Position numbers and translations under genes: made by a program
Shown: positions 1 through 64,000 of the stretch, in pieces
Position numbering within the stretch: the stretch's first letter is position 1
How the letters are laid out: each line of letters begins with the position of its first letter
Assembly (NCBI GenBank): GCA_045106765.1
Contig: JBGCFD010000046.1
Coordinates: 18,729-82,728 of the forward strand
Source: Saprospiraceae bacterium
Lineage (GTDB): Bacteria; Bacteroidota; Bacteroidia; Chitinophagales; Saprospiraceae
DNA: 64,000 nucleotides
Direction of reading: 5' to 3'
The notes under the pieces: model-generated
Told to the model about the DNA's origin: nothing
Seen by the model: the letters and a program-made list of their open reading frames with translations, nothing else
Databases searched by the model: none

Positions 1-383
1 CCTACCCATTTTTTCCTACTGATGTTTATTCTTTTCATGTAGACCGCTCTCCTATTCCAGTCGATACTTTTTTATGCACTTATTATGGGACATCGAGTGA
101 AATATTACCAAATTCACAAGCCAATCAGAAAGTACTTATTCCTGAAATACGAGAGGAACTCAAAAAATTATTTGGTGGAGCAGAAGAAGGTTTCGAATCT
201 TTTTTGAGTGAATATTTCTTTGACCTACACTATCAAGCTAAACCTTTAGCTCGAGCTATCAACTTAGGTCAGGGTCACTTATGGAGGTTGGCAATCGATC
301 ATCCTGAAAGTCAAGTTCCTCCTTGTGTTCATCGTGCGCCAAAAGAAAAAACTGGACAGCCTCGATTGATGATGATCTGTTGA
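1..383 (+). CDS. C-terminal part of a conserved hypothetical protein; the 5-prime end lies outside the window. DUF1826-like is only a guess.
   Basis: Frame 3 is open from the window edge to TGA at 381-383 (...FHVDRSPIPVDTFLCTYYGTSSE...VHRAPKEKTGQPRLMMIC*). It is absent from the ORF track because no start codon lies inside the window. Confidence 0.55.
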   Translation, partial: YPFFPTDVYSFHVDRSPIPVDTFLCTYYGTSSEILPNSQANQKVLIPEIREELKKLFGGAEEGFESFLSEYFFDLHYQAKPLARAINLGQGHLWRLAIDHPESQVPPCVHRAPKEKTGQPRLMMIC

Positions 384-392
384 AATAAGGTA

Positions 393-424
393 AGGCATAG
401 TTCAATAATAAACTTACTATGCCT
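393..424. terminator. Short hairpin between convergent genes
   Basis: aggcatagt (393-401) pairs with actatgcct (416-424), a 9-bp stem between the partial CDS and the helicase stop codon. Confidence 0.35.
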
Positions 425-444
425 AAGGGAGTAAGAATTAAAAT

Positions 445-1689
445 TTATCGTTTTTTCTTTTTATGTTTTTTTCGTCTTGATTTTTCATGTGCTTCAATTT
501 CTTTCAACATAGATTTAATATCTCCTGAAGTGTCGTTAGAAAAATCTATCGTCTCAAAATATTCTTTTTTCCCAATGTCCAGAACTTCAATTTTTTCTCC
601 TAAAAATTCTTGAATATCCACAAGCATTGCTTCTTCCTCTTTGCTGCAAAAAGAATAAGCATTTCCTTTATTCTTTCCTCGACCAGTTCGACCAACTCGA
701 TGTACATAATTTTCGTCTTTGTCTGGCAAATCATAATTAATCACTATGTCTACATCTGGAATATCAATTCCTCTTGCGCTGACATCGGTTGCAATGAGTA
801 GTTTCACTTCGCCAGACTTGAATTGATTCATGACTAAATTTCTGTCTCGTTGATCTTTGTCTCCATGAATAGTAATTGCTTCAATCGCAACACGTCCCAT
901 GGCTTTTTTCACTCGTTCTGCTCGGACTTTAGTTCGAACAAAAACTAAAATTTTACTATCCTCATTTTCATTAACTATTCTTTCTAAGAAAAATCTTTTG
1001 TCATCCATCGAAACAAAAATGACTTTGTGATTGACATTTTTAGCTACTGGATTTTTTGGGGAAATCTGAATTCGAATCGCATTGGTGACAAGAGAATAGG
1101 CTAACTTTTTTATCTTTTGATTAATCGTCGCTGAGAAAAAAAGTGTTTGTCTTTTTTTAGGTAAGTGTCGCATCAAATCTTGAATGTCTCCGATAAATCC
1201 TAAATCCAACATATGATCCGCTTCGTCCAAAATCAAAATCTCAACTCGATCTAAATTCAAATGTCCTTGGCTCCGCAAATCAAACATTCGGCCAGGAGTC
1301 GCAATTAATATATCAACTCCTTTATTCAATTTTTCAATTTGAGGTTCTTGTTCTACTCCTCCATAAATTCCAAAAGTAATTACTCTCGTATGGCGACTTA
1401 ATTTTGTAAAAACTTCCATCAACTGAATCGCTAATTCATGCGTCGGAACCATCACCAAACATTTGATTCCATCAGGTCGTTTGATTCGTTTTTTTTCATC
1501 AATCATATTGATAACAGGGATGGCAAAGGCTGCCGTTTTACCTGTTCCAGTTTGCGCAATCGCCAATACATCTTCTCCTTTCAAGATCGAAGGAATCGAT
1601 TTGAATTGAATATCGGTTGGTCTTTTAAAACCTAGTTTCGAAAGATTCTTTTTGATTTCAGGAGAAATATTGTATTCTTCGAATCTCAT
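445..1689 (-). CDS. DEAD-box ATP-dependent RNA helicase (RhlE-like)
   Basis: Motifs AQTGTGKT, PTHELA, DEAD, SAT and HRVGRTGR, plus a basic K/R C-terminal tail. Confidence 0.95.
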   Translation of the reverse strand: MRFEEYNISPEIKKNLSKLGFKRPTDIQFKSIPSILKGEDVLAIAQTGTGKTAAFAIPVINMIDEKKRIKRPDGIKCLVMVPTHELAIQLMEVFTKLSRHTRVITFGIYGGVEQEPQIEKLNKGVDILIATPGRMFDLRSQGHLNLDRVEILILDEADHMLDLGFIGDIQDLMRHLPKKRQTLFFSATINQKIKKLAYSLVTNAIRIQISPKNPVAKNVNHKVIFVSMDDKRFFLERIVNENEDSKILVFVRTKVRAERVKKAMGRVAIEAITIHGDKDQRDRNLVMNQFKSGEVKLLIATDVSARGIDIPDVDIVINYDLPDKDENYVHRVGRTGRGKNKGNAYSFCSKEEEAMLVDIQEFLGEKIEVLDIGKKEYFETIDFSNDTSGDIKSMLKEIEAHEKSRRKKHKKKKR

Positions 1690-2276
1690 TTTTTCTGTTT
1701 TTGAATTAATATTTTTTTCAATCTCGCTAGCCGTCCACGATGGTGTCTTTGCAATAGAATTGGATAAAAATTAAAAATCACATTTATCAACATCGTAAAA
1801 AAAACGGCCCACCAAAAACCTCTCATTGCAAAATAAACACAAAGTACAGAAATGATAACCAATGGAATTAAATGACCAAATTCTGATTTGTGAGTTTGTA
1901 CTTCAAAGTCTTTTATACCGCTAATCGTTCCATCAAAAAACTTTTTTTGATCTGTTTTTTTTCGCCAAACAGTTGCTAGCAAGAAATTTCGGAACCGCTC
2001 GCCTTTTAGTTTTTTAAACCAAAAATTTATTTTCTTAGGATCGTTAACTTCATAATATTTCGATGGCATTAGTTTTTCTGTAGGCAATGCAAATCCTGAG
2101 AAAGCAAAAACTCCAGTAATAAATAAATTAAAAACTAAAGCAAAAACTAATTGTAAAATCCACGAAGGGTCTTCAATAAATTCTAATCCTAAGAATATTT
2201 TGTTCGACTGGAAGGTCAAAAAAATTGACATTCCAATGAAAATTATTTTTTGAATAAGAGTTGGATTTTTAACCAT
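1686..2276 (-). CDS. Polytopic membrane protein of unknown function
   Basis: Four to five hydrophobic helices and a basic C-terminal tail (QRHHRGRLARLKK). Its stop overlaps the helicase start by 4 nt, suggesting translational coupling. Confidence 0.65.
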   Translation of the reverse strand: MVKNPTLIQKIIFIGMSIFLTFQSNKIFLGLEFIEDPSWILQLVFALVFNLFITGVFAFSGFALPTEKLMPSKYYEVNDPKKINFWFKKLKGERFRNFLLATVWRKKTDQKKFFDGTISGIKDFEVQTHKSEFGHLIPLVIISVLCVYFAMRGFWWAVFFTMLINVIFNFYPILLQRHHRGRLARLKKILIQKQKK

Positions 2277-2301
2277 TGTATTTTTGCTTTGATAAAAAAT
2301 A

Positions 2302-3084
2302 TTAATTTTCTACCCACGCACCTTCAGGTATTTCAAAGATTGCGTCTTCCATTTTCTCTTCCGAAAAACTTACTTTTTCAAATGGTGATTCATATCTAAC
2401 TTCTCCCAACTGTTCATTTTCCCATTTGTAACCAATATACTTTTCTGGAAATAACAAACCATTTACATTTTGCCATTCATATTTGATGGCATTATATTTA
2501 GTCGCTTTTGTTTTATCAAAATAGGTTACGGAATAATTGATCAAATCAATTTTATTCGTATTTGGATTTATATAAAGTAGATATTGGTCTTCCGATGCAT
2601 CACCAACTCCATCGCCAAAAGTAGCTTTTATAACATTATACTTACGGTCGTTGACTTCTTTGCTTCCGAGGTCTTCCAAATTCACTCCTTCATCTGCAAG
2701 AACAAAAGGAATCGCAACAAAATAGAAAGTCAAATTTTTCATAAATCGAGGATTCTTCCCTGGAAAAGAATCTCTTGCAGGACTTACCCAAACCGTTTTC
2801 CCATCGTTTCCTAGAGTGTATTTCCCTTCTGCTGCTATGATTTCTTTTCGACTTTTTAAATCGATAGTGTAGTTGGTTATTGGAGCTCTACGAGTGCTAG
2901 AAAATTTTAAAGTATTCATTTTGTTCCAAGTTTCTAGACCTCCATGAGCATCTAAAACTTTTTGAAAAAATGCTGGAAATTCCTTTTTCGTAACAATTGG
3001 ATTTTCAGTTTTTGGAGCGGATTCGCTACAGGCATTTAAAAATAAAAACATAAATGCTAGTACATAAAAATAGTTGAATTTCAT
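2302..3084 (-). CDS. Putative lipoprotein of unknown function
   Basis: N-terminal signal peptide ending in FLNAC (lipobox-like Cys); the rest is soluble and looks beta-rich. Confidence 0.7.
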   Translation of the reverse strand: MKFNYFYVLAFMFLFLNACSESAPKTENPIVTKKEFPAFFQKVLDAHGGLETWNKMNTLKFSSTRRAPITNYTIDLKSRKEIIAAEGKYTLGNDGKTVWVSPARDSFPGKNPRFMKNLTFYFVAIPFVLADEGVNLEDLGSKEVNDRKYNVIKATFGDGVGDASEDQYLLYINPNTNKIDLINYSVTYFDKTKATKYNAIKYEWQNVNGLLFPEKYIGYKWENEQLGEVRYESPFEKVSFSEEKMEDAIFEIPEGAWVEN

Positions 3085-3213
3085 TTTGTCTGTTTTAAAA
3101 ATGGTTTAACTCTCAGAGTCGTATACCATTCAACAACTTCCAAGTTGTTGGGTTCAGAAATTGAACGATTTGGAAAATCGTTTTAAGGAAACAAAAATAA
3201 CATTTTATAAATC

Positions 3214-3250
3214 AAAAAAAGCTGTCGAATTTGATTCAACAGCTTTTTTG
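3214..3250 (-). terminator. Rho-independent terminator downstream of lepA
   Basis: agctgtcgaat / attcaacagct stem (one G-U or mismatch), flanked by an A-run and a T-run. Confidence 0.65.
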
Positions 3251-3277
3251 TTTTTCTAAAGACAAGTTTTATAAAAA

Positions 3278-5077
3278 TTACGTGTCTAGTTTTAAAACTT
3301 GTAAAAATGCTTTTTGAGGCACTTCTACATTTCCAATAGAACGCATTTTCTTTTTACCTTTTTTCTGTTTTTCGAGCAATTTACGTTTACGTGAAATATC
3401 ACCACCATAACATTTAGCGGTTACATCTTTTCGAAGTGCAGAGATGGTTTCTCTTGCGATAACTTTTGCTCCGATAGAAGCTTGAATCGCAATTTTAAAT
3501 TGTTGTCGTGGTAACAATTCTTTTAATCGAGAACAAATTTTACGTCCAAATGCTTGAGCCTTATCTCGATGTACCAAAGCTGAAAGTGCATCTACCGCTT
3601 CGCCATTAAGTAACATATCCAACTTCACTAATTTTGATTGTCGATAATCCAAAGGTGCATAATCGAAGGAAGCATAACCTCTAGTAATTGATTTTAATTT
3701 ATCATAAAAATCAAAAACGATTTCTGCCAGCGGCATATGGAAAGTTAATTCCACTCGTGTTTCTGATAAATAAAGTTGCTTTTGCATTTCTCCTCTTTTA
3801 TCCATGCACAAATTCATTATTGAACCAATATATTCTGGTTTTGTAATAATTTGAGCAATGATATATGGCTCTTCTACAAAATCTAACAAAGAAGGATCTG
3901 GCAAATCAGCAGGTGTGTTTACCAAAAATTTCTCACTATTTTTTCTAGTCGTTTTCGCAAAATAGGTAACGTTTGGAATTGTTGTGATCACCTCTTGGTT
4001 AAACTCTCTGGACAGACGTTCTTGGATAATTTCCAAGTGCAACATTCCCAAGAACCCACATCTAAAACCAAACCCTAAGGCGATAGAAGTTTCCGGTTCA
4101 AAAACTAACGAGGCATCATTCAATTGTAACTTTTCCAAACTATCTCGAAGGTCTTCAAAGTCCTCATTTTCAATTGGAAAAATTCCTGCGAAAACCATTG
4201 GTTTTACATCCTCAAAACCTTGGATACCTTCTTCACATGGATTGTCAGTTAAAGTAATTGTATCTCCTACTTTAATTTCTTTGGAAGTTTTGATACCTGT
4301 AACGACATAGCCTACATTTCCTGCACCTAGTTGCTTTTGAGGAATTTGATTGAGTTGTAAAACTCCAATTTCATCAGCGGTATAATCATTATCGGTATTG
4401 ACAAAATGAATTTTGTCTCCTTTTTTCATGATTCCGTTTAAGATTCTAAAATAGGCAATTACCCCTCGGTAAGAGTTAAATTCTGAATCAAAAATCAATG
4501 CTTGAAGTGGTGCTTCAGGATCTCCAACAGGAGCTGGAATTCGATCTACAATAGCGTCCATAATGTCTTGTACTCCTAATCCAGTTTTCCCACTTGCCAG
4601 TACAATTTCATCTTTGTTACAACCAATCAAATCAATAATTTGGTCAGAGACTTCATCGATCATCGCACTTTCCATATCAACTTTATTCAAAATCGGAATG
4701 ATTTCTAAATCATGTTCGATAGCTAAATATAGATTAGAAATAGTTTGAGCTTGAATTCCTTGAGAAGCATCAACTAATAAAAGTGCTCCCTCGCAGGCTG
4801 CAATTGATCGAGATACTTCGTAAGAAAAATCTACGTGTCCGGGAGTGTCGATTAGATTGAAAGTATATTTCTCGCCATCAGTATGGTTGTAATATAATTG
4901 GATAGCATGGCTTTTTATAGTAATACCGCGTTCTCTTTCGATATCCATATCATCCAAAGCTTGATCTTTCATATTCCGTTCGGATATGGTTTGCGTAAAC
5001 TCTAAGAGTCTATCTGAAAGGGTACTTTTCCCATGATCGATATGGGCTATCACACAAAAATTTCTAAAGTTCTTCAT
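3278..5077 (-). CDS. lepA: Elongation factor 4 (LepA)
   Basis: 599 aa. GTPase motifs [14 protein letters not shown] and NKVD, plus the conserved LepA C-terminal region ([21 protein letters not shown]). Confidence 0.97.
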
Positions 5078-5211
5078 ATTGGGCGCAAAGATACGCTTTT
5101 TTGGATTTTTTACTGGAAAAAATTATTATTTGAGATTCTTTTTTGGAACGTTGAAAATGGAGGGATTGTTGAGGTTTTTAATGGTTAATTTTTAAACTTA
5201 CCCCTAAAACC

Positions 5212-5253
5212 AAATCGAGTCAAAATTACAGTAGCATAATTTTGACTCGATTT
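5212..5253 (-). terminator. Terminator of the giant adhesin gene
   Basis: Perfect 17-bp stem aaatcgagtcaaaatta / taattttgactcgattt with an 8-nt loop. Confidence 0.7.
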
Positions 5254-5285
5254 TCTTTTTATAAAAACTTTGCAAGTATTTTGTT

Positions 5286-8200
5286 TTACCTCAAGATCGT
5301 CACATCACCTTTTAAGACCAATCCTGCTGCAAAATCCAAGCGAAGAATATAATAATAAGTTCCTTCAGGAAGCGGTTTTCCATTTTGGTTTGTTCCACCC
5401 CAATCATTACTATATGGTTTTGCTTCGTAAACTACATCGCCCCATCTATTGAAAACCACTAATTCATTGTTGACAAAATCGTTTGGATTTTGAACTAAAA
5501 CATCAAAAACAAAAACATCATTTAATCCATCATCATTGGGTGTAATGGTATTTGTATTTTGTTGCAATAAACTATCAATTGGTAATGGATCTTTTACATT
5601 AACCGTAATCGTAACTAACGAAGTATCACAAGCATCTAAGCAGATGTCCGAGCAAAATTCATATTCAAAAGTTTCCGTTCCGATAAAATCTAAATTTGGT
5701 GAGTAATTAAAACCACCGCCACCAAGATTGGTTAGTGTTCCATTTGCTACGCTGGTCAAATCGGTAAATTGCCCTACTCCAACCATATCATTTATACTCA
5801 CATCAAAATCTAACACTTCATTTTCTAACATCGTGTACGTATCATCATTGGTAATGGAAATTTCGTCAACTGTTACCGTAACCGTATCAGAACTATATTC
5901 AGGACAACCTAAAGCAGAAAGTGTCCATACAAATACATTCACCCCAGGTTGTAAATTAGTAACTTCTGTTGTTGGACTTGCTGGATCAGTTGGAATCGCA
6001 TTTCCAAGACTTAACCAAATTCCAGTTACATCAGTTGGTAAATTCCCTTCCAAATTTGTAGTCGTCTCACAAACGGCGAGATCATCTCCAGCATCCGCAA
6101 GTGGGAATGAATTATTGAAAACAACCTCCACATCTGTAGTTGCTGTACAACCAGTTTGAGTATCCGTAACTAACAAAGTATAAGTTCCTGGAGAGGATAC
6201 TTGAGGCATTAGAGTAGTTTCATCCATATCAATAATTCCACCATTAGAAGGAGTCCACAAGTAAGTAATCGTTGCGCCAGCTGAAGAACCTGTTCCATCC
6301 AAAAGAATAGAAATAACTCCACAATCTAAATTAACAGGAGTTGCTGCTATCGCATCGACTGCCTGACTCGATATCACATCGACTTGATCTGTTGAAGCAC
6401 ATCCGTTGGTGGTATCTGTAACCATCAACATGTAAGTTCCTACTAAATTAACTTCTGGATTGAAATCAGTTTCCGTTCCTGTAACTATTGATCCATTTGT
6501 TGTTGTCCAAAGATAAACAAAATCATCTCCCATCGATGAACCTGAGCCATCAAGAAAAATAGAAGTAGCTGTACAAGGAAGCTCCATTTCCATTCCAGCA
6601 TTGGCAGTTGGAGCATCCATATCATTTAGAATTTCTAAACTAACCGTATCTGTACATCCTGTTAAAGTATCTAAAGCAACAAACTCATATATACCTGCTG
6701 CATCAGCCTGAATCATTAATTGGGTTGGATCAGGAGAAGTAATATTTCCTCCCATCATTGCTGTCCAATTATAAATTACATCCATCGTTGAAGCATTAAC
6801 TGATGCTTCAAGATTAACTAGGTTTGTTTCACAATCAATATTTCCATCAGCCATTGCACTTGCCATCACCAAACTTGAATCAACTAAGACTAATGCTCCA
6901 TCTTGATAAATACATCCAGTTATAGTATCTGTCACCGTTAAAGTATAAAATGCTTGAGTGCTCACCATTGGCATCAATCCATCAGTTGTTCCTGGAATAT
7001 AATTTCCATTTGGTCCAGTCACCCATGAAAAAATTTGATTAGGTAAAAGTACTGTTCCAGAAGCATCAAGAGTTACGATTGGAGTGCTACAAGTAATATT
7101 CGAAGTGAGCTCTACACTTAGAATAGGTGATGGATTCGTTTGTTCTACAAAAACAGTAGCAGTATCTATACACCCATTATCAGTATTGGTAACACATAAT
7201 GTATATGTTCCTCCAATATTGACTTCTGCTATTAAAGTATCTTGCCCAGCGACAATATTTCCATCTGTCGTTTTCCAAAAATATTCAACACCTGATGTAG
7301 TCGAGCCAGTTCCATCTAACATAACCGTCGCCTCATCACAATCAAATTCCACCGTGTCTTGAACAACCATTGCAACTGGAGGAGTATTATTGGATGAAAC
7401 AAATAATTGATCCATATCAGAACAATTATTATCAAGATTAGTAATCGTTAAAATATAAGCACCAGGTTCGTTTACAGTAGGCATCAAAGTATTTTCATTT
7501 CCATCAATTACTACACCTGAACCATCAGCAGCAACCCACTCAATTAGATAACCAGGCCCACTTGAAGAAACTAAAGATGCATCTAAAGTTATTTCAGGAT
7601 TGGTACAAGTAATTGTTCCATTAGCTCCTGCTTCTACAATTGGATAATCATCACTTTCCGTCACTACTACCGTATCCATATTCATACATCCATTTATCGT
7701 ATCAGTAACCATAATTAAATATTCACCAGCTGATGAAATGGAAGGAGTAAGAGTAGTTGAATTTCCTGGTGGATTTCCAAAAAGTGCTGTCCATTGATAA
7801 ATATAGTCAGTTCCAGTAGAAGAGTTAGAACCATCTAAGGTGGCTGCAGTTTGTCCACAATCTAATGCAAAATCATCTCCTGCATCAGCTATGGGTTCTA
7901 CAATATTTTGCATGACAACAATGGTAGCCGAATCTTTACATCCATTATCATTATTAGTTAGTGTCAATTGAAAAGTTCCGACTGCATCAATAATTAAATC
8001 ACCTTGAGCATTAGCTCCAGCAATTGTTCCAGCAATTACATCCCAACCTACTGTAATATTATTACCAACAGGTGTTGCATTCGATAATAAAATTTCAGGT
8101 TGAGAACAAGTTAAAATTCCACTAGCTACTGGATTGGGAATTGGAGCAATAGTATCCATCACGACTGTCATCGAAGATGTTGCCGTACAATTATTGATCG

Positions 8201-10571
8201 TATCTAGAACTTCCAAAGTATAAACTCCACCAGCATCTACAAAAGGTGCTATTGAAGTTGTATCACCTATAATATTTCCTAAATCAGTTGTCCAAGCATA
8301 TTTGAACTCAGCACCAAACGAAGAATCTGATCCATCTAATTGAACACTTAAAACCTCACAATTTAATATTCGATTAGGGCCAGCATTCGCAATTGGAAGA
8401 TTAGCATCTTGAGTTACCATGGTAGTATCACTCGCTGTACATCCATTGATAGTATTCGTTACGGTCAAAATATATTCACCTGCTGCAGAAACAGTAGGCA
8501 TTAATATCGTTTCATCTCCAGCAACAATATCTCCACCGTTAGTTGTCCACAAATAAGTAAAATCTCCTGTAGATGAACCTGTTCCATCTAATATTATAGA
8601 AGGAGTTGTACAATTAATTTCATCATTCATATCTGAAACTGTTGCAGTTGGTTCTGCCAAATTTGCTCCGACAACTACCAATGCCTCATCTGTACATTGA
8701 CTGTAAGTATTCATTACCGTCAATGTATAAGTTCCAGCTGCATCAACTGTAGGCATAGTCGAATTTTCATTAGTTATAGTGCCTGGTCCTGACCAAGAGT
8801 AGGTTATAAGTGACCCCGAGGAAGAAGCACTTCCATCTAAAGTCACTTCTGAATTAATACAAGTAATTGATGTACCAAGAGCAGCACTCGCTGTAGGTGT
8901 ATCATTATTTAAAGCAATCTCCACAGTATCGGTAGCCGTACATCCCGTTCCATCTTCGGTAACGGTAAATATATAAGTACCTGCTTGATCAATAGTAGGA
9001 TTAGGCATGTCTTGGTTCATTACAAAACTTCCACCCATCGTAGTCCAAGCATAAGTATAATTCCCAGTAGGGTTAACATCTCCATCTAGTTCCAATTCCG
9101 TCACCTCACAATTTAAAGTATCAGGTTCTCCAGCATCCACAATTGGAGGAACTACATCTCCTTCCACAAAACTAAAAGCGGTGTCTGAACAACCATTTGA
9201 AGTATCTGTAACAATCAAGTCATAAAGACCTACTCCATTCACAGTTGCCATTAACGTATTTCCTCCCAAAATAGTAGCTGTCCCTGTCCCATGAATCCAT
9301 TCATAAGTTATATCAGTTCCAGTTGATGAGCCAGTTCCATCTAGTACGGTGGTTGGTTCTACACAACTAATCGTATCTAAAAGTTCAGCCACAGCAATTG
9401 GTGTGATAAAATCTCCAAGAAGGGTAAAACTAGAAGAGAAAACATTTGCAGGCATACTCGAATCAGTAATGGTAACAGTATAACTTCCTACCCCCAATCC
9501 AGTCAAATCTTGAGTCGTACTATCATTACTCCACAAATAAGTGTAAGGGTTTGTTCCTCCAGAAACTGAAATATTGATTTCTCCTCCATTTGCATCATAA
9601 CAATTTGGTTGAGTCAAAGTACTATTCGTTATAAAAATGGTTTGTTGAATATTGATCTTCCCTCCCTCTGACTGCAAACCTAAATTATTTGAATTTCCAA
9701 ATTGAATTACTTCAATCGGAATCGGATTGTCATCAAATACAACGCACGTCATATCATTCACACTTCCAATCACCGTAAAACACATTTCAAAAATCGCTGT
9801 TCCATCTGCTACAGTAACACCATTAAATGGATCATTATCATCATCATTCCACGAAAAACCAATCAAACCTGACCCTGCATTACTAACTCCAAAAGAACTT
9901 ATATCCAAATCCGATAAGTTAAATGCCGTCACAGAATCATATTGCAAAACCGAAGCATCCCAATTTATTGCACTTTGAATACTTTCCAAATCATCAAAAT
10001 TAGTCACACTTACTGGCAAACAAAATGAAGCACCTGGTGCATAAATTTCATTGGGCATAGTAAAAATCAAAGGTGTTGGAACGGTTACATTTCCTCCTTG
10101 AGTGACTAAATTCATTGGAGTAAACACGCCATTATTATTTGCCAAAACATCTATTGAAGTAGGTACTCCACTAAAATCAACTTGAGTACTACTTCCTCCT
10201 GGCCCAACTACGGTAAAACACATTCGAAAAAATAAATCTCCATCTGGCATACTCACTCCTCCAGGCGAAGTCGATGAAAATGCAAAAGTAGAAACTCCTG
10301 CAGGGCTTCCTGTAGTGTTAATATTAGCTCCTGCAAAGTTTGGATTTAATGCTTCAATAGAGGTAAGATCCAATATAGTTTCATCCCAATTAATCGAAAA
10401 TTGTAAAGAAACTATATTCATCAAATTCTCAGCTGTTACATTCATACAAAATGAACTTCCGACACCGGCACTTTCATCTTCTAAGGTAAAAATGGCATCT
10501 TGGCTTTGAATTGGAGAAATTGTAATGAATAGAAAAAATCCTGTAACAATGGTTTTAATTATATTTATCAT
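5286..10571 (-). CDS. Giant cell-surface adhesin-like protein with a T9SS type B (gliding motility-associated) C-terminal sorting domain
   Basis: 1761 aa with a signal peptide. It has two N-terminal cohesin-like modules, one SprB-type repeat (GGTNPYTYLWSND) and at least 13 Ig/PKD-like repeats. The C-terminus reads ITPNDDGLNDVF...FNRWGDVVYE...GTYYYIL...GDVTILR, typical of the TIGR04131-type domain. Confidence 0.9.
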   Translation of the reverse strand: MINIIKTIVTGFFLFITISPIQSQDAIFTLEDESAGVGSSFCMNVTAENLMNIVSLQFSINWDETILDLTSIEALNPNFAGANINTTGSPAGVSTFAFSSTSPGGVSMPDGDLFFRMCFTVVGPGGSSTQVDFSGVPTSIDVLANNNGVFTPMNLVTQGGNVTVPTPLIFTMPNEIYAPGASFCLPVSVTNFDDLESIQSAINWDASVLQYDSVTAFNLSDLDISSFGVSNAGSGLIGFSWNDDDNDPFNGVTVADGTAIFEMCFTVIGSVNDMTCVVFDDNPIPIEVIQFGNSNNLGLQSEGGKINIQQTIFITNSTLTQPNCYDANGGEINISVSGGTNPYTYLWSNDSTTQDLTGLGVGSYTVTITDSSMPANVFSSSFTLLGDFITPIAVAELLDTISCVEPTTVLDGTGSSTGTDITYEWIHGTGTATILGGNTLMATVNGVGLYDLIVTDTSNGCSDTAFSFVEGDVVPPIVDAGEPDTLNCEVTELELDGDVNPTGNYTYAWTTMGGSFVMNQDMPNPTIDQAGTYIFTVTEDGTGCTATDTVEIALNNDTPTASAALGTSITCINSEVTLDGSASSSGSLITYSWSGPGTITNENSTMPTVDAAGTYTLTVMNTYSQCTDEALVVVGANLAEPTATVSDMNDEINCTTPSIILDGTGSSTGDFTYLWTTNGGDIVAGDETILMPTVSAAGEYILTVTNTINGCTASDTTMVTQDANLPIANAGPNRILNCEVLSVQLDGSDSSFGAEFKYAWTTDLGNIIGDTTSIAPFVDAGGVYTLEVLDTINNCTATSSMTVVMDTIAPIPNPVASGILTCSQPEILLSNATPVGNNITVGWDVIAGTIAGANAQGDLIIDAVGTFQLTLTNNDNGCKDSATIVVMQNIVEPIADAGDDFALDCGQTAATLDGSNSSTGTDYIYQWTALFGNPPGNSTTLTPSISSAGEYLIMVTDTINGCMNMDTVVVTESDDYPIVEAGANGTITCTNPEITLDASLVSSSGPGYLIEWVAADGSGVVIDGNENTLMPTVNEPGAYILTITNLDNNCSDMDQLFVSSNNTPPVAMVVQDTVEFDCDEATVMLDGTGSTTSGVEYFWKTTDGNIVAGQDTLIAEVNIGGTYTLCVTNTDNGCIDTATVFVEQTNPSPILSVELTSNITCSTPIVTLDASGTVLLPNQIFSWVTGPNGNYIPGTTDGLMPMVSTQAFYTLTVTDTITGCIYQDGALVLVDSSLVMASAMADGNIDCETNLVNLEASVNASTMDVIYNWTAMMGGNITSPDPTQLMIQADAAGIYEFVALDTLTGCTDTVSLEILNDMDAPTANAGMEMELPCTATSIFLDGSGSSMGDDFVYLWTTTNGSIVTGTETDFNPEVNLVGTYMLMVTDTTNGCASTDQVDVISSQAVDAIAATPVNLDCGVISILLDGTGSSAGATITYLWTPSNGGIIDMDETTLMPQVSSPGTYTLLVTDTQTGCTATTDVEVVFNNSFPLADAGDDLAVCETTTNLEGNLPTDVTGIWLSLGNAIPTDPASPTTEVTNLQPGVNVFVWTLSALGCPEYSSDTVTVTVDEISITNDDTYTMLENEVLDFDVSINDMVGVGQFTDLTSVANGTLTNLGGGGFNYSPNLDFIGTETFEYEFCSDICLDACDTSLVTITVNVKDPLPIDSLLQQNTNTITPNDDGLNDVFVFDVLVQNPNDFVNNELVVFNRWGDVVYEAKPYSNDWGGTNQNGKPLPEGTYYYILRLDFAAGLVLKGDVTILR
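6070..9400 (-). repeat. Array of at least 13 tandem ~75-aa Ig/PKD-like modules inside the adhesin gene (approximate bounds)
   Basis: Recurring pattern LDG(S/T)GSS.G...Y.W(T)..GG.I.....T..P.V...G.Y.L.VT....GC...D.V.V. Confidence 0.8.
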
Positions 10572-10693
10572 CTTCTAGAGTTTGATATATTATTGGGTCT
10601 TGTCTTTTGACAAGTGAGATATTTAATTTTTTTGATAAAAATTAAACACATCATTTTTGTCCTTTTTTAATAATTCTAATCTGACCTCTAAAT

Positions 10694-11647
10694 TTATTTA
10701 TTTAGGGAAAATGCCAAATTAATTTCATGCGAACTTCCTACTGCTGGTCCAAAAGTATTGTAAGAATAATCAAATCCATACCCTATTTTAAAAGTATTGT
10801 CCCAACCTAAGTTTTCACCTAAATTAAATCCAGTCTCCAAATGAAAAGTCCCTGCAGTAGAGAGTCCTGTTCCTAACCACATGTTGCTTGGAAACTGGTA
10901 TCGAATATTAAAATCAACTGATACTGGTACATTTGGTGCATATTTTACCCAAATAGAAGGCTCTAAATATCCATCATTATCGAAGTAGTGGTACAATCCA
11001 AGTAGTCCATAAAAATGTTGAATTCTTTTAGTAGAGAAATCTCCATTTTCATCTTTAAAATCCAAATTCAAACCAAACACCTGTGGAACAGAAATTCCTG
11101 TATAAAATAAATCGTCATCTAAAATTCCTGTTTCAATTGTTCTATAAAAATAAACGCCCAATCCTACATCAGGAAATATTTTTGATTGATCTTCCATACT
11201 CACAATGTCACCTGGATCTCTCACAAATAATTCAGAAGAATTCACTCGATATTGAACCACTCCAGCAGTCAAGCCAATCGACAATCCGCCATATTCTATA
11301 TCATCTGATATGATCCCTGCAATTCGACCATAAGCTCCAGTAAACCCAGTTGGTCCAGTTTGATCATTAATTAAATATCCTCCAAACATTAATCCTACTC
11401 CTCCAGCATCCATCACATATTCTCCTCGAATAGTTTGAGTCACCGGATGAGCATCAAATCCAACCCATTGAGTTCGGTAAGAAATACCAAAGGAAAGATT
11501 TTGTTCTGAAGTATGAAAATCACTATTAACCGCAGCAGGATTAAGGAGACCAACATTCTGGCGATATTGAGTAAATAGAGGGATTTGCTGTGCAGATAAT
11601 GCATGGCAGAAAAGAAACAGGGCTACTGTTAGGTATAACCGATTCAT
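10694..11647 (-). CDS. PorP/SprF family T9SS outer-membrane protein
   Basis: The N-terminus SAQQIPLFTQYRQNVGLLNPAAV is the family signature. It looks like a beta-barrel and lies immediately upstream of a type B CTD cargo gene on the same strand. Confidence 0.9.
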   Translation of the reverse strand: MNRLYLTVALFLFCHALSAQQIPLFTQYRQNVGLLNPAAVNSDFHTSEQNLSFGISYRTQWVGFDAHPVTQTIRGEYVMDAGGVGLMFGGYLINDQTGPTGFTGAYGRIAGIISDDIEYGGLSIGLTAGVVQYRVNSSELFVRDPGDIVSMEDQSKIFPDVGLGVYFYRTIETGILDDDLFYTGISVPQVFGLNLDFKDENGDFSTKRIQHFYGLLGLYHYFDNDGYLEPSIWVKYAPNVPVSVDFNIRYQFPSNMWLGTGLSTAGTFHLETGFNLGENLGWDNTFKIGYGFDYSYNTFGPAVGSSHEINLAFSLNK

Positions 11648-11889
11648 GGGGCAAAAATTTGTTTTTATTAATGCGCAAAATTACTTAAAAATACTCGTCA
11701 GGGGTATTTTTATTCGTTAATTTTTTGGATAAAAATTAGCAATTATTGAATGAAAATTCTAGAGAAAATCGTTCTTCAGTAAATCTTTTGGTCTAGCCAA
11801 AACTTGTCGAAGAACTAAGAATGTAAAGCTTGAGATTCAGAAAAAGAGGAAATATATGAATATAAAAAAACAGTAATACAAAGGTAAAA

Positions 11890-11936
11890 AATAGAAATCA
11901 CTTTTTGCATTTTTCAAATACAAAAAGTGATTTCTA
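11890..11936 (-). terminator. Terminator downstream of 11951-13243
   Basis: Perfect 17-bp stem atagaaatcactttttg / caaaaagtgatttctat. Confidence 0.7.
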
Positions 11937-11950
11937 TAAAGTTAAATATT

Positions 11951-13243
11951 TTATTTTTTCACAAATGATTCTGTTTGAATTCCGTCCGCTGTCCTTAAAC
12001 TTAAAAAATAAGTTCCGTCTGAGAATTCACTAAAATCAATTTCGAGTAGTAATTCTTTTTCATTAATTTTTTTGGAAAAAACTGGTTGACCTAAAACATT
12101 CACGATAGAAATTTCAACATCTTCTGCATTCTGTAACAATGCTTTTACGTAAAAATTATCTTCGACTGGATTTGGAAAAACTTGAAATACTTCTAAACCT
12201 TCTGGAGCAGAAACTATACTCGTTGTAGTTTCTCCATTTACATATTCTCCTTCCAAAATATATAACTCATTATCATCTGGGTTTTCCCAAACAATTTGGC
12301 GAGGAGTAAACTGATCACTAAATTTTAATACTTCAGTCTGGGCAATAGGTGCATCAGCTAACGCCTTAAATTTTAAAGTCATCAAAGGACTTCCATCAAC
12401 ATAACCAAGAGAATCTAATGTTTGGTTATAAAATAAATGAGGCAAAAATCCATTTTCTACAAGATCTGAATTTGTTAAAAGATCTTCTAAAATATTATTC
12501 CCTTGAAAATCTATCACTTCCTCCAATTCCAATAAATTAGCATCCCATTCAAATGTCTCTTGAAATCCAATAATGTTGGTAAAATTTAAGGCAGAAAAAA
12601 TAAACTCAACATCGTCTCCTATTTGAAAATATTCATTTGAAATACTCAAAACTGGAGATGGTGCACTAGCTGGTGCAGGCATATAATCTGAACTTATTGC
12701 AGGGTCACCTTTTTTAATCGCAACAAAATCAAGTCCTGTCAAATTATCAGTAACATTGACATCAATCCCAATTGGAAGGGGAAAAACAAATGAATTATAA
12801 TTGGCATCAACAAATGTCCAAGTTGGTAAATTATTATCATCAATATGTAAGGCAAGCTTTGTCATCAAAGCTAAATCATAAGTTGTTACACCTACAGCTG
12901 AATTTAGAGGAGAACTAAGATCCGCTGCATATTTTTGATAAAAATTAAATGAATTTAAATTTAAAATATACCTTCTGGTTTCTATCAAATCCAGTATGGT
13001 TATATCATCAAACTTTTCATACATTCCACTTGGTAATATATTACAAACTGTGTTCAAATCAACATCAGTAAATTCAAAATTCCCGTCTGAATCAGAAGTG
13101 ACTGTTTCAATACAATCTACTTCAATAGCTGGAACAGGATTTTCATTGTGCCTTTTTAGTTTTCCAGAAATACTAAATTGAGCAGATAAAATTGTAGGAA
13201 ATAAAAACATTCCTATCATTAAAAAGAGGTGATTTTTTTTCAT
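11951..13243 (-). CDS. T9SS type A CTD cargo protein with a CarboxypepD_reg-like N-terminus, a degenerate dockerin-like segment and a cohesin-like module
   Basis: Signal peptide. The C-terminus FPNPVEDNFYV...GTYFLSLRTADGIQTESFVKK fits a Por_Secre_tail-type domain. It is a paralog of the next gene. Confidence 0.85.
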   Translation of the reverse strand: MKKNHLFLMIGMFLFPTILSAQFSISGKLKRHNENPVPAIEVDCIETVTSDSDGNFEFTDVDLNTVCNILPSGMYEKFDDITILDLIETRRYILNLNSFNFYQKYAADLSSPLNSAVGVTTYDLALMTKLALHIDDNNLPTWTFVDANYNSFVFPLPIGIDVNVTDNLTGLDFVAIKKGDPAISSDYMPAPASAPSPVLSISNEYFQIGDDVEFIFSALNFTNIIGFQETFEWDANLLELEEVIDFQGNNILEDLLTNSDLVENGFLPHLFYNQTLDSLGYVDGSPLMTLKFKALADAPIAQTEVLKFSDQFTPRQIVWENPDDNELYILEGEYVNGETTTSIVSAPEGLEVFQVFPNPVEDNFYVKALLQNAEDVEISIVNVLGQPVFSKKINEKELLLEIDFSEFSDGTYFLSLRTADGIQTESFVKK

Positions 13244-13278
13244 GGGTATTTAGTTTTAAGTTTTTAAAAATTTGTTTT

Positions 13279-14577
13279 TTATTTCTTTACAAATGATTCT
13301 GTTTGAATTCCATCCGCTTTTTTTAAACTTAAAAAATAAGTTCCTGAGGGAAATTCACTAAATCCAATTTCGAGTAATATTTCCTTTTGATCAAAGTTTT
13401 TAGAAAAAACTGATTGACCTAAAACATTCACGATAGAAATCTCAACATCTTCTGCATCAAGTAACAATGCTTTTACATAAAATTTATCTTCGACTGGATT
13501 CGGAAAAATTTGAAAAGATTCCAACGTTTTTGGAGCATTGGCCATTCCAGTCGTACCTTCTCCATTTATGTATGTTGCATCTACAATAAACAATTCAAGG
13601 TCATCGGGATTTTGCCAAACAACTTGTTTTGCAGTTATTTCATCTGAAAAAAACAATACTTCAGTCATGCTAGGAACATCTGCCAAAGCTTTAAAATTCA
13701 AGGTCATCAATACTTCTCCATCCTGTATTTGAAGAAAATTCATTAAAGACAAAGTGGGAAGTAAGCCTTGAGATATTTCTGCATCATTTATGTTAACATT
13801 TAATCCTGATACACCTTCAACAGACTGAAATTCTAAAACATTAGTATCCCATTTAAAGGTTTGTTGACAACCAGAGATGTTGGAGAAATCTTCCACCGTT
13901 ACTTCAAACTGAACATCATCACCTACTTGAAATGATTCATTAATGATTGTAAAAATTGGAGAAGGAGCAGCCGGTGGTGCAGGCATATAATCTGAACTAA
14001 TCGCAGGATCTCCTCTTTTTATAGCAATAAAATCAACATCAGTAATTGTATCTGTTGCAGTCACATTAATGAAAGTTGGTGGAAAAGTCGTAAATGGAAA
14101 TGAAAAAATAAAATTAGCATACGCAAATATCCAGTTTTCTTGGATGGAAGTTTCATTTATCCGTAACGCTAATTGAAATATTTTGACCATATCAAGTGCA
14201 GTCACGGCAGCAGAATTATTTACATCACAAGCCAACAATTGATGACCAGAAATATTATTAGTTAATTGTAATATAAATTGCTGTAAGACAAGTGCATCCA
14301 AAACGGTCACCTCCTCATATTTATCAAAATTTCCACTTGCAAATACATCACACATGTAATTTAGAGTTATATCTGTAAATTCAAAGTTGCCGTTCACATC
14401 AGTCGTAACTGTTCCATCACAATTTACTTCAATATCTGACAACGGATCACCATTGTGTCTAGTAATTTGTCCTGAGATAGAAACAGTTTGAGAGGTTAGG
14501 ATAGTGGGAAAAAGGAATAATCCCACCACTAGGGTAAGGTAGATTTTTTTCATGATCATGGGTTTTATAGTTTTCAA
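13279..14577 (-). CDS. T9SS type A CTD cargo protein, tandem paralog of 11951-13243
   Basis: Same architecture. Dockerin-like segment ACDVNNSAAVTALDMVKIFQLAL, near-identical CTD and PAISSDYMPAP linker. The start may be the internal MKKIY. Confidence 0.85.
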   Translation of the reverse strand: MKTIKPMIMKKIYLTLVVGLFLFPTILTSQTVSISGQITRHNGDPLSDIEVNCDGTVTTDVNGNFEFTDITLNYMCDVFASGNFDKYEEVTVLDALVLQQFILQLTNNISGHQLLACDVNNSAAVTALDMVKIFQLALRINETSIQENWIFAYANFIFSFPFTTFPPTFINVTATDTITDVDFIAIKRGDPAISSDYMPAPPAAPSPIFTIINESFQVGDDVQFEVTVEDFSNISGCQQTFKWDTNVLEFQSVEGVSGLNVNINDAEISQGLLPTLSLMNFLQIQDGEVLMTLNFKALADVPSMTEVLFFSDEITAKQVVWQNPDDLELFIVDATYINGEGTTGMANAPKTLESFQIFPNPVEDKFYVKALLLDAEDVEISIVNVLGQSVFSKNFDQKEILLEIGFSEFPSGTYFLSLKKADGIQTESFVKK

Positions 14578-14782
14578 TTAAATTTTATACCAATCCACAA
14601 TCCAATATAGAATTATTAGATTCAAGTTGATTTTAAACAAGACATTTTTTGAAAGCCTAACAAAGCAGAAAACGTTAGGTAAAATAAAAGCAGTCGAAAT
14701 TAAACGATTTGGGAGAGAATTAATCTCAATAAATGTACTCTTTTAATCACGGAAAATGAAAAACAAAAACTCTATTAACAAA

Positions 14783-14819
14783 AAAGCGGTCAAAAAGAAT
14801 AATTCTTCTTGACCGCTTT
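14783..14819 (-). terminator. Terminator downstream of 14848-15252
   Basis: aaagcggtcaa / ttgaccgcttt stem with an inner extension, followed by a T-run on the minus strand. Confidence 0.6.
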
Positions 14820-14847
14820 AATTTATATATTTAGAGTAATGACTTTT

Positions 14848-15252
14848 CTATTTAAACTCTTTAATCAGTTCTCCTTCACTTGTTTTTAAGCTAATGAAGT
14901 ATTTTCCTTTTGGAAGATTTGAAAAACCCATTGCAAGATTTAATTCATCAGTTTGAAAAGATTCTTCGTAGATGCTCAATCCTTCTTCATTGTAAATGTG
15001 TAATACAAAAGTTTCCTTTTCTAAAAAAGAAGCAACAACTTTTACATTGTTTGAACTTTCCTGATCTAATAATTCGAATTTCTTTAAAGTGCTCAACTTT
15101 GGATCTCCTTTAGCAGTTTGGAGATCATAATTACCAGTTTCCGCTTCATAATTAAGCGCAATATCATGACTAATATCCATCGAATCTTGAGAAATAAGAA
15201 TTTGCGGAACAAGCATTAATGCCATCGCAAGGTGGAGTATCGATTTCTTCAT
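14848..15252 (-). CDS. Small secreted protein with a T9SS type A-like C-terminal domain
   Basis: I chose the start at MKKSILHLAMALMLVPQILISQ (signal peptide). The 27-aa upstream extension in the ORF track is non-hydrophobic. The C-terminus reads GKYFISLKTSEGELIKEFK. Confidence 0.6.
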   Translation of the reverse strand: MKKSILHLAMALMLVPQILISQDSMDISHDIALNYEAETGNYDLQTAKGDPKLSTLKKFELLDQESSNNVKVVASFLEKETFVLHIYNEEGLSIYEESFQTDELNLAMGFSNLPKGKYFISLKTSEGELIKEFK

Positions 15253-15429
15253 GGGATAAAGTTTTCTAAAAAAATTACTTTTCTGAATGTTTGATATGTG
15301 TTCAAGTACCTCAAATATATGCTTTTTTTTCATAACAAAGGGGATTAAATGTTAAAATTTGACATATATTGATACTATCATAGACGTAAAAACGGTAAAA
15401 CGTCACACGTTTAAACAATGTTCAACTAG

Positions 15430-15630
15430 TCATTTATTTTGAATCGGCTCTTGGTGAGTAGGTTCTATTGGAACCTCTTGGGTAGCGTAACTGTAAATCA
15501 CATAAATTGATAAAACAACGATTACAGCTAATGAAATAAAGGAAAATTTCCATCCCCAAATGTTTCCGAGATATTCTCCATCATCGTATTCATCGAGGAA
15601 ATGAGGCTTTTTGTTTTTATTGTCGCTCAT
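15430..15630 (-). CDS. Small single-pass membrane protein
   Basis: 66 aa: acidic N-terminus, one TM helix (WKFSFISLAVIVVLSIYVIYSY). No recognisable family. Confidence 0.45.
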   Translation of the reverse strand: MSDNKNKKPHFLDEYDDGEYLGNIWGWKFSFISLAVIVVLSIYVIYSYATQEVPIEPTHQEPIQNK

Positions 15631-15709
15631 TCGAATATTTAATTAAATTTAAAAAAAAAGTGAACTTTTGAAGTGCTAAGCAGTTAAATTACTTCTATGA
15701 CATATATTT

Positions 15710-15740
15710 AGCAAAGTTATTTTCTAGGAGCAAAGTTATT
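15710..15740. promoter_or_regulatory. 12-nt direct repeat (agcaaagttatt, two copies, 19-bp register) in the divergent spacer upstream of htrA
   Basis: Exact copies at 15710-15721 and 15729-15740, roughly 110-140 nt upstream of the htrA start. Confidence 0.3.
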
Positions 15741-15851
15741 GAAAATTAAGTCATCCTAATATTGATTCTTTGTTGAATATATAAGATTTCATCCCTATCT
15801 TGGTTTTTATATAAATATTTAAATTTTCCCAACAATTACATTCCTAAAAAT

Positions 15852-17285
15852 ATGAAAAGAACTGGATTTTTAATTTTATTAGTTTCTGTGGTAAGTTCTT
15901 TCTTTACCGTGATGATTTATAAATATTTTGATTCTCCTCAACAAGTCATCATTCGAGAATCCTCTCCTGCCAAATACACCAACTATACTGACCGACTATT
16001 TTCTGATGTTGCCAAACGACAATTTCTCTCCTCTGCACCTACTAATTTTACTTCTGCTGCAGGAGTGGTCACACCAGCTGTAGTTAATATTCGAGCAACC
16101 ACAGAAAATGATTTCGATCTATGGGGCGGCTACGGAGGTTCAACTGGTTCAGGAGTAATTATTTCGCCAGATGGATATATTGTAACGAACAATCATGTGG
16201 TCGAAGATAGCGACGATTTAGAAATTACTTTATTTGATAAAAGAAAAATAGAAGCTAAAGTCATAGGAACTGATCCTTCTACAGATTTGGCATTACTTAA
16301 AATTACCGATGAACGAAATTTTCCTTTTTTACAAATGGGAAACTCTGACTCCCTTTTAGTAGGAGAATGGGTACTTGCTGTTGGAAATCCTTTCAACTTG
16401 GAAAGCACCGTTACTGCTGGAATTATTAGTGCCAAAGGACGAAATATTAATATCCTCGAAGATGATTATTCCATCGAATCGTTTATTCAAACCGATGCTG
16501 CTGTCAACCCTGGTAATAGTGGTGGTGCATTAGTAAATACCAATGGAGAATTAGTCGGAATCAATACTGCAATCATCACTCGATCTGGAAAATATGAAGG
16601 TTACTCATTTGCAATCCCCGTTAATTTGGCACAAAAAATCATTCGAGATTTAAAAGATTTTGGAGTTGTTCAACGTGGATTTCTAGGAATTTTCCCAGAA
16701 GAAATTACAGAAGAAACAGCCGAGAGTTTAGGTTTAGCGTCCTTGAATGGCGCTTACATTTCCAGAGTAAATGGAAATAGTGCAGCTGAAGATGCTGGAC
16801 TAGAAGCGAAAGATGTCATCGTTAGTATCAATGGAAATGATGTGAATTCTGTTCCTGAATTACAAGAACAAGTCGCTCGTTTTAGACCAGGAAATACCAT
16901 CACTATAGAATTTATTCGAGGTGGAAAAAAACGTAAGACGGAAGTAACACTTAAAAATAAAAGTAATACCACTTCATTAATTGGAGCGAGAGATGATGAT
17001 TTGTTGATGCGTTTAGGATTTGAATTAAGAGAGATAACTGATCGAGAAAGAAAGAAATTAAAAATTGGTTCAGGAGTTTATGTAGTGAGTATTTTGCGTG
17101 GAAGTGCCATTGAAAAAACTCAAATGGATCCAGGCTACATCATCACTAAAGTTAATGATAAAAGAGTAAGTTCCGTTGATGAAATTATTACTGAATTTAA
17201 AAATACGAAAGGAACTGTAATGCTTGAAGGATTTTATGAAAATTTCCCAGGTGAGTATTATTATGCTTTCAAAGTAGAGCAGTAG
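15852..17285 (+). CDS. htrA: HtrA/DegP-family periplasmic serine protease with two PDZ domains
   Basis: Trypsin-like core (TNNHV, D-LALLK, GNSGGALVN) followed by two PDZ-like regions, with an N-terminal TM anchor. Confidence 0.93.
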   Translation: MKRTGFLILLVSVVSSFFTVMIYKYFDSPQQVIIRESSPAKYTNYTDRLFSDVAKRQFLSSAPTNFTSAAGVVTPAVVNIRATTENDFDLWGGYGGSTGSGVIISPDGYIVTNNHVVEDSDDLEITLFDKRKIEAKVIGTDPSTDLALLKITDERNFPFLQMGNSDSLLVGEWVLAVGNPFNLESTVTAGIISAKGRNINILEDDYSIESFIQTDAAVNPGNSGGALVNTNGELVGINTAIITRSGKYEGYSFAIPVNLAQKIIRDLKDFGVVQRGFLGIFPEEITEETAESLGLASLNGAYISRVNGNSAAEDAGLEAKDVIVSINGNDVNSVPELQEQVARFRPGNTITIEFIRGGKKRKTEVTLKNKSNTTSLIGARDDDLLMRLGFELREITDRERKKLKIGSGVYVVSILRGSAIEKTQMDPGYIITKVNDKRVSSVDEIITEFKNTKGTVMLEGFYENFPGEYYYAFKVEQ

Positions 17286-17291
17286 TTTTGG

Positions 17292-17363
17292 ACTGTTTTG
17301 ACTGTTTATATTGTTATACTGTTTTAACCAGTAACAATTAAACAGTCAAAACAGTATAACAAT
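17292..17363. terminator. Bidirectional terminator with two mutually exclusive hairpins
   Basis: 17292-17308 pairs perfectly (17 bp) with 17339-17355. Alternatively, 17310-17325 pairs perfectly (16 bp) with 17348-17363. Confidence 0.55.
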
Positions 17364-17367
17364 CTAT

Positions 17368-19170
17368 CTAATTTATCTCTTCCAATATTTCCACTTCGGC
17401 TGCTTCAAAAACTTTTACCTTCAAATTAACCATAAAAATAGATCCGACATTCTCTACCGAAATCAATTCGATATAACCTCCATGATTCGAGACTATTTTA
17501 TTACAAATAGCTAGACCAACTCCTGAACCTTGATATTCAGATTGATTGTGCAATCGTTTAAAAATTTCAAAAATAGTTTTATGGTATTCAGGATTGATTC
17601 CAATTCCATTATCTTCTACTTTAAAAACCAAGTATTCATTTTCTTCAAAAACAGAAATCGTTACTTTCGGCTCGGTTGAATTATTATACTTCAAACCATT
17701 CTCAATTAAATTTTGAAAAAGCTGAACCATTTGATGTTGATTAGCTTCGATAGTTGGTAATTTTCCATACTTGATATGAGCATTTTTTTCCTCCAAATAA
17801 TGCGATAGATTTTTTTCTATTAAAAATAAAATCTGATTCATATCAACAGTTCCTAATTTCACTTCCTCCGATTTCACCAATGAGTACTCCAAAATTTCTT
17901 CAATTAAGTTGTACATACTTTGTGCATTCGATTGAGCAATATTGATGTAATCATTGATGTCTGAATCTGGATTATCTTTTAATTTTCTTTTAAGAAGAGA
18001 TAAAAAACTAGTAACATTCCTCAATGGAGTTTTTAAATCATGAGAAGCAATATAAGCGAATCGTTCTAACTCTTGATTTTTATTTTCCAATTCATCATTA
18101 TAATTTTTCAATTGATTTTCTTTTTCCACCATGAAAGTAATATCCATTGCTACAAAAGAATAACCGGTATGATTTTGCTTTTTAATAACTTTTGAGGTCA
18201 CCAAAAAATAGTTCTTCTCTTCTCCATTCGAGGTTAAATTAAAATAACTTTCCAATTTTCCATCAGGCTCAAGTTGAGCTATTTCTTTCTGAAATTCATA
18301 AAGATCTAATCCCTTAGAATGTTCTAACAATTCAATCATGTCGGCATTTACCTCTTCATTTTGAGGGAATAATATATCTTTGGCCAATTCATTTTTATGC
18401 TTTACAATAAAATTAACATCCGTTATTATCACCAAATTTGAAACAGACGATAAGATATCATCTAGAGCATCATGTGGATTTAATTCAAATAACTTATAAT
18501 TAGAATAAACCCAAGTTAAGACTCCAATTATTAAAACTAGGAAAGGTGAAATTTCAAAACTTGAAGGAGTCGTTTGACTTGGGATGATTAAAAAATTAAC
18601 AAACATAAATGTTGGAATGAGCGTAAAAGCAATCAATAATCCTCGTTTCCATTTTCGTTCTCTCTCTATTTTCGCTTTCCGATAAAAATAAAAACATCCC
18701 CCCATAATGAGAATCACTAATAGAAACCAGGCCATTTTTAAATGAACATAAATGCTATCTTTTTCTAAAATATATTTCCACTTTCCGTCCACTTTTTCTG
18801 GCAAAATTTCAACAGCACCATTCGTAACATAAAGCATGACAATACATGACAAAACTAAACCACTAGCTAATATTTTATTGTATAAAACTTCCCGAGGATT
18901 CTTCTTAAAAGGGCGAGTATAATAGACTACACAAATGCATTCCATGAGTGCGATAAAACTTATCAACCAACTTCTTTGAATATTATAATTTTCTACATCA
19001 TAAAGATGCCGAGCATTAAAAATCGACATTTCTGTAATTACCAACCCTGCACATAATAGCAAGACAACAGTATGGATACGACTAAATATCTTTTTATCTT
19101 GAACCATATAAAGATGTGTAGTCAATACGATCAAAAGTGTAAAAAGACCAATAAAAATAGCATTATTCAT
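17368..19170 (-). CDS. Sensor histidine kinase with a multi-TM N-terminal domain
   Basis: About 7 TM helices, a PAS-like linker, a coiled coil, the H-box FAYIASHDLKTPLRN, and HATPase N/G boxes (DNGIGI, GSGVGLAICNKIV). Confidence 0.9.
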   Translation of the reverse strand: MNNAIFIGLFTLLIVLTTHLYMVQDKKIFSRIHTVVLLLCAGLVITEMSIFNARHLYDVENYNIQRSWLISFIALMECICVVYYTRPFKKNPREVLYNKILASGLVLSCIVMLYVTNGAVEILPEKVDGKWKYILEKDSIYVHLKMAWFLLVILIMGGCFYFYRKAKIERERKWKRGLLIAFTLIPTFMFVNFLIIPSQTTPSSFEISPFLVLIIGVLTWVYSNYKLFELNPHDALDDILSSVSNLVIITDVNFIVKHKNELAKDILFPQNEEVNADMIELLEHSKGLDLYEFQKEIAQLEPDGKLESYFNLTSNGEEKNYFLVTSKVIKKQNHTGYSFVAMDITFMVEKENQLKNYNDELENKNQELERFAYIASHDLKTPLRNVTSFLSLLKRKLKDNPDSDINDYINIAQSNAQSMYNLIEEILEYSLVKSEEVKLGTVDMNQILFLIEKNLSHYLEEKNAHIKYGKLPTIEANQHQMVQLFQNLIENGLKYNNSTEPKVTISVFEENEYLVFKVEDNGIGINPEYHKTIFEIFKRLHNQSEYQGSGVGLAICNKIVSNHGGYIELISVENVGSIFMVNLKVKVFEAAEVEILEEIN

Positions 19171-19450
19171 AATTATAAACTATTGATTTTCAAACAGTTA
19201 TCTAAAAAAATAAATCATGGAGGGAAAAAACAGAAGGGAATTACTTAACAGGTATTGCAATTTCTATGCTCAATTTTTTTATCCTAATTAAGTTCTTAGG
19301 TAAAATATCAGATTTCAAATAATAGCTCAATCATGACGAATATTAAGTCACTCTACTCGCTTACACATACTTCATTTTTCATGAAGGAAAATCCCCCCAT
19401 CTTACGACTGTAAAAACGAAAAACAATTAATTCATCTAAAAAAATCAGTC

Positions 19451-20104
19451 ATGAGAGTATTGTCATTTATTATTATCATTCTTATTTCAAATGCTACTTT
19501 TGCAGCAGATCAACTTGCTATGATCCATCCAAATTTGAAAATCAATGGAGAGGAAGAGTTAATTTCAAAATTGGTTTTTAAAAATAACTTTGTTGATTTA
19601 GGAGAAGCAAAATTTGGAGAAAAATATACCCACTCTTTCGAATTCATCAATGAAGGAAATGCTACTTTGAAAATTGAAAATGCTTTTGCAAAAAGTGATC
19701 ATGCAGAAGTATTTAGTTTTTCTCCAACTATTGAACCTGGCAAATCAGGTTGGATTAGAGTTAGATTTGAATCTAAGCTTTCAATTGGAAAATTTGAAGA
19801 ATACTTTTTTATTCGATCCAATTCAGGTGCTAAAAAAACACTCTCAAGGTTAAAAATAAAATATGAGCTGTTTGAATATTTGGCGATTGGTGGTGATAAT
19901 GTGGAAGCAACAGATCAAATAAATATTCGGGAACAACCTTTATTAAACAGCCCTATAATTTACACATTAACTCAAGGAGAAACTTGCAAAATTATCGGTG
20001 ACGACCTCGGAGATTATGTAGAAAAATTTGATGATTCATTTTGGTTCAAAATAGAATCGGAAGGTCGAGTCGGATGGGTTTTAAGTGCATTAACAGAATT
20101 TTGA
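19451..20104 (+). CDS. Secreted protein with a DUF1573-like beta-sandwich (tentative) and a C-terminal SH3b-like domain
   Basis: Signal peptide, FEFINEGNATLKI motif, and a C-terminal ...WFKIESEGRVGWVLS SH3-like pattern. Confidence 0.7.
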   Translation: MRVLSFIIIILISNATFAADQLAMIHPNLKINGEEELISKLVFKNNFVDLGEAKFGEKYTHSFEFINEGNATLKIENAFAKSDHAEVFSFSPTIEPGKSGWIRVRFESKLSIGKFEEYFFIRSNSGAKKTLSRLKIKYELFEYLAIGGDNVEATDQINIREQPLLNSPIIYTLTQGETCKIIGDDLGDYVEKFDDSFWFKIESEGRVGWVLSALTEF

Positions 20105-20136
20105 TTAGGTGATTAGGTGATTAGGTGATTAGGTGA
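20103..20136. repeat. Octamer tandem repeat (gattaggt x4 plus ga) starting inside the stop codon of the upstream gene
   Basis: Read directly from the sequence. A partial inverted partner, ccttaatcacct, lies at 20166-20177. Confidence 0.9.
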
Positions 20137-20186
20137 ACGAGCTTCCAAATTATTGTTTCGCAAATCCTTAATCACCTGATTAACCA

Positions 20187-22259
20187 TTAAACTATTTCCA
20201 TGGGTGCTTCAACTTCAGCGAACTGTAAAGTAAAATAAAAAGTTGTCCCTGAAGTTCCATCTGATTCTACCCATATTTCACCTCCATGTCTTTGAACAAT
20301 TTTTTTGCAAATGGAAAGCCCCAAACCTGTACCTTGATATTCTTGTGAACTATGTAATCTTTTAAATAAAGAAAAAATTCTGTCATGATATTTTTTCTCA
20401 ATTCCAATTCCATTATCTTTTATGGCGATGCATGGTTTCCCATTTTTTTCAGAAACGGTAATTTTTATCATCGGTTGAACACCTTCAGGAATAAATTTAA
20501 TCGCATTGGCAATCAAATTTTGAAGAACCTGAAAAAGTTGAATTTGATTTCCCAAGACAATAGGAAGTTTTTCATATCTAATAATAGCATTTTGCTCTTG
20601 AATATTGACCTCCAAGGTTTGCAAAATTTTAGTCATTAATTCGTTCAAATCGACTGGATTAAAATTATCCTTTCCCTTTTCTACATTAGAATACGATAAA
20701 ACATCATCTAATAATTGATGCATATGACTAACCCCTTCTGTCACTAATCTCAAAAATTCTAATCCATTTTCATCAAGAACTTTGGCATATCTTTTTTCAA
20801 TCAACCCCGTGTAACTCATTACAGTTCTTAAAGGTGCTTTCAAATCATGAGAAGCGATATAAGCAAAATTTTCCAACTCAACATTGGCAACTTTAAGCTT
20901 TTCATTAGAATTATGCAAAGCTTTATTTTGTTTTTCAATTTGAATTTTATGATCTTTCAATTTTAAATTATAATAATATTGCTTCTTAAAAAACCAACTT
21001 ACAACACCAACAATGCCAATCAAAATGCAAAAAACAATACATATAAAAATATAATACAGCTTATTCAGCGCCTTATCTTTTTTCAATAATTCGAGTTCCT
21101 TCTTTTTCTGATCCAACTCAAATATGGAACTTAAATTTGCCAGTTCATTTTTGGTAATAGCTTCTTCTACAGAGTCTCTTAGTTCGTAATATTTTTTTTG
21201 AAAATCATAAGCTACTTTATTATTCCCACAATTAAAATTCACTTCAGAAATTTTCTTATAAACATTTTGGCGAACTGGAGTCACTTTATTTAAAATAGGA
21301 TTTTCCAAACATTGATTTAATATTTTTTTTGCTTGAACACATTTACCCATCAACATTTTTAACTCTGCCAAAGCAATCTGCGTTTGTATCGTTTCTTCTT
21401 TTTGATTGGATGCTTTTCGAATTGCCAAAGCAGTATTTAAATAATCTAATGCTAATTCAAGTTTATTTAATTTCAAATAAATTAATCCATAACCATGTGC
21501 GCAGTATCCTTTATGATATTGAGATTTGAGTCCAAATTTTGAACTGCAAGCCAAATTTTGATAATCAAGAGATTGATTATAATCCTTTAGTTCAAAAGAA
21601 ATAGTGCTCAACATATCATAACAATATCCAACATCTTCCTGTCTATCTAATGATTGATATAACTCAAGTGCTAGAGAAATTTTTTCCTTAGCTTTCTCAT
21701 ATTGTTTTTGCTCTTTATCCAATTCCGCCAAAGCATAAAAACTATTCGCTTGTCCTTGAATATCTCCTCTCCCTTTATTCAACTCCAATAATTTCATTCG
21801 ATAGTGATAAGCTTTATTAACCTGTCCCATATAGTAATAAGTATTACCAAAACCATTAAAAAGTGATGATGTATCCTTCATGGTTAACGAATAGGAGACT
21901 CCGCCAAAATCCATGGCCTTGTGGTAATAAACTAATGAACTATCATATTCAGATTGCCAAAAGTAGGAATGTCCCAGATTTAATAAACTATGGAAATTTA
22001 AGCTATCACAGCCTGCAGATTTTGCAACTGTTAAAGATTGAAAAAAATAATCTGTTGAGGTTTCATATTTTTCTACTTTAAAATAAGCTTCTCCTGTCTT
22101 GAATAGCAAATTGGCATAAGGTTTCTCAAATTGAGAATGAGGATAAGATTGTAAAGCTGTAACGCAACTATCAACCTTAGATTGATTGGAAAAACTAGGT
22201 AAACTTCCTAATAAGATCAAGAATAGTAAAAGACTTTTTGGTTTTTGGAGTACTTTCAT
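20187..22259 (-). CDS. Sensor histidine kinase with a predicted periplasmic TPR domain
   Basis: Signal peptide, about 350 aa of TPR-like repeats, one TM helix (YYIFICIVFCILIGIVGVVSWFF), H-box FAYIASHDLKAPLRT and an HATPase domain. Confidence 0.9.
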   Translation of the reverse strand: MKVLQKPKSLLLFLILLGSLPSFSNQSKVDSCVTALQSYPHSQFEKPYANLLFKTGEAYFKVEKYETSTDYFFQSLTVAKSAGCDSLNFHSLLNLGHSYFWQSEYDSSLVYYHKAMDFGGVSYSLTMKDTSSLFNGFGNTYYYMGQVNKAYHYRMKLLELNKGRGDIQGQANSFYALAELDKEQKQYEKAKEKISLALELYQSLDRQEDVGYCYDMLSTISFELKDYNQSLDYQNLACSSKFGLKSQYHKGYCAHGYGLIYLKLNKLELALDYLNTALAIRKASNQKEETIQTQIALAELKMLMGKCVQAKKILNQCLENPILNKVTPVRQNVYKKISEVNFNCGNNKVAYDFQKKYYELRDSVEEAITKNELANLSSIFELDQKKKELELLKKDKALNKLYYIFICIVFCILIGIVGVVSWFFKKQYYYNLKLKDHKIQIEKQNKALHNSNEKLKVANVELENFAYIASHDLKAPLRTVMSYTGLIEKRYAKVLDENGLEFLRLVTEGVSHMHQLLDDVLSYSNVEKGKDNFNPVDLNELMTKILQTLEVNIQEQNAIIRYEKLPIVLGNQIQLFQVLQNLIANAIKFIPEGVQPMIKITVSEKNGKPCIAIKDNGIGIEKKYHDRIFSLFKRLHSSQEYQGTGLGLSICKKIVQRHGGEIWVESDGTSGTTFYFTLQFAEVEAPMEIV

Positions 22260-22428
22260 GTTAAATTATAATTACCTGCTTAGTGTTACGAAAAACGAGC
22301 CAGTTTTGCCTTAACTATTTCTTTGCTTTTTCGTAAATTCGTTTTTTAAAACAGGTTCAACTTTGTAAACAATTACTGATTACAACTGTATTATCTGAAA
22401 GAATTTTTATTGAAAAAAAATAGAAGAT

Positions 22429-24066
22429 ATGACATCCAAAAAAGAGTTGGAAAAAAGACAAAATGAAGATGCTTATAAATTATTAATTTCCAAGTTGAAC
22501 AAACGATTGGGAAAGATCTATCAAGGAGGAGGAGAAAAAAAGATAGCCAAACAACATGAAAAAGGAAAATTAACTGCTCGAGAAAGAATCGAACATTTGA
22601 TTGATAAAGACAGTAATTTCCTAGAAATAGGTGCTTTTGCTGGTTACGATATGTACAAGGAATATGGCGGTTGTCCAGCAGGCGGAGTGGTAACTGGAAT
22701 TGGTTATGTCAAAGGGCGACAATGTATGATTGTGGCAAATGATGCCACAGTAAAGGCAGGTGCTTGGTTTCCAATTACTGGAAAAAAGAATTTACGAGCA
22801 CAAGAAATTGCTATCGAAAATCGCTTACCAACTATTTATCTCGTCGATTCAGCTGGCGTATTTTTACCGATGCAAGATGAGATATTTCCAGATAAAGAAC
22901 ACTTCGGTCGGATGTTCCGCAACAATGCAAAAATGTCTGCCATGGGAATTCCTCAGATTAGTGCAATCATGGGAAGTTGTGTTGCTGGAGGAGCTTATTT
23001 GCCAATCATGTCTGACGAAGCATTGATTGTGGAAGGAACAGGTTCTATCTTTTTGGCAGGACCATATTTAGTCAAAGCTGCCATTGGAGAAGTCGTAGAC
23101 AAAGAGACTCTAGGTGGTGCTAAAACCCAAAGTGACATCTCAGGAGTGACCGATTATAAAATGCCTGATGACAAAACTTGCTTGGAGACCATCCGAGATT
23201 TGGTAGATAAATTTGGGAAGTTTGAAAATGCTGGTTTTGATCGAATAGAAGCAAAATTACCTGAAGAGTCACCTGAGGAGATTTTAAGTATTTTCCCAGA
23301 AGATCCTGCTAAACCATACGAGACAAAAGACATCATCAAACGAATTGTAGACGAATCGAAATATACAGAATACAAAAGTGGATATGGAAAAACCATCACT
23401 TGTTGTTATGCTCGCATCGACGGTTGGGCTGTAGGTATTGTCGTTAATAATCGAAAAGTCATCAAAACTGAAAAGGGAGAAATGCAATTTGGTGGAGTAA
23501 TTTACTCTGACTCTGCGGACAAGGCTGCTCGATTTATTATGAATTGTAATCAGAAAAAAATCCCTTTGGTTTTTCTACATGACGTAACTGGTTTTATGGT
23601 TGGAACTAGAAGTGAGCAAGGTGGAATTATTAAGGATGGCGCAAAACTCGTGAGTGCTGTTTCCAATAGTACCGTTCCAAAATTTAGTATCGTGATGGGG
23701 AATTCCTATGGAGCTGGAAATTATGCCATGTGTGGAAAAGCTTACGACCCTCGATTAATCGTTGCTTGGCCTACGGCAAAAATTGCGGTAATGGGTGGTT
23801 CGCAAGCCGCTAAAGTTTTGACTCAAATTCAGGTTGCTTCGAAAAAAGCAAAGGGTGAAGCACCCTCTCCAGAAGATGAAAAAGCTTTGTTTGAAAAAAT
23901 AAAAAACCGCTACGACGAACAAACTTCTCCATATTATGCAGCAGCAAGATTATGGGTGGATGCGATTATCAATCCGTTGGAAACAAGAAAAGTCATTTCG
24001 ATGGGAATTGAAGCGGCGAATAATGCGCCTGTGGAAAAGTTTAATGTAGGAGTAATTCAAACGTAG
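22429..24066 (+). CDS. Acyl-CoA carboxylase carboxyltransferase (beta) subunit, methylcrotonyl-CoA carboxylase beta-like
   Basis: 545 aa. Segments VANDATVKAGAW, LRAQEIA.ENRLP.IYLVDSAG and MGSCVAGGAYLP closely resemble MCC beta / LiuB-type proteins. Confidence 0.92.
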   Translation: MTSKKELEKRQNEDAYKLLISKLNKRLGKIYQGGGEKKIAKQHEKGKLTARERIEHLIDKDSNFLEIGAFAGYDMYKEYGGCPAGGVVTGIGYVKGRQCMIVANDATVKAGAWFPITGKKNLRAQEIAIENRLPTIYLVDSAGVFLPMQDEIFPDKEHFGRMFRNNAKMSAMGIPQISAIMGSCVAGGAYLPIMSDEALIVEGTGSIFLAGPYLVKAAIGEVVDKETLGGAKTQSDISGVTDYKMPDDKTCLETIRDLVDKFGKFENAGFDRIEAKLPEESPEEILSIFPEDPAKPYETKDIIKRIVDESKYTEYKSGYGKTITCCYARIDGWAVGIVVNNRKVIKTEKGEMQFGGVIYSDSADKAARFIMNCNQKKIPLVFLHDVTGFMVGTRSEQGGIIKDGAKLVSAVSNSTVPKFSIVMGNSYGAGNYAMCGKAYDPRLIVAWPTAKIAVMGGSQAAKVLTQIQVASKKAKGEAPSPEDEKALFEKIKNRYDEQTSPYYAAARLWVDAIINPLETRKVISMGIEAANNAPVEKFNVGVIQT

Positions 24067-24131
24067 GAGGATTTTCCAAATTCTACATCTCTAAATAAAA
24101 TGAATTAAGCAAAGTAACAATACATTTACAA

Positions 24132-24269
24132 ATGAGTAAAAAACAAAAAAACGAATCCACTCGTGACTGGCTCAAACGAATTGGATGGATGGGAATTTTG
24201 TTTTTTACCATCAAAGGAATCATCACTACTTATCTTATATTTCAAGCGGGGAAATGTGCAATAGATTAA
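24132..24269 (+). CDS. Possible 45-aa membrane mini-protein (below the ORF-track cutoff)
   Basis: MSKKQKNESTRDWLKRIGWMGILFFTIKGIITTYLIFQAGKCAID: basic N-terminus plus one TM helix, followed by the hairpin ccatag...ctatgg at about 24288-24316. Confidence 0.35.
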   Translation: MSKKQKNESTRDWLKRIGWMGILFFTIKGIITTYLIFQAGKCAID

Positions 24270-24331
24270 ATTAAAATAATTTAAAACCATAGGCTGACTG
24301 AAAGCCAATCTATGGTACGAAAAAAGAAATA

Positions 24332-25492
24332 ATGAAATTACTTTCAAAAACAGTTACAGGATTAGAAGAGGTTTTAGCCAAAGAAATTGAAGACCTTGGC
24401 GGTCAAAATATTCAATTGCTCAAGCGAGCAGTTAGCTTTGAGGGTGATTTAAAAACACTTTATCGAACTAATTTAGAATTGAGAACTTCGATTAGAATAT
24501 TAAAGCCAATCTATTCTTTTACCGCTCGAAATGAAAATGAATTTTATGATAAAATCAAAGATATAGATTGGTCTCAATATATGTCAAATAACGATACACT
24601 CGCTGTTGATGCTACCACTTTTGGAGAATATTTTACACATTCAAAATATATTTCTCTCAAAGCAAAAGATGCTATCGTTGACCAATTTAGAGATAATACA
24701 GGACGTCGTCCTAATGTAAATGTAATCTCCCCTACCATTCGAATTAGCATTCATATTCAAATTGACGAAGTGATTGTTTCTTTAGATGCCTCAGGAGATC
24801 CATTGTTTAAGCGAGGTTATCGAGTAGAACGAATGGGCGCACCAATGAATGAAGTTTTAGCAGCTGGAATGATTTTGTTGTCAGGTTGGGATAAAAAATC
24901 TGACTTTATGGATGGTATGTGCGGCTCTGGAACTTTGCCAATCGAAGCAGGATTGATCGCTCGAAACATGCCTTCCCAATGGAATCGAACAAGTTTTGGT
25001 TTTCAAACTTGGAAAGACTTTGACAATGATCTTTGGCAAGAAGTAAGAGCAGAAGCTAAGGCTAAAATCATTCCTTTTGAATATAATATTTCAGGACGTG
25101 ATCGAGACTTCAAAGCAATAAGTGTAGCGCGAGTTAATATTATGAAAGCAGAATTGGATGATACTATCGAAGTAAAACGAACTACCTTCGAAAAATTAGA
25201 AGCTACTTCGGAGAAAGGAGTTATGATTTTAAATCCTCCGTACAATGAACGATTAGCTATCAAAAACATTAACGAATTATACAAAATGATGGGTGATCAA
25301 TTCAAACAGCAATTTAAAGGTTGGGAAGTTTGGGTGATCTCATCAAATATGCAAGCTTTAAAAAACATTGGTCTCCGTCCTTCCAAAAAAATACAACTAA
25401 TGAATGGGCCTTTGAATTGTAAATACGTTAAATTTGAAATGTACGATGGCACCCGAAGAACTGTGTTTAAAGAAAAAGTAAGTGAATCGTAA
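24332..25492 (+). CDS. THUMP-domain class I SAM-dependent RNA methyltransferase (RlmL N-terminal-half-like, COG0116)
   Basis: THUMP-like N-terminus, a GSG SAM-binding loop (DGMCGSGT) and the NPPY catalytic motif. Confidence 0.88.
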   Translation: MKLLSKTVTGLEEVLAKEIEDLGGQNIQLLKRAVSFEGDLKTLYRTNLELRTSIRILKPIYSFTARNENEFYDKIKDIDWSQYMSNNDTLAVDATTFGEYFTHSKYISLKAKDAIVDQFRDNTGRRPNVNVISPTIRISIHIQIDEVIVSLDASGDPLFKRGYRVERMGAPMNEVLAAGMILLSGWDKKSDFMDGMCGSGTLPIEAGLIARNMPSQWNRTSFGFQTWKDFDNDLWQEVRAEAKAKIIPFEYNISGRDRDFKAISVARVNIMKAELDDTIEVKRTTFEKLEATSEKGVMILNPPYNERLAIKNINELYKMMGDQFKQQFKGWEVWVISSNMQALKNIGLRPSKKIQLMNGPLNCKYVKFEMYDGTRRTVFKEKVSES

Positions 25493-25522
25493 TTCAAGTA
25501 GTAGTTTAAAAAAAAGAAAATT

Positions 25523-25903
25523 ATGAAAAAGATATTTCACCTATTCCTATTTTTGAGCTGTGCAAATGTAATGTTAGGACAAGTTGGATTGCAAGTGGAA
25601 GGCACTCAATTTGCAAAAGAAAATCAAGTAGATTGGGAAAAAGGCAAAGAGTCGGTGAACGTTTTTTTTACAAAAAAAAATCAATCACAAATACCTGTAG
25701 ATTTAAAAAAGTACTTTTTGGCTGAGAATGTTTCAGCTAATTCGTCCAATATTTTTACTCAAAAAAATACTTCCAATGAGTTAGCATTTTTTTGTAGGAT
25801 AGAAGAAAAAATTGAACTCAAATCTAACATTCCAGTTAGATTTCGTTTGGGAGAAGTTCAAGCTGTCGATCAAAAAGAAGGAAAATGGAAACAATTTCAG
25901 TAA
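25523..25903 (+). CDS. Secreted hypothetical protein
   Basis: Signal peptide MKKIFHLFLFLSCANVMLGQ. No recognisable family. Confidence 0.55.
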   Translation: MKKIFHLFLFLSCANVMLGQVGLQVEGTQFAKENQVDWEKGKESVNVFFTKKNQSQIPVDLKKYFLAENVSANSSNIFTQKNTSNELAFFCRIEEKIELKSNIPVRFRLGEVQAVDQKEGKWKQFQ

Positions 25904-25909
25904 AAGAAA

Positions 25910-28063
25910 TTAATTCATTTCCAAACCTAATCCTTGAACATTAAGTGGTGCTTCCATTTTCATAGAAGTCATATCTGTTTCGATATTAAGCGTAAAATAG
26001 AACGTAGCTCCTTGGCCCACTTCTGATTCAACCCAAATCTCTCCATTATTTTGATTAACAATTTTTTTACAAATAGCAAGCCCTACCCCTGTTCCTTCAT
26101 ACTCATCTTTACCATGTAATCTTTTGAAAATCTCAAAGACTCTATCTTTGAATTCCATATCGATTCCAATTCCATTATCTTTTACAAAGTACACTAAATC
26201 ATTTCCTTGGAATTTTTCTTTTAATCCAATTTCTACCTGTGGATTTTCCCTATTCGTGTATTTGATACTATTACTAATTAAATTTTGGAAGAGTTGATTT
26301 AAGTGAGATTTATGCCCTTTTACCTCTGGTAGATTAGCCACCTTGACATCAACATTATGTTCCATTATTTTCCCTTTCAAGGTTTCGATTACCGTATCGA
26401 CGACTTCATTTAAAGAAACAGGTTCTTCATAAATCTCCTCATTTTCCAGTTTAGAATACATCAAAACTTCATGTAACAAGTCATACATCCTACTCACATT
26501 AGTAGTGATAAAATCAATATAGTCATCTGCTTCTGATCCTAATTTCCCTTTAAATCTTCGTTTGAGTAAGGTGGCAAATGATCCAATATTTCGAAGTGGT
26601 TCTTTTAAATCATGAGAAGCAATATAAGCAAAGCGTTGAAGTTCGTCATTCTTGCGCTCCAACTTTTTATTTTGAATGAGACTCTGCTCATTTTGTTCTT
26701 TAAGTAATTGATTGGTTTCAACTTGTTTGAGGTGAGCCTTTTCAAGCTCCATATTTTGTTGTTGGATTTGATAATTCTTATCTGTCTGTATTTTATTATG
26801 TTCCGTTTGAGTTTTATACTTAGAATGTACCTGCCATAGAATAACCATCAAAGCAAGTAAACCTACAATCAAAAAATTACGATAAGTACTTTGCAATTCT
26901 GCGTCTCTTTTTAAAATATCTTTTTCCTTTTTTGTAATCTCATACTGCATTTTAGTATCAGACATTTTTTGAAGCGTGGCTTCGTTTCGAAGAGAATCTT
27001 TTAAATCGGTGAAATTCCGATAATATTTATTAGCTTCTTCATAATCTCCAATATTTTCTAAACTTCTAGCCATTGATTTATAAACATCCACTAAGATTGG
27101 TCTCGCACCTAAACTTTGAGCTATATCAAGACTTTCATTTAAATACCTCATTCCTTTTTTTTCTTCCCCCTTATTGATATAAATTTCACCAATAGCTTTT
27201 GAACTTCCAATTTGTCCCCATCTATCATCATTCTCAATATTGATCTTATGGGATTGATTAAAATAATCCAAGGCTTTATTTAAATCTCCTCTTGATTGAT
27301 AATTATCTCCAAGATTAAAAGTAACATAGGCTAATCCAGATTTTCGATTAGATGCAATAGAAAGTTCATAAGCTTTCAAATTATATTTTAGAGATAAATC
27401 TATTTGGGCCATTCTAGAATACGCTGCACCAATGGCACCATAACTAGACAATTCCATTACCTTATTGTTAATTTCAACTGATAATTGTAAACATTTCTCA
27501 TAATACTCAATGGCTTTATGGTAATTTCCTTGAAAGAAATGGATTCCTCCAATTTTGTAATATGAGTAAGTTATTCCAGCTTGATCTTGAAGTTCTTCTC
27601 TTATTTGTAATGCTTTGAAGTGATATTCAAAAGCCAACTCATTATTCCCAATAACTTGATATGCTTTAGCTAATTGATAACTGGCATCTCCAAGTTGTTT
27701 ACCGCCATCCGAATTAATATTCTTAATTAATTTAGTCAACAACGTAATTGCTTCTTCATATTTATGAGATGCAATTAAACATTTTCCCATTTGATACTGA
27801 ATCTTACTTTTGAATTTTATTTCATCATTCCTGTCGGCAATTGAATCTGCAAGAATTAAATATTTATATGCTTTTGTAGTTTCTTTATGCTTTAAATTTG
27901 CTTTCCCTAATTCAAAATAAGCATCTAATTGTTCTTTAATATTTTCACTTTCAATTTTGATCTTCAAAGTATTTTCTAAACTATCCAAATTTGAAGCAGA
28001 TAGAGAAAAACTCATCAACATACTTAAAAGAAAAATTATCTGGTATTTTCGGGACAGTATCAT
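25910..28063 (-). CDS. Sensor histidine kinase with a predicted periplasmic TPR domain (paralogous architecture to 20187-22259)
   Basis: Signal peptide, about 360 aa of TPR repeats, one TM helix (FLIVGLLALMVILWQV), a long coiled coil, H-box FAYIASHDLKEPLRN and an HATPase domain. Confidence 0.9.
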   Translation of the reverse strand: MILSRKYQIIFLLSMLMSFSLSASNLDSLENTLKIKIESENIKEQLDAYFELGKANLKHKETTKAYKYLILADSIADRNDEIKFKSKIQYQMGKCLIASHKYEEAITLLTKLIKNINSDGGKQLGDASYQLAKAYQVIGNNELAFEYHFKALQIREELQDQAGITYSYYKIGGIHFFQGNYHKAIEYYEKCLQLSVEINNKVMELSSYGAIGAAYSRMAQIDLSLKYNLKAYELSIASNRKSGLAYVTFNLGDNYQSRGDLNKALDYFNQSHKINIENDDRWGQIGSSKAIGEIYINKGEEKKGMRYLNESLDIAQSLGARPILVDVYKSMARSLENIGDYEEANKYYRNFTDLKDSLRNEATLQKMSDTKMQYEITKKEKDILKRDAELQSTYRNFLIVGLLALMVILWQVHSKYKTQTEHNKIQTDKNYQIQQQNMELEKAHLKQVETNQLLKEQNEQSLIQNKKLERKNDELQRFAYIASHDLKEPLRNIGSFATLLKRRFKGKLGSEADDYIDFITTNVSRMYDLLHEVLMYSKLENEEIYEEPVSLNEVVDTVIETLKGKIMEHNVDVKVANLPEVKGHKSHLNQLFQNLISNSIKYTNRENPQVEIGLKEKFQGNDLVYFVKDNGIGIDMEFKDRVFEIFKRLHGKDEYEGTGVGLAICKKIVNQNNGEIWVESEVGQGATFYFTLNIETDMTSMKMEAPLNVQGLGLEMN

Positions 28064-28111
28064 ATGTTATTTTAATTCGGTATATAAAATTATTAAACTG
28101 TATTACAAAGA

Positions 28112-28141
28112 AAATGCCATCTTACAAGTAAGATGGCATTT
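28112..28141 (-). terminator. Terminator of GG-leader peptide gene 1
   Basis: Perfect 13-bp stem aaatgccatctta / taagatggcattt with loop caag. Confidence 0.7.
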
Positions 28142-28163
28142 AGTTTTTGATGAAGTTTTTAAA

Positions 28164-28334
28164 TTATCCATCAGTTCCTTGGTTCGGAGGATAACCTCCG
28201 CCTCCGCCTTGGTTACTACCAGTATCGGAATCATCTCCTCCGTTACCTTTTTTACCTCCTTTGAGGTTTTTCATGTCTCGAACATCGAGGACCTGCATAG
28301 TCCGACGTTCCATGATTGATTTTAAGCTAGTCAT
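28164..28334 (-). CDS. Double-glycine-leader peptide precursor, copy 1 (56 aa)
   Basis: MTSLKSIMERRTMQVLDVRDMKNLKGG / KKGNGGDDSDTGSNQGGGGGYPPNQGTDG. It has its own terminator, and its leader is near-identical to copy 2. Confidence 0.6.
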   Translation of the reverse strand: MTSLKSIMERRTMQVLDVRDMKNLKGGKKGNGGDDSDTGSNQGGGGGYPPNQGTDG

Positions 28335-28375
28335 CTTGAAAAATTTTTCATGGTTAACAATAGATTAATAAAGAT

Positions 28376-28394
28376 CATTTGGAATATCCAAATG
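28376..28394 (-). promoter_or_regulatory. Conserved 7-bp inverted repeat upstream of peptide gene 1
   Basis: catttgg-aatat-ccaaatg. The same stem with a different loop lies upstream of copy 2. Confidence 0.35.
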
Positions 28395-28550
28395 AATTAT
28401 CTTAAATCGGGGGAAAAATTTTCAATAAATTATTTTTGAGGGAAAATTAATATGGGGAGAAAAATAGAGTGGGAGATGTTTTTAAAGTTGCTAAAAATAT
28501 GCCAAATTTTGTTTTTTGGTTAAACCTTAGGTTTTTAGGAGGAATTATTT

Positions 28551-28739
28551 TTAATAAATGTCAAATAAATTAGCCATACTCATTGGTCATGCAACATTAT
28601 TTCTTTCTACAAAATCTACTCCAACTATTCTGGTTTTTACTGAATCTAAAAAAATATAGTTAAGTTCCTTAAAGTTTAATTCTCTGGATGTTGGATTAAA
28701 AAGTTGCAATTTAAAGCAAAGTACTAAATCCAATTTCAT
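28551..28739 (-). pseudogene. Decayed duplicate of the last ~63 codons of bshB1
   Basis: Collinear with 29138 to about 29335 (KLDLVLCFK.Q.FNP.S.EL...FLDSVK...GVDF...NVA). It has internal deletions, an in-frame stop, and lacks the 5-prime two-thirds of the gene. Confidence 0.8.
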
Positions 28740-28750
28740 AAAAAATGCAA

Positions 28751-28787
28751 AAAAAAATGCCACCTTAAAATAAGGTGGCATTTTTTT
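28751..28787 (-). terminator. Terminator of GG-leader peptide gene 2
   Basis: aaaaaaatgccacctta / taaggtggcattttttt stem with flanking A and T runs. Confidence 0.7.
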
Positions 28788-28792
28788 AGACA

Positions 28793-28939
28793 TTAGTCAT
28801 CTTCTGTTGGTGGTGGAGGAAGGCCTCCGCCATTACTATTACCTCCTTTGAGGTTTTTCATATCTCGAATGTCAAGGACCTGCATAGTCCGACGTTCCAT
28901 AATTGATTTTAATCTAGTCATTTTTGAAAAATTTTTCAT
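28793..28939 (-). CDS. Double-glycine-leader peptide precursor, copy 2 (48 aa, or 42 aa from the Met at 28921)
   Basis: MKNFSKMTRLKSIMERRTMQVLDIRDMKNLKGG / NSNGGGLPPPPTEDD. Confidence 0.6.
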   Translation of the reverse strand: MKNFSKMTRLKSIMERRTMQVLDIRDMKNLKGGNSNGGGLPPPPTEDD

Positions 28940-28963
28940 GGTTAATAATTGATTAATAAAGGT

Positions 28964-28982
28964 CATTTGGCATAACCAAATG
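28964..28982 (-). promoter_or_regulatory. Conserved 7-bp inverted repeat upstream of peptide gene 2
   Basis: catttgg-cataa-ccaaatg. Confidence 0.35.
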
Positions 28983-29137
28983 AGATATCTTAAATCGGGG
29001 GAAAAATTTTCAATAAATATTATGGGGGAAAACTAATATGGGAAGAAAACATAATGGGGAATGTTTCTAGGATTGCTAAAAATATGCCAATCTTTATTTT
29101 CTTGACTAAACTATTAAGTTCTTAGGAGGGATTATTT

Positions 29138-29854
29138 TTAATAAATGTCAAATAAATTGGCAATGCCCATTGGTCGTGCAACATTAAATCCTTCTGCAAA
29201 ATCTACACCAATTATTCTTCCGTAGACACTACTTTTGGCTTTTACTGAATCTAAAAAACCTTTATTAGATATAGGAGAATCTAATTCCTTGGATTTCGGA
29301 TTAAAAAATTGGGATTTAAAACAAAGTACTAAATCCAACTTTTTGTCCATATATGGTGATATATCTACCACAAAATCAGGATGAAGTGTATGATCTTGGA
29401 TATAATGATAAACTGCCTTTGGTCTCCATCGCTCTTGTAATTTCTTTTTATCATAAGTTTTAACTTTGGCAAGTCCTGCAATAAAGCAAGCATCTGAAGT
29501 CAATTTTGCAGCACGTGCATGATCAGGGTGTCGATCAGATAAAGCATTGGCCAAAACTATATCAGGTTGATATTTTCGAATAACCTGAGCTATTTTTTTT
29601 AGGTTTACTTCTGTATGTTGAAAAAAACCATCTTTCATTTTAACATTCTCACGAACTGAAGCACCCATCATTTTTCTAGCAGCTTCCGCCTCTTTGACTC
29701 TCAATGGACCAGAACCACGTGTGCCTAATTCTCCTCTAGTCAAATCTAAGATTCCAACTTTTTTACCCATTTCAATATGCTTGAGTAAAGTTCCTGCACA
29801 ACCTAATTCTACATCATCAGGATGGACACCAATTGCTAGAATATCTAATTTCAT
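29138..29854 (-). CDS. bshB1: PIG-L/LmbE-family deacetylase, BshB1-like (bacillithiol biosynthesis)
   Basis: MKLDILAIGVHPDDVELGCAGT...DLTRGELGTRG...DRHPDH matches the BshB1 pattern. Confidence 0.8.
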   Translation of the reverse strand: MKLDILAIGVHPDDVELGCAGTLLKHIEMGKKVGILDLTRGELGTRGSGPLRVKEAEAARKMMGASVRENVKMKDGFFQHTEVNLKKIAQVIRKYQPDIVLANALSDRHPDHARAAKLTSDACFIAGLAKVKTYDKKKLQERWRPKAVYHYIQDHTLHPDFVVDISPYMDKKLDLVLCFKSQFFNPKSKELDSPISNKGFLDSVKAKSSVYGRIIGVDFAEGFNVARPMGIANLFDIY

Positions 29855-29925
29855 AATGAAAGTTTTATATTTTGAACAAATCTACACTTTTCTTTTTTTC
29901 TACGAAAAAAGATTAATTGGTGGAA

Positions 29926-29968
29926 TAAAAAAAAGCTACTAATTATATCTTCATTAGTAGCTCTTTTT
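29926..29968 (-). terminator. Terminator downstream of the glutathione peroxidase gene
   Basis: agctactaat / attagtagct stem flanked by an A-run and a T-run. Confidence 0.65.
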
Positions 29969-29979
29969 TCCTCATAAAA

Positions 29980-30477
29980 TTAATCTTCTAATATTTTCTT
30001 TATTGATCTTTTTATTTTATTAGAAGTAGGATTGGTGATCGAATAATAATAATCCACTACCTTCCCTTCTTTATCTACTAAGTATTTATGAAAATTCCAT
30101 TTGGGTTTAGATGATACTTTTCCATTTAATTTTTTATCAGAAAGAAATTTATATAATGGACTCGCATCTTTTCCTTTGACCACCGTTTTTTCAAAAATCG
30201 GATATTGTGCATTATACTTTGTCATGCAAAATTGCTGAATCGCCTCTCCATCTAAAGGTTCCTGTCCTGCAAAATCATTGGATGGAAATGCCAAAACCTC
30301 AAAACCGTCTTTCTTAAATTCTTCATACAGTTTTTCCATATCATCTAATTGTGGGGTAAACCCACATTGAGAAGCCGTATTGACAATCAGCAATGCCTTA
30401 CCTTTATAATCACCTAATGACACTTCTTTACCCGAAGCATCTTTTACTGTAAACTGATGAATGCTATTCTTATCCAT
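29980..30477 (-). CDS. Glutathione peroxidase family protein
   Basis: Motifs LIVNTASQCGFT, FPSNDFAGQEP and KWNFHKYLVD. Confidence 0.9.
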   Translation of the reverse strand: MDKNSIHQFTVKDASGKEVSLGDYKGKALLIVNTASQCGFTPQLDDMEKLYEEFKKDGFEVLAFPSNDFAGQEPLDGEAIQQFCMTKYNAQYPIFEKTVVKGKDASPLYKFLSDKKLNGKVSSKPKWNFHKYLVDKEGKVVDYYYSITNPTSNKIKRSIKKILED

Positions 30478-30672
30478 TTCTTTTTTGTTTGACTTATTAT
30501 CTAATTAAAAATTGGAAGTTAACTCAAACTTCCAAAAGGGTAACCTCATAAGCTTGCTTTTGTTTACACTTATTGCTAATGTTTTTTTTGAAAAATAAAC
30601 TACGGCATATTTATTGATTCTTCAAAAGTTGTTTTAAACTATTCTATCAAAATTAGACTTTAACAATACAGC

Positions 30673-31107
30673 ATGAATTTATTACAAAAATTCGTTTTTT
30701 CTAGTTTTATCATTTTGGGGATGACCTTTAGCAATCATTCTTTTGCTCAAGTTCGGACAATTTCCAAAAGTGAAATTACGACTCCCAAAGTAGAATTTAC
30801 ACCTAAGGATATTGAAAAAATAAAAACGCTTTTGGAGCACCATTTCAAAACTCGAATTAGCGATACTGAAATGGCAATGTATGGAAAAGCATCTGATGAA
30901 AATTTAGAGTTATATAAATTATTAGATAAAACCAGAAAGGATGATCCTTTTTTCAGTCAACCACATATCTCCTTTATAATAGATTCTATGGAGGAACGAT
31001 TAGGAAAGAGAAAGCCTACAGCAAAATCGAAACTCGAAACACCTTCAAAAAATAGGAGAAATCCAAAAGTTTCGAAGTTACCAAAAAATAAAAGCGATAA
31101 ATATTAA
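30673..31107 (+). CDS. Secreted hypothetical protein with a Lys-rich tail
   Basis: Signal peptide ...NHSFAQ. No recognisable family. Confidence 0.55.
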   Translation: MNLLQKFVFSSFIILGMTFSNHSFAQVRTISKSEITTPKVEFTPKDIEKIKTLLEHHFKTRISDTEMAMYGKASDENLELYKLLDKTRKDDPFFSQPHISFIIDSMEERLGKRKPTAKSKLETPSKNRRNPKVSKLPKNKSDKY

Positions 31108-31123
31108 TCACTTTTTTTAAAAG

Positions 31124-31168
31124 AAAAAAACCTCTACTGAATGTAATCTTTTCAGTAGAGGTTTTTTT
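31124..31168 (+). terminator. Rho-independent terminator
   Basis: cctctactgaa / ttcagtagagg stem followed by a run of seven T. Confidence 0.75.
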
Positions 31169-31383
31169 ATGTAAATAATCAATGTATCATCTTCCAACCA
31201 ATATCTTCTTTTTTCGTAAAAAAGTTTCTTATTTGTTTTAAAATCAATTCCTTTATCTTTCAAGAAAATTGGAAGAATTAATATCTTTAGATATTTAAAA
31301 CACATCTTATCTTAAGATCTTCACTATCAACTATTTACAAATATTGTTCATCTTTATTTAATGAACAATCGAATCTTTCTTTT

Positions 31384-34300
31384 ATGAAAAATTTTAAACT
31401 CCTAGCGATAATACAGTTTTGTTTTATAATCTCCTTTTCTTTTCTAATGTCCTGTGGAGGTGATACAAAACCTGCAACTACACCTTCATCGACTGTAAAA
31501 AATACACCAACTCAACAATTGAAAAAGAGATTTGAATTAATTGCTCCACAAGCAAGTGGCGTTACTTTTTCCAATGCTATCAAGGAAGATTATAATCATA
31601 ATATTCTCACTTTTGAATATTTATATAATGGTGGTGGAGTGGCCGTTGGGGATCTAAATAATGATGGATTACCTGATATTTATTTTTCAGGAACTATCGT
31701 TTCTAACAAATTATATCTGAATAAAGGTGATATGAAATTTGAAGATATTACTACCCCAGCAGGTGTTGCTGCTACAGATGGTTTTAAAACTGGAGTGACG
31801 ATGGCAGATGTTAATAATGATGGTTGGCTAGATATTTTCGTCTGTCGAACGAGTAAATCTGATGATGGGAAAAAAGATAATTTACTTTTTATCAATAATA
31901 AAAATTTGACTTTTACGGAAAGTGCAAAGCAGTTTGGATTAAATGATAATAGTAATACAAATCACGCTAATTTTTTCGATTATGATAATGATGGTGATTT
32001 GGATTTATATCTATTAAATCACAGGTTGAATTTTAAAGATGCAGTCAAAATGGATTTGCAATCCAATCCTGATGGTTCCACTACGCGAAGAAAAGAACCA
32101 AAAACAACATTCGAGTCAGACCGACTTTACAAAAATAATAATGGAAAATTCACCAATGTAACCAAAGCTGCTGGCATTGAAAATTCATCTTTTGGATTGA
32201 GTGCAACTGTGGCAGATTTGAATCAAGATGGCTATATGGATATTTATGTGGCTAACGATTATATCGAACCTGATTATGTTTATATCAATAATCGAAATGG
32301 AACTTTTACTGATAAATATGACTCCTTCATTCGTCATTCTAGCCAAAATTCGATGGGCTGTGATATCGCTGATTTTAATAATGATGGACTCTTGGATATT
32401 ATGGTAATGGATATGATTGCTGAAGATCCGATTCGATATAAACAGTTGATGAATGTGATGCGAAAAGATCGATATAATGCATTGGTGCAATATGAATATG
32501 GTCATCAGGCTGGTAGAAATGTTTTGCAAGTCAACAATGGAAATAACACTTTTAGTGAAACAGGGCAGCTTTCCGGTGTGTCGAATACCGACTGGAGTTG
32601 GGGAGCATTATTTGCTGATTTTGATAATGATGGATGGAAAGATATTTATATCGGCAATGGTTATAAAAGAGATGTAACAGACTTGGATTATATGAATTAC
32701 ACCCGTGACTCTATTGTGAAATCGGGGGGAATTACTAACCGTAGATTTCCAGATGTCAACACTTATCTCAATATGATTCCTAATAAAAAATTGATCAATT
32801 ATGCTTACAAAAACAATCGGGATTTAACTTTTACCAACGCGACGCAAGATTGGGGAATTACGCAAGCTTCTTTTTCTAATGGAACAGCTTATGCAGATCT
32901 AGATGCAGATGGTGATTTGGACTTGATCGTTAACAATATTGATGATCCAGCTTTCATTTACAAAAACCTTACAACTAACTCTAACTACCTGCAAATCAAC
33001 CTTTTAGGTAGTAATAAAAACACTCAAGCGATTGGAACTAAAGTCAAAATCCATACAGGAAAAGAAATTCAATTTTTGGAAAAAACTACCAACCGGGGCT
33101 TCTTTTCTGGAAGTGAACCTCTGCTACATTTTGGATTAGGAAATCATTCAACTATTGACAAAATTGAAGTCACTTGGATGGATGGAAAAACCCATGTCAT
33201 TGAAAACATTCCTGCTAATCAACGGCTTACTTTAAAACATGTTGAAGCAAATCAAAAACCTATTTCTAAAACGAAACCTACTCCAATTTTTGCAGAAAAA
33301 AGTAGTACTCATAACATTACTTTTACGCACAAAGAAAATGTCTTTGACGACTTCAATCGAGAACGATTGCTTCCTCATAAATTATCCAACTTAGGACCTC
33401 ATATTTCTAAAGGTGATGTGAATGGAGATGGTTTGGAAGACTTTTTTATTGGTGGTGCTTCGAATAGTTCGGGAGCACTTTTTGTGCAAAATAAAAATGG
33501 AAATTTTCAAAACCAATCAAACACAACGTGGGAAGCAGACAAAATTCATGAGGATATGGAAAGTGTTTTCTTTGATGCAGAAGGTGATGGTGATTTGGAT
33601 TTGTATGTCGTGAGTGGTGGCAATGCAAGTAGTGCAAATTCTACTAATTACCAAGATCGATTATATCTAAATGATGGTGCAGGAAATTTCTCAAAAGGTA
33701 CACTTCCAAAATCTAATTCAAGTTCTGCCTGTGTTGCCACTTTCGATTATGATGCAGATGGTGACCTTGATATTTTTGTTGGAGGACGAACTGTTCCAGG
33801 TAAATATCCGACTCCTCCTCAAAGTTTAATTTTGAGAAACGACCAAGGCACCTTTTCTAATGTAACTAAATCTGTCGCACCTGATTTTGAAAAAATAGGA
33901 ATGGTAACTGATTTAAAAATGGCAGATTTAGATCAAGATGGAAAAGAGGAAATGATTGTTTTAGGGGAATGGATGCCGATTTCAATTTTTAGTTTTGATG
34001 GAAAAAAATTCAATAATGTTACTTCGAAATTTGGCTTGCAAAATACTACTGGTTGGTGGAATTGTTTCGCATTAGAAGACTTTGATAAAGATGGTGACAT
34101 GGATATTATCGCTGGTAATTTAGGAGAAAATTCTCGAATCAAAGCTTCTGATAATCAGCCAGTTAAAATTTATGCAAATGATTTTGATGGCAACGGAAGT
34201 TTAGATGCAGTTATGACTTTTGGTTATCAAGGAAAACAATATCCTTATGCTGGTAGAGATCATTTGATATTGCAATTGCCAGGCATCAAACGAAATTTCA

Positions 34301-34773
34301 ATCGATATAATCAATATGCTAAATCTGACATCACCTCTATTTTCCCAAAAGAAAAATTAGCGAATGCTCAAGTGTTGGAAGCTCGAATGATGTCCTCTGT
34401 TTTATTAAAAAATGAAGGTGAAAAATTTTCTATAACAACACTTTTACGGGAATCTCAAATTGCTCCAATTCATGAAATTTTAACTTCAGATTTTAATGGC
34501 GATGGAAATATGGATGCTTTGATGGTTGGAAATAATGATGGCGCAGAAACAGAATCAGGGGTTTATGATGCGAGCAATGGAACGCTTTTATTAGGTGATG
34601 GAAATGGTGGTTTTAGTTTTTCTCCAAATAAAAAACATGGTTTGTGGGCGAGTGATCAGGCAAGAGATGCGGTTGAAATCAAATTGGCAAATGGAAAAAC
34701 AATGATTTTGATTGCTAATAATAGTGGGAAATTACAGGCTTATATTCAGGAGGGAAAAAATATTCCTCTTTAA
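31384..34773 (+). CDS. CRTAC1/ASPIC-UnbV family lipoprotein with FG-GAP/VCBS repeats
   Basis: Lipobox LMSC, many D.N.DG..D(I/L) calcium-type FG-GAP repeats, and a central UnbV_ASPIC-like segment (GTKVKIHTGKEIQFLE...GSEPLLHFGLG). Confidence 0.88.
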   Translation: MKNFKLLAIIQFCFIISFSFLMSCGGDTKPATTPSSTVKNTPTQQLKKRFELIAPQASGVTFSNAIKEDYNHNILTFEYLYNGGGVAVGDLNNDGLPDIYFSGTIVSNKLYLNKGDMKFEDITTPAGVAATDGFKTGVTMADVNNDGWLDIFVCRTSKSDDGKKDNLLFINNKNLTFTESAKQFGLNDNSNTNHANFFDYDNDGDLDLYLLNHRLNFKDAVKMDLQSNPDGSTTRRKEPKTTFESDRLYKNNNGKFTNVTKAAGIENSSFGLSATVADLNQDGYMDIYVANDYIEPDYVYINNRNGTFTDKYDSFIRHSSQNSMGCDIADFNNDGLLDIMVMDMIAEDPIRYKQLMNVMRKDRYNALVQYEYGHQAGRNVLQVNNGNNTFSETGQLSGVSNTDWSWGALFADFDNDGWKDIYIGNGYKRDVTDLDYMNYTRDSIVKSGGITNRRFPDVNTYLNMIPNKKLINYAYKNNRDLTFTNATQDWGITQASFSNGTAYADLDADGDLDLIVNNIDDPAFIYKNLTTNSNYLQINLLGSNKNTQAIGTKVKIHTGKEIQFLEKTTNRGFFSGSEPLLHFGLGNHSTIDKIEVTWMDGKTHVIENIPANQRLTLKHVEANQKPISKTKPTPIFAEKSSTHNITFTHKENVFDDFNRERLLPHKLSNLGPHISKGDVNGDGLEDFFIGGASNSSGALFVQNKNGNFQNQSNTTWEADKIHEDMESVFFDAEGDGDLDLYVVSGGNASSANSTNYQDRLYLNDGAGNFSKGTLPKSNSSSACVATFDYDADGDLDIFVGGRTVPGKYPTPPQSLILRNDQGTFSNVTKSVAPDFEKIGMVTDLKMADLDQDGKEEMIVLGEWMPISIFSFDGKKFNNVTSKFGLQNTTGWWNCFALEDFDKDGDMDIIAGNLGENSRIKASDNQPVKIYANDFDGNGSLDAVMTFGYQGKQYPYAGRDHLILQLPGIKRNFNRYNQYAKSDITSIFPKEKLANAQVLEARMMSSVLLKNEGEKFSITTLLRESQIAPIHEILTSDFNGDGNMDALMVGNNDGAETESGVYDASNGTLLLGDGNGGFSFSPNKKHGLWASDQARDAVEIKLANGKTMILIANNSGKLQAYIQEGKNIPL

Positions 34774-34800
34774 AAAACTGAATTTTAAATTTGAAAGATC

Positions 34801-34837
34801 AGGGCAGATAGCTTTTAAAGTGCTATCTGCCCTTTTA
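34801..34837 (+). terminator. Rho-independent terminator
   Basis: agggcagatagc / gctatctgccct stem followed by tttt. Confidence 0.7.
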
Positions 34838-34912
34838 TAATTTTAAGAAACTTTTTCCAAAAAAATATTGTAAAAGAATATTCAATATTACCAACAATCC
34901 AAATTCAAAAAA

Positions 34913-35422
34913 ATGCTTTTCCAAACTTCCCGGCTATTAGTTCGACCACTCACTTTCGAAGATTTCGAACCTTTTCATGAAATGCAAAGCAACCTCAAAG
35001 TCATGCAATATGCATCAGGCAAAGCACAAACACTCGAAGAAAACAAAGCTGACTTAAAAAAAGTAATTAATCATTATCAAGAAGTAAACAACGGTTTTTG
35101 GATTTGGGCAATGGAACGAAAATCTGATCAAGCTCTAATTGGTACAGTTGCCATAATTGTTGATAAAAAAAAGGAAGGAGAAATTGGTTATCGACTTTTA
35201 GAGAAACATTGGGGGAATGGATATGCGACTGAAATTTTGAAGGATTTGATTAATTATGGTTTTGAAAAAATGCAATTAAAAGCAATTCATGCTAACGTCG
35301 ATGTGAGAAATATTGCTTCAATCAAGATGTTGGATAAATCAGTTTTGGAATTTATTGGGAAAGAATGGAATGAGGATTTTCAATCTTATGATCGGCTTTA
35401 TCGGTTACCAACAAACACGTAG
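34913..35422 (+). CDS. GNAT family N-acetyltransferase (RimJ/RimL-like)
   Basis: 169 aa. The pattern L.RPLT..D...F........ plus HWGNGYATE fits an acetyl-CoA binding region. Confidence 0.85.
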   Translation: MLFQTSRLLVRPLTFEDFEPFHEMQSNLKVMQYASGKAQTLEENKADLKKVINHYQEVNNGFWIWAMERKSDQALIGTVAIIVDKKKEGEIGYRLLEKHWGNGYATEILKDLINYGFEKMQLKAIHANVDVRNIASIKMLDKSVLEFIGKEWNEDFQSYDRLYRLPTNT

Positions 35423-35541
35423 CGGTCTGCTTTAGCTGACCTAGAAAAAGAGCACGGCGATATTTAATCAATCACATTTTTTATGATCGTTTTTTTCGCT
35501 TCGCTCTTTTTTTTAGGTCAGCTAAAGCAGACCGCTACGTG
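35416..35541. repeat. Palindromic intergenic element, family A, copy 1
   Basis: Arms of about 40-45 nt (cacgtagcggtctgctttagctgacctagaaaaagagc... / ...gctcttttttttaggtcagctaaagcagaccgctacgtg). It fits exactly between two convergent stop codons and overlaps the GNAT stop. Confidence 0.9.
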
Positions 35542-37281
35542 CTAGCGAATCAACGAAACATCACCTTTTAATTCCTCTACCCCATCTGTCGTTTCTATTC
35601 TTATCATATAAATCAACACATCAGTTGGATGTGGATTCCCATCAACCTCTCCATTCCAAGGTGTTTTTTCATCATGCACTAAATTTCCCCAACGATTAAA
35701 AATTTTAAAGTCGACAATTTCCACACTATTCCCTTCGATGACTGGTCCGAAAGTATCATTCAGTCCATCTCCATCTGGAGTAAAAACATTTGGCATTTGC
35801 CAGTCTCCACAAGCATCAATTACAATACTAGTCTCAGCAGTACAATCATTTTCATCAGATACAATAACTGAATATTCATCTCCATCTTCAATTGTAATAA
35901 CAGCACTCGTTTCTCCATTTGACCATTCATAACTTTCAAAATCTCCTGCATTTAGAAGTACAGGCAAATCCCCACAAAGATCAATTCCATGTGGTGTCGT
36001 TATCTCTGCGGCAATTGCCTCTGAACTATTTACCATAACTTGAAAAGCTCCTGAACATTGATTCGCGTCTTCAATGACTACGAAAAAACTCCCTGCAGCC
36101 ACATCTATAAATACATTTTCAACTTGAAAATTAACCCCATCTAAACTGTATTGAAATGGTGCTTGTCCAGCACCAGGAAAGACTTCGAGCATTCCATTTT
36201 CAAATCCGCAAGTCGTGTGATCAATCATCACTTCATCAATAACTGGATTTTGTGGAGCATCAATACTTACATTTACAATCGTTGCACAACCAACTGCATC
36301 TGTAACCGTCAAGGCATGATTTCCTTCTTCCAGATTCATTGCTTCCTCCGTCGTTTCTCCATTATCCCAAAGGTAAGAGTAGGGTTCAAATCCACCATTC
36401 ACCGCAACTGAAGCTGATCCTAGACTTCCATCACAACCTGTTGACGTTTGTGCAGCAATCACTCCAGAAATATCTGAAACATAAACCGTAACTGAACTCT
36501 CCTCTATCAAAATTGGAGAAAAAGAGATATCGTCCAATGCAAAATCATTGCCACCAACAGATACATTTTGATTGACTATACAAATCTCTACACTTGTATT
36601 ATTATCTGATTCCCACGTTTGAAAAAACTGCTCCCAAACACATGTTCCTGATGGAGCCGTAAAAATCGAACCTAACAAAGTTCCGTTAATTGAAAATTGT
36701 AATTCGGCAGGATTCCCTACTTCAACTGAAGTAATCCAAGTCGAAAATTGGTAAGTCGTATTTTCTTGAATCGCTATCGTTTGACACCAGATTTCTTGAT
36801 TCAACGTTGCTGAACCATTGACCACTAACATATTTCCAAAACCAGTAGTGTGATCATCGCAATTTGCAAAATTCGAATGTGCTAAATTGGGATTAGTAAC
36901 AACCGCATAAGTTCCTTCATCCGACAAGTCTCCCCATGTACCTCCACTCGTATTTGGACCATAAAGATATTCTGTAGTAAAACCAGAATTTCCAGCAGAA
37001 AAATCACCATTGGTAATAACTGAATTTCCTAAAATACTTCCCACAACTGTATAGGTTGTGGTCATCGGTGGAGTCACCGTTGGGTTTGCTGTACTTGGGC
37101 TAGTAATCCAAGTATTTGGAGTCCAAGTGTAAGTATCAAATATATCTCCCTCCGCTGCTAAAGCAACAGTTTCTCCTTGGCAGATAGTGTCTTGTGCTAC
37201 AGTTGCAGTTATTGAAAGTTGAGCAAAAATACTCGTAGATAGTACTAATAAAAGAAAAACTAGGAGGTTCTTTTTCATCAT
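35542..37281 (-). CDS. T9SS type B CTD protein with a CBM-like jelly-roll domain and SprB-type repeats
   Basis: Signal peptide. It contains ...GNDFALDDISF (a CBM-like end), GGFEPYSYLWDNGET (SprB repeat), and the C-terminus NVFTPDGDGLND...FNRWGNLV...GDVSLIR. Confidence 0.88.
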   Translation of the reverse strand: MMKKNLLVFLLLVLSTSIFAQLSITATVAQDTICQGETVALAAEGDIFDTYTWTPNTWITSPSTANPTVTPPMTTTYTVVGSILGNSVITNGDFSAGNSGFTTEYLYGPNTSGGTWGDLSDEGTYAVVTNPNLAHSNFANCDDHTTGFGNMLVVNGSATLNQEIWCQTIAIQENTTYQFSTWITSVEVGNPAELQFSINGTLLGSIFTAPSGTCVWEQFFQTWESDNNTSVEICIVNQNVSVGGNDFALDDISFSPILIEESSVTVYVSDISGVIAAQTSTGCDGSLGSASVAVNGGFEPYSYLWDNGETTEEAMNLEEGNHALTVTDAVGCATIVNVSIDAPQNPVIDEVMIDHTTCGFENGMLEVFPGAGQAPFQYSLDGVNFQVENVFIDVAAGSFFVVIEDANQCSGAFQVMVNSSEAIAAEITTPHGIDLCGDLPVLLNAGDFESYEWSNGETSAVITIEDGDEYSVIVSDENDCTAETSIVIDACGDWQMPNVFTPDGDGLNDTFGPVIEGNSVEIVDFKIFNRWGNLVHDEKTPWNGEVDGNPHPTDVLIYMIRIETTDGVEELKGDVSLIR

Positions 37282-37455
37282 AAAATTTTTTAAATCAAAT
37301 GTAATGTATTGAATGTGAGGGTTTTACAAAACGAAACTGTAATGATTAGGTAGGTTATTACAAAAATAACGATTCTTGTTTTCTTTTTGGAAAAAATGAG
37401 AAGTTTTATTTTAATGACCAATATTCAATAATGGAAAATATTTAACTATCCTAAA

Positions 37456-38040
37456 TTAGTTTTTATCTAATTGGTTTAATCTTTCAATGAAATTGTTACT
37501 TTGATTTTCATCTGAATTCATCAACTCCGTAAATGATTTTGAATAAAGATATTTGTTTTTTAGATCATCATACATAAAAAAAACTATCTCAAATTCATTC
37601 TCTTCTTTCGGTTGATTTGTATCAAATGTTAATAAACCAAAATCATAAAAATCTGCGAAATAAAAATATCCCTTTCGAAGAATTTCTTTTGAAAAACTGG
37701 AATCCAAATTCATTTTTTCCAATTTTTCTAATTTCGATTTAGGAAAAAAATGATGAAGTCTAATTGCTACGTCTTGTAAATGCAATTCCATAAAATATTT
37801 ATATTGCAAAAAATGCTTATACGAATTAGGTAGTTTACAATTCAACTCTTCTTCGAATTCTAATAATTCTTTATCTGTTATTTGACTTGGGATTGCTTTC
37901 CATCCAATATAATCCTCCTCTGTTTCAAGTGATAAATCTATCATCTCTTTTGGTACTTCTTCAATTATACCTGTCATGGGAAAAAATTGCTCCCTCATCT
38001 TTTGAAGAGAATCATCTACTATTTGATAAATTGATTTCAT
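37456..38040 (-). CDS. SMI1/KNR4 (SUKH-1) family protein, possible immunity protein
   Basis: ELLEFEEELNCKLPNSYKHFLQY matches the SMI1_KNR4 N-terminal signature. No signal peptide. Confidence 0.6.
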   Translation of the reverse strand: MKSIYQIVDDSLQKMREQFFPMTGIIEEVPKEMIDLSLETEEDYIGWKAIPSQITDKELLEFEEELNCKLPNSYKHFLQYKYFMELHLQDVAIRLHHFFPKSKLEKLEKMNLDSSFSKEILRKGYFYFADFYDFGLLTFDTNQPKEENEFEIVFFMYDDLKNKYLYSKSFTELMNSDENQSNNFIERLNQLDKN

Positions 38041-38162
38041 TATATTCGTTTATAGAAATTTTCCTCTCATAAATAATTCCAATAGCTAGCTTATTTATTG
38101 AACTACTCTACAGCAAGCTGACGGAGAATCAAAAAAACAGTTTCATAGATATCAAAATAGAA

Positions 38163-38230
38163 TTTCACCACATAGGCACATAGAAAACATAGGCAAAATT
38201 CTATGCTTTCTATGTGCCTATGTGGTGAAA
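38163..38230. repeat. Palindromic intergenic element, family B, copy 1
   Basis: tttcaccacataggcacatagaaaacatag / ctatgctttctatgtgcctatgtggtgaaa: 30-nt arms with one mismatch and an 8-nt loop. Confidence 0.9.
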
Positions 38231-38414
38231 AAAATCGGTGGTGGTGGGATTTTTTCACTTATAAGATATCATTGCTGCTGTTGCACTCGTTGCAAGATGC
38301 AAGCATATGAGAATTCTTTAGATTAAATTCATTTACCAAAAAAAAATGCAATTGCATAACGCTAAAGTTAATACAATTACATTTTTTTAAAATGAAGTTG
38401 TTTTATCAAAAAAA

Positions 38415-39485
38415 CTACCAACGAATCAACGCAGAGCCCCACGTAAATCCACTTCCAAATGCTGCTAAACAAACCAAATCACCTTCCTTGACAGCACCTG
38501 CTTCCCATGCTTCACACAATGCAATCGGCACAGAGGCTGCGGTAGTATTTCCATATTTTTGAATATTATTCCAAACTTGATCGTCATTTAACTTAAGTAC
38601 TTTTTGTACAAATTGACTAATCCTTAAATTCGCCTGATGAGGCACTAACATATCAATATCTGAGACTTCCAAACCAGCAGTCGTCAATGCCTCCTGAATC
38701 ACTTCTGGAAATTTTCTAACAGCTAGTTTAAATACAAATTGCCCTTCCATATTTGGATAGAGATGACCATCTTTTTGCATTTTGTCTGTTACGAAAATTC
38801 CTCCGTACTCCAAGTCTTTATCGTAACCATAATCATGTTCAATTCCCATTTTATCCAAATGATATCCTCCATGAGAACCGGGGTTGATAAAAGCTAATTT
38901 CTCTGCATATGTTCCATTCGAATGCAATTTTGTAGTTAAAATGCCTTGCCCTTCTTTTTCAGTTGGTTGCACCACAACTGCTCCTGCACCATCTCCAAAA
39001 ATAACCGTAACATTTCTTCCTTGCGTGCTATAATCCAATCCCATCGAGTGCATTTCAGCACCTACCAAAAGAACATTTTTATACATTCCAGTTTTGACAA
39101 ATTGGTCAGCGATACTCAATCCATAAATAAATCCACTACATTGATTTCGAATATCCAATGCTCCAACTTCAGTTCCCGTAATTCCTAGTTCTCGTTGCAA
39201 TAAGACACCGCAACCAGGAAAATAATAATCAGGACTTAGTGTCGCAAAAATGATAAAATCTACTTCTTCAGGTTGAATTCCAGCTCGCTCAATTGCAATT
39301 CGAGCAGCCTTAGTTCCCATCGTTGCAGTCGTTTCTTCATGTTTTTTTCCATAACGTCTTTCTTTAATTCCTGTTCGTTCTTGAATCCATTCATCACTAG
39401 TTTCCATCACTTTAGAAAGATCATCATTCGTCGTTATTTTTTCAGGAACATAACTTCCGATTCCTGCTATTTTTGAATTGAACAT
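38415..39485 (-). CDS. fabH: 3-oxoacyl-ACP synthase III (FabH family, with an insertion)
   Basis: Cys-His-Asn triad contexts (NQCSGFIYGL, PHQANLRI, YGNTTAASVP). The length of 356 aa is due to an internal insertion. Confidence 0.88.
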   Translation of the reverse strand: MFNSKIAGIGSYVPEKITTNDDLSKVMETSDEWIQERTGIKERRYGKKHEETTATMGTKAARIAIERAGIQPEEVDFIIFATLSPDYYFPGCGVLLQRELGITGTEVGALDIRNQCSGFIYGLSIADQFVKTGMYKNVLLVGAEMHSMGLDYSTQGRNVTVIFGDGAGAVVVQPTEKEGQGILTTKLHSNGTYAEKLAFINPGSHGGYHLDKMGIEHDYGYDKDLEYGGIFVTDKMQKDGHLYPNMEGQFVFKLAVRKFPEVIQEALTTAGLEVSDIDMLVPHQANLRISQFVQKVLKLNDDQVWNNIQKYGNTTAASVPIALCEAWEAGAVKEGDLVCLAAFGSGFTWGSALIRW

Positions 39486-39629
39486 ATTGTTTTTGTTTAA
39501 TTATATAGTTAGGTAAAAACTCATTTTTTAAGTAGGTTATTCTTTCTTCCGTAAAAATAGTAAATATTCGCTTTTAGAAAAATCAACATACGAATGTTCT
39601 AAAAGTTGATTCCATTTTTAATTTTTGAT

Positions 39630-39733
39630 AAAAAAAATACTAATACCATAATTCCTTTCTAAAATTTCCTTCCTCTCCTGTTTTTTAAATATCTTTAAAA
39701 ACGATTTTTTCAAAAAAAATCCTAATACCATAA
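39630..39733 (+). promoter_or_regulatory. Pair of 22-nt direct repeats upstream of the T9SS cargo gene
   Basis: aaaaaaaatActaataccataa (39630-39651) and aaaaaaaatCctaataccataa (39712-39733) match at 21 of 22 positions and are 82 bp apart. Confidence 0.3.
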
Positions 39734-39763
39734 CACAATACAGCATATTTATAAATTTAAACT

Positions 39764-41680
39764 ATGACTAACCTAAAATGTACTTCAAAAAAATCGATTA
39801 ATATTCTTTTCCTATTATTTTTATTATGCCTTGGAAATTCTGTTTTTGCACAAACACCCACCGCTCAAGATTGTCTCGGAGCTATCCCTATTTGTGCTCA
39901 AGCTTATACCGAAACCACCTCTCCTTCTGGCTCCGGAAATTATCCTAACGAAATAAATGGAACTTCTCAAGGTGGAATTTGCTGTATGGATAATGAGTTA
40001 AATTCTATCTGGTACACATTTACTGTTAATCAATCTGGTGACTTTGGATTTACCTTGACACCTAATAATTCGATTGATGATTACGACTGGGCCATGTTTG
40101 ATATTACCAATGGTAGCTGTGAAGATATTTTTAATGATATTTCGATGCAAGTAAGTTGTAATGCTGCTGGAGGAGGCACTTGCAATGGAAATACAGGAGC
40201 AAACGGAGGATCTACTTATAATAATCAAGGGGCAGGTTGTAATAGTATTAACCCTAGTCAGTTTGCAGGAAATAGTGCCGATAATGCCCTTGTCCCAGTT
40301 CAGCAAGGCAATACTTATGTATTGGTAATTTCCAATTGGTCAGGTTCAACCAATGGATACACGATTGATTTTGGGGTCTCTGGAAATATTGGAATTATCG
40401 ATATGATTGATCCTGAAGTTTCAGATATCACGCTCCCTGGCGATTGTGGAGGTGATGAAATGGAAGTTACCTTTTCGGAATATATTCAATGCGCTACCAT
40501 TAGTGGAAACAATTTTCAAATCTCAGGCCCAGGCGGTCCGTATACTGCTACTGTATCAGCTAATGCTTGTAACCAAGGTGGTGCTTACGATAATATTTTC
40601 ACAATTAATATTAATCCACCAATTACAGAAATTGGAAATTATTCCATCGCTCTGGTGACCAATGGAACAACAGATCTTTTAGATTTATGTGAAAATCCAT
40701 TAGTGATTGACACCTTTTATTTTTCAGTATTGAATAGTCCTTTGCCCAATATTAATATTGGAAACGATACTATTTTATGTAATGGAGAATCCGTCAACAT
40801 TGACGTTTCACTTCCCAATGCAGAATCATATTCTTGGTCTGATGGAACAGGTGGGCCGATTATTTCAATCACCGATCCTGGAACTTATACAGTTACGATC
40901 ACCAATATTTGTAATTCAGTAACGGATAATATTTTGGTCAATTTTGTTCCATTACAAACCGTGGATGTGAACCTGGGATCAGATACACTACTTTGTCCTG
41001 GAGAAATTTATGCGCTTGATGGAACGTGGATTGGAGGTGTTCAATATCTATGGCAAGATGGATCGACAGATCCAATTTATCAAGTTTCGGAAACAGGTTT
41101 TTATGAAGTTCAAATTCTTGGTGCCTGTGGAGAAACAGGTTTTGCGGCTGTCCAAATAGATTATGATGAGACAGAATTAAACTTGAATTTAGGACCTGAC
41201 AGTTTACTTTGTGAAGAGGATGGTTTTTATGTCATTGATGTATTCGATCCAAATGTAGAGGAATATATTTGGAGTGATGGCACAACAGGTTCTACTTTAC
41301 AAGTAACCGAAAATGGTATTTATGGCGTAACGATTTCTGACAATTGTAATGTATTGATAGATGAAGTCAATCTTGAATTTACCAATTGTACCCTTTGTGA
41401 AGTTTATGTTCCAAATGCATTTTCGCCAGACTTTAATGGTTACAATGATTATTTTTTGCCTTACTCCAATTGTTCATTACTTAATTATTCTATGAAAATT
41501 TTTAATCGTTGGGGCGCTCTAGTTTATACGTCGACCAATCCAGATGAAGGATGGGACGGCAGATTTAACAACAAAGATATTCCTGAAGGAGTCTATGTTT
41601 ACCTCCTTGAGTTTGAGGTAAATCAGCGAGGAGAAAATATTCCTAAAAGATTATCAGGTGACCTTACCGTTGTAAAATAA
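39764..41680 (+). CDS. T9SS type B CTD surface protein
   Basis: Signal peptide, a Cys-containing N-terminal domain (DCLGAIPIC...NSIWYTF...DDYDWAMF), four Ig-like LC.GE...Y.W.DGS modules, and the C-terminus PNAFSPDFNGYND...FNRWGALVY...GVYVYLL...GDLTVVK. Confidence 0.88.
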   Translation: MTNLKCTSKKSINILFLLFLLCLGNSVFAQTPTAQDCLGAIPICAQAYTETTSPSGSGNYPNEINGTSQGGICCMDNELNSIWYTFTVNQSGDFGFTLTPNNSIDDYDWAMFDITNGSCEDIFNDISMQVSCNAAGGGTCNGNTGANGGSTYNNQGAGCNSINPSQFAGNSADNALVPVQQGNTYVLVISNWSGSTNGYTIDFGVSGNIGIIDMIDPEVSDITLPGDCGGDEMEVTFSEYIQCATISGNNFQISGPGGPYTATVSANACNQGGAYDNIFTININPPITEIGNYSIALVTNGTTDLLDLCENPLVIDTFYFSVLNSPLPNINIGNDTILCNGESVNIDVSLPNAESYSWSDGTGGPIISITDPGTYTVTITNICNSVTDNILVNFVPLQTVDVNLGSDTLLCPGEIYALDGTWIGGVQYLWQDGSTDPIYQVSETGFYEVQILGACGETGFAAVQIDYDETELNLNLGPDSLLCEEDGFYVIDVFDPNVEEYIWSDGTTGSTLQVTENGIYGVTISDNCNVLIDEVNLEFTNCTLCEVYVPNAFSPDFNGYNDYFLPYSNCSLLNYSMKIFNRWGALVYTSTNPDEGWDGRFNNKDIPEGVYVYLLEFEVNQRGENIPKRLSGDLTVVK

Positions 41681-41682
41681 TA

Positions 41683-41722
41683 AAAACGTTGGACGTCAAA
41701 CATTTGACGTCCAACGTTTTTT
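41683..41722 (+). terminator. Perfect 18-bp-arm palindrome plus T-run
   Basis: aaaacgttggacgtcaaa-ca-tttgacgtccaacgtttt followed by tt. It ends only 11 nt before the TTG start of the next gene. Confidence 0.75.
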
Positions 41723-41733
41723 AAAAGTTCGTT

Positions 41734-43830
41734 TTGAAAAAAAAATTCCCTTTCTTACTTTCCATCATTTGGCTGATTCTTATTTTCTTCATCAATCCGA
41801 TTGGTGAATTTCCATTGAACGATGATTGGTCTTACACTCATAATGTCAAAGCCTTGGCACTTGATCATCAAATTACTTTTGATGATTGGGGAGCAATGAC
41901 TTTGATTGCGCACACTATCTGGGGAACTTTATTTTGTAAAATATTTGGATTCTCTTTTACCGCACTCCGAGTATCAACTTTGATCATAAGTTGGATAGGT
42001 TTGTTGGCAACTTTTTTCTTTTTTAGAGAAGGAGGTTTAGAGAAAAAAAAAGCATTTTGGGCGACCCTTCTAATTGCTTTAAATCCACTTTATTTAGTAC
42101 TTTCCTTTAGTTATATGACAGACATTCCATTTATGTGTTTTGTTATTTTGTCCGCATTATTTTTTTTAAAATTCATTCATAAAAAACCGAATTATAACCT
42201 CTATTGGGCAACAGTATTTTCCGTCATTGCTACTTTGATTCGACAACCTGGAATTCTACTCCCGCTTTCTTTCTTTTTTATTTATATTTTAAAAAATAAA
42301 ACTTCGTTAAAATCTGTATTTCAATCAGTTATACCTCTTTTTTCAACAACTACGATTTTAATTCTATTCACCACATGGCGAAAAAACAACTACGGATTGT
42401 CTAATAGTTTTGGAACTACAGATCATTTGATTGAAAATATTTTCAATGGAAAAATTACGCAAAATTTAAGCGAGCAAGCTCATGGAATTTTTATTTATTG
42501 GGGGATATTTTTATTGCCGTTTCTGTTTATTTCATTTTCTTATTTTTGGAAAAAAGAAGACTGGAAAACTCGGCTTCTCGTGTTTGTAATTACGCTGTTA
42601 TGCATCTTTCCCTTTTTGGAAAAATGGAATTATCCTTTGCATGGAAACATCATTTTTAATTTAGGAATAGGACCACATATTCTGGCAGAATACCCTGAAT
42701 CCTATTCTCCCTATTTTTCAGTATCGGAGTGGAACAATTTAAAATTAATCGGTTTCATTGGCGGCGTAAATATATTGTTATGGCTTTGGTTTCGATTTAT
42801 CCAAACCTTATTTTTTTTGATAAAAAGAGAAACAGAAAAAGTAAATTGGGCAACTGCATTTTCTCTCACCACCGCTGGGATTTACTTTTTCTTTTTGATG
42901 ACAAATGATTATTTTTTTGATCGATATTATCTGATGCCGCTCCCCTTTTTGGTTTTAATAATTTTTCCAAAAAATCATACCGCTAATATCTTTATATTAA
43001 AAAAATGGACAACAATTCCTGCCGCAGCAATATTTTCTATGATTGCTTTTTTTTCCATCACAGCAACCAAAGACAATCTATCCTGGAATCGAACTCGTTG
43101 GAAAGCAACTGAATTTGCTATCAACAAATTGAACATTCCGATTAAAAATATTAATGGTGGTTTTGAATTTAATGGTTGGAATCGACGAGGTGTTCCACTT
43201 CCAACAAATTGGGGCAATCAAAATTGGTGGCAAAATAAAGAGGGACAATTCACCCTTTCTAGCGGACCGCTTTGTGGATACGAAACAATCAAAACATTTC
43301 CTAATTCCAAAATCCTTCCACCTCAAAAGGATACTATTTTTATTTTAAAAAAATCAAAAATTGCCTCTTCTGAAATTATTCGATGCGATGCAGAAACACT
43401 AACTTTTGATTCTACCAATTTTCAAAGCAACTTAGAAAATTATGTTTTTGGAAATATTGAAACTCGATCCTCTGAACAAAAACATACAGGCAATTACAGT
43501 ATTCTAACCAATGAAAAAACACCATTTGGTTTTACCATAAAATTAGGCAACGTCAGCCCCTGCGAGAGAATTTGGTTCCAAGTATGGAGATTCCCAACCA
43601 AATCAACCGCAGCAATTGTTGGAGCAGCATCCAATCCAAAAGATTTTTATCAGTTAGGAAAAAACAAAATTTTGCAGACCAAAGAAAATGGTTGGAGTCA
43701 AATAACGACCGAATTTGTCGTCCCAAAAAACTTTCGAGATTCCAATTTGGTATTTTATATTTTTAACCCAACAAAAAATAATACTTGGTTTGATGACCTA
43801 GAAATCACTAGATTGAAAATAGAGAATTGA
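41734..43830 (+). CDS. GT-C-like (ArnT/PMT_2-like) polytopic membrane glycosyltransferase with a C-terminal CBM-like domain, paralog 1
   Basis: TTG start. About 13 TM helices, FPLNDDWSY in the first loop, an FGFSFTALR..TL segment, and a ~250-aa soluble C-terminus ending WFDDLEITRLK. Confidence 0.75.
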   Translation: MKKKFPFLLSIIWLILIFFINPIGEFPLNDDWSYTHNVKALALDHQITFDDWGAMTLIAHTIWGTLFCKIFGFSFTALRVSTLIISWIGLLATFFFFREGGLEKKKAFWATLLIALNPLYLVLSFSYMTDIPFMCFVILSALFFLKFIHKKPNYNLYWATVFSVIATLIRQPGILLPLSFFFIYILKNKTSLKSVFQSVIPLFSTTTILILFTTWRKNNYGLSNSFGTTDHLIENIFNGKITQNLSEQAHGIFIYWGIFLLPFLFISFSYFWKKEDWKTRLLVFVITLLCIFPFLEKWNYPLHGNIIFNLGIGPHILAEYPESYSPYFSVSEWNNLKLIGFIGGVNILLWLWFRFIQTLFFLIKRETEKVNWATAFSLTTAGIYFFFLMTNDYFFDRYYLMPLPFLVLIIFPKNHTANIFILKKWTTIPAAAIFSMIAFFSITATKDNLSWNRTRWKATEFAINKLNIPIKNINGGFEFNGWNRRGVPLPTNWGNQNWWQNKEGQFTLSSGPLCGYETIKTFPNSKILPPQKDTIFILKKSKIASSEIIRCDAETLTFDSTNFQSNLENYVFGNIETRSSEQKHTGNYSILTNEKTPFGFTIKLGNVSPCERIWFQVWRFPTKSTAAIVGAASNPKDFYQLGKNKILQTKENGWSQITTEFVVPKNFRDSNLVFYIFNPTKNNTWFDDLEITRLKIEN

Positions 43831-43923
43831 TTTTCATTTTTTCGCCATCTACAATAATTTTAGCATCTTGCAGTTCCAATTTTAAAACGAAAAAAAATTT
43901 AAAACAAGCAACGAAAACACATC

Positions 43924-45999
43924 TTGAAAAAATACTTAACCTTTCCATTTCTCCTTTCCATCATTTGGCTAATCTGCATCATTTTAGTCAACCCATTAGG
44001 CGATTTTCCGCTCAATGATGATTGGTCATATGGTCGAAATGCAAAAGCACTCGCCTTGGAAAATGAAATATTTTTTGATGATTGGGGTGCTATGACTTTA
44101 ATCGTACACACGATGTGGGGAGCATTCTTTTGTAAAATGTTTGGCTTCTCATTTACGGTACTTCGCTTCTCCACTTTAATTTTAGGATGGGCTGGTTTGT
44201 TGGTGACCAATTTATTTTTTCAAGAAGGAGGCATGAGTAAAAAACAGGCTGGGTGGGCAACACTTTTACTATGTTTTAATCCTTATTTTTTTATGAACTC
44301 ATTCACTTACATGACAGAAGTTCCATTCCTTTTTTTCTTTATCTCTTCTGCCTATTTCGCCCTCAAAAGTATTAATGACAAAAGTGATTATAACATTATA
44401 TTTGCATCTATATTTTCCATTCTTGCCGTACTCATCAGGCAACATGCAGTATTAGTTCCACTAGCTTTCTTTTTTATATTTATAATAAAAAAGAAAGCTT
44501 CATTAAAGACTATTGGTCAATCAGTTACACCACTATTTTTAACTTTTGGCGCATTAACAATCTTTACGAACTGGAGAAATTCGCAATATGGTTTATCTCA
44601 AAACTTTGGAAGTACCAATACTCTTTACGAAAGCATCTTCAATGGAAGATTAGAGTTTGCTTTACAATACAAAGCTCAATATTTTTTCGTCTATTGGGGG
44701 CTTTTTTTACTCCCTATTTTAATTCTACTTGTCCCTTATTTTTGGAAAAAAATACCTAAAGCTGGGATGCTTTTTTCAGTAATTCTGACATTAATTATTT
44801 GCTATCCTTACTTCTCTAGCCATCGAGACTTTTTGGGAAACACCTTTCATAACTTAGGAGTTGGATTCATGGCACTTCCTACAAATTCAGAAATTTCTCC
44901 TCCAAAAATTGGTACAAATGATTGGGAAAATCTTTTTTTAATATCACTCTTTGCAGGTACCTTATTGTTCAAATGGATTTTGATTCGCACCGCTCAAGTT
45001 TTTATTTTTATCAAAAATAAAAAATCGGAACAAGTCAATTGGAGTACTCCTTTTGCATTAATTATTTGCTTTGCTTATTTCTGCTTTTTGATGTTGAACA
45101 ATCATTATATTGATCGATATAATTTATTGGCTGTTCCTTTCTTGATTCTACTAATTGCACCTTATCATCAACCAGTCCATCTTCCAAAACCATTCAAAGT
45201 CTTAGCTTCAATTGCTTTTTTTATTACTGTATTTTTTTCAATTGGAGCGACTCATGATTACTTATCTTGGAATAGAGCCAGATGGAAAGCCAGTCATTTT
45301 GCACATAATAATTACGAAATCAAGCCTGGATTAATCAATGGAGGATTTGAATATAAATTTACTTACGACAATAAATATATTCGTCCTAGTGGCTGGGAAG
45401 ATATCGAAACTTGGAATACTACACCTGAACAATTTTTAATCTCTTTTTCGGAAGAATGTAAATATGAAACCAAAAATACTTTTCCTTATCAACGATACTT
45501 ACCACCTAGAACTGACTCGATTTTCTTATTAAAAAAAGAAACGATTACTCCTTTCGATACGATTATTTGTAATATGGATAGCCTTTCGAAGGATGGTAAA
45601 TTTTTCCAAACCAATCAAAATAACGTCCTTCTTGGAAATGTAGACACGAGAACTTCAGAAAGATCTCACTCTGGAAAATACTCTGTAGCAATTAATAGTG
45701 GGCAATCCTATGCACTTACATTTGACCTAAAAGATATTGAACCTTGCGAAAAAATTTCAGTTACTTTTCACAGATTTCCTGCTCGTCATCCAGCTGGAGC
45801 TGTAATGGTTCACGATCAATATTACTATATAGAGAATCTCAATTATATGACTGCCTTGGACAAACCGAACTGGGGAAGAGGAATTCAAGAATTTAAAATT
45901 CCTGAAAATCTTGATAAATCAACTTTGACTTTTTTCCTTTTTAATCCTGCAAGTGAGATGGTTTGGTTCGACGATTTGACTATCATACGCATGAAGTAA
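43924..45999 (+). CDS. GT-C-like membrane glycosyltransferase with a C-terminal CBM-like domain, paralog 2
   Basis: TTG start and the same architecture. The N-terminal ~90 aa are about 85 percent identical to paralog 3. Confidence 0.75.
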   Translation: MKKYLTFPFLLSIIWLICIILVNPLGDFPLNDDWSYGRNAKALALENEIFFDDWGAMTLIVHTMWGAFFCKMFGFSFTVLRFSTLILGWAGLLVTNLFFQEGGMSKKQAGWATLLLCFNPYFFMNSFTYMTEVPFLFFFISSAYFALKSINDKSDYNIIFASIFSILAVLIRQHAVLVPLAFFFIFIIKKKASLKTIGQSVTPLFLTFGALTIFTNWRNSQYGLSQNFGSTNTLYESIFNGRLEFALQYKAQYFFVYWGLFLLPILILLVPYFWKKIPKAGMLFSVILTLIICYPYFSSHRDFLGNTFHNLGVGFMALPTNSEISPPKIGTNDWENLFLISLFAGTLLFKWILIRTAQVFIFIKNKKSEQVNWSTPFALIICFAYFCFLMLNNHYIDRYNLLAVPFLILLIAPYHQPVHLPKPFKVLASIAFFITVFFSIGATHDYLSWNRARWKASHFAHNNYEIKPGLINGGFEYKFTYDNKYIRPSGWEDIETWNTTPEQFLISFSEECKYETKNTFPYQRYLPPRTDSIFLLKKETITPFDTIICNMDSLSKDGKFFQTNQNNVLLGNVDTRTSERSHSGKYSVAINSGQSYALTFDLKDIEPCEKISVTFHRFPARHPAGAVMVHDQYYYIENLNYMTALDKPNWGRGIQEFKIPENLDKSTLTFFLFNPASEMVWFDDLTIIRMK

Positions 46000-46025
46000 A
46001 AATTATTTTCAACCAATAAATTTAA

Positions 46026-48107
46026 ATGTATAATCTGCTCAAAAATCATTCATTCCTTCTTTCCATCATCTGGCTAATTTGCATTATTTTAGTCAACCCA
46101 ATTGGCGATTTTCCACTCAATGATGATTGGTCATATGCACGAAATGCCCAAGCACTTGCCTTGGAAAATAAAATCTATTTTGATGATTGGGGAGCGATGA
46201 CTTTAATTGCACACACGATGTGGGGAGCATTCTTTTGTAAAATATTTGGCTTCTCATTTACGGTACTTCGCTTCTCCACTTTAGTTTTAGGATGGATCGG
46301 ATTATTGGTTACTTTCCGTTTTTTTCAAGAAGGAGGAATGAAGAAAAATCATGCATTTTGGGCAACGATTTTATTTGCATTTAATCCTTTTTATTTTGCT
46401 AATTCATTTAGTTACATGACTGAAGTTCCATTCATGTGTTTTTTGATGACAGCAGCTTATTTTTCTCTCAAAGCGATCAATGGCAAAGGTCAAAAAAACA
46501 TTTTTTTAGCAGCACTATTTTCGATCATAGCTACGATGATTCGACAACCTGGAGTTTTAGTTCCCATTGCTTTTTCTATCACTTATGTTACCAAAAATAA
46601 ACTTTCGTTAAAGACTCTAATTCAAGGAATTACGCCTACTTTTTTAACTTTAGGGAGTTTAATTTTATTCACTATTTGGCGAAATGAGAATTATGGACTT
46701 TCTAAAAACTTTGGAAAAACTAGCCAACTCCTTGATAATATCTCTAATGGAAATTTAGCTGATGCAATTACTACTAAATCAGTTGGCTTTTTTATTTTAT
46801 GGGGACTTTTTTTATTGCCAATTTTGATTGTTTTAGTAAGTAATTTTTGGAAAAAAATTCCGACGACTGGGAAAATAATTTCAGTTGTAATTGCATTGTT
46901 ATTGAGCTATCCATTTTATCACTCTCTCGCAGATTCTTACTTAGGAAATACTTTTTTAAACTTGGGAATTGGCCCACTTGTTTTGCCCTTTGAAGGAGAA
47001 TTTCCCATCAGTCAAATGCATAAAAATGATTGGAAAAATTTCACTTTAATTGGTTTCATTAGTGGTATCGTTTTACTTCAATGGATTTTAATTCGCACCA
47101 CTCAACTTTTATTTTTTATAAAAAACAAAACATCAGTATCAGTCAATTGGAATACCTTTTTTGGTTTGGCAACTGCCTTTGGCTATTTCGCTTTTTTGAT
47201 GTTAAATAATTTTTATTTTGATCGATATAGTTTAGTGGCAATTCCATTTTTGATCTTAATGCTCTTTCCTCAAAATGCAAATTTTTCTATTCCTCGACTC
47301 CTAAAAATAGTTGGACATATCGCACTTGCAACAATTATTTTATTTTCTATCGGAGCAACTCATGATTATCTTTCTTGGAATCGAGCACGATGGGAAGCAG
47401 CCAATTATTCACATCAAGTACTTCAATTAGAACCTGCTGAAATCAATGGTGGATTGGAATACAAAAAGTGGTTTGGAATTTTTTTTAATCGTCCACCTGG
47501 CTACCAAGGTTTGGAAGATTGGGAAAGTCTTCGGGAGCATTATATTATTTCACATTCGGAGCAATGCCTTTTTACAACCCTCAAAAGTTTTCCCTATACT
47601 CGTTATTTTCCACCAAAGCGAGATGCTATTTATTTATTAGAAAAAGAAAATTTCTCCCATACAGATACGATCACTTGCAATGCAGAATTGCTTTCCGAAA
47701 ATGATCAACGCTTCCTCACTAATAAAAATGAGATCCAATTAATGAATGTCGAAACTAGAGTTTCTGACAAAGCCCACTCAGGCAAATATTCTATTTTATT
47801 AGATTCAGAACATCCCTATGGATTTACATTTACCATGGAAAATTTACAACCCTGCGAAAAAATTTTAGTGATCTGTTGGAAGTTTTCTCCGACCAATGCC
47901 GTCAAAGCAGTTATGGCAATGGAAGGCGATTTCTATCTATCAAATCCTGATTTGATTCTAGACAAAGATGAAAATGGATGGACAAAACAAGCACAAGAAT
48001 TTACTATTCCAAAAGATTATAAAGGAACTAAAGCTACTTTCTTCTTTTTCAATCCTACTGCTGAAAAAGTTTATTTTGATGATCTGATGATTGTGAGGAT
48101 TAGGTGA
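46026..48107 (+). CDS. GT-C-like membrane glycosyltransferase with a C-terminal CBM-like domain, paralog 3
   Basis: ATG start and the same architecture. The C-terminus reads ...VYFDDLMIVRIR. Confidence 0.75.
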   Translation: MYNLLKNHSFLLSIIWLICIILVNPIGDFPLNDDWSYARNAQALALENKIYFDDWGAMTLIAHTMWGAFFCKIFGFSFTVLRFSTLVLGWIGLLVTFRFFQEGGMKKNHAFWATILFAFNPFYFANSFSYMTEVPFMCFLMTAAYFSLKAINGKGQKNIFLAALFSIIATMIRQPGVLVPIAFSITYVTKNKLSLKTLIQGITPTFLTLGSLILFTIWRNENYGLSKNFGKTSQLLDNISNGNLADAITTKSVGFFILWGLFLLPILIVLVSNFWKKIPTTGKIISVVIALLLSYPFYHSLADSYLGNTFLNLGIGPLVLPFEGEFPISQMHKNDWKNFTLIGFISGIVLLQWILIRTTQLLFFIKNKTSVSVNWNTFFGLATAFGYFAFLMLNNFYFDRYSLVAIPFLILMLFPQNANFSIPRLLKIVGHIALATIILFSIGATHDYLSWNRARWEAANYSHQVLQLEPAEINGGLEYKKWFGIFFNRPPGYQGLEDWESLREHYIISHSEQCLFTTLKSFPYTRYFPPKRDAIYLLEKENFSHTDTITCNAELLSENDQRFLTNKNEIQLMNVETRVSDKAHSGKYSILLDSEHPYGFTFTMENLQPCEKILVICWKFSPTNAVKAVMAMEGDFYLSNPDLILDKDENGWTKQAQEFTIPKDYKGTKATFFFFNPTAEKVYFDDLMIVRIR

Positions 48108-48139
48108 GTTAGTTGACTGATTGATCAAGAGATTTGACA

Positions 48140-48523
48140 TTAATTCGGTAATGCATCTTTAAGTTCAGTCATAAATGCATCTGTTTTTTCACCCAAAGGA
48201 ATACTGATATAATTGAATTGGTCATAAAATACTTTGGCCATTTTTTTCCCATAAAATGTTTTTCCGTCTTCGATTTTAGCGATATTTTTTAACCAAATTT
48301 TTTGATGTGTTTTTCCAAAAGTAGAAACAGCTAAGTGATCTTTTTTCACTTCATAGGTATTTTTAAAAAATAAAACTAATGGCAAAAGTGGTGCAGTCAA
48401 CATGGCTGCAATCTTCAAATTGGCGCTCAACCATTCGAAGATTCCAAAACCTAAAATCACCATTAGAATGATGATAGCCATTTTATAATTGAAGGAAGTG
48501 TATTTCAATTTTTTTATTTTCAT
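48140..48523 (-). CDS. Two-TM membrane protein with a possible bacterial PH-like domain
   Basis: Two N-terminal TM helices, then a ~70-aa soluble domain (EVKKDHLAVSTFGKTHQKIWLKNIAKIE). The family assignment is tentative. Confidence 0.55.
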   Translation of the reverse strand: MKIKKLKYTSFNYKMAIIILMVILGFGIFEWLSANLKIAAMLTAPLLPLVLFFKNTYEVKKDHLAVSTFGKTHQKIWLKNIAKIEDGKTFYGKKMAKVFYDQFNYISIPLGEKTDAFMTELKDALPN

Positions 48524-48591
48524 GAAAAAAGTTTAACGACGTAAAACTAAAAATTAACCCAATCAAAATAGAATTTCTAATCTAAAATAAA

Positions 48592-48625
48592 ACACCCATT
48601 TAAAACATAAGTTTTAAATGGGTGT
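48592..48625 (-). terminator. Terminator downstream of the OmpA/SPOR gene
   Basis: Perfect 15-bp stem acacccatttaaaac / gttttaaatgggtgt with loop ataa. Confidence 0.7.
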
Positions 48626-48648
48626 CATTTTTTTTAAGTAAAAAAATA

Positions 48649-49383
48649 TTAGTTTACATCAAGTTCACTAGGCACATAAATCGGTTCCACTAAACTCATC
48701 GAATTTCCATTTTTATCTAAAATTTCCAAAACTACTCTTCGATTAAATTGTCTTCCCTCTTCAGTATCTGCTCCATTTTCCAATTGATTTTTTGCAATTG
48801 GTTGGTGTTCTCCATAAGTTTCGATTTTGATTCGACTGGCAGGAATACCTCTACTGATCAAATATTTTTTTGCAGACTTTGCTCGATTTTTTGACAAACG
48901 ATCATTATAAGAATCATTTCCTTTAGCATCAGTATGTGCTCTCAAACTAGCAATCAAAGATGGATTTTCTTTTAAGTTATTCACCATCAAACTTAACTGC
49001 TTTCTTGATTCAGCTCTCAAATTATATTTATCAAAATCAAAAAAGATAGATTGCAAACTAGAAACCAATTTTCGAGGAGGAGGAGTTTTATAACAAGTAC
49101 AAGTTGCATTAAAAAAGCTTTCATGCATCACGGTTGTGTTATACCCCAAAGCTTCCAATTTTTTACTTTCTGTCTCTGCACTAGCTTCGTCATATTTTCC
49201 CACAAAATATCTATGGAAATCATATTTGTCTTTGCTATAAAAGATTTCACCATTAATATTTTGAAATTGTGCTGCGGAAACAGTCTTGTTGTAAACAGCA
49301 ATTTGAACGAACCAATCATTCTCCGCCGCTTTCATGGATAGAGAACTCAAAATAACGCAAATTGCTAAAAGTGTGTTTTTCAT
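48649..49383 (-). CDS. OmpA-family peptidoglycan-binding protein with an N-terminal SPOR-like domain
   Basis: Signal peptide, WFVQIAVYNK...YFVGKY (SPOR-like), and an OmpA_C-like segment (FFDFDKYNL...HTDAKGNDSYNDRLSKNRA...NRRVVLEI). Confidence 0.85.
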   Translation of the reverse strand: MKNTLLAICVILSSLSMKAAENDWFVQIAVYNKTVSAAQFQNINGEIFYSKDKYDFHRYFVGKYDEASAETESKKLEALGYNTTVMHESFFNATCTCYKTPPPRKLVSSLQSIFFDFDKYNLRAESRKQLSLMVNNLKENPSLIASLRAHTDAKGNDSYNDRLSKNRAKSAKKYLISRGIPASRIKIETYGEHQPIAKNQLENGADTEEGRQFNRRVVLEILDKNGNSMSLVEPIYVPSELDVN

Positions 49384-49732
49384 AGTAAGTGTTTTTTAAA
49401 ATTAAAAAAGATGTAAGAGGAATTAAATTTAAATAATTGGAGGGGAAAAATGAAATCCAGAGGAAAAAAAATTACACTTACAAATTTCTAATAAAAACAT
49501 CAATTCCTCAATACCTAAAATATTGATTTTCAATGTCTTATAAAAAAGTAATATGTTTTCTTTTTTGGAAGAAAAGGTCTTTAATCAGATAGAAAAATCA
49601 ATCAAATTTCAATTTTTCCTTTTGTAATAAAATAGTATCTTCAACCTTAAGTTCATAGCAACAAGTATCGACTTTTACAATCAAAATAGACTACCGAAAA
49701 TCCTTTAAAATAATAGACCGAAATTAAGAATT

Positions 49733-52189
49733 ATGATTAGAACTATCCTCCTCCTATCTCTATTTATCTTAGCGAGTTGTAATGCAAAATCTTCCATTCC
49801 TACAACTACAAATACTCCAAAAAACACCATTCTCAAACAGAACATGGTGGATCAAAAAAATGGCTTTTTTAATTTCACATGGGATGAAAAAACAGGCACT
49901 ATCCTTTTGGAAATTGACAAATTTGATACTGAATTTCTTTATGTGAATTCTCTTCCTGCAGGAATGGGTTCCAATGATATCGGATTGGACAGAGGACAAC
50001 TGGGTGCAACACGAATTGTAAAATTTGTTCGAGTCGGAAATAAAGTTTTGATGATGCAGCCTAATTATGATTACCGAGCAGTAAGCGATAATCCTGCGGA
50101 AAGTGAATCGGTGGAGCAAGCATTTGCGCAATCAGTAATTTGGGGTTTTAAAGTAAAAGATGAAAAAGAAAATTCAGTTATAATTGATGCAACTAGTTTT
50201 TTATTACGAGATGCTCACCGAGTTGCAGCTAGATTAGAAAGCAGAAATCAAGGCTCTTATAAAATTGATAAAACACGTTCTGCCATCTATCCTCAGATGT
50301 GTAAGAATTTTCCAAAAAATACAGAGTTCGAGGCAACGATCACTTTTGTTGGAAAAGCAAAAGGTGGATATTTAAGAAGTGTAACTCCAACAGCTGAGGC
50401 TCTTACCCTTCGGATGCATCATTCATTTATAGAATTACCTGATGCGAATTATGAGCCAAGAGTGTTTGATCCTAGAAGTGGTTTTAATGCCATTTCTTAT
50501 CAAGATTATGCAACACCGATTGACCAACCTTTGGTGAAAAAATTTATCCAAAGGCATCGGTTGGAGAAAAAAGATCCTACTGCTACGATGAGTGAAGCAG
50601 TAGAACCAATTGTCTATTATGTGGATCGAGGAGCACCTGAACCAATTCGTTCAGCATTAATCAAAGGAGCCAGTTGGTGGAATCAAGCTTTCGAAGCAGC
50701 AGGTTACAAAGATGCTTTTCAAGTAAAAGTTTTGCCTGATGATGTTGACCCGATGGATGTCAGATATAATGTAATTCAATGGGTACATCGTTCTACGAGA
50801 GGATGGTCGTACGGAAGTTCTGTGACTGATCCTCGAACTGGAGAAATGATTAAAGGTCATGTTTCTTTGGGTTCATTGAGAGTGCGACAAGATTTTTTAA
50901 TTGCACAAGGTTTGATCAAAGCCTACGAAGAAGGAAAACCTGTTTCGCCAAAGATGTTGGAAATGGCCTTAGCAAGATTACGACAATTAGCTGCTCACGA
51001 GATAGGACATACGATTGGTTTGGCACATAACTTTGCAGCAAGTACCAATGATCGAGCTTCGGTGATGGATTATCCGCATCCATATATTACAGCGAATACA
51101 GATGGTAGTTTAAATTTTGATGATGCTTATGATGTTGGAATTGGAGCTTGGGATAAGCGAACTATTTTGTATGGTTATCAAGATTTTCCGAAAGGAACAG
51201 ATCATGCAAAAGCATTGTTAGAAATTTTAAAAGAAAATCAAAATTTAGGTTTACGATATATTTCTGACGCTGATGCTCGACCTGCAGGAAGTGCTCATCC
51301 TTATGCACATCTTTGGGATAATGGAAGTGATCCAGTTTCGGAATTAAATCGTTTGATGGGTGTTCGGGCGACTGCTTTGAAAAATTTTGGTCTGAATAAT
51401 ATTCCGATGAATACACCTCTTTCCAATTTGGAAGAAGTACTAGTGCCATTATTTTTGGCGCACCGATATCAAGTTGAAGCGGCGGTAAAAGTAGTAGGTG
51501 GAGTTGATTATGAATATAGTTCAAAAGGTGATACACCAATAGCTGCAAGAATTGTTGACTACCAAACTCAGATGAAAGCGATCTCTAGTTTGATGAAAAC
51601 CTTGAGTTCAAAAGAGCTAGCCATTCCAAAAAACATTTTGCAACTCATTCCTCCAAAAACATTTAATTCATGGCGAACGAGGGAAAGTTTTAAATCCCGG
51701 ACGGGGTTGACTTTTGATCCAATGGCTGCTGCGGAGAGTTCTGCAAATCATTTAATAACAATGTATTTACATCCCCAGCGAGCTACTCGATTGGTGGAGC
51801 AACATGCAAGAGATCGAAGGAATCCTGGATTACAAACGACCATTAATGCTTTGTTTCAAGCAACTTGGTTTACAGATGACACAGATGCTTATTTCGCAGA
51901 AATTGGGCGAGTTACTGAAAAATTAGTTTTGCAACACTTGATGAAATTGGCGATGAATCAAGATGCAAGTGAACAAGTTAGAGCAGTTAGTTTATATAAA
52001 ATCAAGGAACTCAAAGATTATTTAAATAAAAAAACGTCTGGCAAAGAAATGGAAAAAGCACATGTAATGCATGCACTTTCAATGATCGAACAATTTATGG
52101 ATGATCCTAATGAATGGAAAAATTCTATACCAAAAGGTATGCCTGATGGATCGCCGATTGGGATGGATGCATGCGGGGGGCATTTTTAG
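49733..52189 (+). CDS. Zinc metalloprotease lipoprotein (DUF5117/DUF4953-type)
   Basis: Lipobox LASC and the zinc motif AAHEIGHTIGLAHN....SVMDY. The large N-terminal and C-terminal domains are typical of this Bacteroidota family. Confidence 0.85.
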   Translation: MIRTILLLSLFILASCNAKSSIPTTTNTPKNTILKQNMVDQKNGFFNFTWDEKTGTILLEIDKFDTEFLYVNSLPAGMGSNDIGLDRGQLGATRIVKFVRVGNKVLMMQPNYDYRAVSDNPAESESVEQAFAQSVIWGFKVKDEKENSVIIDATSFLLRDAHRVAARLESRNQGSYKIDKTRSAIYPQMCKNFPKNTEFEATITFVGKAKGGYLRSVTPTAEALTLRMHHSFIELPDANYEPRVFDPRSGFNAISYQDYATPIDQPLVKKFIQRHRLEKKDPTATMSEAVEPIVYYVDRGAPEPIRSALIKGASWWNQAFEAAGYKDAFQVKVLPDDVDPMDVRYNVIQWVHRSTRGWSYGSSVTDPRTGEMIKGHVSLGSLRVRQDFLIAQGLIKAYEEGKPVSPKMLEMALARLRQLAAHEIGHTIGLAHNFAASTNDRASVMDYPHPYITANTDGSLNFDDAYDVGIGAWDKRTILYGYQDFPKGTDHAKALLEILKENQNLGLRYISDADARPAGSAHPYAHLWDNGSDPVSELNRLMGVRATALKNFGLNNIPMNTPLSNLEEVLVPLFLAHRYQVEAAVKVVGGVDYEYSSKGDTPIAARIVDYQTQMKAISSLMKTLSSKELAIPKNILQLIPPKTFNSWRTRESFKSRTGLTFDPMAAAESSANHLITMYLHPQRATRLVEQHARDRRNPGLQTTINALFQATWFTDDTDAYFAEIGRVTEKLVLQHLMKLAMNQDASEQVRAVSLYKIKELKDYLNKKTSGKEMEKAHVMHALSMIEQFMDDPNEWKNSIPKGMPDGSPIGMDACGGHF

Positions 52190-52318
52190 AATATCGAATC
52201 TTGAACAAGGAATAACGATTTAAGAAGTTTGACGATTAGTATCCACATTTTACTTTGAGAAGTATTGTCAAACTTCTCCAATCCTTGTTCTGAAATCGTT
52301 ATTCGATATTCATTTTTT
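52189..52318 (+). terminator. Long multi-helix terminator-like structure with interleaved repeats
   Basis: Helices A 52189-99/52301-11, C 52211-21/52293-303 and D 52223-33/52267-77, followed by tttttt. Helix B 52203-11/52282-90 competes with C. Confidence 0.55.
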
Positions 52319-52344
52319 CTAAAACAACCGATTACCGAATACTC

Positions 52345-52851
52345 ATGAAAAACAACCACTTATTCCTTTTTGTAATTACAATGTTATGTTTCTTTTTTAG
52401 CTGCCAAAAAAAACAATATACTTCAAAGACAATTCAAGGAGAAGAGCCTCGAACTACAAGTTTTTGGTATTATCAAAATAATTTTTTCTTAGATCCTAAT
52501 TTGACAGAATTACGAACTGATGGAATATATTTTAAAATAATTGATACCGATCAATTTGGAGATACCTACAAAACTTTTCGATTTTATGAAGATGGTTTAG
52601 TCATTTCTCATGTGGCCTACAGTACGCCTGAAAAATTAATGGAACTCAATCGGACGACGCAAGGAAATATTCATGGTTATTATAAAGTCAAAAATGATTC
52701 TTTGTTTTTCACGACAAAAGTTTACTATAATCATAGTCCTACTTTTTATACAGGATTTGTTCAATCTGATTCGATGAGTTTAAATAGTATTAATTTTAAG
52801 ACAAGGGAAAGTGATGATCAGGTATTTTATTTTTTGAAAAAAGAAGAGTAG
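52345..52851 (+). CDS. Putative lipoprotein of unknown function
   Basis: Signal peptide ending FFSC. No recognisable family. Confidence 0.55.
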   Translation: MKNNHLFLFVITMLCFFFSCQKKQYTSKTIQGEEPRTTSFWYYQNNFFLDPNLTELRTDGIYFKIIDTDQFGDTYKTFRFYEDGLVISHVAYSTPEKLMELNRTTQGNIHGYYKVKNDSLFFTTKVYYNHSPTFYTGFVQSDSMSLNSINFKTRESDDQVFYFLKKEE

Positions 52852-52902
52852 AGTAATGGTGAACGGTGAATGATTAATCTTCTCCCATAATCATAAAAAG
52901 TA

Positions 52903-53130
52903 ATGAAAACTCAAATAATTAAAGGCATCAATGAGAATAAAGATCTTCTCGATTTAAGAAAATTATTAATTGAATTAAAAAAGGAAGGTGGTACTCAGGA
53001 AGAAGCAATTCAAATTCTTGAAGAAATTAGGATTGAATTTAGAGACGATGAAAATAAAGATGATAGAGTATTGGAGCTTTTAGATTTTGCTTGCAGTTGG
53101 TGTCAAAAACGATTTAAAATTTGGAATTAG
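52903..53130 (+). CDS. Small acidic hypothetical protein
   Basis: 75 aa, predicted helical, with CSWCQ near the C-terminus. It lies just upstream of the restriction endonuclease gene. Confidence 0.45.
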   Translation: MKTQIIKGINENKDLLDLRKLLIELKKEGGTQEEAIQILEEIRIEFRDDENKDDRVLELLDFACSWCQKRFKIWN

Positions 53131-53176
53131 GAGGAAATATTTTTGAAATCAAAAATGAGTATTTAATAAAACAGCA

Positions 53177-53884
53177 ATGGACGAACAGAAACGATTAGAA
53201 TTATTGAACAAAGCCAAAGATTTTTTTCTTAAAGAAATCGTGACTTCTCACGTCAGTAACGGTTTAAAAAAAGCAGGTTCACTTCACAATTATAATGTCA
53301 ATCCCTTTCTTTTTAAATATTTAGCGAACTTCTTGCGAGGCAATGGAAATCCTGAAAGCATGGCGGAAGCATTGATTTTGCCAAGAGTTTTAGGTTCTTC
53401 GATCACGACAACTTTCGGAATGAAAATCCAAAAATTGATTAGTGAATTATTCGAAGGATTTGGTTCAACGACTCATGGAATCGATATCGAATTTATCGAC
53501 GCTATCGACGGTCGAAAAAAATATTGTCAAATCAAATCTGGTCCAAACACCATCAATCATGATGATGTGCAAACGATCTTTGGACACTTCGATGGCATCA
53601 TTAATTTAGCTCGGACGAATAATCTTAACGTTGGTTTTCAAGATTTGATGGTTGGAATTATTTATGGTGAAAAACAAGATTTGTCGTCACACTATAAAAG
53701 TATCGACCAACGATTTCCAGTTTTTATTGGAAAAGATTTTTGGCATCATTTGACTGGCAAAGAAGATTTTTATTATGATTTGATTGATGCGTTTGGAGAA
53801 GTTGCATTGGAAGTAGATGGCGGTGCGGCGCTGAGAATCACAATTCAAAAATTAGCGAGAGAGATTGAGGTGAAATTCAAATGA
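53177..53884 (+). CDS. Putative type II restriction endonuclease (PD-(D/E)xK). An Eco47II-like family is a recollection, not verified.
   Basis: Candidate catalytic motif GIDIEFIDAIDGRKKYCQIKSG (D...E...Q-I-K). It is convergent with, and 13 nt from, a C5 DNA methyltransferase gene. Confidence 0.6.
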   Translation: MDEQKRLELLNKAKDFFLKEIVTSHVSNGLKKAGSLHNYNVNPFLFKYLANFLRGNGNPESMAEALILPRVLGSSITTTFGMKIQKLISELFEGFGSTTHGIDIEFIDAIDGRKKYCQIKSGPNTINHDDVQTIFGHFDGIINLARTNNLNVGFQDLMVGIIYGEKQDLSSHYKSIDQRFPVFIGKDFWHHLTGKEDFYYDLIDAFGEVALEVDGGAALRITIQKLAREIEVKFK

Positions 53885-53897
53885 TTATAATCATTTC

Positions 53898-55115
53898 TCA
53901 TTTTACCTCATTCAAAAATTTGACAATCGCATATCCCACTTCCTTTCCTAAATTCACCGGCACCGCATTTCCAATTTGTTTATACTGTTGCGTCACCGAA
54001 CCTGCAAATTTCCAATCATCAGGAAAAGTTTGAATTCGAGCATATTCTCGCACCGTAAACGGGCGAGTTTCATCAGGATGGCATCGTTCCGTTTGTTTTT
54101 GAGCGGGACTACAAGTCAAAGTCAAGCTAGGTTCATCCCAACTAATTCTTCGAGCCATTCCAGTTTTTCCTCCACCGAGGTAAAAACTTTTTTGCATATA
54201 TTCTTTTTGAATGTCAATAGGCAAGTCTCGCCAATATCCACCTGGAGGAACTAAATCTAACACTACTTTTTTGTGTTCAGGATATTTTGCACCAGGAGAT
54301 TTAGGAACTTTTTTGGGGAAAAGTTCGCCTTTTTTTAATGCATCTTTTAGATTATAAATTTTAGGATAAGGCTTCGGATATTCGAAATCAATATCAATAT
54401 CTTTTCGAATACCGACAAGAATTAATCGCTCTCTTTTTTGCGGTACATTATAATGTATGGCTTTGAGAACATGATGTTCCATCACTCGATAACCCAACTC
54501 ATCCAAAACAGATTTCATTCCTTTCAGCGTTCGTCCGCTGTCGTGATTAACCAGTCCCTTTACATTTTCGCCAATACAAATCTTAGGTTGAACTTCTGAA
54601 ACTGCTCTGGCAAATTCATAAAACAACGTTCCTCTTGCATCTTTAAAACCCAAAGATTTACCAGCATAACTAAACGCTTGGCAAGGAAATCCACCGGTGA
54701 CAACATCCACTTTTCCTTTGTACTTTTTAAAAGAAATATCTCTGACATCTCCTTCTATCACATTCCAATTTGGGCGATTATTTCGCAATGTCTCTGCAGC
54801 CCAATGATCAATTTCATTTAAGGCTTCGCACTTCAATCCTGCTTTTTCTAAGCCTAAAGCTAATCCTCCTGCGCCTGCAAAAAGTTCTAAAACTTTATAC
54901 TCTTTTCTAGGTTTTACAAAATTGCCTTTACCATCTTCATCGAATAGACTACTCAATTCTGGGAACATTTTTAATTGCTCCTTTTTATACATTCGATAGT
55001 TGCTGATCGGTTCTCGAACAGCAACTAATTTTCCACTCCTATCCCATCGCCGCAAAGTTTCTTTGCTTTTACCTAATAATTCAGCGACTTCTGAAATTGA
55101 ATAATAATCCTTCAT
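53898..55115 (-). CDS. DNA (cytosine-5) methyltransferase with an N-terminal MerR/excisionase-type HTH
   Basis: Motif I FAGAGG, IV GFPCQAFS, VI ENV, VIII QKRERL and X GNAVPV. The N-terminus YSISEVAELLGKSKETLRRWDRSGKL is HTH-like. Confidence 0.95.
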   Translation of the reverse strand: MKDYYSISEVAELLGKSKETLRRWDRSGKLVAVREPISNYRMYKKEQLKMFPELSSLFDEDGKGNFVKPRKEYKVLELFAGAGGLALGLEKAGLKCEALNEIDHWAAETLRNNRPNWNVIEGDVRDISFKKYKGKVDVVTGGFPCQAFSYAGKSLGFKDARGTLFYEFARAVSEVQPKICIGENVKGLVNHDSGRTLKGMKSVLDELGYRVMEHHVLKAIHYNVPQKRERLILVGIRKDIDIDFEYPKPYPKIYNLKDALKKGELFPKKVPKSPGAKYPEHKKVVLDLVPPGGYWRDLPIDIQKEYMQKSFYLGGGKTGMARRISWDEPSLTLTCSPAQKQTERCHPDETRPFTVREYARIQTFPDDWKFAGSVTQQYKQIGNAVPVNLGKEVGYAIVKFLNEVK

Positions 55116-55141
55116 TAATAAAATTCTGTATTTATTTTAAT

Positions 55142-55288
55142 ACGTGGTGGTCTGCTTTAGCTGACCTAAAAAAAGTGAAGCGATTTTTTTCTCAAAAAAA
55201 AATTTTAGTATTAAATCATATTTATTTTCTATTTACTTTTTAAGTCGCTGTTCTTCTTTTTTAGGTCAGTTAAAGCAGACCACTACGT
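55142..55288. repeat. Palindromic intergenic element, family A, copy 2
   Basis: acgtggtggtctgctttagctgacctaaaaaaagtgaagcga / tcgctgttcttcttttttaggtcagttaaagcagaccactacgt. It lies in the divergent spacer between the methyltransferase and recQ. Confidence 0.9.
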
Positions 55289-55575
55289 GCTATTTACCGC
55301 AACTCATTGATACTCAGCGCTTAATAAAAATGTTGTTTTTTCAAAAAATACCCCTCTTACTCAACCTTACACATGGTTACAAATGTACCACAGTTTTTAT
55401 TAACACCAAACATCCGAAAAGGTTCTTTTAAAAAATGTGGAAAACTTATTTTTTATGAAAAAGAAATAGGATTATGTATCTTGCTTTTTTTCAAAAACAG
55501 CATTGGATTTTTATTTTTCAGAAAATATTTTAAACATACTTATTTCTTCATTTGAGGAAATCCAATCACTACATT

Positions 55576-57726
55576 ATGACCTTACCTGACGCTAGAATTG
55601 CCCTAAAAAAATTCTTTGGTTACGATAACTTTCGACCGGGCCAAGCTGAAATTGTACAGAACACTTATAATGGAAAAGATACCTTAGTTCTAATGCCTAC
55701 AGGTGGTGGAAAGTCAATTTGTTTTCAGATTCCAGCGATCACTTTAGATGGTATTTGTATTGTTGTTTCGCCTTTGATTTCGTTGATGAAGGATCAAGTA
55801 GAAGCACTTCGTGGCAATGGGATTCCAGCAGCTTTCTACAATAGTTCTTTGTCTAAGGCAGCCGAGCAACAGGTTATTCAAGACATTGATAATCAACAAC
55901 TTAAACTACTTTATGTTTCGCCAGAACGATTGTTGACTCGTAGTTTTTATGATTTGATGCAACAAATGAATATTAGTTTATTTGCCATAGATGAAGCGCA
56001 TTGTATTTCTTCTTGGGGACATGATTTCCGGCCTGAATATACCAAAATGAAGTTCCTCAAAAACTCATTTCCCAAAGTTCCAATTATGGCTTTGACGGCT
56101 ACGGCTGATAAGCTGACTCGAAAGGATATTGTCAATCAGATGGGATTGCGGAATCCTGAAATATTTGTCTCTTCCTTTGACCGACCTAACCTAAGTATCG
56201 AAGTTAGACCAGGACAAAAACGATTGCAGCAGATTGTCAATTTTGTCAAACAAAGACCGAATCAATCAGGTATCGTTTATTGTTTGAGTCGAAAAAACAC
56301 AGAAAATGTTGCTGATAAGTTACGAGCCAACGGAATCAAAGCCACTCATTATCACGCAGGACTTTCGCCGAATATGCGAAGTGAAGTTCAAGAGGATTTT
56401 ATCAATGATCGAGTGCCTATTGTTTGTGCGACCGTTGCCTTCGGAATGGGAATTGACAAGTCAAATGTACGCTGGGTGATTCATTATAATTTGCCTAAAA
56501 ACATCGAAAGCTATTATCAAGAGATTGGTCGAGCAGGTCGAGATGGTGCGAAAGCAGATACGATGTTATTTTGGAGTTATGGTGATGTAAAAATCCTTCG
56601 AGATATTTTGACTGACCCTGCCAATGCAAGTGAACAGACAGAACTCAAAATGACCAAACTCGAACGCATGCGCCACTTCGCTGAAGCGATGCAATGTCGT
56701 CGAAAAATTCTACTCGGTTATTTTAGCGAAACGATGGCAACTGAAAATTGTGGTAATTGTGATATTTGCAAAAATCCACCTCAACGGGTCGATGGAACTT
56801 TGATTGCACAAAAAGCACTTTCTGCCATTGCCCGAACGCAAGAACGAGTAGGGATTAATATTTTGATTGGTATATTAAGAGGTTCTAACCAGCGAGAAAT
56901 TTTTGAAAAAGGATATAACAAAATAAAAACTTACGGCGCTGGTCGAGAGATCAATTTATTTGATTGGCAAAATTATATCATGCAATTATTGAATGCAGGA
57001 TTAATGGAAATTGCCTACGACGAAGGTAGCTCACTCAAATTGACTGCTGCTGCAAAAGCCATTTTATTTGATGGAAAAAAAATAGACCTCGTCAAGCCTG
57101 CTGTTGCTGAAACTCGCAAAGCTGCCGCCAAAAAGAAAGTGGCCGCCAAACCAAAAAGAGAAAGAGTTCGAGACGAATTATTCGAAGCATTGCGAGCGCT
57201 TCGTTTGCAATTGGCGAGAGTGCGAGGTGTCCCACCGTACATTGTTTTTAGTGATAAAACTTTGGAAGAGATGGCTGCTAAACGTCCAACGACCGATGCG
57301 ATGATGAATGAAATCAGCGGAGTTGGTGAACGAAAAATGCATCTTTATGGAGAGCAATTCAAACAAGGTGTAATTGATTTTTTATTAAAAAAAGAAGCGG
57401 CTGGCGAGAAGGTGCAAGGGAGTACGCACATCATTTCTTATTCACTTTATAAAGGTGGAAAAACCATCGAGGAAATTGCAGCGCAACGTGAATTAAAAGA
57501 TACGACAGTTACTGCTCATTTGGCGAAAGCTTATGAACAAGGGGAAGAATTAGACATTTCGACTTTTGTTTCGGAAGAAGAAGTCGATATGATTTTAGGA
57601 ATGTTACACCTGATGGATACTCCTTATAAGATGTTGGATGTGTTTAATTATTTTGAGGAAAAGATGAGTTATGAAAAAATTCGATTTGCATTGGCGCATT
57701 ATTATTTGGAAGAGACAGAGGTATAA
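55576..57726 (+). CDS. recQ: ATP-dependent DNA helicase RecQ
   Basis: Start chosen at the ATG (MTLPDARIALKK). Motifs PTGGGKS, DEAH, the zinc-binding CRRK...CGNCDIC, an HRDC region and a C-terminal HTH-like extension. Confidence 0.95.
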   Translation: MTLPDARIALKKFFGYDNFRPGQAEIVQNTYNGKDTLVLMPTGGGKSICFQIPAITLDGICIVVSPLISLMKDQVEALRGNGIPAAFYNSSLSKAAEQQVIQDIDNQQLKLLYVSPERLLTRSFYDLMQQMNISLFAIDEAHCISSWGHDFRPEYTKMKFLKNSFPKVPIMALTATADKLTRKDIVNQMGLRNPEIFVSSFDRPNLSIEVRPGQKRLQQIVNFVKQRPNQSGIVYCLSRKNTENVADKLRANGIKATHYHAGLSPNMRSEVQEDFINDRVPIVCATVAFGMGIDKSNVRWVIHYNLPKNIESYYQEIGRAGRDGAKADTMLFWSYGDVKILRDILTDPANASEQTELKMTKLERMRHFAEAMQCRRKILLGYFSETMATENCGNCDICKNPPQRVDGTLIAQKALSAIARTQERVGINILIGILRGSNQREIFEKGYNKIKTYGAGREINLFDWQNYIMQLLNAGLMEIAYDEGSSLKLTAAAKAILFDGKKIDLVKPAVAETRKAAAKKKVAAKPKRERVRDELFEALRALRLQLARVRGVPPYIVFSDKTLEEMAAKRPTTDAMMNEISGVGERKMHLYGEQFKQGVIDFLLKKEAAGEKVQGSTHIISYSLYKGGKTIEEIAAQRELKDTTVTAHLAKAYEQGEELDISTFVSEEEVDMILGMLHLMDTPYKMLDVFNYFEEKMSYEKIRFALAHYYLEETEV

Positions 57727-57761
57727 TTTTTATCTCGCCCAACACTTTTTAATATAAATTC

Positions 57762-58151
57762 ATGAAAAATATTTTACTCACAATAGCTGGAATTTTATTT
57801 TTTTGTGCAGCTTACTATATAGGATTTACAAGAACATATGTCATTTATAGTAGCTACCCTAAACCCTACTATCCCATTGAGATAAAAGGAGTTGGAAACT
57901 ATTTACATTTTGCCAATAATGCATCTACAATTGGAGCTTCATATCTAAATCAAAAAACTATAAAAGGAGCAATAGTCTCTTTTAGATCAGGATCATTAGA
58001 AAAAGGAAAAATAGAATATGGTTGTTACAAATCTAGCTTAACTAATGGGTATTTTCCTTTTAAAGGAACTGCTAAAATGCATGCAATCTTTATGTTTCTT
58101 TTATTTGCCGCTGGAAGTTGGTTAATTAGACTTAGTTTTAAAAAAGAGTGA
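57762..58151 (+). CDS. Two-TM membrane protein of unknown function
   Basis: TM helices at both the N-terminus and the C-terminus. Confidence 0.55.
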   Translation: MKNILLTIAGILFFCAAYYIGFTRTYVIYSSYPKPYYPIEIKGVGNYLHFANNASTIGASYLNQKTIKGAIVSFRSGSLEKGKIEYGCYKSSLTNGYFPFKGTAKMHAIFMFLLFAAGSWLIRLSFKKE

Positions 58152-58200
58152 AAATATTATGTATAGATATTTATTACTTGACCAATTAATGCTATGAAAA

Positions 58201-58959
58201 ATGATCACCCTCACCTCTTTCCACATCCCCTTCGAACCCATCATCTTCGGTTACAAAACCAACCCCCACCTTATTCTCGAATACCTCGCCTTCTTTATCG
58301 GCTACCGCTACTACGTTTTTTTAAGAAAGAAAAGTACCGATGCCATATCCTCCAATAATAGATTATCCATCATCGCAGGAGCAATTTTCGGCGCATTAAT
58401 CGGTTCTCGTTTAGTTGGATATTTAGAGCAGCCCATTTTAGAAATGACGATGGAACGATTTATTTATTTACTCAATGTCAAAACGATTATGGGTGGTTTG
58501 TTCGGTGGATTGCTTGGCGTTGAATTTATAAAATGGATCATTGGCGAAAAAGAATCTTCTGGTGATCTTTTTACTTTGCCGATAATCTTGGGAATTTTTA
58601 TTGGACGAATTGGCTGCTTCCTTTCGGGCATCAAGGAATTCACTTATGGAAGTGAAACTACTTTTTTTATGGGAATGGATTTAGGGGACGGAATCAACCG
58701 TCATCCCACTTCACTTTACGAACTTTTCTTTTTGATCGCTCTTTTCTTTTTTCTAAAAAAATTAGGAGAAAAGAAACAGTTGAAGAAAGGTCATGTTTTT
58801 CAATTTTTTATGCTCGCCTATTTTGGTTTTCGATTCCTGATTGAATTTATAAAGCCTAATATTTTTTTTACCTTAGGACTGAGTAGCATTCAATGGCTTT
58901 GTATTATTTGCTACGTTTATTATTGGAAAACAATTTTTAAATATATCGTTCCTAGATAA
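58201..58959 (+). CDS. Divergent prolipoprotein diacylglyceryl transferase (Lgt) family paralog
   Basis: Lgt-like blocks GGLFGGLLG, GRIGCFLSG, RHPTSLYE and YFGFRFLIEFIKP. It is short (252 aa) and differs from the canonical HGGL and GNF positions. Confidence 0.75.
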   Translation: MITLTSFHIPFEPIIFGYKTNPHLILEYLAFFIGYRYYVFLRKKSTDAISSNNRLSIIAGAIFGALIGSRLVGYLEQPILEMTMERFIYLLNVKTIMGGLFGGLLGVEFIKWIIGEKESSGDLFTLPIILGIFIGRIGCFLSGIKEFTYGSETTFFMGMDLGDGINRHPTSLYELFFLIALFFFLKKLGEKKQLKKGHVFQFFMLAYFGFRFLIEFIKPNIFFTLGLSSIQWLCIICYVYYWKTIFKYIVPR

Positions 58960-58981
58960 TTTGAATGAATATCACCAGCTA

Positions 58982-59072
58982 TTTTTTGATCACATAGGCA
59001 CATAGAGAACATAGGTTTTGGAGGGAAGTTCAACCACGACTATGTGTTCTATGTGCCCATGTGATCAAAAAA
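58982..59072. repeat. Palindromic intergenic element, family B, copy 2
   Basis: ttttttgatcacataggcacatagagaacatag / ctatgtgttctatgtgcccatgtgatcaaaaaa: imperfect arms and a 25-nt loop. Confidence 0.85.
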
Positions 59073-59116
59073 TCATTTTGTATATTTCAACTCTTTTAAG
59101 AAAAAATATTAAATCT

Positions 59117-60511
59117 ATGCCCACTAGAAATTACACCTACTATGATTTCACTTTGAGTCTTTGCCCTGAATGTTTGAGGCGAATAGATGCAAAAATCATT
59201 TTTGAAAATGAAAATGTGTACATGCTCAAACGATGCCACGATCATGGAACTTCCAAAGTTTTGATTGCCGATGATATCGAATATTATAAAAATATTAGAA
59301 ACTACAACAAGCCTTCCGAGCTTCCACATAAGTTCAATACGAAGACTCATTTCGGTTGTCCATACGATTGTGGTTTGTGTCCTGATCATGAACAACATTC
59401 TTGTTTGACTGTGGTCGAAGTGACTGATCGATGCAATTTATCTTGCCCAACTTGCTACGCAGGTTCGTCACCAACTTATGGAAGACATCGGACTTTGGAA
59501 GAAATAAAAAAGATGTTGGATACCGTAGTCGCCAATGAAAAAGAACCTGATGTTGTACAGATTAGCGGTGGCGAACCAACGATTCACCCTCAGTTTTTTG
59601 AAATTTTAGATTATGCCAAAACATTGCCTATCAAACATTTGATGCTCAATACAAATGGAATTAAGATTGCGATGGATTTCGAATTTACCAAAAGGCTAGC
59701 GACTTACATGCCTAATTTTGAAGTTTATTTGCAGTTCGATTCTTTTAAAAAAGAAGTGTTAGAAAAAATGCGAGGGGCAAACTTACTCAAGATACGAGAG
59801 CAAGCTTTAGCGAATTTGAATGAATTAAATTTGTCCACTACTCTAGTCGTCACTTTGCAAAAAGGTTTGAATGATGATGAAATTGGAAAAATAATTGAGT
59901 TCGCTCTTAAGCAAAAATGTGTGCGAGGCGTAACTTTGCAACCGACTCAAATTGCAGGACGTTTAGAGAATTTTAATAGTCAAACTGATCGAATCACTTT
60001 GACCGAGGTACGTAGAAAAATTTTGGAACAAACTCCGATTCTAAACTCCGATGACATTATTCCTGTGCCTTGTAATCCTGATTCTTTGGCTATGGGCTAC
60101 ATTTTAAAACTGGGCGGCGAAGTATTTCCGTTGACTCGATATGTGAATCCAGCAGACCTTTTGGACAGCAGCAAAAATACCATCGTCTATGAACAAGATG
60201 AACATTTGCATGGCAAGATGTTGGAATTATTTAGCACAGGAAATTCGGTAGAAAAATCGAATGAACATCTTCATCAGATTTTATGCTGCTTACCACAAAT
60301 TGATGCGCCGAACTTGAGTTATGATAATTTGTTTCGAGTGATTATTATGCAATTTATTGATGCGTATAATTTTGATGTTCGATCGATCAAAAAATCATGC
60401 GTTCATATTGTAGACAAAGACAATCAAATTATCCCATTCGAAACGATGAATTTATTTTATCGAGATGATAAAAAAGAAACGTTAGAAAAACTTAGAAATG
60501 AAATTGCTTAA
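59117..60511 (+). CDS. Radical SAM enzyme of the COG1964 type (architecture like MJ0619 / tetraether lipid synthase)
   Basis: N-terminal zinc-ribbon/rubredoxin-like CPEC...CHDHG, auxiliary cluster motif GCPYDCGLCPDHEQHSC, and radical SAM motif CNLSCPTC. The start is set at MPTRNY because the longer ORF runs through palindrome B2. Confidence 0.8.
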   Translation: MPTRNYTYYDFTLSLCPECLRRIDAKIIFENENVYMLKRCHDHGTSKVLIADDIEYYKNIRNYNKPSELPHKFNTKTHFGCPYDCGLCPDHEQHSCLTVVEVTDRCNLSCPTCYAGSSPTYGRHRTLEEIKKMLDTVVANEKEPDVVQISGGEPTIHPQFFEILDYAKTLPIKHLMLNTNGIKIAMDFEFTKRLATYMPNFEVYLQFDSFKKEVLEKMRGANLLKIREQALANLNELNLSTTLVVTLQKGLNDDEIGKIIEFALKQKCVRGVTLQPTQIAGRLENFNSQTDRITLTEVRRKILEQTPILNSDDIIPVPCNPDSLAMGYILKLGGEVFPLTRYVNPADLLDSSKNTIVYEQDEHLHGKMLELFSTGNSVEKSNEHLHQILCCLPQIDAPNLSYDNLFRVIIMQFIDAYNFDVRSIKKSCVHIVDKDNQIIPFETMNLFYRDDKKETLEKLRNEIA

Positions 60512-60530
60512 TCCTTAAAAATTTAAATCG

Positions 60531-60731
60531 ATGAATTTTCTATTAATGAGTGGTGGTGATCTTGATTTTATACTTTACCTTTTAGCTATATTTTGGAGTA
60601 TTCCAATTATTATTTTAGTTGTTGGATTAACTCGATTAAAAAGTCGTCCTAAAAATGCTAAAACATTAATTATTATTGCAGGAGTTTGGCTGGTGGTAGG
60701 CGGTGGAATTTGTGGGTCAATGCTTTATTAA
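60531..60731 (+). CDS. Two-TM mini membrane protein with a CGSM C-terminal tail, paralog 1
   Basis: 66 aa: ...W.IPI..L..G...LK..PK..KTLIIIAG.WL..G.G.CGSMLY. Confidence 0.55.
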   Translation: MNFLLMSGGDLDFILYLLAIFWSIPIIILVVGLTRLKSRPKNAKTLIIIAGVWLVVGGGICGSMLY

Positions 60732-60750
60732 TTGTAAAAAAATTATCAAA

Positions 60751-60948
60751 ATGATTTTACTTGAATTTAATGGACAAGGATTAGAGATACTTATATTCAT
60801 TATTGCGATGTTATGGATAATTCCAATTGTGATGCTCATCTTTGGAATTGCTCAATTAAAAAAGCATCCTAAACGTGGTAAAACCTTAATCATTATTGCA
60901 GGAATTTGGTTGATTATTGGAATAGGATTTTGTGGTTCCATGTCGTAA
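60751..60948 (+). CDS. Two-TM mini membrane protein with a CGSM C-terminal tail, paralog 2
   Basis: 65 aa from MILLEFNG..., collinear with paralog 1 and ending ...GFCGSMS. Confidence 0.55.
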   Translation: MILLEFNGQGLEILIFIIAMLWIIPIVMLIFGIAQLKKHPKRGKTLIIIAGIWLIIGIGFCGSMS

Positions 60949-60958
60949 AAGAATACTT

Positions 60959-62866
60959 ATGAAAATAATAACTAATTTTCTTTTTCTAATTATTTTCTCA
61001 TCAAACTTATTTGCACAACAAGAATTTTTGACGCTAAATTATGATTCAGATAAAAGCAAGATTACAGCTAGACATCTTTCCCAACTCGAATCATTTTTCA
61101 AAAAACTCTCTTCTAAAAAAATTGAAAAAATAAATATTGTTGGACATACTGACACAACTGCCAACATATATTACAATCAAAATCTTTCTAGAAAACGAGC
61201 GACCAAAGTTCAATCATTTTTCCTCTCCAAAGGAATTCCACCTAACCAAATTCAAATTTCATGGCAAGGAGAATCTCAATCTATTTCGCCAAAAAATCTT
61301 CGAGAAGATCGAAGAGTAGTCATTGAAGTTTTTTTTCCCATAAAAAAAATTGAAATAGTCGAAGCAATTATTGAAGTGGACAAACCGATTTTGACTACTC
61401 CAGTTTCAGATCTTTTTAAGAAAACAAGTATTCCAATTCAAGAGTTTTGCATCAATCCAAAAAAAGATACTACCATACAATGTGCTCAAGGAACAATTAT
61501 AAATATCCAAGCCAACTCATTTGCATTAAATTCTATTCAGAGTCGAAATAAGAATTGCGTTCGATTTCAAGTCAAGGAAGTTTTTTTATTTTCTGATATG
61601 ATTTTAGAAAATTTGACTACGACTTCTGACGGTCAAATTTTAGAAACGCAAGGAATGATTTATACCAATGCCATTTTAGAAAATGACACCTTATCTCTAA
61701 AAAAAGATATTGATATTTTTGTTCCAATTGATGACCCAAAATTGGATGCAAAAATATTTGATGGAACAAGAAATCCTCATTCTGATGTGATAAATTGGAC
61801 GGTTAATAACAATAGTGTTTTACGAAACTTTGATGTCTTCGAATTAGATAACTGCTTGAAATACAATGCATTATGGCAAAAATGCAATAACAAACATGAT
61901 TACATTTCCATTCAACCTGATCTAACTGGGAGGTGTCTTCGAAGGATAATCCTCTGTGGTGGGGTAAAAAAATGTCACCGATGCAAAATTATTTTTTGTC
62001 GATTTCCAAAAAGAATTCTTAAACCTTTTCATGGAATGTTTAGCAGAGAAGTTAGATCAGGCAATAAGCATTTTAGACAATGTCAAAGAATGCTGCGAAG
62101 ACAAGAACGATATGCTAGAAAACGTGATCATAAAAACTTAAGGAAACTATGTGCCTCGCTCAGAGATATGGTCCGACAAGATGTCTTAGAAGGAGTAAGT
62201 GAGCCGAACAAAAATGAAAAAGAATTACTTGAATTGACTGACTTGATAGAACGCTCAGATAGTTTAATTCGAAATGGATTGGTCAATACAAATCTTATTT
62301 CTAGATGCAACGAGTTGGATAAATTATTTAAAGAATACGAAGTCGAAAATGTAGAAGATTTATTAATGGCGATCAATCAACCTCTTTTGGATGAGTTTAA
62401 TGTTACCACTATGGAGCAATTGTTAGATACTTTGCCGAAAGTTAATTTTGAAAACCTGGAAGTGGCGTATCGAAACGAAACTATTTCATTTGAAGATTAT
62501 AAATTTTATGTTTTTAATATTTCTAGTTTGGGTTGGAAAAATATTGATATTTTTCACGGTGTAAAAGATATAAATAAAACCAAACTAACGGTCAATCTTT
62601 TGCCTTCTCGTGAAGTTGATTGTAAACTAGTTTTTAAAAAACAATCTTATGTTCTTCCTGCAAAATTAGCCGACGACCATTTTTATTTTGATGGAATTCC
62701 AAAAAACGAAGAAGCTTGGATTGTTGCGATCAAATATGAAAACGGGCAACCAATATTGGCGATGAAGGAAATTGTTGTCAAGAAAAAATCTTTTGATTTG
62801 GAATTTGAAAAATTGACTTTGGAAGAGTTGAAAGTACGATTAAAAGTTTTAGATTTTAAAGAATAA
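60959..62866 (+). CDS. Secreted protein with an N-terminal OmpA_C-like domain and a Cys/Arg-rich central segment
   Basis: Start at MKIITNFLF (signal peptide). OmpA-like motif VGHTDTTANIYYNQNLSRKRA...DRRVVIEV. The central segment reads CLRRIILCGGVKKCHRCKIIFCRF...RQCQRMLRRQERYARKR. Confidence 0.7.
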   Translation: MKIITNFLFLIIFSSNLFAQQEFLTLNYDSDKSKITARHLSQLESFFKKLSSKKIEKINIVGHTDTTANIYYNQNLSRKRATKVQSFFLSKGIPPNQIQISWQGESQSISPKNLREDRRVVIEVFFPIKKIEIVEAIIEVDKPILTTPVSDLFKKTSIPIQEFCINPKKDTTIQCAQGTIINIQANSFALNSIQSRNKNCVRFQVKEVFLFSDMILENLTTTSDGQILETQGMIYTNAILENDTLSLKKDIDIFVPIDDPKLDAKIFDGTRNPHSDVINWTVNNNSVLRNFDVFELDNCLKYNALWQKCNNKHDYISIQPDLTGRCLRRIILCGGVKKCHRCKIIFCRFPKRILKPFHGMFSREVRSGNKHFRQCQRMLRRQERYARKRDHKNLRKLCASLRDMVRQDVLEGVSEPNKNEKELLELTDLIERSDSLIRNGLVNTNLISRCNELDKLFKEYEVENVEDLLMAINQPLLDEFNVTTMEQLLDTLPKVNFENLEVAYRNETISFEDYKFYVFNISSLGWKNIDIFHGVKDINKTKLTVNLLPSREVDCKLVFKKQSYVLPAKLADDHFYFDGIPKNEEAWIVAIKYENGQPILAMKEIVVKKKSFDLEFEKLTLEELKVRLKVLDFKE

Positions 62867-62997
62867 AATATAGATTCACTTTTTCAAAAACTTAATTTTA
62901 GTTATTAGACTTTATTCGTTTGACGTTTTACGATCGCTCATACAATTCTATTTAGAATAAACTCTATTGAAGTTGTTTTAAAAATATTTATTTCAAT

Positions 62998-63567
62998 ATG
63001 AAAGCTACCCTACTCTTTTTATTTTTTACAATAATATTTAGTTGCTCCAATTCATCAACAGCTGACTCCAAAGAAAAAAATCATCGTGTCGATGGAGTCG
63101 TTCTTCCCTTGCCTACCGAATTTAAAAGTGTAGTCGGAGAAAGAATATTGGAAGGCGTTCCTCCTTTAAGAAATACGATTACAATTAAAGAGTCTGACTC
63201 AAGAACTTATATTTTAAATGAAAAAGATGGTGAACTAATCGCGATAGTTCAATTAGAAGCATTGAAACATCGAGTGGAAATTGAAGGAGAAAACTATCAC
63301 GATCTTATCAGTAATATTGAGTACATCAATCGAAGTTATTCTGCTAAAGGCATGAATACTACCATCATCGAAAAAGATGTGGAAAGCAAAATTGATCCAA
63401 AGTATTTTAAAGTAAAAAATTTAATTACCACTCCAGATCAAGACACTTTTACGATGACTCAATATTATATCACTAATAATTTTAGGTCAGCAAGTGTAGT
63501 CGTTTGGAATATGGAACAAAATGCAAATGACTTGGAAGAGTATGTAAGAAGGATGCTTTTATTTTGA
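62998..63567 (+). CDS. Putative lipoprotein of unknown function
   Basis: Signal peptide ending IFSC. Confidence 0.55.
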   Translation: MKATLLFLFFTIIFSCSNSSTADSKEKNHRVDGVVLPLPTEFKSVVGERILEGVPPLRNTITIKESDSRTYILNEKDGELIAIVQLEALKHRVEIEGENYHDLISNIEYINRSYSAKGMNTTIIEKDVESKIDPKYFKVKNLITTPDQDTFTMTQYYITNNFRSASVVVWNMEQNANDLEEYVRRMLLF

Positions 63568-63732
63568 AAAAATCAAAATAGCTTAAACTTATTTATGGGT
63601 CAAATCTTCAGTATTTATAACAACTTAGAACATGTTTAAAATAGTAAGCTATCTACATAAACATAATCTTTTAAATAAAAAATACTCATCCTAAGTAGTG
63701 TCTGGTAGAGAAAAAAAGTGGTTCAAAATAAT

Positions 63733-64000
63733 TTACTTCTCCGCCACAATCACACTATACCACCAAATTCCTTTTTGAAAAGCATCATATTGTCTCATCG
63801 ACCCGACAAGATTTCCATGCTGGACTGCTGATCGTATTTTGAAAAGTTTTAACACCCATTCAATCGGGTAAGAGCGCTTACATTTTTCATGTAAATTTCG
63901 CAGCGAGACTCCAACTTGCTCATTAAAATTTTCGATTTCAATACTTTTAAATCCTACTGATTTCATATGATGGAGATGTTCTTCCTCTGTATCAATATCT
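63733..64000 (-). CDS. C-terminal part of a protein whose 5-prime end lies outside the window. A SAM-dependent methyltransferase C-terminus is only a guess.
   Basis: The frame is open from the window edge (...DIDTEEEHLHHMKSVGFKSIEIENF...) to TAA at 63733-63735. Confidence 0.5.
   Translation of the reverse strand, partial: DIDTEEEHLHHMKSVGFKSIEIENFNEQVGVSLRNLHEKCKRSYPIEWVLKLFKIRSAVQHGNLVGSMRQYDAFQKGIWWYSVIVAEK

Follow-up and report, generated by a model that had tools for sequence, protein, structure and literature searches.

Two small neighbouring open reading frames on the minus strand of a 64-kb window (the whole stretch of Saprospiraceae DNA analysed here, 64,000 nucleotides) encode peptides with nearly the same N-terminus but different C-termini. 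This locus raises the question of whether these are genuine genes and, if so, whether they encode bacteriocin-like products or something else.

Two tandem small genes share a double-glycine-type leader

To answer this question, we first re-examined both ORFs and could confirm the observation. Copy 1 (28334->28164, minus strand, 56 aa), which is proximal to the downstream kinase gene described below, comprises a leader at 28334-28254 (MTSLKSIMERRTMQVLDVRDMKNLKGG) and a core at 28253-28167 (KKGNGGDDSDTGSNQGGGGGYPPNQGTDG). It is absent from the public protein collection and is therefore unannotated. Copy 2, the distal one (28921->28793, minus strand), encodes 42 aa from the Met shared with copy 1, or 48 aa from an ATG at 28939, with the core NSNGGGLPPPPTEDD, and is identical to a family protein (P0005, MFK8006048.1) annotated as “hypothetical protein” in a Saprospiraceae MAG. 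From the shared Met, the 27-aa leaders differ only at S3R and V18I, that is 6 of 81 nt at the DNA level, of which 4 are synonymous and 2 are not. The original prediction took the shared Met as the start because a 1-nt indel puts the upstream ATG out of frame in copy 1. This indel is real, and the out-of-frame ATG is the normal state in the family, the 1-nt insertion that creates the in-frame ATG at 28939 being found here and, among the family proteins, only in P0009.

As had been proposed, each gene is followed by its own strong intrinsic terminator on the minus strand, a 13-bp stem followed by a T-run at 28141-28112 for copy 1 and a 17-bp stem followed by a T-run at 28787-28751 for copy 2. 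The same hairpin follows the peptide gene in all related loci. The similarity between the two genes is not due to chance, since they are copies in a direct tandem duplication of about 600 bp that also copied the 3' end of the upstream PIG-L gene. Unit 2 (29341-28741) contains PIG-L codons ~172-238, the promoter region, peptide copy 2 and its terminator, whereas unit 1 (28740-28105) contains a degraded copy of the PIG-L 3' end (28736-28553, 85% identical, frame broken), the promoter region, peptide copy 1 and its terminator.

Conserved elements precede each peptide gene

We then inspected the sequences upstream of both genes, all on the minus strand. First, a sigma-54-type -24/-12 box (TGGCATATTTTTAGCA) lies at 28489..28504, 170 nt upstream of the copy 1 ATG, and the same box lies at 29074..29089 upstream of copy 2. 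These are the only two matches in the window, one upstream of each peptide gene, against 0.21 expected. The box is conserved at -163 to -195 in 14 loci while its flanks vary, and it is 16/16 identical between the two copies against about 85% in the surrounding sequence; it suggests activator-dependent transcription, but its function is inferred. Second, a hairpin (TCATTTGG-loop-CCAAATGA) is found in the presumed 5' UTR of copy 1 (28375..28395) and again upstream of copy 2 (28963..28983). Variants in two related loci (L008 and L011) keep pairing through U.G on the sense strand, and distant loci carry hairpins of different sequence at the same place. The RNAalifold consensus of this hairpin was weak (-1.07 kcal/mol) because MAFFT misaligned the three divergent sequences, so that the claim rests on inspection of each sequence. 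Third, the 34 nt before the copy 1 start codon (28335..28368, TTAATCTATTGTTAACCATGAAAAATTTTTCAAG) are nearly invariant, with a mean identity of 0.99 in a 6-locus profile, and identical or nearly so even in the distant loci L016, L018 and L019. They include a mini-uORF, MKNFSR* (28351-28331), whose stop overlaps the main ATG as ATGA.

No known RNA family reached its gathering threshold in the 64 kb, and the sub-threshold hits in 28050-29200 are all terminator hairpins.

The peptides belong to a narrow Saprospiraceae family

By searching for homologues, we found a narrow Saprospiraceae (Bacteroidota) family of about 50 peptides, with 36 homologues by word-indexed search and 20 representative clusters by exhaustive HMMER. 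Exact-match searches with the window's PIG-L protein and with P0005 returned no contig. Close relatives differ only synonymously in the leader, for example by 7 synonymous and 0 non-synonymous changes between loci L001 and L002, and pN/pS is 0.40 over 19 distinct leader DNA versions. Thus, the ORFs are real, conserved coding genes. A 27-aa leader ending in NLKGG is present in both copies and in all full-length family members, and L, M, L and M sit at -4, -7, -12 and -15 before GG, which is the rule for PCAT substrates (10.1101/442517).

The original prediction considered everything after GG as unalignable apart from a general composition pattern. This is overstated, since across the family the cores share an invariant Pro-Pro preceded by a Gly run (G-G-x-P-P) inside an anionic Gly/Pro-rich peptide. 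Given that Gly GGN and Pro CCN codons are complementary, we tested whether this motif could instead be an RNA hairpin. Observed folding energies equal those of synonymous recodings and codon permutations (mean z 0.16 and 0.02, n=18) and third codon positions vary freely, so this possibility was rejected. A sortase-like LPxTG reading of LPPTG or LPPPTG in some cores was rejected as well, because most members have N/I/M/V/Y-PP instead.

These data also bear on the possibility that the peptide is a small cytoplasmic regulator, with a functional N-terminal amphipathic segment that binds some partner, a disordered, freely evolving tail, and no export or cleavage. The N-terminus is indeed far more conserved than the rest, and no exporter was found in the 64 kb or in the flanks of related loci. 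However, the tail is not free, as GGxPP is kept at the peptide level with free synonymous variation, and the hydrophobic spacing and the terminal GG match export leaders exactly. We consider this reading very unlikely.

A bacteriocin or RiPP identity is not supported

The original prediction compared the leaders to those of class II bacteriocins and Bacteroidota GG-type natural-product precursors, and named profile searches and a search for an exporter as tests. TIGR04149 (GG_sam_targ_CFB), a family of Bacteroidota radical-SAM-modified RiPP precursors whose leader also ends in KGG, gave only 16.8 and 17.8 bits for the two window peptides against a cut-off of 25, and weak sub-threshold hits in 26 of 28 family members (best E 6.2e-5). 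Beyond a very weak leader_Chryseo match (E 0.5), NCBIfam gave no other hit, including none to TIGR01847 or class II models, and Pfam gave none. Moreover, Pfam scans of 40 window ORFs found no C39-peptidase ABC exporter, HlyD partner, immunity or maturase gene in the 64 kb, and no exporter, HlyD, immunity, radical-SAM/SPASM or other maturase gene was found in the flanks (up to 10 kb each side, shorter on small contigs) of more than 10 related loci. The only radical-SAM gene of the window lies 30 kb away (59018-60511) and is of the HMPTM zinc-ribbon type. No small membrane protein gene lies in the unit, and scans with regular expressions found no other GG-leader ORF in the window.

The window cores are anionic (net about -2 and -3), with 0-1 hydrophobic residues and no Cys, which is unlike membrane-active peptides, and they lack the Cys-rich targets of TIGR04149 precursors. 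Tandem amplification with variable cores, seen in the window (2 copies), L008 (3 copies) and L018 (at least 2), is common for bacteriocin genes. Nevertheless, a bacteriocin or RiPP, next to a kinase that is there by coincidence or merely regulates production, does not explain why the hypervariable block described below runs on into the kinase sensor domain, and this reading is unlikely. Thus, the original interpretation is only partly supported: the coding genes, the start and the leader architecture hold, whereas the bacteriocin or natural-product framing does not find support. It also missed the tandem duplication, the linkage to the downstream kinase and the shared hypervariable block of core and sensor.

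We also compared the peptides to RaxX of Xanthomonas, a Gram-negative, non-antimicrobial, Pro-rich and hydrophilic secreted signal peptide whose leader has hydrophobic residues at -4/-7/-12 and is cut after Gly-Gly by a peptidase-containing ABC transporter (10.1101/442517). The copy 1 core bears a superficial GGG-x-Y-PPP resemblance to it. However, the GGG of RaxX belongs to its leader, its active feature is a sulfated Asp-Tyr, raxST/raxA/raxB are adjacent and its receptor is a plant kinase. Here, Tyr occurs only in the window's copy 1, preceded by Gly rather than Asp, and no sulfotransferase or PCAT lies nearby. Homology to RaxX was therefore rejected.

The peptide genes are linked to a TPR histidine kinase

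In every locus with enough flanking sequence, about 20 distinct loci, the order is PIG-L, then 1-3 peptide genes, then, co-oriented, a histidine kinase with a periplasmic TPR sensor. This includes the distant loci L016, whose kinase is 60% identical, and L018. Loci retrieved through the kinase alone all carry an intact peptide ORF upstream where enough upstream sequence is present. In the window, this kinase (25910..28063, minus strand, 717 aa) has a signal-like N-terminus, a periplasmic TPR domain (aa 26-392, 27988-26888), a single TM at aa 396-415, a coiled coil, and HisKA plus HATPase domains. This topology places the TPR domain outside the cytoplasm, where only an exported peptide could reach it. 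No response regulator lies in the window or in any related locus retrieved. Since all loci come from one clade with broadly conserved synteny, adjacency alone is weak evidence. Metagenome loci with TPR kinases at 40% identity or less have no family peptide and no credible GG-leader ORF, and the TPR domain has no homologues between 53% and 31% identity. The module is therefore lineage-specific, without a general association between TPR kinases and GG peptides.

Given this arrangement, we asked whether the short ORF could be a cis-regulatory leader for the kinase gene, with ribosomes slowing at the invariant Pro-Pro and so modulating read-through at the terminator, the peptide itself having no function. 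The PP motif lies near the C-terminus, a terminator starts 14-27 nt after the stop codon, the kinase start is about 50-100 nt further on with only weak promoter-like matches of its own, and the predicted mRNAs are unusually structured (z = -4.4 and -4.6). However, attenuation does not need a 27-aa N-terminus under amino-acid constraint with a canonical GG-leader pattern. Also, the distances from the conserved N-terminus to PP and from PP to the stop vary widely, some cores (family proteins P0008 and P0025) carry three GGGLPP repeats, and the distal copies of tandem arrays are not adjacent to the kinase. Together with the recoding result above and the fact that no antiterminator alternative was identified, this makes the attenuation reading very unlikely.

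Peptide core and kinase sensor diverge together

We next measured nucleotide identity along the locus. Between genomes, identity is about 90% up to the GG site, falls to 40-70% through the core and the TPR sensor, then returns to about 88% in the kinase domain. For the window against L001, it is 88-93% in gpx and PIG-L, 87-94% in the promoter and leader, 53-71% over most of the stretch from the GG site to about kinase aa 350 (a few 100-nt windows there reach 76-86%) and mostly 84-91% in the TM and kinase part. The 6-locus profile gives 0.99 at the initiation region, 0.39-0.47 in the core, 0.57-0.66 in the first TPRs and 0.85-0.93 over most of the TM/kinase part.

By NG86 estimates, the TPR part has raised dS as well as dN, with dS of 1.3-1.5 against 0.45-0.7 in the flanks and 0.57 in its own kinase domain, which fits old alleles or recombination. 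With dN/dS of 0.06-0.18, positive selection on the TPR domain is not supported. Two other kinases of the same genomes that lack a peptide gene show background dS of 0.58-0.68 in their sensor parts and no such island.

Across 13 loci, core similarity tracks TPR similarity after controlling for kinase-domain similarity (partial Mantel r=0.59, p about 2e-4). Loci with GGGLPPP[TI] cores share 86-92% identical TPR domains, and the most aberrant core (GGWGPED, locus L028) goes with the most divergent TPR (51-60%) despite a kinase domain 73-82% identical to the others. On the other hand, the window's distal core (GGGLPPPPTEDD) resembles the L001/L002 type, yet the window's TPR is only 68-69% identical to theirs. 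Co-variation with the extracytoplasmic part of the kinase rather than its cytoplasmic part further argues against a cytoplasmic regulator.

However, core and sensor are only about 100 nt apart, so that shared genealogy through physical linkage could produce both the island and the Mantel correlation without any binding, and the low-complexity core is prone to slippage and may evolve fast for mutational reasons. It is thus possible that an exported peptide has nothing to do with the kinase, serving for example as a matrix, adhesion, metal-binding or inter-species signal peptide, and that the divergence reflects a local recombination or mutation hot spot with hitchhiking of adjacent segments. 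Raised dS across core, terminator and TPR is what a single imported or anciently diverged segment would give. Against this, the island boundaries coincide with functional boundaries, the GG cleavage site and the end of the periplasmic domain, the peptide and this kinase orthologue are never found apart in about 20 distinct loci, and the control kinases show no island. We therefore regard this reading as unlikely, although it is the strongest of the alternatives.

A candidate signal peptide and its proposed receptor

Taking these observations together, we favour, with a probability of about 0.5, an exported signal peptide and its cognate sensor kinase. In this view, the two ORFs are tandem paralogues of a Saprospiraceae-specific family of small translated peptides, each gene being its own transcription unit. 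A C39-peptidase ABC transporter encoded elsewhere would cleave after NLKGG and export the short core, which would be sensed by the TPR domain of the kinase encoded immediately downstream. Counting against this view, no such transporter, HlyD partner or response regulator lies in the 64-kb window or in any related locus retrieved. Core and TPR sensor would form one linked hypervariable cassette, bounded by the conserved leader and the conserved transmembrane/kinase part, and behave as specificity alleles, and the duplication would give this genome two different signal variants. Our data establish coding constraint, the leader pattern, the family, synteny, the divergence island, the co-variation and the duplication, whereas expression, export, cleavage, binding to and activation of the kinase, and sigma-54 or feedback control are inferred from sequence alone.

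There is precedent in the Gram-positive ComC/ComD (with ComAB) and BlpC/BlpH cassettes, in which a GG-leader peptide gene sits directly upstream of, and on the same strand as, its sensor kinase. There, GG-leader signal peptides bind the kinase encoded in the same locus and pherotype changes in the peptide are matched by changes in the receptor (PMC7595303); the exporter may be unlinked, as comAB is. The present locus differs by its diderm phylum, a soluble periplasmic TPR array with a HisKA kinase instead of a polytopic membrane sensor (HPK10 type), the lack of an adjacent response regulator (LytTR in those systems), a strong terminator between peptide and kinase genes, a sigma-54-like promoter box, and an anionic Gly/Pro-rich rather than cationic or amphipathic core, and no sequence homology to any such peptide was detected. 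In staphylococcal agr, for which specificity groups are mentioned in the literature, a contiguous hypervariable block flanked by conserved sequence covers the AgrD signal peptide and the N-terminal sensor part of AgrC. AgrD, however, is processed by AgrB into a thiolactone and has no GG leader, the receptor class differs, and here no processing enzyme lies inside the block.

A more far-reaching possibility, which we hold only tentatively and consider less likely than not, is a peptide-pheromone system of the pherotype kind in Bacteroidota, in which core and TPR groove are maintained as co-evolving specificity alleles, a sigma-54 promoter drives the peptide gene in an enhancer-binding-protein feedback loop, and tandem amplification would let one cell emit several signal variants. 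Peptide quorum sensing through a GG-leader pheromone and a cognate histidine kinase is textbook for Firmicutes but, in the papers we searched, is not described for Bacteroidota, nor for a periplasmic TPR sensor.

If the link proves to be only hitchhiking, what remains is a well-defined, lineage-restricted family of Gly/Pro-rich peptides, exported by inference and of unknown role. Otherwise, since TPR-domain sensor kinases appear to be common in Bacteroidota and no ligand is known to have been identified for them, a genetically linked, co-varying peptide gives a concrete ligand candidate and provides natural “specificity alleles” for studying how a TPR sensor may read a peptide. The finding would also show that sub-60-aa genes missed by annotation, as copy 1 was, can be the variable half of a signalling pair.

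Both peptide genes lie in a direct tandem duplication

By reading positions 27900-29300 on the minus strand and listing the ORFs, we found both small ORFs exactly as proposed in the original prediction, whose observation therefore held. Copy 1 (28334->28164) encodes MTSLKSIMERRTMQVLDVRDMKNLKGG followed after the Gly-Gly by KKGNGGDDSDTGSNQGGGGGYPPNQGTDG, and copy 2 (28921->28793) encodes MTRLKSIMERRTMQVLDIRDMKNLKGG followed by NSNGGGLPPPPTEDD, with an in-frame ATG at 28939 that adds MKNFSK. The two leaders differ at 2 of 27 residues, that is 6 of 81 nt at the DNA level, 4 of them synonymous, and each gene ends in a strong hairpin plus T-run (28141-28112 and 28787-28751, respectively).

In addition, we found that the two genes are copies in a direct tandem duplication, which had been missed in the original prediction. 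Unit 2 (29341-28741) and unit 1 (28740-28105) each carry the last ~67 codons of the upstream PIG-L (BshB-like) gene, about 215 nt of intergenic sequence, the peptide gene and its terminator. In unit 1, the PIG-L fragment (28553-28736, minus strand, codons ~172-238) is degraded, being 85% identical with a broken frame, and the 68-aa ORF 28587-28793 listed there is a relic of it rather than a gene. However, the last 28 nt around the old stop codon are 100% identical between the copies, which could mark an upstream activator site. The degraded fragment gives a rough neutral yardstick, against which the leader is 93% identical, a 16-nt promoter-like box is 100% identical and the core is unalignable beyond its first few codons.

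The peptides form a narrow gene family

A profile of the two peptides found 36 small proteins of 38-80 aa, and the sources that name an organism almost all indicate Saprospiraceae MAGs, one being labelled Granulosicoccus. One of these proteins (P0005, MFK8006048.1, “hypothetical protein”) is identical to copy 2 from the shared Met, whereas copy 1 is absent from the protein collection searched. An exhaustive HMMER search of 1.84 billion representatives found only 20 clusters, including more distant members with about 50% identical leaders, and a scan of one genome per GTDB species found five loci, each titled as a Saprospiraceae MAG. Close relatives differ in the leader only by synonymous changes, and over 19 distinct leader DNAs pN/pS is 0.40. 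Moreover, loci retrieved through the neighbouring kinase alone still carry an intact peptide ORF. Together, these sequence data indicate that the ORFs are translated genes.

The upstream ATG is out of frame in nearly all members, where it forms a six-codon mini-ORF (MKNFSR followed by a stop) whose stop overlaps the main ATG. It is in frame only in window copy 2 and in P0009, another protein of the family. Thus, the shared Met is the start, as had been argued in the original prediction.

Leader and core of the peptides

First, we observed that the leader has L, M, L and M at -4, -7, -12 and -15 before Gly-Gly, which is the spacing that defines substrates of peptidase-containing ABC transporters (10.1101/442517). 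NCBIfam gave only sub-threshold matches to TIGR04149, the Bacteroidota GG-leader RiPP family, with scores of 16.8-17.8 bits against a cut-off of 25 and weak hits for 26 of 28 members, and there was no hit to class II bacteriocin models or to Pfam. A small protein acting in the cytoplasm remains an alternative, but we consider it very unlikely.

Second, contrary to the original prediction, the cores are not unrelated. Aligned across the family, they share a basic start (K/R after GG), a Gly run, an invariant Pro-Pro in the context G-G-x-P-P (where x is L, N, I, M, V, C, Y or T), and an acidic or Gly tail, and two members carry GGGLPP three times in one core. Since Gly (GGN) and Pro (CCN) codons are complementary, we tested whether this motif is really an RNA hairpin. 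It is not, as its stability equals that of synonymous recodings. We also judged very unlikely the possibility that the ORF is a Pro-Pro stalling or attenuation leader for the kinase. Third, the window cores are anionic, almost devoid of hydrophobic residues and Cys-free.

Peptide genes are linked to a sensor kinase gene

Pfam scans of 40 ORFs across the window found no C39 peptidase, ABC exporter, HlyD, immunity-like gene, RiPP maturase or response regulator. We therefore regard a bacteriocin or RiPP precursor as an unlikely reading. Hence, the interpretation offered in the original prediction, that these are processed and exported peptides with double-glycine leaders of the bacteriocin or natural-product kind, was only partly supported.

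The local gene order on the minus strand is glutathione peroxidase, PIG-L deacetylase, peptide(s), then a 717-aa histidine kinase (28063-25910). This kinase has a signal-like N-terminus, TPR repeats over aa ~26-392, one strong TM at 396-415, a coiled coil, and HisKA/HATPase domains, so that the TPR domain must be periplasmic. Every related locus with enough flank has the same order, with 1-3 peptide genes directly upstream of the orthologous kinase, including the distant loci L016 (kinase 60% identical) and L018, as well as the metagenome loci that were found with the kinase as query and have upstream sequence. In contrast, more distant TPR kinases (40% identity or less) have no such peptide, and the TPR domain has no homologues between 53% and 31% identity. 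Peptide and kinase are thus a lineage-specific pair. Tandem amplification has happened repeatedly, with 2 copies in the window, 3 in the related loci L008/L009 and at least 2 in L018 and L019.

Two further orphan histidine kinases lie within 10 kb (17368-22259), one of 600 aa and the other a second periplasmic-TPR kinase of 690 aa that is 28% identical to the peptide-linked one. Convergent with the peptide-linked kinase gene, and ending 7 nt from it, lies a gene (25523-25903, plus strand) for a 126-aa lipoprotein-like secreted protein with no Pfam match, which is conserved in synteny but evolves fast (54-90% identity, dN/dS 0.09-0.37). Elsewhere in the window, a cluster of type IX secretion cargo (5286-15333, minus strand) holds a 1761-aa SprB/PKD/cohesin protein with a CHU_C tail, a PorP/SprF gene, and three Por_Secre_tail proteins, two of which have cohesin (and one also dockerin) domains. 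A SUKH-1 (SMI1/KNR4) protein (37456-38040, minus strand), from a family often serving as immunity proteins of polymorphic toxin systems, lies next to a 579-aa ORF (35542-37281) whose orthologue in related loci carries SprB and CHU_C domains. Three tandem paralogous ~690-aa membrane proteins with a PMT_2 (dolichyl-phosphate-mannose-type glycosyltransferase) domain (41734-48107, plus strand) follow a CHU_C/T9SS-tail protein (39764-41680). Finally, a restriction-modification pair (53177-55115) comprises an EcoO109I-like endonuclease (53177-53884, plus strand) and a C5 cytosine methylase with an N-terminal MerR-type HTH (53898-55115, minus strand).

Core and sensor domain share a hypervariable block

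We then compared the window with the related locus L001. Nucleotide identity is 88-93% in gpx and PIG-L and 87-94% in the peptide promoter region and leader. It drops at the GG site to 53-71% over most of the core, the terminator region and kinase codons ~1-350, with a few 100-nt windows at 76-86%, and returns to mostly 84-91% in the TM and kinase domains and beyond. A six-locus profile showed the same shape, with 0.99 at the initiation region, 0.90 in the leader, 0.39-0.47 in the core, 0.57-0.66 in the first TPRs, and 0.85-0.93 over most of the stretch from the TM onward. At the protein level, the TPR part is 64-76% identical between genomes whose flanking proteins are mostly 92-98% identical and whose kinase domains are 88-93% identical.

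Both dN (0.24) and dS (1.3-1.5) are raised in the TPR part, compared to a dS of 0.45-0.7 in the flanks and 0.57 in the kinase domain of the same gene, while dN/dS stays at 0.06-0.18. This pattern is that of old, divergent alleles or imported segments, not of positive selection. By contrast, two other sensor kinases of the same genomes that have no peptide gene show background dS (0.58-0.68) in their sensor parts.

Across 13 distinct loci, core similarity follows TPR similarity after controlling for kinase-domain similarity (partial Mantel r 0.59, p about 2e-4). The five loci with GGGLPPP[TI] cores share 86-92% identical TPR domains and the two IPGGGNPPPPPDS loci share 88%, whereas the aberrant GGWGPED core (locus L028) goes with the most divergent TPR (51-60%). 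However, core and sensor are only about 100 nt apart, and common descent of one recombining segment could give both the divergent block and the correlation. An exported peptide whose function is unrelated to the kinase is therefore the main rival, although we consider it less likely than a signal sensed by that kinase.

Putative regulatory region of the peptide genes

A box TGGCATATTTTTAGCA (28489-28504 and 29074-29089, minus strand) has GG and GC at the canonical sigma-54 -24/-12 spacing, the consensus being TGGCAC-N5-TTGCT (PMC12316311). It occurs only twice in the 64 kb, once upstream of each copy, against 0.21 expected, but as the two copies descend from one duplication this counts as a single independent occurrence. 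The box is conserved at -163 to -195 in 14 loci while its flanks vary. L008 copy 1 and L016 have GT at -12, and the inner copies of tandem arrays lack the box.

If this putative promoter is used, the 5' UTR is about 145 nt. The presumed UTR is pyrimidine-rich (28396-28478 and 28984-29063, minus strand), with 3-4 repeats of CUCCC(C)/UCCCCC that are conserved in distant loci and are complementary to the GGAGG runs of the KGG and Gly-run codons. The whole predicted mRNAs fold far better than shuffles (z = -4.4 and -4.6). The UTR also contains a hairpin (28395-28375 and 28983-28963), which is kept by U.G wobble changes and replaced by different-sequence hairpins in distant loci. It ends in an initiation region of ~34 nt before the start codon (within 28331-28368 and 28922-28956, minus strand) that is almost invariant even between the most distant members and more conserved than any coding part. 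This region contains a 14-nt palindrome TGAAAAATTTTTCA and the mini-uORF MKNFSR, whose stop overlaps the main ATG (ATGA), although copies 2 and 3 of L008 lack the uORF ATG. A sigma-54 promoter needs an enhancer-binding response regulator, which would fit a kinase-driven feedback loop, but this is speculative.

A candidate signal peptide and its proposed sensor kinase

Literature searches found no description of a GG-leader peptide paired with a TPR kinase, or of peptide quorum sensing, in Bacteroidota. In ComC/ComD and BlpC/BlpH, peptide and receptor lie in one locus and pherotype changes are matched in the receptor (PMC7595303). The agr hypervariable region is another example of this signature. 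The system described here would work like such a pheromone with its cognate kinase, but it lacks the features that define the receptor and regulator classes of that family, and it also falls below threshold for TIGR04149.

Taking all our observations together, we favour an exported signal peptide sensed by the adjacent periplasmic TPR kinase, with a probability of about 0.5. The duplication, the gene family, the linkage and the hypervariable block come directly from the sequence comparisons, whereas export by an as yet unidentified transporter, cleavage, binding to the kinase and signalling through an as yet unidentified response regulator are inferred. Within these limits, a conserved export leader, a variable mature part, a kinase gene immediately downstream, and a hypervariable block that spans the mature peptide and the extracytoplasmic sensor domain together form the signature of pheromone/receptor specificity alleles.

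Follow-up and report, generated by a model that had tools for sequence, protein, structure and literature searches.

Three consecutive genes for membrane glycosyltransferases raise the question of which reaction such a triplet carries out, and onto what acceptor. The genes lie in a 64,000-nucleotide stretch of DNA from a Saprospiraceae bacterium, the whole of which was analysed and is called the window here:

41734..43830, plus strand: GT1, membrane glycosyltransferase (PMT_2) ending in a CBM-like domain, 698 aa, TTG start, MFK8006058.1
43924..45999, plus strand: GT2, paralog, 691 aa, TTG start, NCBI MFK8006059.1
46026..48107, plus strand: GT3, paralog, 693 aa, ATG start, NCBI MFK8006060.1

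An earlier sequence-only reading had described three consecutive paralogs of about 690 aa, and open reading frames are present at exactly these coordinates. The genes are co-directional and full-length, with unbroken reading frames, and their translations agree at every residue with MFK8006058.1 to MFK8006060.1. Pairwise identity is 45–53%, well above chance, with 53% between GT2 and GT3. NCBI already labels all three "ArnT family glycosyltransferase"; given this name, their GT-C identity is not new, and the proteins are intact and of an already known design. The reading that we favor, and consider reasonably likely, is that they are three old paralogs of one inner-membrane GT-C (GT-C_A) glycosyltransferase, acting in the periplasm with a presumed polyprenyl-phosphate-sugar donor and decorating a presumed cell-envelope glycan acceptor.

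The proposed relationship to GT-C enzymes was borne out by profile and structure searches. The Pfam PMT_2 model (PF13231; gathering threshold 26.1 bits) matches GT1 at 47.2 bits (E 3.7e-12) and GT3 at 34.7 bits (E 2.5e-8), and GT2 at 23.0 bits (E 1e-4), slightly under the cut-off. GT3 was the protein taken for AlphaFold modelling (pLDDT 88, pTM 0.85). A Foldseek search of its model against the PDB gave 20 matches at E ≤ 1e-3, all of them GT-C enzymes, with whole-chain TM scores of only 0.2–0.5. The top matches are EmbA/B (7bvc, 1e-6) and ArnT (5f15, 6e-6); EmbC, STT3, PglB, Pmt4, Pmt1-Pmt2, ALG12 and DPY19 are among the others. At the sequence level the resemblance to ArnT, PMT and Emb amounts to about 10% identity, which HMM searches against PDB sequences did not pick up. 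Profile matches and the predicted fold together place GT1, GT2 and GT3 in the GT-C superfamily, structural class GT-C_A. With 3,651 representatives at E ≤ 1e-30 this is a large family, and no characterized member was found in it.

The NCBI name suggests a more specific role. ArnT (GT83) works at the periplasmic face, where it modifies lipid A with a monosaccharide supplied on undecaprenyl phosphate. The triplet could likewise modify lipid A or the LPS core, for example by placing aminoarabinose, GalN or GalA on core sugars or on the phosphate of lipid A. Besides the name, GT1–3 and ArnT have in common the GT-C_A fold and the Pfam clan of PMT_2 and PMT, PMT_2 also covers ArnT-type enzymes, and 5f15 is the second-best fold match (TM 0.41 relative to target). 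However, no ArnT or other equivalog model of NCBIfam matched even at E ≤ 1, the only matches being LA3751_2_3_fam (17–34 bits against a cut-off of 200) and Agl23, and identity to ArnT is as low as given above. There is no arn operon context around GT1–3, and the 64-kb window holds no arn-type donor genes. The 541 residues of the 5f15 chain are too few to accommodate an additional CBM-sized domain of ~150 aa, which a lipid acceptor would not obviously need, and three paralogs with divergent periplasmic domains better fit varied glycan acceptors. Membership in GT83 is not borne out, and we regard an ArnT-like role as unlikely.

The membrane core has features expected of the favored GT-C reading. 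The predicted number of about 13 TM helices, within the 7–13 range of GT-C membrane domains, is consistent with AlphaFold secondary structure and hydropathy, TM1 spanning residues 8–23 and the final helix ~424–446. The topology places the N-terminus inside and the C-terminus outside, and Lys and Arg cluster in short loops that it puts on the cytoplasmic side. FPLNDDWSY, located after TM1, and the segment FGFSFT(A/V)LR(V/F)STL occur in all three proteins, as the sequence-only reading had noted. The acidic motif maps as follows:

41818..41826, plus strand: GT1 N29-D30-D31, putative catalytic acidic motif where the first periplasmic loop begins
44014..44022, plus strand: GT2 N31-D32-D33 motif
46119..46127, plus strand: GT3 N32-D33-D34 motif, between TM1 (8–23) and the juxtamembrane helix 34–47

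In the GT3 model, TM1 is followed by NDD, helices 34–47 and 61–74, and TM2 at 78–102, an order that matches the GT-C_A layout of TM1, acidic motif, two short juxtamembrane helices and TM2. The conservation expected of the acidic pair was found: N-D-D is kept in 120 of 120 homologs, down to 29% identity, as are R82, R173, Q174 and R400. All the family-invariant residues (NDD, R82, R173-Q174, R400, D447, E478, W652 and D685) are retained in GT1, GT2 and GT3. We propose that the active site is periplasmic and centered on N-D-D after TM1, the N-terminus being cytoplasmic and the C-terminus periplasmic, and that an Asp of this motif may serve as the catalytic base, as in other GT-C enzymes. The invariant R82, R173-Q174 and D399-R400-Y401, at the membrane boundary, may hold the phosphate and sugar of the donor, which would be a polyprenyl-phosphate-monosaccharide.

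The soluble tail had been described as a single domain of ~250 aa. The length is right, but the tail consists of two modules, an alpha/beta subdomain (~446–545) and a beta-sandwich (~546 to the end):

47361..47660, plus strand: GT3 periplasmic alpha/beta subdomain, residues ~446–545, present in CBM-less relatives too
47661..48104, plus strand: GT3 C-terminal beta-sandwich, residues 546–693, with a fold like CBM16, CBM22 and CBM61
43369..43827, plus strand: GT1 C-terminal beta-sandwich, CBM-like, residues ~546–698, CBM sub-profile 188 bits
45553..45996, plus strand: GT2 C-terminal beta-sandwich, CBM-like, residues ~544–691, CBM sub-profile 177 bits

The CBM-less relatives that carry the alpha/beta subdomain are spread across many phyla; a survey of the phylogenetic distribution found the CBM-bearing architecture in Bacteroidota only. 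The beta-sandwiches finish in WFDDLEITR, WFDDLTIIR and YFDDLMIVR, in agreement with the (W/Y)FDDL.I.R ending noted earlier. Modelled as a separate domain (~150 aa, pLDDT 90.9), the beta-sandwich retrieved CBM16 (2zey, 7e-6, TM-score 0.51), CBM22 (4xuo), CBM61 (2xom) and a porphyran CBM (8xmz), fold matches with TM about 0.5 and rmsd 5–7 Å. The Pfam search gave no CBM match above threshold, CBM_4_9 appearing below it in 4 of 25 family members (best E 0.0012), and a profile search against PDB chains gave weak sequence matches to CBM61 (E 0.2) and CBM4 (E 0.55–0.84). The predicted fold of the C-terminal domain is thus that of a CBM-like jelly roll, as had been suggested. We propose that this CBM4/9/16/22-like module binds the glycan acceptor near the active site, as in EmbC, AftD and the GT136 enzyme ORF12.

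The parallel drawn earlier to the mycobacterial EmbC/EmbA/EmbB enzymes is fair as to architecture. EmbA, EmbB and EmbC (GT53), like AftD, combine a GT-C fold with C-terminal CBMs, 7bvc is the best Foldseek match, and embCAB also consists of three adjacent paralogous genes. In the Emb enzymes the first loop bears a DD-type acidic motif; they also carry extra periplasmic CBM-type domains and bind AcpM. The CBM of EmbC binds arabinan, i.e., the acceptor glycan (PMC3044687). However, the likeness is at the level of fold only: no Pfam arabinosyltransferase model and no PDB sequence of Emb/Aft matched. Emb/Aft proteins are ~1,050–1,100 aa long versus about 690 aa here (Emb chains 1,035–1,078 residues), identity is again about 10%, and phylum and cell envelope differ. 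Membership in GT53 is not borne out.

Judged by published architecture, a closer analogue than Emb is the GT136 enzyme ORF12 of Citrobacter youngae O1, in which GT-C residues 1–502 precede a C-terminal CBM (503–652). Kelly et al. 2024 (PMC11127046) report that this CBM binds the unmodified O-polysaccharide and that the enzyme is not similar to any existing GT family. ORF12 and GT1–3 are both single-polypeptide Gram-negative GT-C enzymes, of 652 and ~693 aa, respectively. As in GT3, the membrane domain comes first, followed by a beta-rich C-terminal CBM or CBM-like domain of ~150 aa. Acidic residues that are essential or conserved lie right after TM1 (D31/E34 in ORF12, D33/D34 in GT3), and an R-Y pair occurs late in the membrane domain (R349/Y350 versus R400/Y401). 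In contrast to the tandem triplet, ORF12 is encoded by one gene, and GT1–3 match PMT_2. The ORF12 gene also belongs to an O-antigen locus that encodes a MATE flippase and a polyprenyl-phosphoribose synthase, neither of which is found in the window. A tblastn search of GT3 against a phage collection gave no match.

Why should three copies be kept side by side? The sequence-only reading held that the membrane cores are conserved while the CBM-like domains diverge. This holds for residues 1–130, with 68–78% identity among the paralogs, but not for the rest of the core, where identity falls to 46–53% (131–300) and 36–50% (301–445). It is 30–45% in residues 446–545 and 33–41% in the beta-sandwich. 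On these alignments the N-terminal catalytic module alone is clearly more conserved than the other regions, and the gradient fits one donor and three acceptors. The sugar added would be the same or similar for all three paralogs, whereas the positions, or the glycans themselves, would differ.

At the same locus in close relatives, one, two or three paralogs are present (GT1 with GT3, GT2 alone, or GT3 alone), a pattern typical of variable surface-glycan modification. It could also mean that one or more copies are decaying or non-catalytic and that a single enzyme is functional: one or two copies suffice in these relatives, and GT2 scores under the PMT_2 threshold. However, all three are full-length with the family-invariant residues in place, and each has its own ortholog elsewhere. 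GT1 is 84.5% identical to its ortholog in locus L001, GT2 80% to a single-copy gene in L086, and GT3 78–87% to genes in L001 and L081-83. Identities of 78–87% for each paralog indicate purifying selection, and we consider decay highly improbable.

Under the favored reading, the triplet would carry out post-polymerization decoration of an envelope polysaccharide (LPS O-chain, capsule or EPS). [quoted passage not shown] In both cases a periplasmic GT-C enzyme would use a polyprenyl-phosphate sugar to decorate an already complete glycan, as we infer for GT1–3, and GT-C gene content varies between strains. In some distant relatives of GT1–3, a GT2-family gene for a protein of ~240 aa that resembles polyprenyl-phosphate sugar synthases directly adjoins the GT-C gene (L085/L015, L065); among NCBIfam models this protein comes closest to AglJ, dolichyl-phosphate hexose transferase, PpgS and ArnC, in each case under the curated cut-off. 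Other members of the family are flanked by WbqC-like, additional PMT_2 and GT2-family genes. In contrast, GT1–3 have no adjacent GtrA or GtrB homologs and no prophage context, and the CBM-like C-terminal module is their own addition. Across the 64-kb window there is no gene for a polyprenyl-phosphate sugar synthase or a polysaccharide pathway, and none for a GtrA/MATE/SMR-type flippase; membership in a three-component Gtr system is not borne out.

The immediate surroundings bear on a different acceptor, namely secreted protein:

39764..41680, plus strand: T9SS type B (CHU_C / Bac_Flav_CTERM) surface protein, 638 aa, upstream neighbor
41683..41721, no strand assigned: palindromic GC-rich hairpin with A-run and T-run flanks, filling the gap between the T9SS gene and GT1
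48140..48523, minus strand: convergent predicted membrane protein, 127 aa, weak bacterial PH-domain match

The enzymes could be periplasmic protein O-glycosyltransferases of the PMT/TMTC type. Secreted proteins, for instance T9SS cargo and among it the CHU_C neighbor, would then receive a sugar on Ser/Thr from a polyprenyl-phosphate donor, with the beta-sandwich taking the lectin-like role of the MIR domain. PMT (GT39, eukaryotic/actinobacterial) shares the Pfam clan, the GT-C_A fold, the loop-1 acidic pair and a lectin-like accessory domain with GT1–3. PMT_2 matches occur in all three proteins, Pmt4 and Pmt1/2 are among the fold matches, and GT3 alone has a weak match to the PMT domain (PF02366, 16.8 bits against a cut-off of 22.7). 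Periplasmic glycosylation of T9SS cargo is known in Cytophaga hutchinsonii (PMC11611037, PMC11858162), and a CHU_C gene immediately precedes the GT genes both in the window and in close relatives, as it does, at a distance of 4 bp, in the more distant L088. However, the Pfam search at E ≤ 1 found neither MIR nor PMT_4TMC in GT1–3, so that with PF02366 below threshold GT39 membership is not borne out. In PMT, a beta-trefoil MIR inserted into a loop serves as accessory domain, whereas the extra domain of GT1–3 is C-terminal and predicted to have the jelly-roll fold of polysaccharide-binding CBMs.

The T9SS gene does lie directly before the triplet, ending 53 bp upstream of GT1, but the gap is filled by the hairpin (17–18 bp stem, dG −26.4 kcal/mol, z = −6.4; none of 200 shuffles equally stable). 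It looks like a bidirectional intrinsic terminator, and the T9SS gene is probably on a separate transcript. The GT1–GT2 and GT2–GT3 gaps are short (93 and 26 bp) and terminator-free, which suggests a single transcript, and the three genes are probably co-transcribed. Between the window and L088, the CHU_C proteins align over just 139 aa (33% identity), namely the last repeat and the sorting domain, and by sequence these neighbors are not orthologous outside the sorting domain. Because at least four genes in the window encode a T9SS sorting domain, adjacency to GT1 is weak evidence, and it is limited to one clade. The terminator hairpin and the non-orthologous neighbors thus leave little support for T9SS glycoproteins, which had been named among the candidate acceptors, and PMT-like activity on secreted proteins seems to us rather unlikely. 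A stronger version, for which we see very little likelihood, is that the three enzymes make up a periplasmic O-glycosylation system dedicated to T9SS type B surface proteins, with paralog-specific cargo sets and the upstream adhesin-like protein as first client. If true, it would be a PMT-like Bacteroidota pathway with a jelly-roll lectin domain in place of MIR.

Gene neighborhoods across 86 loci are largely unconserved, and context is therefore barely informative on the acceptor. The gene for the 127-aa membrane protein (neighborhood cluster 4, present in 9 loci) lies directly 3′ of the GT gene or genes in all syntenic relatives examined.

The sequence-only reading had proposed three consecutive paralogs, and three open reading frames are indeed found. 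Their products are identical to NCBI proteins from a 123-kb Saprospiraceae MAG contig, where each carries the name "ArnT family glycosyltransferase".

41734-43830, + strand: GT1, 698 aa (MFK8006058.1)
43924-45999, + strand: GT2, 691 aa (MFK8006059.1)
46026-48107, + strand: GT3, 693 aa (MFK8006060.1)

The proteins align from end to end at 45-53% identity and, as proposed, share the FPLNDDWSY motif, an FGFSFT(A/V)LR(V/F)STL segment and a C-terminus ending in (W/Y)FDDLxIxR. Given these reading frames, identities, motifs and database matches, the likeness is real and far beyond chance. It is unevenly distributed along the chain.

Table. Pairwise identity of GT1, GT2 and GT3 by region
Residues 1-130: 68-78%
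Residues 131-300: 46-53%
Residues 301-445: 36-50%
Residues 446-545: 30-45%
Beta-sandwich: 33-41%

The expectation of a conserved core and diverged CBM therefore applies to the N-terminal catalytic module and not to the membrane core as a whole. The gradient is compatible with, rather than proof of, a shared donor chemistry combined with diverged acceptor-facing parts. Partial loss of function among the copies, a rival reading, we think very improbable; all three retain the acidic motif.

The suspected GT-C relationship emerged from both profile and structure searches. In all three proteins residues ~65-215 are recognised by Pfam PMT_2 (E 3.7e-12 for GT1, 1e-4 for GT2 and 2.5e-8 for GT3), the GT2 score lying just below the gathering score. 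NCBIfam gave only far sub-threshold matches, to the LA_3751/LA_3752 putative GT family and Agl23. A phmmer search of PDB sequences with GT1 found no match, and a 47-sequence profile run against PDB chains reached no GT-C enzyme, giving only non-significant CBM61/CBM4 matches. Kinship to solved GT-C enzymes is thus visible only through Pfam PMT_2 and the fold. The AlphaFold model of GT3, built from the 47-sequence alignment, is confident (pLDDT 88, pTM 0.85), and a Foldseek search of the PDB with it has only GT-C proteins among the top hits: EmbA/EmbB are best (1e-6), followed by ArnT (6e-6), with EmbC, STT3, PglB, Pmt4, ALG12 and DPY19 also matched. The model runs from TM1 (8-23) through N32-D33-D34 and two short helices (34-47 and 61-74) to TM2 (78-102), a predicted GT-C_A arrangement with the acidic catalytic residue directly after TM1. 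Hydropathy of the model helices gives about 13 membrane segments, the number anticipated, and puts the C-terminal domain in the periplasm. GT1-GT3 have the GT-C_A fold and PMT_2 similarity, and they fall outside ArnT, PMT proper and Emb/Aft. An ArnT-like modification of lipid A or core, which the NCBI name calls to mind, is quite improbable in our estimate, and as regards the acceptor the "ArnT family" label probably claims more than is known.

The periplasmic tail had been described as a single soluble domain of ~250 aa. It consists instead of two modules. Relatives that match only residues ~10-545 are ~540-560 aa long and occur in Cyanobacteria, Acidobacteriota, Verrucomicrobiota, Planctomycetota, deltaproteobacteria and candidate phyla; since these CBM-less proteins match to ~545, the alpha/beta subdomain (446-545) is part of the core of the family. 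The final ~150 aa, residues 546-698 in GT1, 544-691 in GT2 and 546-693 in GT3, were encountered only in relatives from Bacteroidota (Saprospiraceae, Lewinellaceae, Prolixibacteraceae, Flavilitoribacter, Draconibacterium). Modelled alone, they form a beta-sandwich (pLDDT 90.9) whose best PDB matches are CBM16 (7e-6, TM 0.51), CBM22, a CBM that binds porphyran, CBM61 and the receptor-binding domains of binary toxins, which are CBM-like. Sequence similarity is weak: profile matches to PDB chains are CBM61 and CBM4 at E 0.2-0.8, and CBM_4_9 is detected, below threshold, in 4/25 members (best E 0.0012). The name "CBM-like" is therefore apt at the level of fold, from which we infer that the domain may bind carbohydrate. 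A ~875-aa Saprospiraceae family member at another locus (L030, 9941-12568) has two CBM-like modules (CBM profile 272 bits). Another CHU_C (type B) T9SS protein of the window (35542-37281, - strand) combines an SprB repeat with a weak match to CBM_4_9 (E 0.037); a search with the GT-C CBM sub-profile did not pick it up at E ≤ 1e-5.

The acidic pair was examined in 120 word-index homologs. N32, D33 and D34 (GT3 numbering) are invariant in 120/120 listed homologs, down to 29% identity, as are R82, R173, Q174 and R400. An invariant FPLNDD motif defines the GT-C family to which GT1-GT3 belong. A further count, NDD in 91/91 members from fetched loci, was discarded as circular and not independent, because FPLNDD formed part of the locus scan pattern.

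The best-supported model, drawn by analogy, is that GT1-GT3 would be periplasm-facing glycosyltransferases dependent on a polyprenyl-phosphate sugar. By comparison with ArnT and with GT136 ORF12, D33/D34 would lie at the catalytic centre, and the phosphate and sugar may be bound by R82, R173-Q174 and D399-R400-Y401. The essential residues of GT136 ORF12, a Citrobacter youngae GT-C enzyme, include D31, E34, H106 and R349 (PMC11127046). The most plausible role of the CBM-like domain would be to tether the acceptor glycan, a function demonstrated in EmbC (PMC3044687) and GT136 ORF12 (PMC11127046).

The 64-kb window yielded neither a polyprenyl-phosphate sugar synthase nor a flippase nor a polysaccharide locus, and all-against-all clustering of neighbours over 86 loci revealed no universal partner, only clade-specific synteny and scattered GT2-family, PMT_2, WbqC, MFS and beta-lactamase-like genes. 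In some relatives a ~240-aa GT2-family gene adjoins the GT-C gene; in NCBIfam it comes closest to AglJ, dolichyl-phosphate hexose transferase, PpgS and ArnC, each time below the threshold. Other members are flanked by WbqC-like, additional PMT_2 or GT2-family genes. The most informative context is that of a Prolixibacteraceae MAG (L085, 9239-13770), where a GT2-family gene (245 aa), resembling polyprenyl-phosphate sugar synthases, lies 25 bp ahead of a CBM-bearing homolog. A 518-aa PMT_2 protein follows on the opposite strand, with more GT2-family genes nearby.

A T9SS type B gene, encoding a CHU_C sorting-domain protein, does lie directly upstream, 53 bp from GT1. A CHU_C gene occupies this position in all syntenic relatives, with a gap of only 4 bp in the more distant locus L088. 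In the window the gap is filled by a hairpin.

41683-41721: perfect 17-18 bp palindrome with A5 and T6 flanks, between the T9SS type B gene and GT1

The hairpin has a dG of -26.4 kcal/mol (z = -6.4) and a T-run after the stem, and resembles an intrinsic terminator acting in both directions. Similarity between the CHU_C protein of the window and that of L088 is confined to the sorting domain and last repeat, and T9SS cargo genes are common in the window. For these reasons the tie to the T9SS gene is weak, and we downgraded it as a functional partner. Protein O-glycosylation of secreted or T9SS proteins by GT1-GT3, which the adjacency might suggest, seems unlikely. The gaps between the three GT genes (93 and 26 bp) contain no terminator-like site, so they are probably transcribed together. 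Other T9SS-related genes of the window are as follows.

5286-10571, - strand: 1,761-aa reading frame, putative cargo
10694-11647, - strand: adjoining PorP/SprF-family gene
11951-13243 and 13279-14577, both - strand: adjacent T9SS type A (Por_Secre_tail) proteins with cohesin domains, one also with a dockerin type I domain

Large type B cargo is usually paired with a PorP-like anchor, and the first two genes correspond to this pairing. The combination of cohesin/dockerin with T9SS type A is unusual among Bacteroidota surface proteins.

GT1-GT3 resemble Emb, AftD and GT136 in architecture, with a GT-C domain followed by a C-terminal CBM or, in GT1-GT3, a CBM-like domain; a tblastn search of phages with GT3, made for the GT136 comparison, found no match. 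This design was already known, and the GT-C nature of GT1-GT3 is in public annotation. What is added is the unannotated CBM-like module restricted to Bacteroidota, the two-module periplasmic tail, the family-wide invariant residues and an old, differentially retained triplication. The CBM-tailed subfamily carries the design of mycobacterial Emb/AftD and enterobacterial GT136 into another phylum, a useful annotation refinement rather than a new principle.

The family is large, with 3,651 representatives (50%-identity clusters, E ≤ 1e-30) in many phyla, and our literature search found no characterised member, Bacteroidota included. Each paralog has its own orthologs, and syntenic loci of relatives retain different subsets: GT1 (84.5%) and GT3 (87%) in L001, GT3 alone (78%) in L081-83, which belong to a widespread population with 49 contigs, and GT2 alone (80%) in L086. 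L088 has three tandem copies (696/705/707 aa). The triplication is therefore old, with copies lost differentially. A Bacteroidia MAG (L072, 1850-6840) has three tandem CBM-less copies. Variable paralog content in close relatives fits the decoration of a variable surface polysaccharide, and suggests strain-level surface-glycan variation in Saprospiraceae. These bacteria abound in activated sludge and in aquatic habitats, and such variation could influence floc adhesion as well as recognition by phages or grazers.

Other features lie downstream of the GT genes.

48140-48523, - strand: predicted membrane protein of 127 aa, weakly matching a bacterial PH domain, convergent with GT3
48592-48625: second long palindromic hairpin, AT-rich, 15-16 bp stem, T-runs on both strands
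48649-49383, - strand: OmpA-family gene
53177-55115: 235-aa reading frame and 405-aa reading frame with N-terminal HTH

A homolog of the small membrane protein follows the GT genes in L001, L081-83, L086 and L088. The hairpin separates its gene from the OmpA-family gene, which is another presence/absence difference at this locus, occurring in L001 and L088 and absent in L081-83 and L086. The last pair is likely a type II restriction-modification system; its equivalents in L086 carry Pfam RE_EcoO109I and DNA_methylase/MerR. L086 has the pair and L081-83, though otherwise syntenic, do not, which is suggestive of an insertion.

Follow-up and report, generated by a model that had tools for sequence, protein, structure and literature searches.

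A conserved set of an Lgt-family paralogue, a Tes-like radical SAM enzyme and Cys-tail mini-proteins as a candidate lipid attachment or lipid remodelling system in bacteria

Whether an Lgt-family paralogue, a radical SAM enzyme and small membrane proteins ending in a Cys tail act together, and on what, is the question raised by a group of closely spaced genes in the 64,000-nucleotide stretch of Saprospiraceae DNA analyzed here (the window). All five plus-strand ORFs of the locus reported by the initial annotation were verified at their coordinates, with one start codon corrected for the radical SAM gene and one for mini-protein B, and each motif quoted for them (RHPTSLYE, FRFLIEF, GRIGCFLSG, CPEC...CHDHG, GCPYDCGLCPDHEQHSC, CNLSCPTC and the CGSM tails) was found in the sequence. 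The features are as follows.

57762-58151, + strand: two-TM ORF upstream of the cassette, 129 aa; lineage-specific
58201..58959, + strand: Lgt-family paralogue, 252 aa; PF01790 match
59117..60511, + strand: radical SAM enzyme, 464 aa; GDGT-MAS/Tes fold family
60531..60731, + strand: mini-protein A, 66 aa; two TM helices, Cys tail
60754..60948, + strand: mini-protein B, 64 aa; tandem paralogue of mini-protein A

For the radical SAM gene, a TTG at 59018 was rejected as the start in favor of the ATG at 59117, which gives the 464-aa length expected from homologues, all of 462 to 466 aa. For mini-protein B, a GTG at 60703 was rejected in favor of the ATG at 60754, which gives the N terminus MILLE... 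common to homologues.

The locus was compared with 80 related Bacteroidota loci. The Lgt-like gene lay upstream of the radical SAM gene within a few kilobases in all 80 and directly adjacent in approximately 76, with a spacing of -1 to +29 nt in most loci. Genes for Cys-tail mini-proteins were detected directly 3' of the radical SAM gene in 80/80 loci (114 proteins, by a motif filter); in 21 loci, the mini-protein start shares 1 or 4 nt with the stop codon of the radical SAM gene. No further conserved gene was found around the cassette in the 80 loci, where the flanks vary. Fusion of the two enzymes was seen in Planctomycetota and Verrucomicrobiota, where approximately 57 clusters have a single polypeptide in which an N-terminal LGT domain precedes a C-terminal radical SAM domain; P0243, from one of these clusters, and P0375 exemplify fusions of LGT, zinc ribbon and radical SAM domains. 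In these two phyla, too, the genes adjoin small membrane proteins whose last helix ends in a Cys. At loci L081, L083, L084, L086, L087, L088 and L089, from phyla other than Bacteroidota, the LGT gene lies next to the radical SAM gene or within one cluster with it, accompanied by Cys-tail membrane proteins; no obvious Cys-tail neighbor was seen at the fusion locus L082. The neighborhood is also kept in Opitutaceae, Aquisphaera, Kapabacteria and soil contigs, with several genes between the LGT gene and the radical SAM gene in Aquisphaera and Kapabacteria.

Recurring in 80/80 related loci and occurring also as a gene fusion, this arrangement is far beyond chance, and the comparison shows joint inheritance of the three gene types in Bacteroidota, Planctomycetota, Verrucomicrobiota and Kapabacteria. 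The small proteins of the set share a last helix that comes after a positively charged loop and terminates in the invariant Cys, shortly before the C terminus. The initial annotation had proposed that the genes form one system, a proposal that would hinge on conservation of the neighborhood and of the mini-ORFs; both are conserved, the latter with an invariant Cys motif that is also kept across phyla. Altogether, these comparisons support a conserved, functionally linked set of Lgt paralogue, COG1964/Tes-like radical SAM enzyme and Cys-tail mini-proteins; three of the four gene types thereby form a real functional module. No earlier description of a cassette of this kind was found in the literature.

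The two-TM protein had also been counted as a member. Its 129-aa ORF is absent from 80/80 loci, including a relative of 97% identity, and is for that reason not part of the system. The gap of 157 nt between the Lgt-like stop and the radical SAM start contains an inverted repeat with 34-nt arms (58981-59014 and 59040-59073, 91% complementary), which had been taken to make cotranscription uncertain; this palindrome is a dispersed repeat whose insertion is confined to this lineage, and it is a poor guide to operon structure in general. The 129-aa ORF, the palindrome and an OmpA-like gene are lineage-specific and outside the system.

E. coli Lgt is the phosphatidylglycerol:prolipoprotein diacylglyceryl transferase that carries out the first step of the Lgt-LspA-Lnt lipoprotein pathway. 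The protein in the window was correctly recognized as a short, divergent homolog, matching PF01790 with 86.4 bits (gathering score 24.9) and the NCBIfam Lgt equivalogs with only 38 to 40 bits, far under their cutoffs of 119 to 334. Its AF2 model (pLDDT 80) has E. coli Lgt (5AZB) as the sole significant PDB match, with TM scores of 0.60/0.55, and resembles it in the seven-helix membrane fold. The residues that bind phosphatidylglycerol and catalyze transfer are retained: among 121 homologues, Y28 (Y26 in E. coli), R136 (R143), C139 (N146), R167-H168 of the RHP block, Y173-E174, Y207 (Y235), R211 (R239) and E215 (E243) are invariant or at least 98% conserved. All of these except Y28 are invariant in an alignment to which PVC-type Lgt-like proteins are added, and C139, R211 and E215 are at least 90% conserved in an alignment that includes the fusion proteins. 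The charges of the loops agree with the E. coli orientation, so that the N terminus is predicted to lie outside and the C terminus inside; a radical SAM domain fused to the latter would then be cytoplasmic.

Unlike E. coli Lgt, the protein has a periplasmic head region approximately 20 residues shorter and always has a radical SAM enzyme as its partner or as part of the same chain. HGGL had been described as changed to MGGL; the His is indeed gone, but both phmmer and profile alignments pair His103 with Phe101 of MGGLFGGL, not with the Met, and there is no His either way. The substitution of Cys for Asn146 (GRIGCFLSG) was confirmed in 100% of homologues. The invariant Cys139 and the lost His103 could signal a reaction other than thiol diacylglycerylation.

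In Pfam, the radical SAM protein hits PF23545 (HMPTM zinc ribbon) as well as PF04055, with no SPASM/twitch or RRE domain detected, and no TM segment is predicted. It matches the GDGT-MAS MJ0619 (7TOL), the archaeal tetraether lipid synthase, with an E value of 4e-68, and its family profile does so over the whole chain (6e-145), with approximately 30% identity. In Foldseek, its AF2 model (pLDDT 90.3) gave TM scores of 0.82/0.77 to 7TOL and 0.39 to the next match. The two enzymes have the same order of four domains, i.e., a rubredoxin-like zinc ribbon with a Cys3His site, an N-terminal auxiliary cluster (CX3CX2C plus His), a radical SAM core (CX3CX2C) and a C-terminal domain, the last remodeled in the cassette enzyme. 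Of the conserved ligands C16, C19, C40, H43, C81, C85, C88, C106, C110 and C113, C106 is present in 151 of 152 aligned sequences and the others in all. These sequence and model comparisons support membership in the GDGT-MAS/Tes (COG1964, IPR034474) fold family, as the initial annotation had suggested from the domain order.

The enzyme is, however, a bacterial relative of Tes and not Tes itself, because it falls below the curated cutoff (292 bits versus 450) and its C-terminal cluster site is altered. Relative to MJ0619 (7TOL/7TOM), Cys338 is replaced mostly by Ser or Ala, Cys455 by Ser or Thr (S427 here), Cys470 by Glu or Asp (E442 here) and Tyr459 by Ile, and the Met439 equivalent is variable. 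In Tes, this auxiliary cluster carries the C-S intermediate (PMC9433317); with Ser and Glu/Asp for two of the Cys and Ile for Tyr459, C-C coupling of the Tes type is not assured. The signature C319, C390, C391 and C428 marks a distinct Lgt-associated clade in the alignments, and the first three align to no Cys of MJ0619. Tes also differs in having no obligatory link to an Lgt paralogue and Cys-tail proteins, and the host of the cassette is bacterial and without archaeol.

Two further radical SAM groups were compared. TrsS (NCBIfam NF045646), an uncharacterized radical SAM (seleno)protein, is the top NCBIfam model; it aligns end to end with the cassette enzyme and shares a similar length (441 to 464 aa) and the CC motif, but the score of 332 bits misses its cutoff of 490. 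P0370, a protein above the TrsS cutoff, carries a fused DVU_1551-type NTP transferase/HD module, has no Cys319, differs in its C-terminal Cys pattern and showed no Lgt partner. Mss, the membrane-spanning lipid synthase of Thermotoga and Thermoanaerobacter, is likewise a radical SAM enzyme, proposed or shown to join fatty-acid tails tail to tail, and its product is of a kind that the cassette might make. It belongs to a different radical SAM family, no Tes homologues having been found in its hosts (account in PMC13159169); it occurs in anaerobes, and neither Lgt nor Cys-tail partners have been reported for it.

Mini-protein A has a K/R-rich loop between its two TM helices and ends in ...VVGGGICGSMLY; mini-protein B ends in ...IIGIGFCGSMS. 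After the Cys come 5 residues in A and 4 in B, rather than the 3 to 4 first given. Since the loop contains 5 K/R and no D/E and the termini are without positive charge, the loop is predicted to be cytoplasmic and the Cys to face the periplasm, the side on which Lgt acts. Among the 114 proteins, Gly occupies -2 in 114/114 and +1 in 101/114; the tail follows ...LG[IV]CG-x(3-8) in the Bacteroidota loci, with the conserved core C-G-[STGA]-[ML]. By the motif filter, the copy number ranges from one to three, and 32 of 80 loci have two or three in tandem. Locus L004 has a fourth Cys-tail ORF.

The initial annotation had called this tail an inverted lipobox. That description is wrong, because a positive loop, a hydrophobic helix and a Cys follow one another in the order of a normal lipoprotein signal peptide. 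The Cys thus ends a hydrophobic helix on the periplasmic side, as in Lgt substrates; in contrast to secreted proteins with an N-terminal lipobox, the candidate acceptors are polytopic membrane proteins of 50 to 150 aa with a G-[ILVYF]-C motif 3 to 10 residues from the C terminus. None of the 114 fits the lipobox [LVI][ASTVI][GAS]C, and the bulky residues at -1 argue against cleavage by LspA. Identity among mini-proteins is 30 to 50%, versus 82 to 85% for the enzyme, and their conservation is confined to the last helix and the Cys tail. Together with the tandem multiplicity, this pattern suits a substrate better than a stoichiometric subunit, and we propose the mini-proteins as candidate acceptors.

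We give roughly even chances to a self-contained, three-component membrane system in which the Lgt-like enzyme lipidates the mini-protein Cys and the radical SAM enzyme modifies the acyl chain. In E. coli Lgt, R143 and R239 catalyze transfer on the periplasmic side, and HGGL is the proposed site for the lipobox peptide (PMC4728403). By analogy of orientation, the active site of the Lgt-like enzyme would face the periplasm, where a network of Arg136, Arg211, Tyr and Glu residues may bind phosphatidylglycerol, and the diacylglyceryl group would be moved onto the thiol of the mini-protein Cys, which at the periplasmic end of the last helix would take the place of the lipobox Cys. An HGGL motif without His and an acceptor motif G-[ILV]-C instead of [ASTVI]-[GAS]-C may reflect a dedicated, non-lipobox acceptor specificity. 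The soluble radical SAM enzyme, docked or fused at the cytoplasmic C terminus of the Lgt-like enzyme, would abstract hydrogen at the end of an acyl chain as Tes does and then form a C-C or C-S bond; its target would be either the donor phosphatidylglycerol, prior to transfer, or the lipid already attached to the protein. This would yield a lipid anchor that is macrocyclic or spans the membrane. GDGT-MAS accommodates two lipids, whose terminal carbons it joins (PMC9433317). Iso-branched fatty acid tails end in the same structure as phytanyl chains (PMC8941075), and the iso-C15 tails in Bacteroidota have this terminus. Against the proposal, the predictions put the radical SAM enzyme in the cytoplasm but the acceptor Cys and the Lgt-type active site on the periplasmic side, so that the two reactions would have to be coupled across the membrane. 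The altered active site of the Lgt-like enzyme, the remodeled C-terminal cluster site, the fusion locus L082 and the separated genes in Aquisphaera and Kapabacteria also weigh against it.

A pathway that acts on lipids only is possible, though we rate it well short of probable. The Lgt-like domain would bind or present phosphatidylglycerol, or transfer its diacylglyceryl group to a non-protein acceptor, and the radical SAM enzyme would couple or modify acyl tails, giving macrocyclic or membrane-spanning lipids such as iso-diabolic-acid or brGDGT-type precursors, with the mini-proteins in an accessory, scaffolding or regulatory role, for example, through a disulfide bond to Cys139, which is predicted on the same periplasmic side as their own Cys. 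The Tes fold fits such a role, bacterial Tes homologues having been proposed to make membrane-spanning lipids (PMC8941075, PMC11868695), as do a lipid-binding membrane domain fused to a radical SAM domain, which would suit substrate presentation, and the L082 fusion without an adjacent Cys-tail gene. Yet an invariant Cys in a fast-evolving protein, placed where Lgt modifies its substrates, suggests a reactive site rather than a scaffold, and two to three tandem paralogues are rare among accessory subunits. Moreover, the diabolic-acid and iso-diabolic-acid producers surveyed had no detected Tes homologues, and among iso-diabolic-acid-producing Acidobacteria only 3 of 14 had them (PMC13159169).

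It is improbable, in our judgment, that the radical SAM enzyme acts on the mini-protein in the manner of RiPP maturation, e.g., by linking the Cys sulfur to a lipid or peptide carbon as a thioether, with the altered C-terminal cluster binding the Cys thiolate and the Lgt-like enzyme adding or exchanging lipid or anchoring the complex. Several tandem, precursor-like small genes with a conserved C-terminal core are consistent with this, as is the Tes mechanism, which already has a C-S bond to the auxiliary cluster (PMC9433317); the loss of two Cys ligands could open a coordination site there, and the next-best structural neighbors are the peptide-modifying SkfB, SuiB and CteB, though at TM scores of only approximately 0.35 to 0.39. 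The whole chain, including the lipid-pocket C-terminal domain, fits GDGT-MAS far better, the domains missing from the Pfam search are SPASM/twitch and RRE, and the predicted periplasmic Cys stands against a cytoplasmic enzyme. Least credible by a wide measure is a chance grouping of a housekeeping lgt, an independent radical SAM gene for a cofactor or lipid enzyme (for example, an HMPTM-type methylase or TrsS) and spurious or unrelated mini-ORFs. Database names read that way, NCBI labeling the Lgt-like protein "prolipoprotein diacylglyceryl transferase" and JGI the fusion proteins "7,8-dihydro-6-hydroxymethylpterin dimethyltransferase", and TrsS leads the NCBIfam matches. The fusions and the conserved synteny, with constant order amid variable flanks, contradict it, as do the mini-protein motif kept across phyla, the loss of His103 and Asn146, the missed Lgt, TrsS and Tes cutoffs and the different partner of P0370. 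In addition, Lloyd et al. were unable to confirm the assignment of MJ0619 as HMPTM and considered it unlikely that its hydrophobic active site takes a methanopterin-type substrate (PMC9433317).

The preferred reading is lipidation of the mini-protein Cys coupled to acyl-chain modification, although, against it, we know of no report of membrane-spanning or macrocyclic lipids in Flavobacteriia. The cassette points to a novel form of lipid attachment or remodeling in bacterial membranes.

The open reading frames (ORFs) at the cassette, all on the forward strand, are as follows:

57762-58151, + strand, 129-aa ORF (ORF call)
58201-58959, + strand, Lgt-like ORF, 252 aa (ORF call)
59117 to 60511, + strand, radical SAM ORF, 464 aa (start ATG 59117 taken from homologues)
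60531-60731, + strand, mini-protein A ORF (ORF call)
60754 to 60948, + strand, mini-protein B ORF, 64 aa (start ATG 60754 taken from homologues)

The start of the radical SAM gene was placed at ATG 59117, not TTG 59018, because the 120 homologues listed are 462-470 aa long (117/120 at 462-466 aa) with an N-terminus like MPTRNY...; likewise, mini-protein B was started at ATG 60754 because homologues of the second small ORF begin MILLE.... A second lgt gene was absent from the 64-kb window.

A scan of species-representative genomes returned at least 390 stretches encoding relatives, and the best 80 loci were compared. These loci come from Flavobacteriaceae (Tenacibaculum, Flavobacterium, Winogradskyella, Psychroserpens, and others), Fulvivirga, Lewinella, Chryseolinea, and Saprospiraceae, the closest among the 80, L001, belonging to a MAG of an uncultured member of the Saprospiraceae and being 97% identical at the protein level. 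In 80/80 loci, the Lgt-like gene was found 5' of the radical SAM gene and on its strand, usually abutting it or overlapping it by one base and lying 1.8-5.5 kb away in four loci, and a small ORF of common design was situated directly 3' of the radical SAM gene in all 80. The co-occurrence of gene types posited by the initial annotation, which had described a five-gene candidate system for lipid or lipoprotein modification, was thereby borne out for the enzyme pair and the Cys-tail ORF. When ORFs of at least 70 aa were clustered, only the two enzymes were conserved across the 80 loci; a fourth conserved gene was not found in the Bacteroidota loci, the recurrent neighbors representing local flavobacterial synteny. 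Across classes, the radical SAM proteins are 81-85% identical, the Lgt-like proteins 64-72%, and the mini-proteins about 30-50%. Because constraint differs so sharply among the components, recent horizontal transfer fails to explain how highly the radical SAM enzyme is conserved. The 81-85% range indicates strong functional constraint on this protein. Two representative proteins from the homologue searches, P0040 and P0202, are radical SAM and Lgt-like copies approximately 84% and 70% identical to those of the window and carry the label Thalassobius or Thalassovita (Alphaproteobacteria) in NCBI MAG records; as this identity is at the flavobacterial level, they probably represent a mis-binned Bacteroidota contig, not an alphaproteobacterial occurrence.

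When 1.84 billion cluster representatives were searched exhaustively, 660 clusters were retrieved at E <= 1e-30. The representative proteins P0243 (733 aa) and P0375 (671 aa) are fusions, with an N-terminal LGT domain followed by a zinc ribbon and a radical SAM domain, and a search with P0243 gathered 57 fusion clusters, P0243 included, the named ones belonging to Tepidisphaerales/Tepidisphaeraceae (Planctomycetota) and Verrucomicrobiota. Unfused relatives are present in Aquisphaera, Opitutaceae, Kapabacteria, and one MAG labeled Acidobacteriota. All four unfused non-Bacteroidota genes examined, representing five loci (L083, L084, L085, L088, and L089, with L084 and L085 being two contigs that carry the same Opitutaceae gene), are accompanied by an LGT gene, either adjacent or no more than about 3 kb away. 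Small membrane proteins with a helix-terminal Cys adjoin the enzymes in these unfused loci and in 3/4 fusion loci examined; near the fusion locus L082, a Cys-tail protein was not seen. The C-termini recorded, each running to the stop codon, are these:

Opitutaceae Cys-tail protein: ...LAVLTICGRSFL
Aquisphaera Cys-tail proteins: ...ALFIYCSLGGR and ...LIAYCSMTGPVNFH
Soil contig, Cys-tail protein: ...LLAWGLCLTVFRIHV
Verrucomicrobiota fusion locus, Cys-tail protein: ...LAAGLCFAMAR
Other fusion loci, Cys-tail proteins: ...LAFGLCITILKNLH and ...AGFILCAVSIG
Kapabacteria: three Cys-tail membrane proteins

Separately, three PVC fusion loci (L081, 2580-4004; L087, 1703-3001; and L086, 2046-3032) share a polytopic membrane protein that overlaps the fusion start from upstream (52% identity between L081 and L086, E = 4e-96) and is without a Pfam family. 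This protein has a Cys-rich segment with C..C..C motifs and, in L081, a sub-threshold rhodanese-like N-terminal domain (19 bits vs 22.2); for these lineages, it is a possible fourth component.

By Pfam, the radical SAM protein comprises an HMPTM-type zinc ribbon and a radical SAM domain, and no transmembrane segment was predicted in it. Its best NCBIfam matches, TrsS NF045646 (332.4 bits, cutoff 490) and Tes NF045702 (292.2 bits, cutoff 450, with the best stretch aligning to profile positions 2-312 of 486 only), both miss the curated cutoffs, and membership of either family was rejected. The TrsS identity was also set aside on its partners: the representative protein P0370, which passes the TrsS cutoff (634.9 bits), is fused not to LGT but to a DVU_1551-type NTP transferase/HD module. 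This fusion and that of P0339 to DUF5714 mean that other clades of the radical SAM family have other partners, and the COG1964 family as a whole is suggested to be functionally much more diverse than the label "Tes homologue" implies. Against the archaeal tetraether lipid synthase MJ0619 (GDGT-MAS/Tes, PDB 7TOL), the protein matched with E = 4e-68, and a profile built from 46 diverse family members matched chain residues 20-503 with E = 6e-145. The AlphaFold2 model (pLDDT 90.3, pTM 0.90) was aligned by Foldseek to 7TOL/7TOM with TM 0.82/0.77 over 491-496 alignment columns, the next PDB match reaching 0.39; the protein is thus predicted to have the four-domain GDGT-MAS fold. The placement of this enzyme beside MJ0619 in the initial annotation is upheld as regards the Tes-like fold family, though not as Tes itself, for which it scores below cutoff.

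Metal-ligand positions were compared using the MJ0619 numbering of Lloyd et al. (PMC9433317). The rubredoxin site C9/C12/C33/H36 of MJ0619 corresponds to C16, C19, C40, and H43, the [4Fe-4S]N ligands C73/C77/C80 to C81, C85, and C88, and the radical SAM cluster C98/C102/C105 to C106, C110, and C113; all of these are invariant in 152/152 aligned sequences, except C106 (151/152), and every clade conserves the three sites. The C-terminal domain is different. At the MJ0619 positions C438, C455, C470, and Y459, the Lgt-associated clade has Ile, Ser/Thr, Glu/Asp, and Ile, respectively, although Tyr459 is strictly conserved in 1,000 archaeal homologues (PMC9433317); the Cys338 position is mostly Ser/Ala, and that of Met439 is Met in the window protein and Val or Thr in other clade members. 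C319, C390, C391, and C428 are invariant in 140/142 clade sequences, with none of the first three aligned to any Cys of MJ0619. The clade differs consistently from MJ0619 and also from Tes-like bacterial relatives, which carry KCC...IPFC: its signature K[ST]C...IPF[DE] was found in 120/120 Bacteroidota proteins, 45/57 fusions, and 60/63 unfused PVC-type proteins, these counts applying to curated sets, as a strict regular expression left 115 of 150 representative proteins unclassifiable. The exact Cys ligands of [4Fe-4S]C are not listed in the text of Lloyd et al. (PMC9433317). A third cluster may still bind in the C-terminal domain through a different ligand set.

The Lgt-like protein matched Pfam LGT (PF01790) with 86.4 bits (cutoff 24.9) over residues 28-239, confirming the family assignment made at first reading, and scored below the Lgt equivalog cutoffs (TIGR00544, 37.8 bits vs 118.9; NF000778, 40.5 vs 334). 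Its AF2 model (pLDDT 80) shows seven long helices and an arm helix, with the E. coli Lgt structure 5AZB as the sole significant PDB match (TM 0.60/0.55, E = 6e-6). In E. coli Lgt, the C3-O bond of phosphatidylglycerol is activated by R143 and R239 so that the acceptor Cys can attack it, Y26 and E151 are binding residues for this phospholipid, and the HGGL region is the proposed lipobox-peptide site, the reaction being periplasmic (PMC4728403). A profile built from 121 family sequences was aligned to E. coli Lgt; the E. coli sequence used agrees with 5AZB over residues 1-151 and 194-254, a range covering every residue discussed. Y28 (E. coli Y26), R136 (R143), Y207 (Y235), R211 (R239), and E215 (E243) are invariant or at least 98% conserved in the 121 homologues, and R167-H168-P169, Y173-E174, and K218 (E. 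coli R246) are also invariant or nearly so. When 25-39%-identical PVC and fusion sequences were added, R136, R167, H168, Y173, E174, and Y207 stayed invariant; C139, R211, and E215 were invariant with the PVC Lgt-like proteins added and at least 90% conserved once the fusions were also included, and Y28 was at least 90% conserved once the PVC-type proteins were added.

The family departs from E. coli Lgt elsewhere. The signature G142-RLGNFINGELW-G154 of the E. coli enzyme, with N146 and E151, is replaced by GRIGCFLSG[IN]xEFTYG, in which the N146 position is Cys in 100% of the 121 homologues and E151 aligns with Ile, an invariant Glu146 lying two residues further along. Within H103GGL, His103 aligns with Phe101 (99% Phe) of MGGLFGGL, a motif without His. 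The initial annotation was therefore right about Cys for the GNF Asn; its exchange of the HGGL His for Met gives way to Phe101. As the donor-binding and catalytic residues are kept while HGGL and N146 are changed, the paralogue retains the machinery for donor binding and catalysis, with a modified proposed acceptor site and a gained active-site Cys. Loop charges agree with the orientation of E. coli Lgt (N-terminus out, C-terminus in), consistent with a cytoplasmic radical SAM domain on its C-terminus.

A motif filter recovered 114 mini-proteins from the Bacteroidota loci, 1-3 per locus, with a fourth Cys-tail ORF evident in L004. Their design consists of an acidic N-terminus, TM1, a Lys/Arg-rich loop, TM2, and a Cys tail with the consensus [IL][IV][SG][LF]-G-[IVYF]-C-G-[SGTA]-[ML], ending 3-8 residues past the Cys. 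Gly is found at -2 in 114/114 and at +1 in 101/114, and position -1 is I/V/Y/F/L/T (n=114); the filter demanded the Cys, and it did not demand either Gly or the presence of the ORF in the 80 loci. In 21 loci, the mini-gene begins within the radical SAM stop codon, with an overlap of 1 or 4 nt suggestive of translational coupling. The loops of the window mini-proteins contain 5 Lys/Arg and lack acidic residues, and neither terminus is positively charged; the positive-inside rule predicts a cytoplasmic loop and a Cys at the periplasmic end of the last helix. The longer PVC Cys-tail proteins follow the same pattern of positive loop, last TM helix, Cys, and short tail. No Pfam or NCBIfam family was matched above threshold by the mini-proteins or the 129-aa ORF.

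The lipobox is [LVI][ASTVI][GAS]C (PMC12462473), and none of the 114 mini-proteins matches it, since Gly occupies -2 and the residue at -1 is bulky. In prolipoproteins, an N-terminal signal peptide ends in the lipobox Cys, whereas the mini-protein Cys stands 3-8 residues from the C-terminus; the order n-region, h-region, Cys is retained, at the C-terminal end. The description of these tails as an "inverted lipobox" is accordingly dropped, since loop, helix, and Cys follow the normal signal-peptide order.

Several elements around these genes are not part of the system: the 129-aa ORF, an inverted repeat, an OmpA-like gene, and a 189-aa gene. The 129-aa ORF, a two-TM protein counted as a member in the initial annotation, was rejected as a component, having a homologue in 0/80 loci and a different gene in its place in the closest relative L001. 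A hydrophobic segment lies at its N-terminus and a TM segment at its C-terminus; the L001 slot (4367-5080) holds an unrelated 237-aa ORF, methyltransferase-like by eye. Insertions in this slot, which lies between recQ and the cassette, vary. Upstream, a 405-aa ORF (53898-55115, - strand), by eye cytosine-5 DNA methyltransferase-like with an N-terminal HTH-like segment, is divergent from the RecQ helicase gene (55552-57726, + strand), whose full-length product (TIGR01389, 747 bits) has an extra C-terminal HTH_40 domain.

The inverted repeat (58981-59073, 34-nt arms, 91% complementary) separates the Lgt-like and radical SAM genes, and its arms contain CACATAGGCACATAG, flanked by T and A runs. 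It belongs to a dispersed family, with a further copy at about 38166-38250 and an L001 copy at about 5860-5960; it is absent from the equally close locus L002, whose spacer measures 63 nt, and in most genomes the two genes are not separated by a spacer. The repeat resembles an intergenic element of the REP or MITE kind belonging to this Saprospiraceae lineage. A role as an operon-splitting terminator was rejected, a terminator-like site not being found. Downstream, the OmpA-like and 189-aa genes form a 2.8-kb block (about 60949-63721) absent from L001, in which sequence homologous to window position 63722 onward lies directly 3' of the mini-proteins. The OmpA-domain protein (60959-62866, 635 aa) has its OmpA domain at the N-terminus and a long C-terminal part with a stretch rich in Cys, Arg, and Lys; the 189-aa ORF (62998-63567) is lipoprotein-like (...IIFSCSNSS). 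No riboswitch or other known RNA was matched in Rfam at E <= 1. The promoters of Bacteroidota differ from the sigma-70 consensus type, and a sigma-70 scan, whose consensus may not be the host's, gave fewer sites than shuffles. Anti-phage defense was rejected, as PADLOC gave only a generic radical SAM core likeness to pVip (50 bits) and nothing for the Lgt-like protein or the mini-proteins.

Altogether, the comparisons show that an Lgt paralogue, a radical SAM enzyme of the Tes fold, and small membrane proteins with a Cys tail make up a three-component module whose enzymes are physically coupled. That the genes are unrelated neighbors is hardly credible, being contradicted by the LGT-radical SAM fusions. 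We consider it roughly an even chance that the Lgt paralogue would transfer phosphatidylglycerol-derived diacylglyceryl to the periplasm-facing Cys of the mini-proteins and that the radical SAM enzyme would perform Tes-like radical chemistry on the acyl tails, either of the donor or of the product. The chief difficulty with this reading is that the cytoplasmic radical SAM enzyme is spatially apart from the periplasmic acceptor site and that its C-terminal cluster is remodeled. A further step is unlikely, though conceivable: a new bacterial protein-lipidation pathway in which a dedicated Lgt paralogue would place S-diacylglyceryl on a near-C-terminal Cys of small polytopic membrane proteins, and a Tes-type radical SAM enzyme would then cross-link the acyl tails by C-C bonds. 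Coupling within the anchor, yielding a macrocycle, or with a lipid in the other leaflet would give a protein-bound macrocyclic or membrane-spanning lipid, which ordinary lipid extraction would therefore miss.

A pathway acting on lipids alone, in which the mini-proteins would serve as accessory subunits, is somewhat unlikely in our estimate; it would be akin to the role in which bacterial Tes homologues have been cast, that of candidate, unconfirmed synthases of brGDGTs or membrane-spanning lipids, with Lgt unmentioned (PMC8941075, PMC13159169, PMC11868695, PMC13459092), and since 2022 they have been tallied in genomes and metagenomes as possible synthases without experimental assignment (PMC8941075, PMC11868695, PMC13459092). 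Peptide-directed, thioether-type chemistry by the radical SAM enzyme is distinctly improbable: Pfam detected neither SPASM nor RRE domains in the protein, NCBIfam peptide-maturase models gave at most 57 bits (cutoffs 265-850), and the likeness of its model to the RiPP maturases SkfB, SuiB, and CteB extends no further than the radical SAM core (TM at most 0.39).

A description of the cassette was not found in literature on an Lgt paralogue with radical SAM, TrsS, IPR034474, COG1964, or MJ0619. The cassette is an undescribed variant assembled from two known enzyme families, and it stands a realistic chance of representing a new pathway of protein lipidation or lipid crosslinking. To our knowledge, no Lgt-type modification outside the N-terminal lipobox paradigm was known before, and lipidation of an internal or C-terminal Cys by the Lgt paralogue, if it occurs, would define a new class of Lgt acceptor. 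Since close relatives of Flavobacterium johnsoniae, a model organism, carry the cassette, genetics and mass spectrometry are feasible in tractable flavobacteria.

For the Tes homologues, the module delimits a large and well-defined clade obligatorily coupled to an Lgt paralogue and Cys-tail mini-proteins, spanning hundreds of Bacteroidota species, Planctomycetota, Verrucomicrobiota, Kapabacteria, and possibly Acidobacteriota. Its gene context supplies a concrete, testable hypothesis for the function of bacterial Tes homologues and cautions that simple Tes homology is unsafe as a marker of tetraether producers. A protein-bound, cross-linked lipid, if true, would explain why many bacteria have Tes homologues without known tetraether or diabolic-acid lipids.
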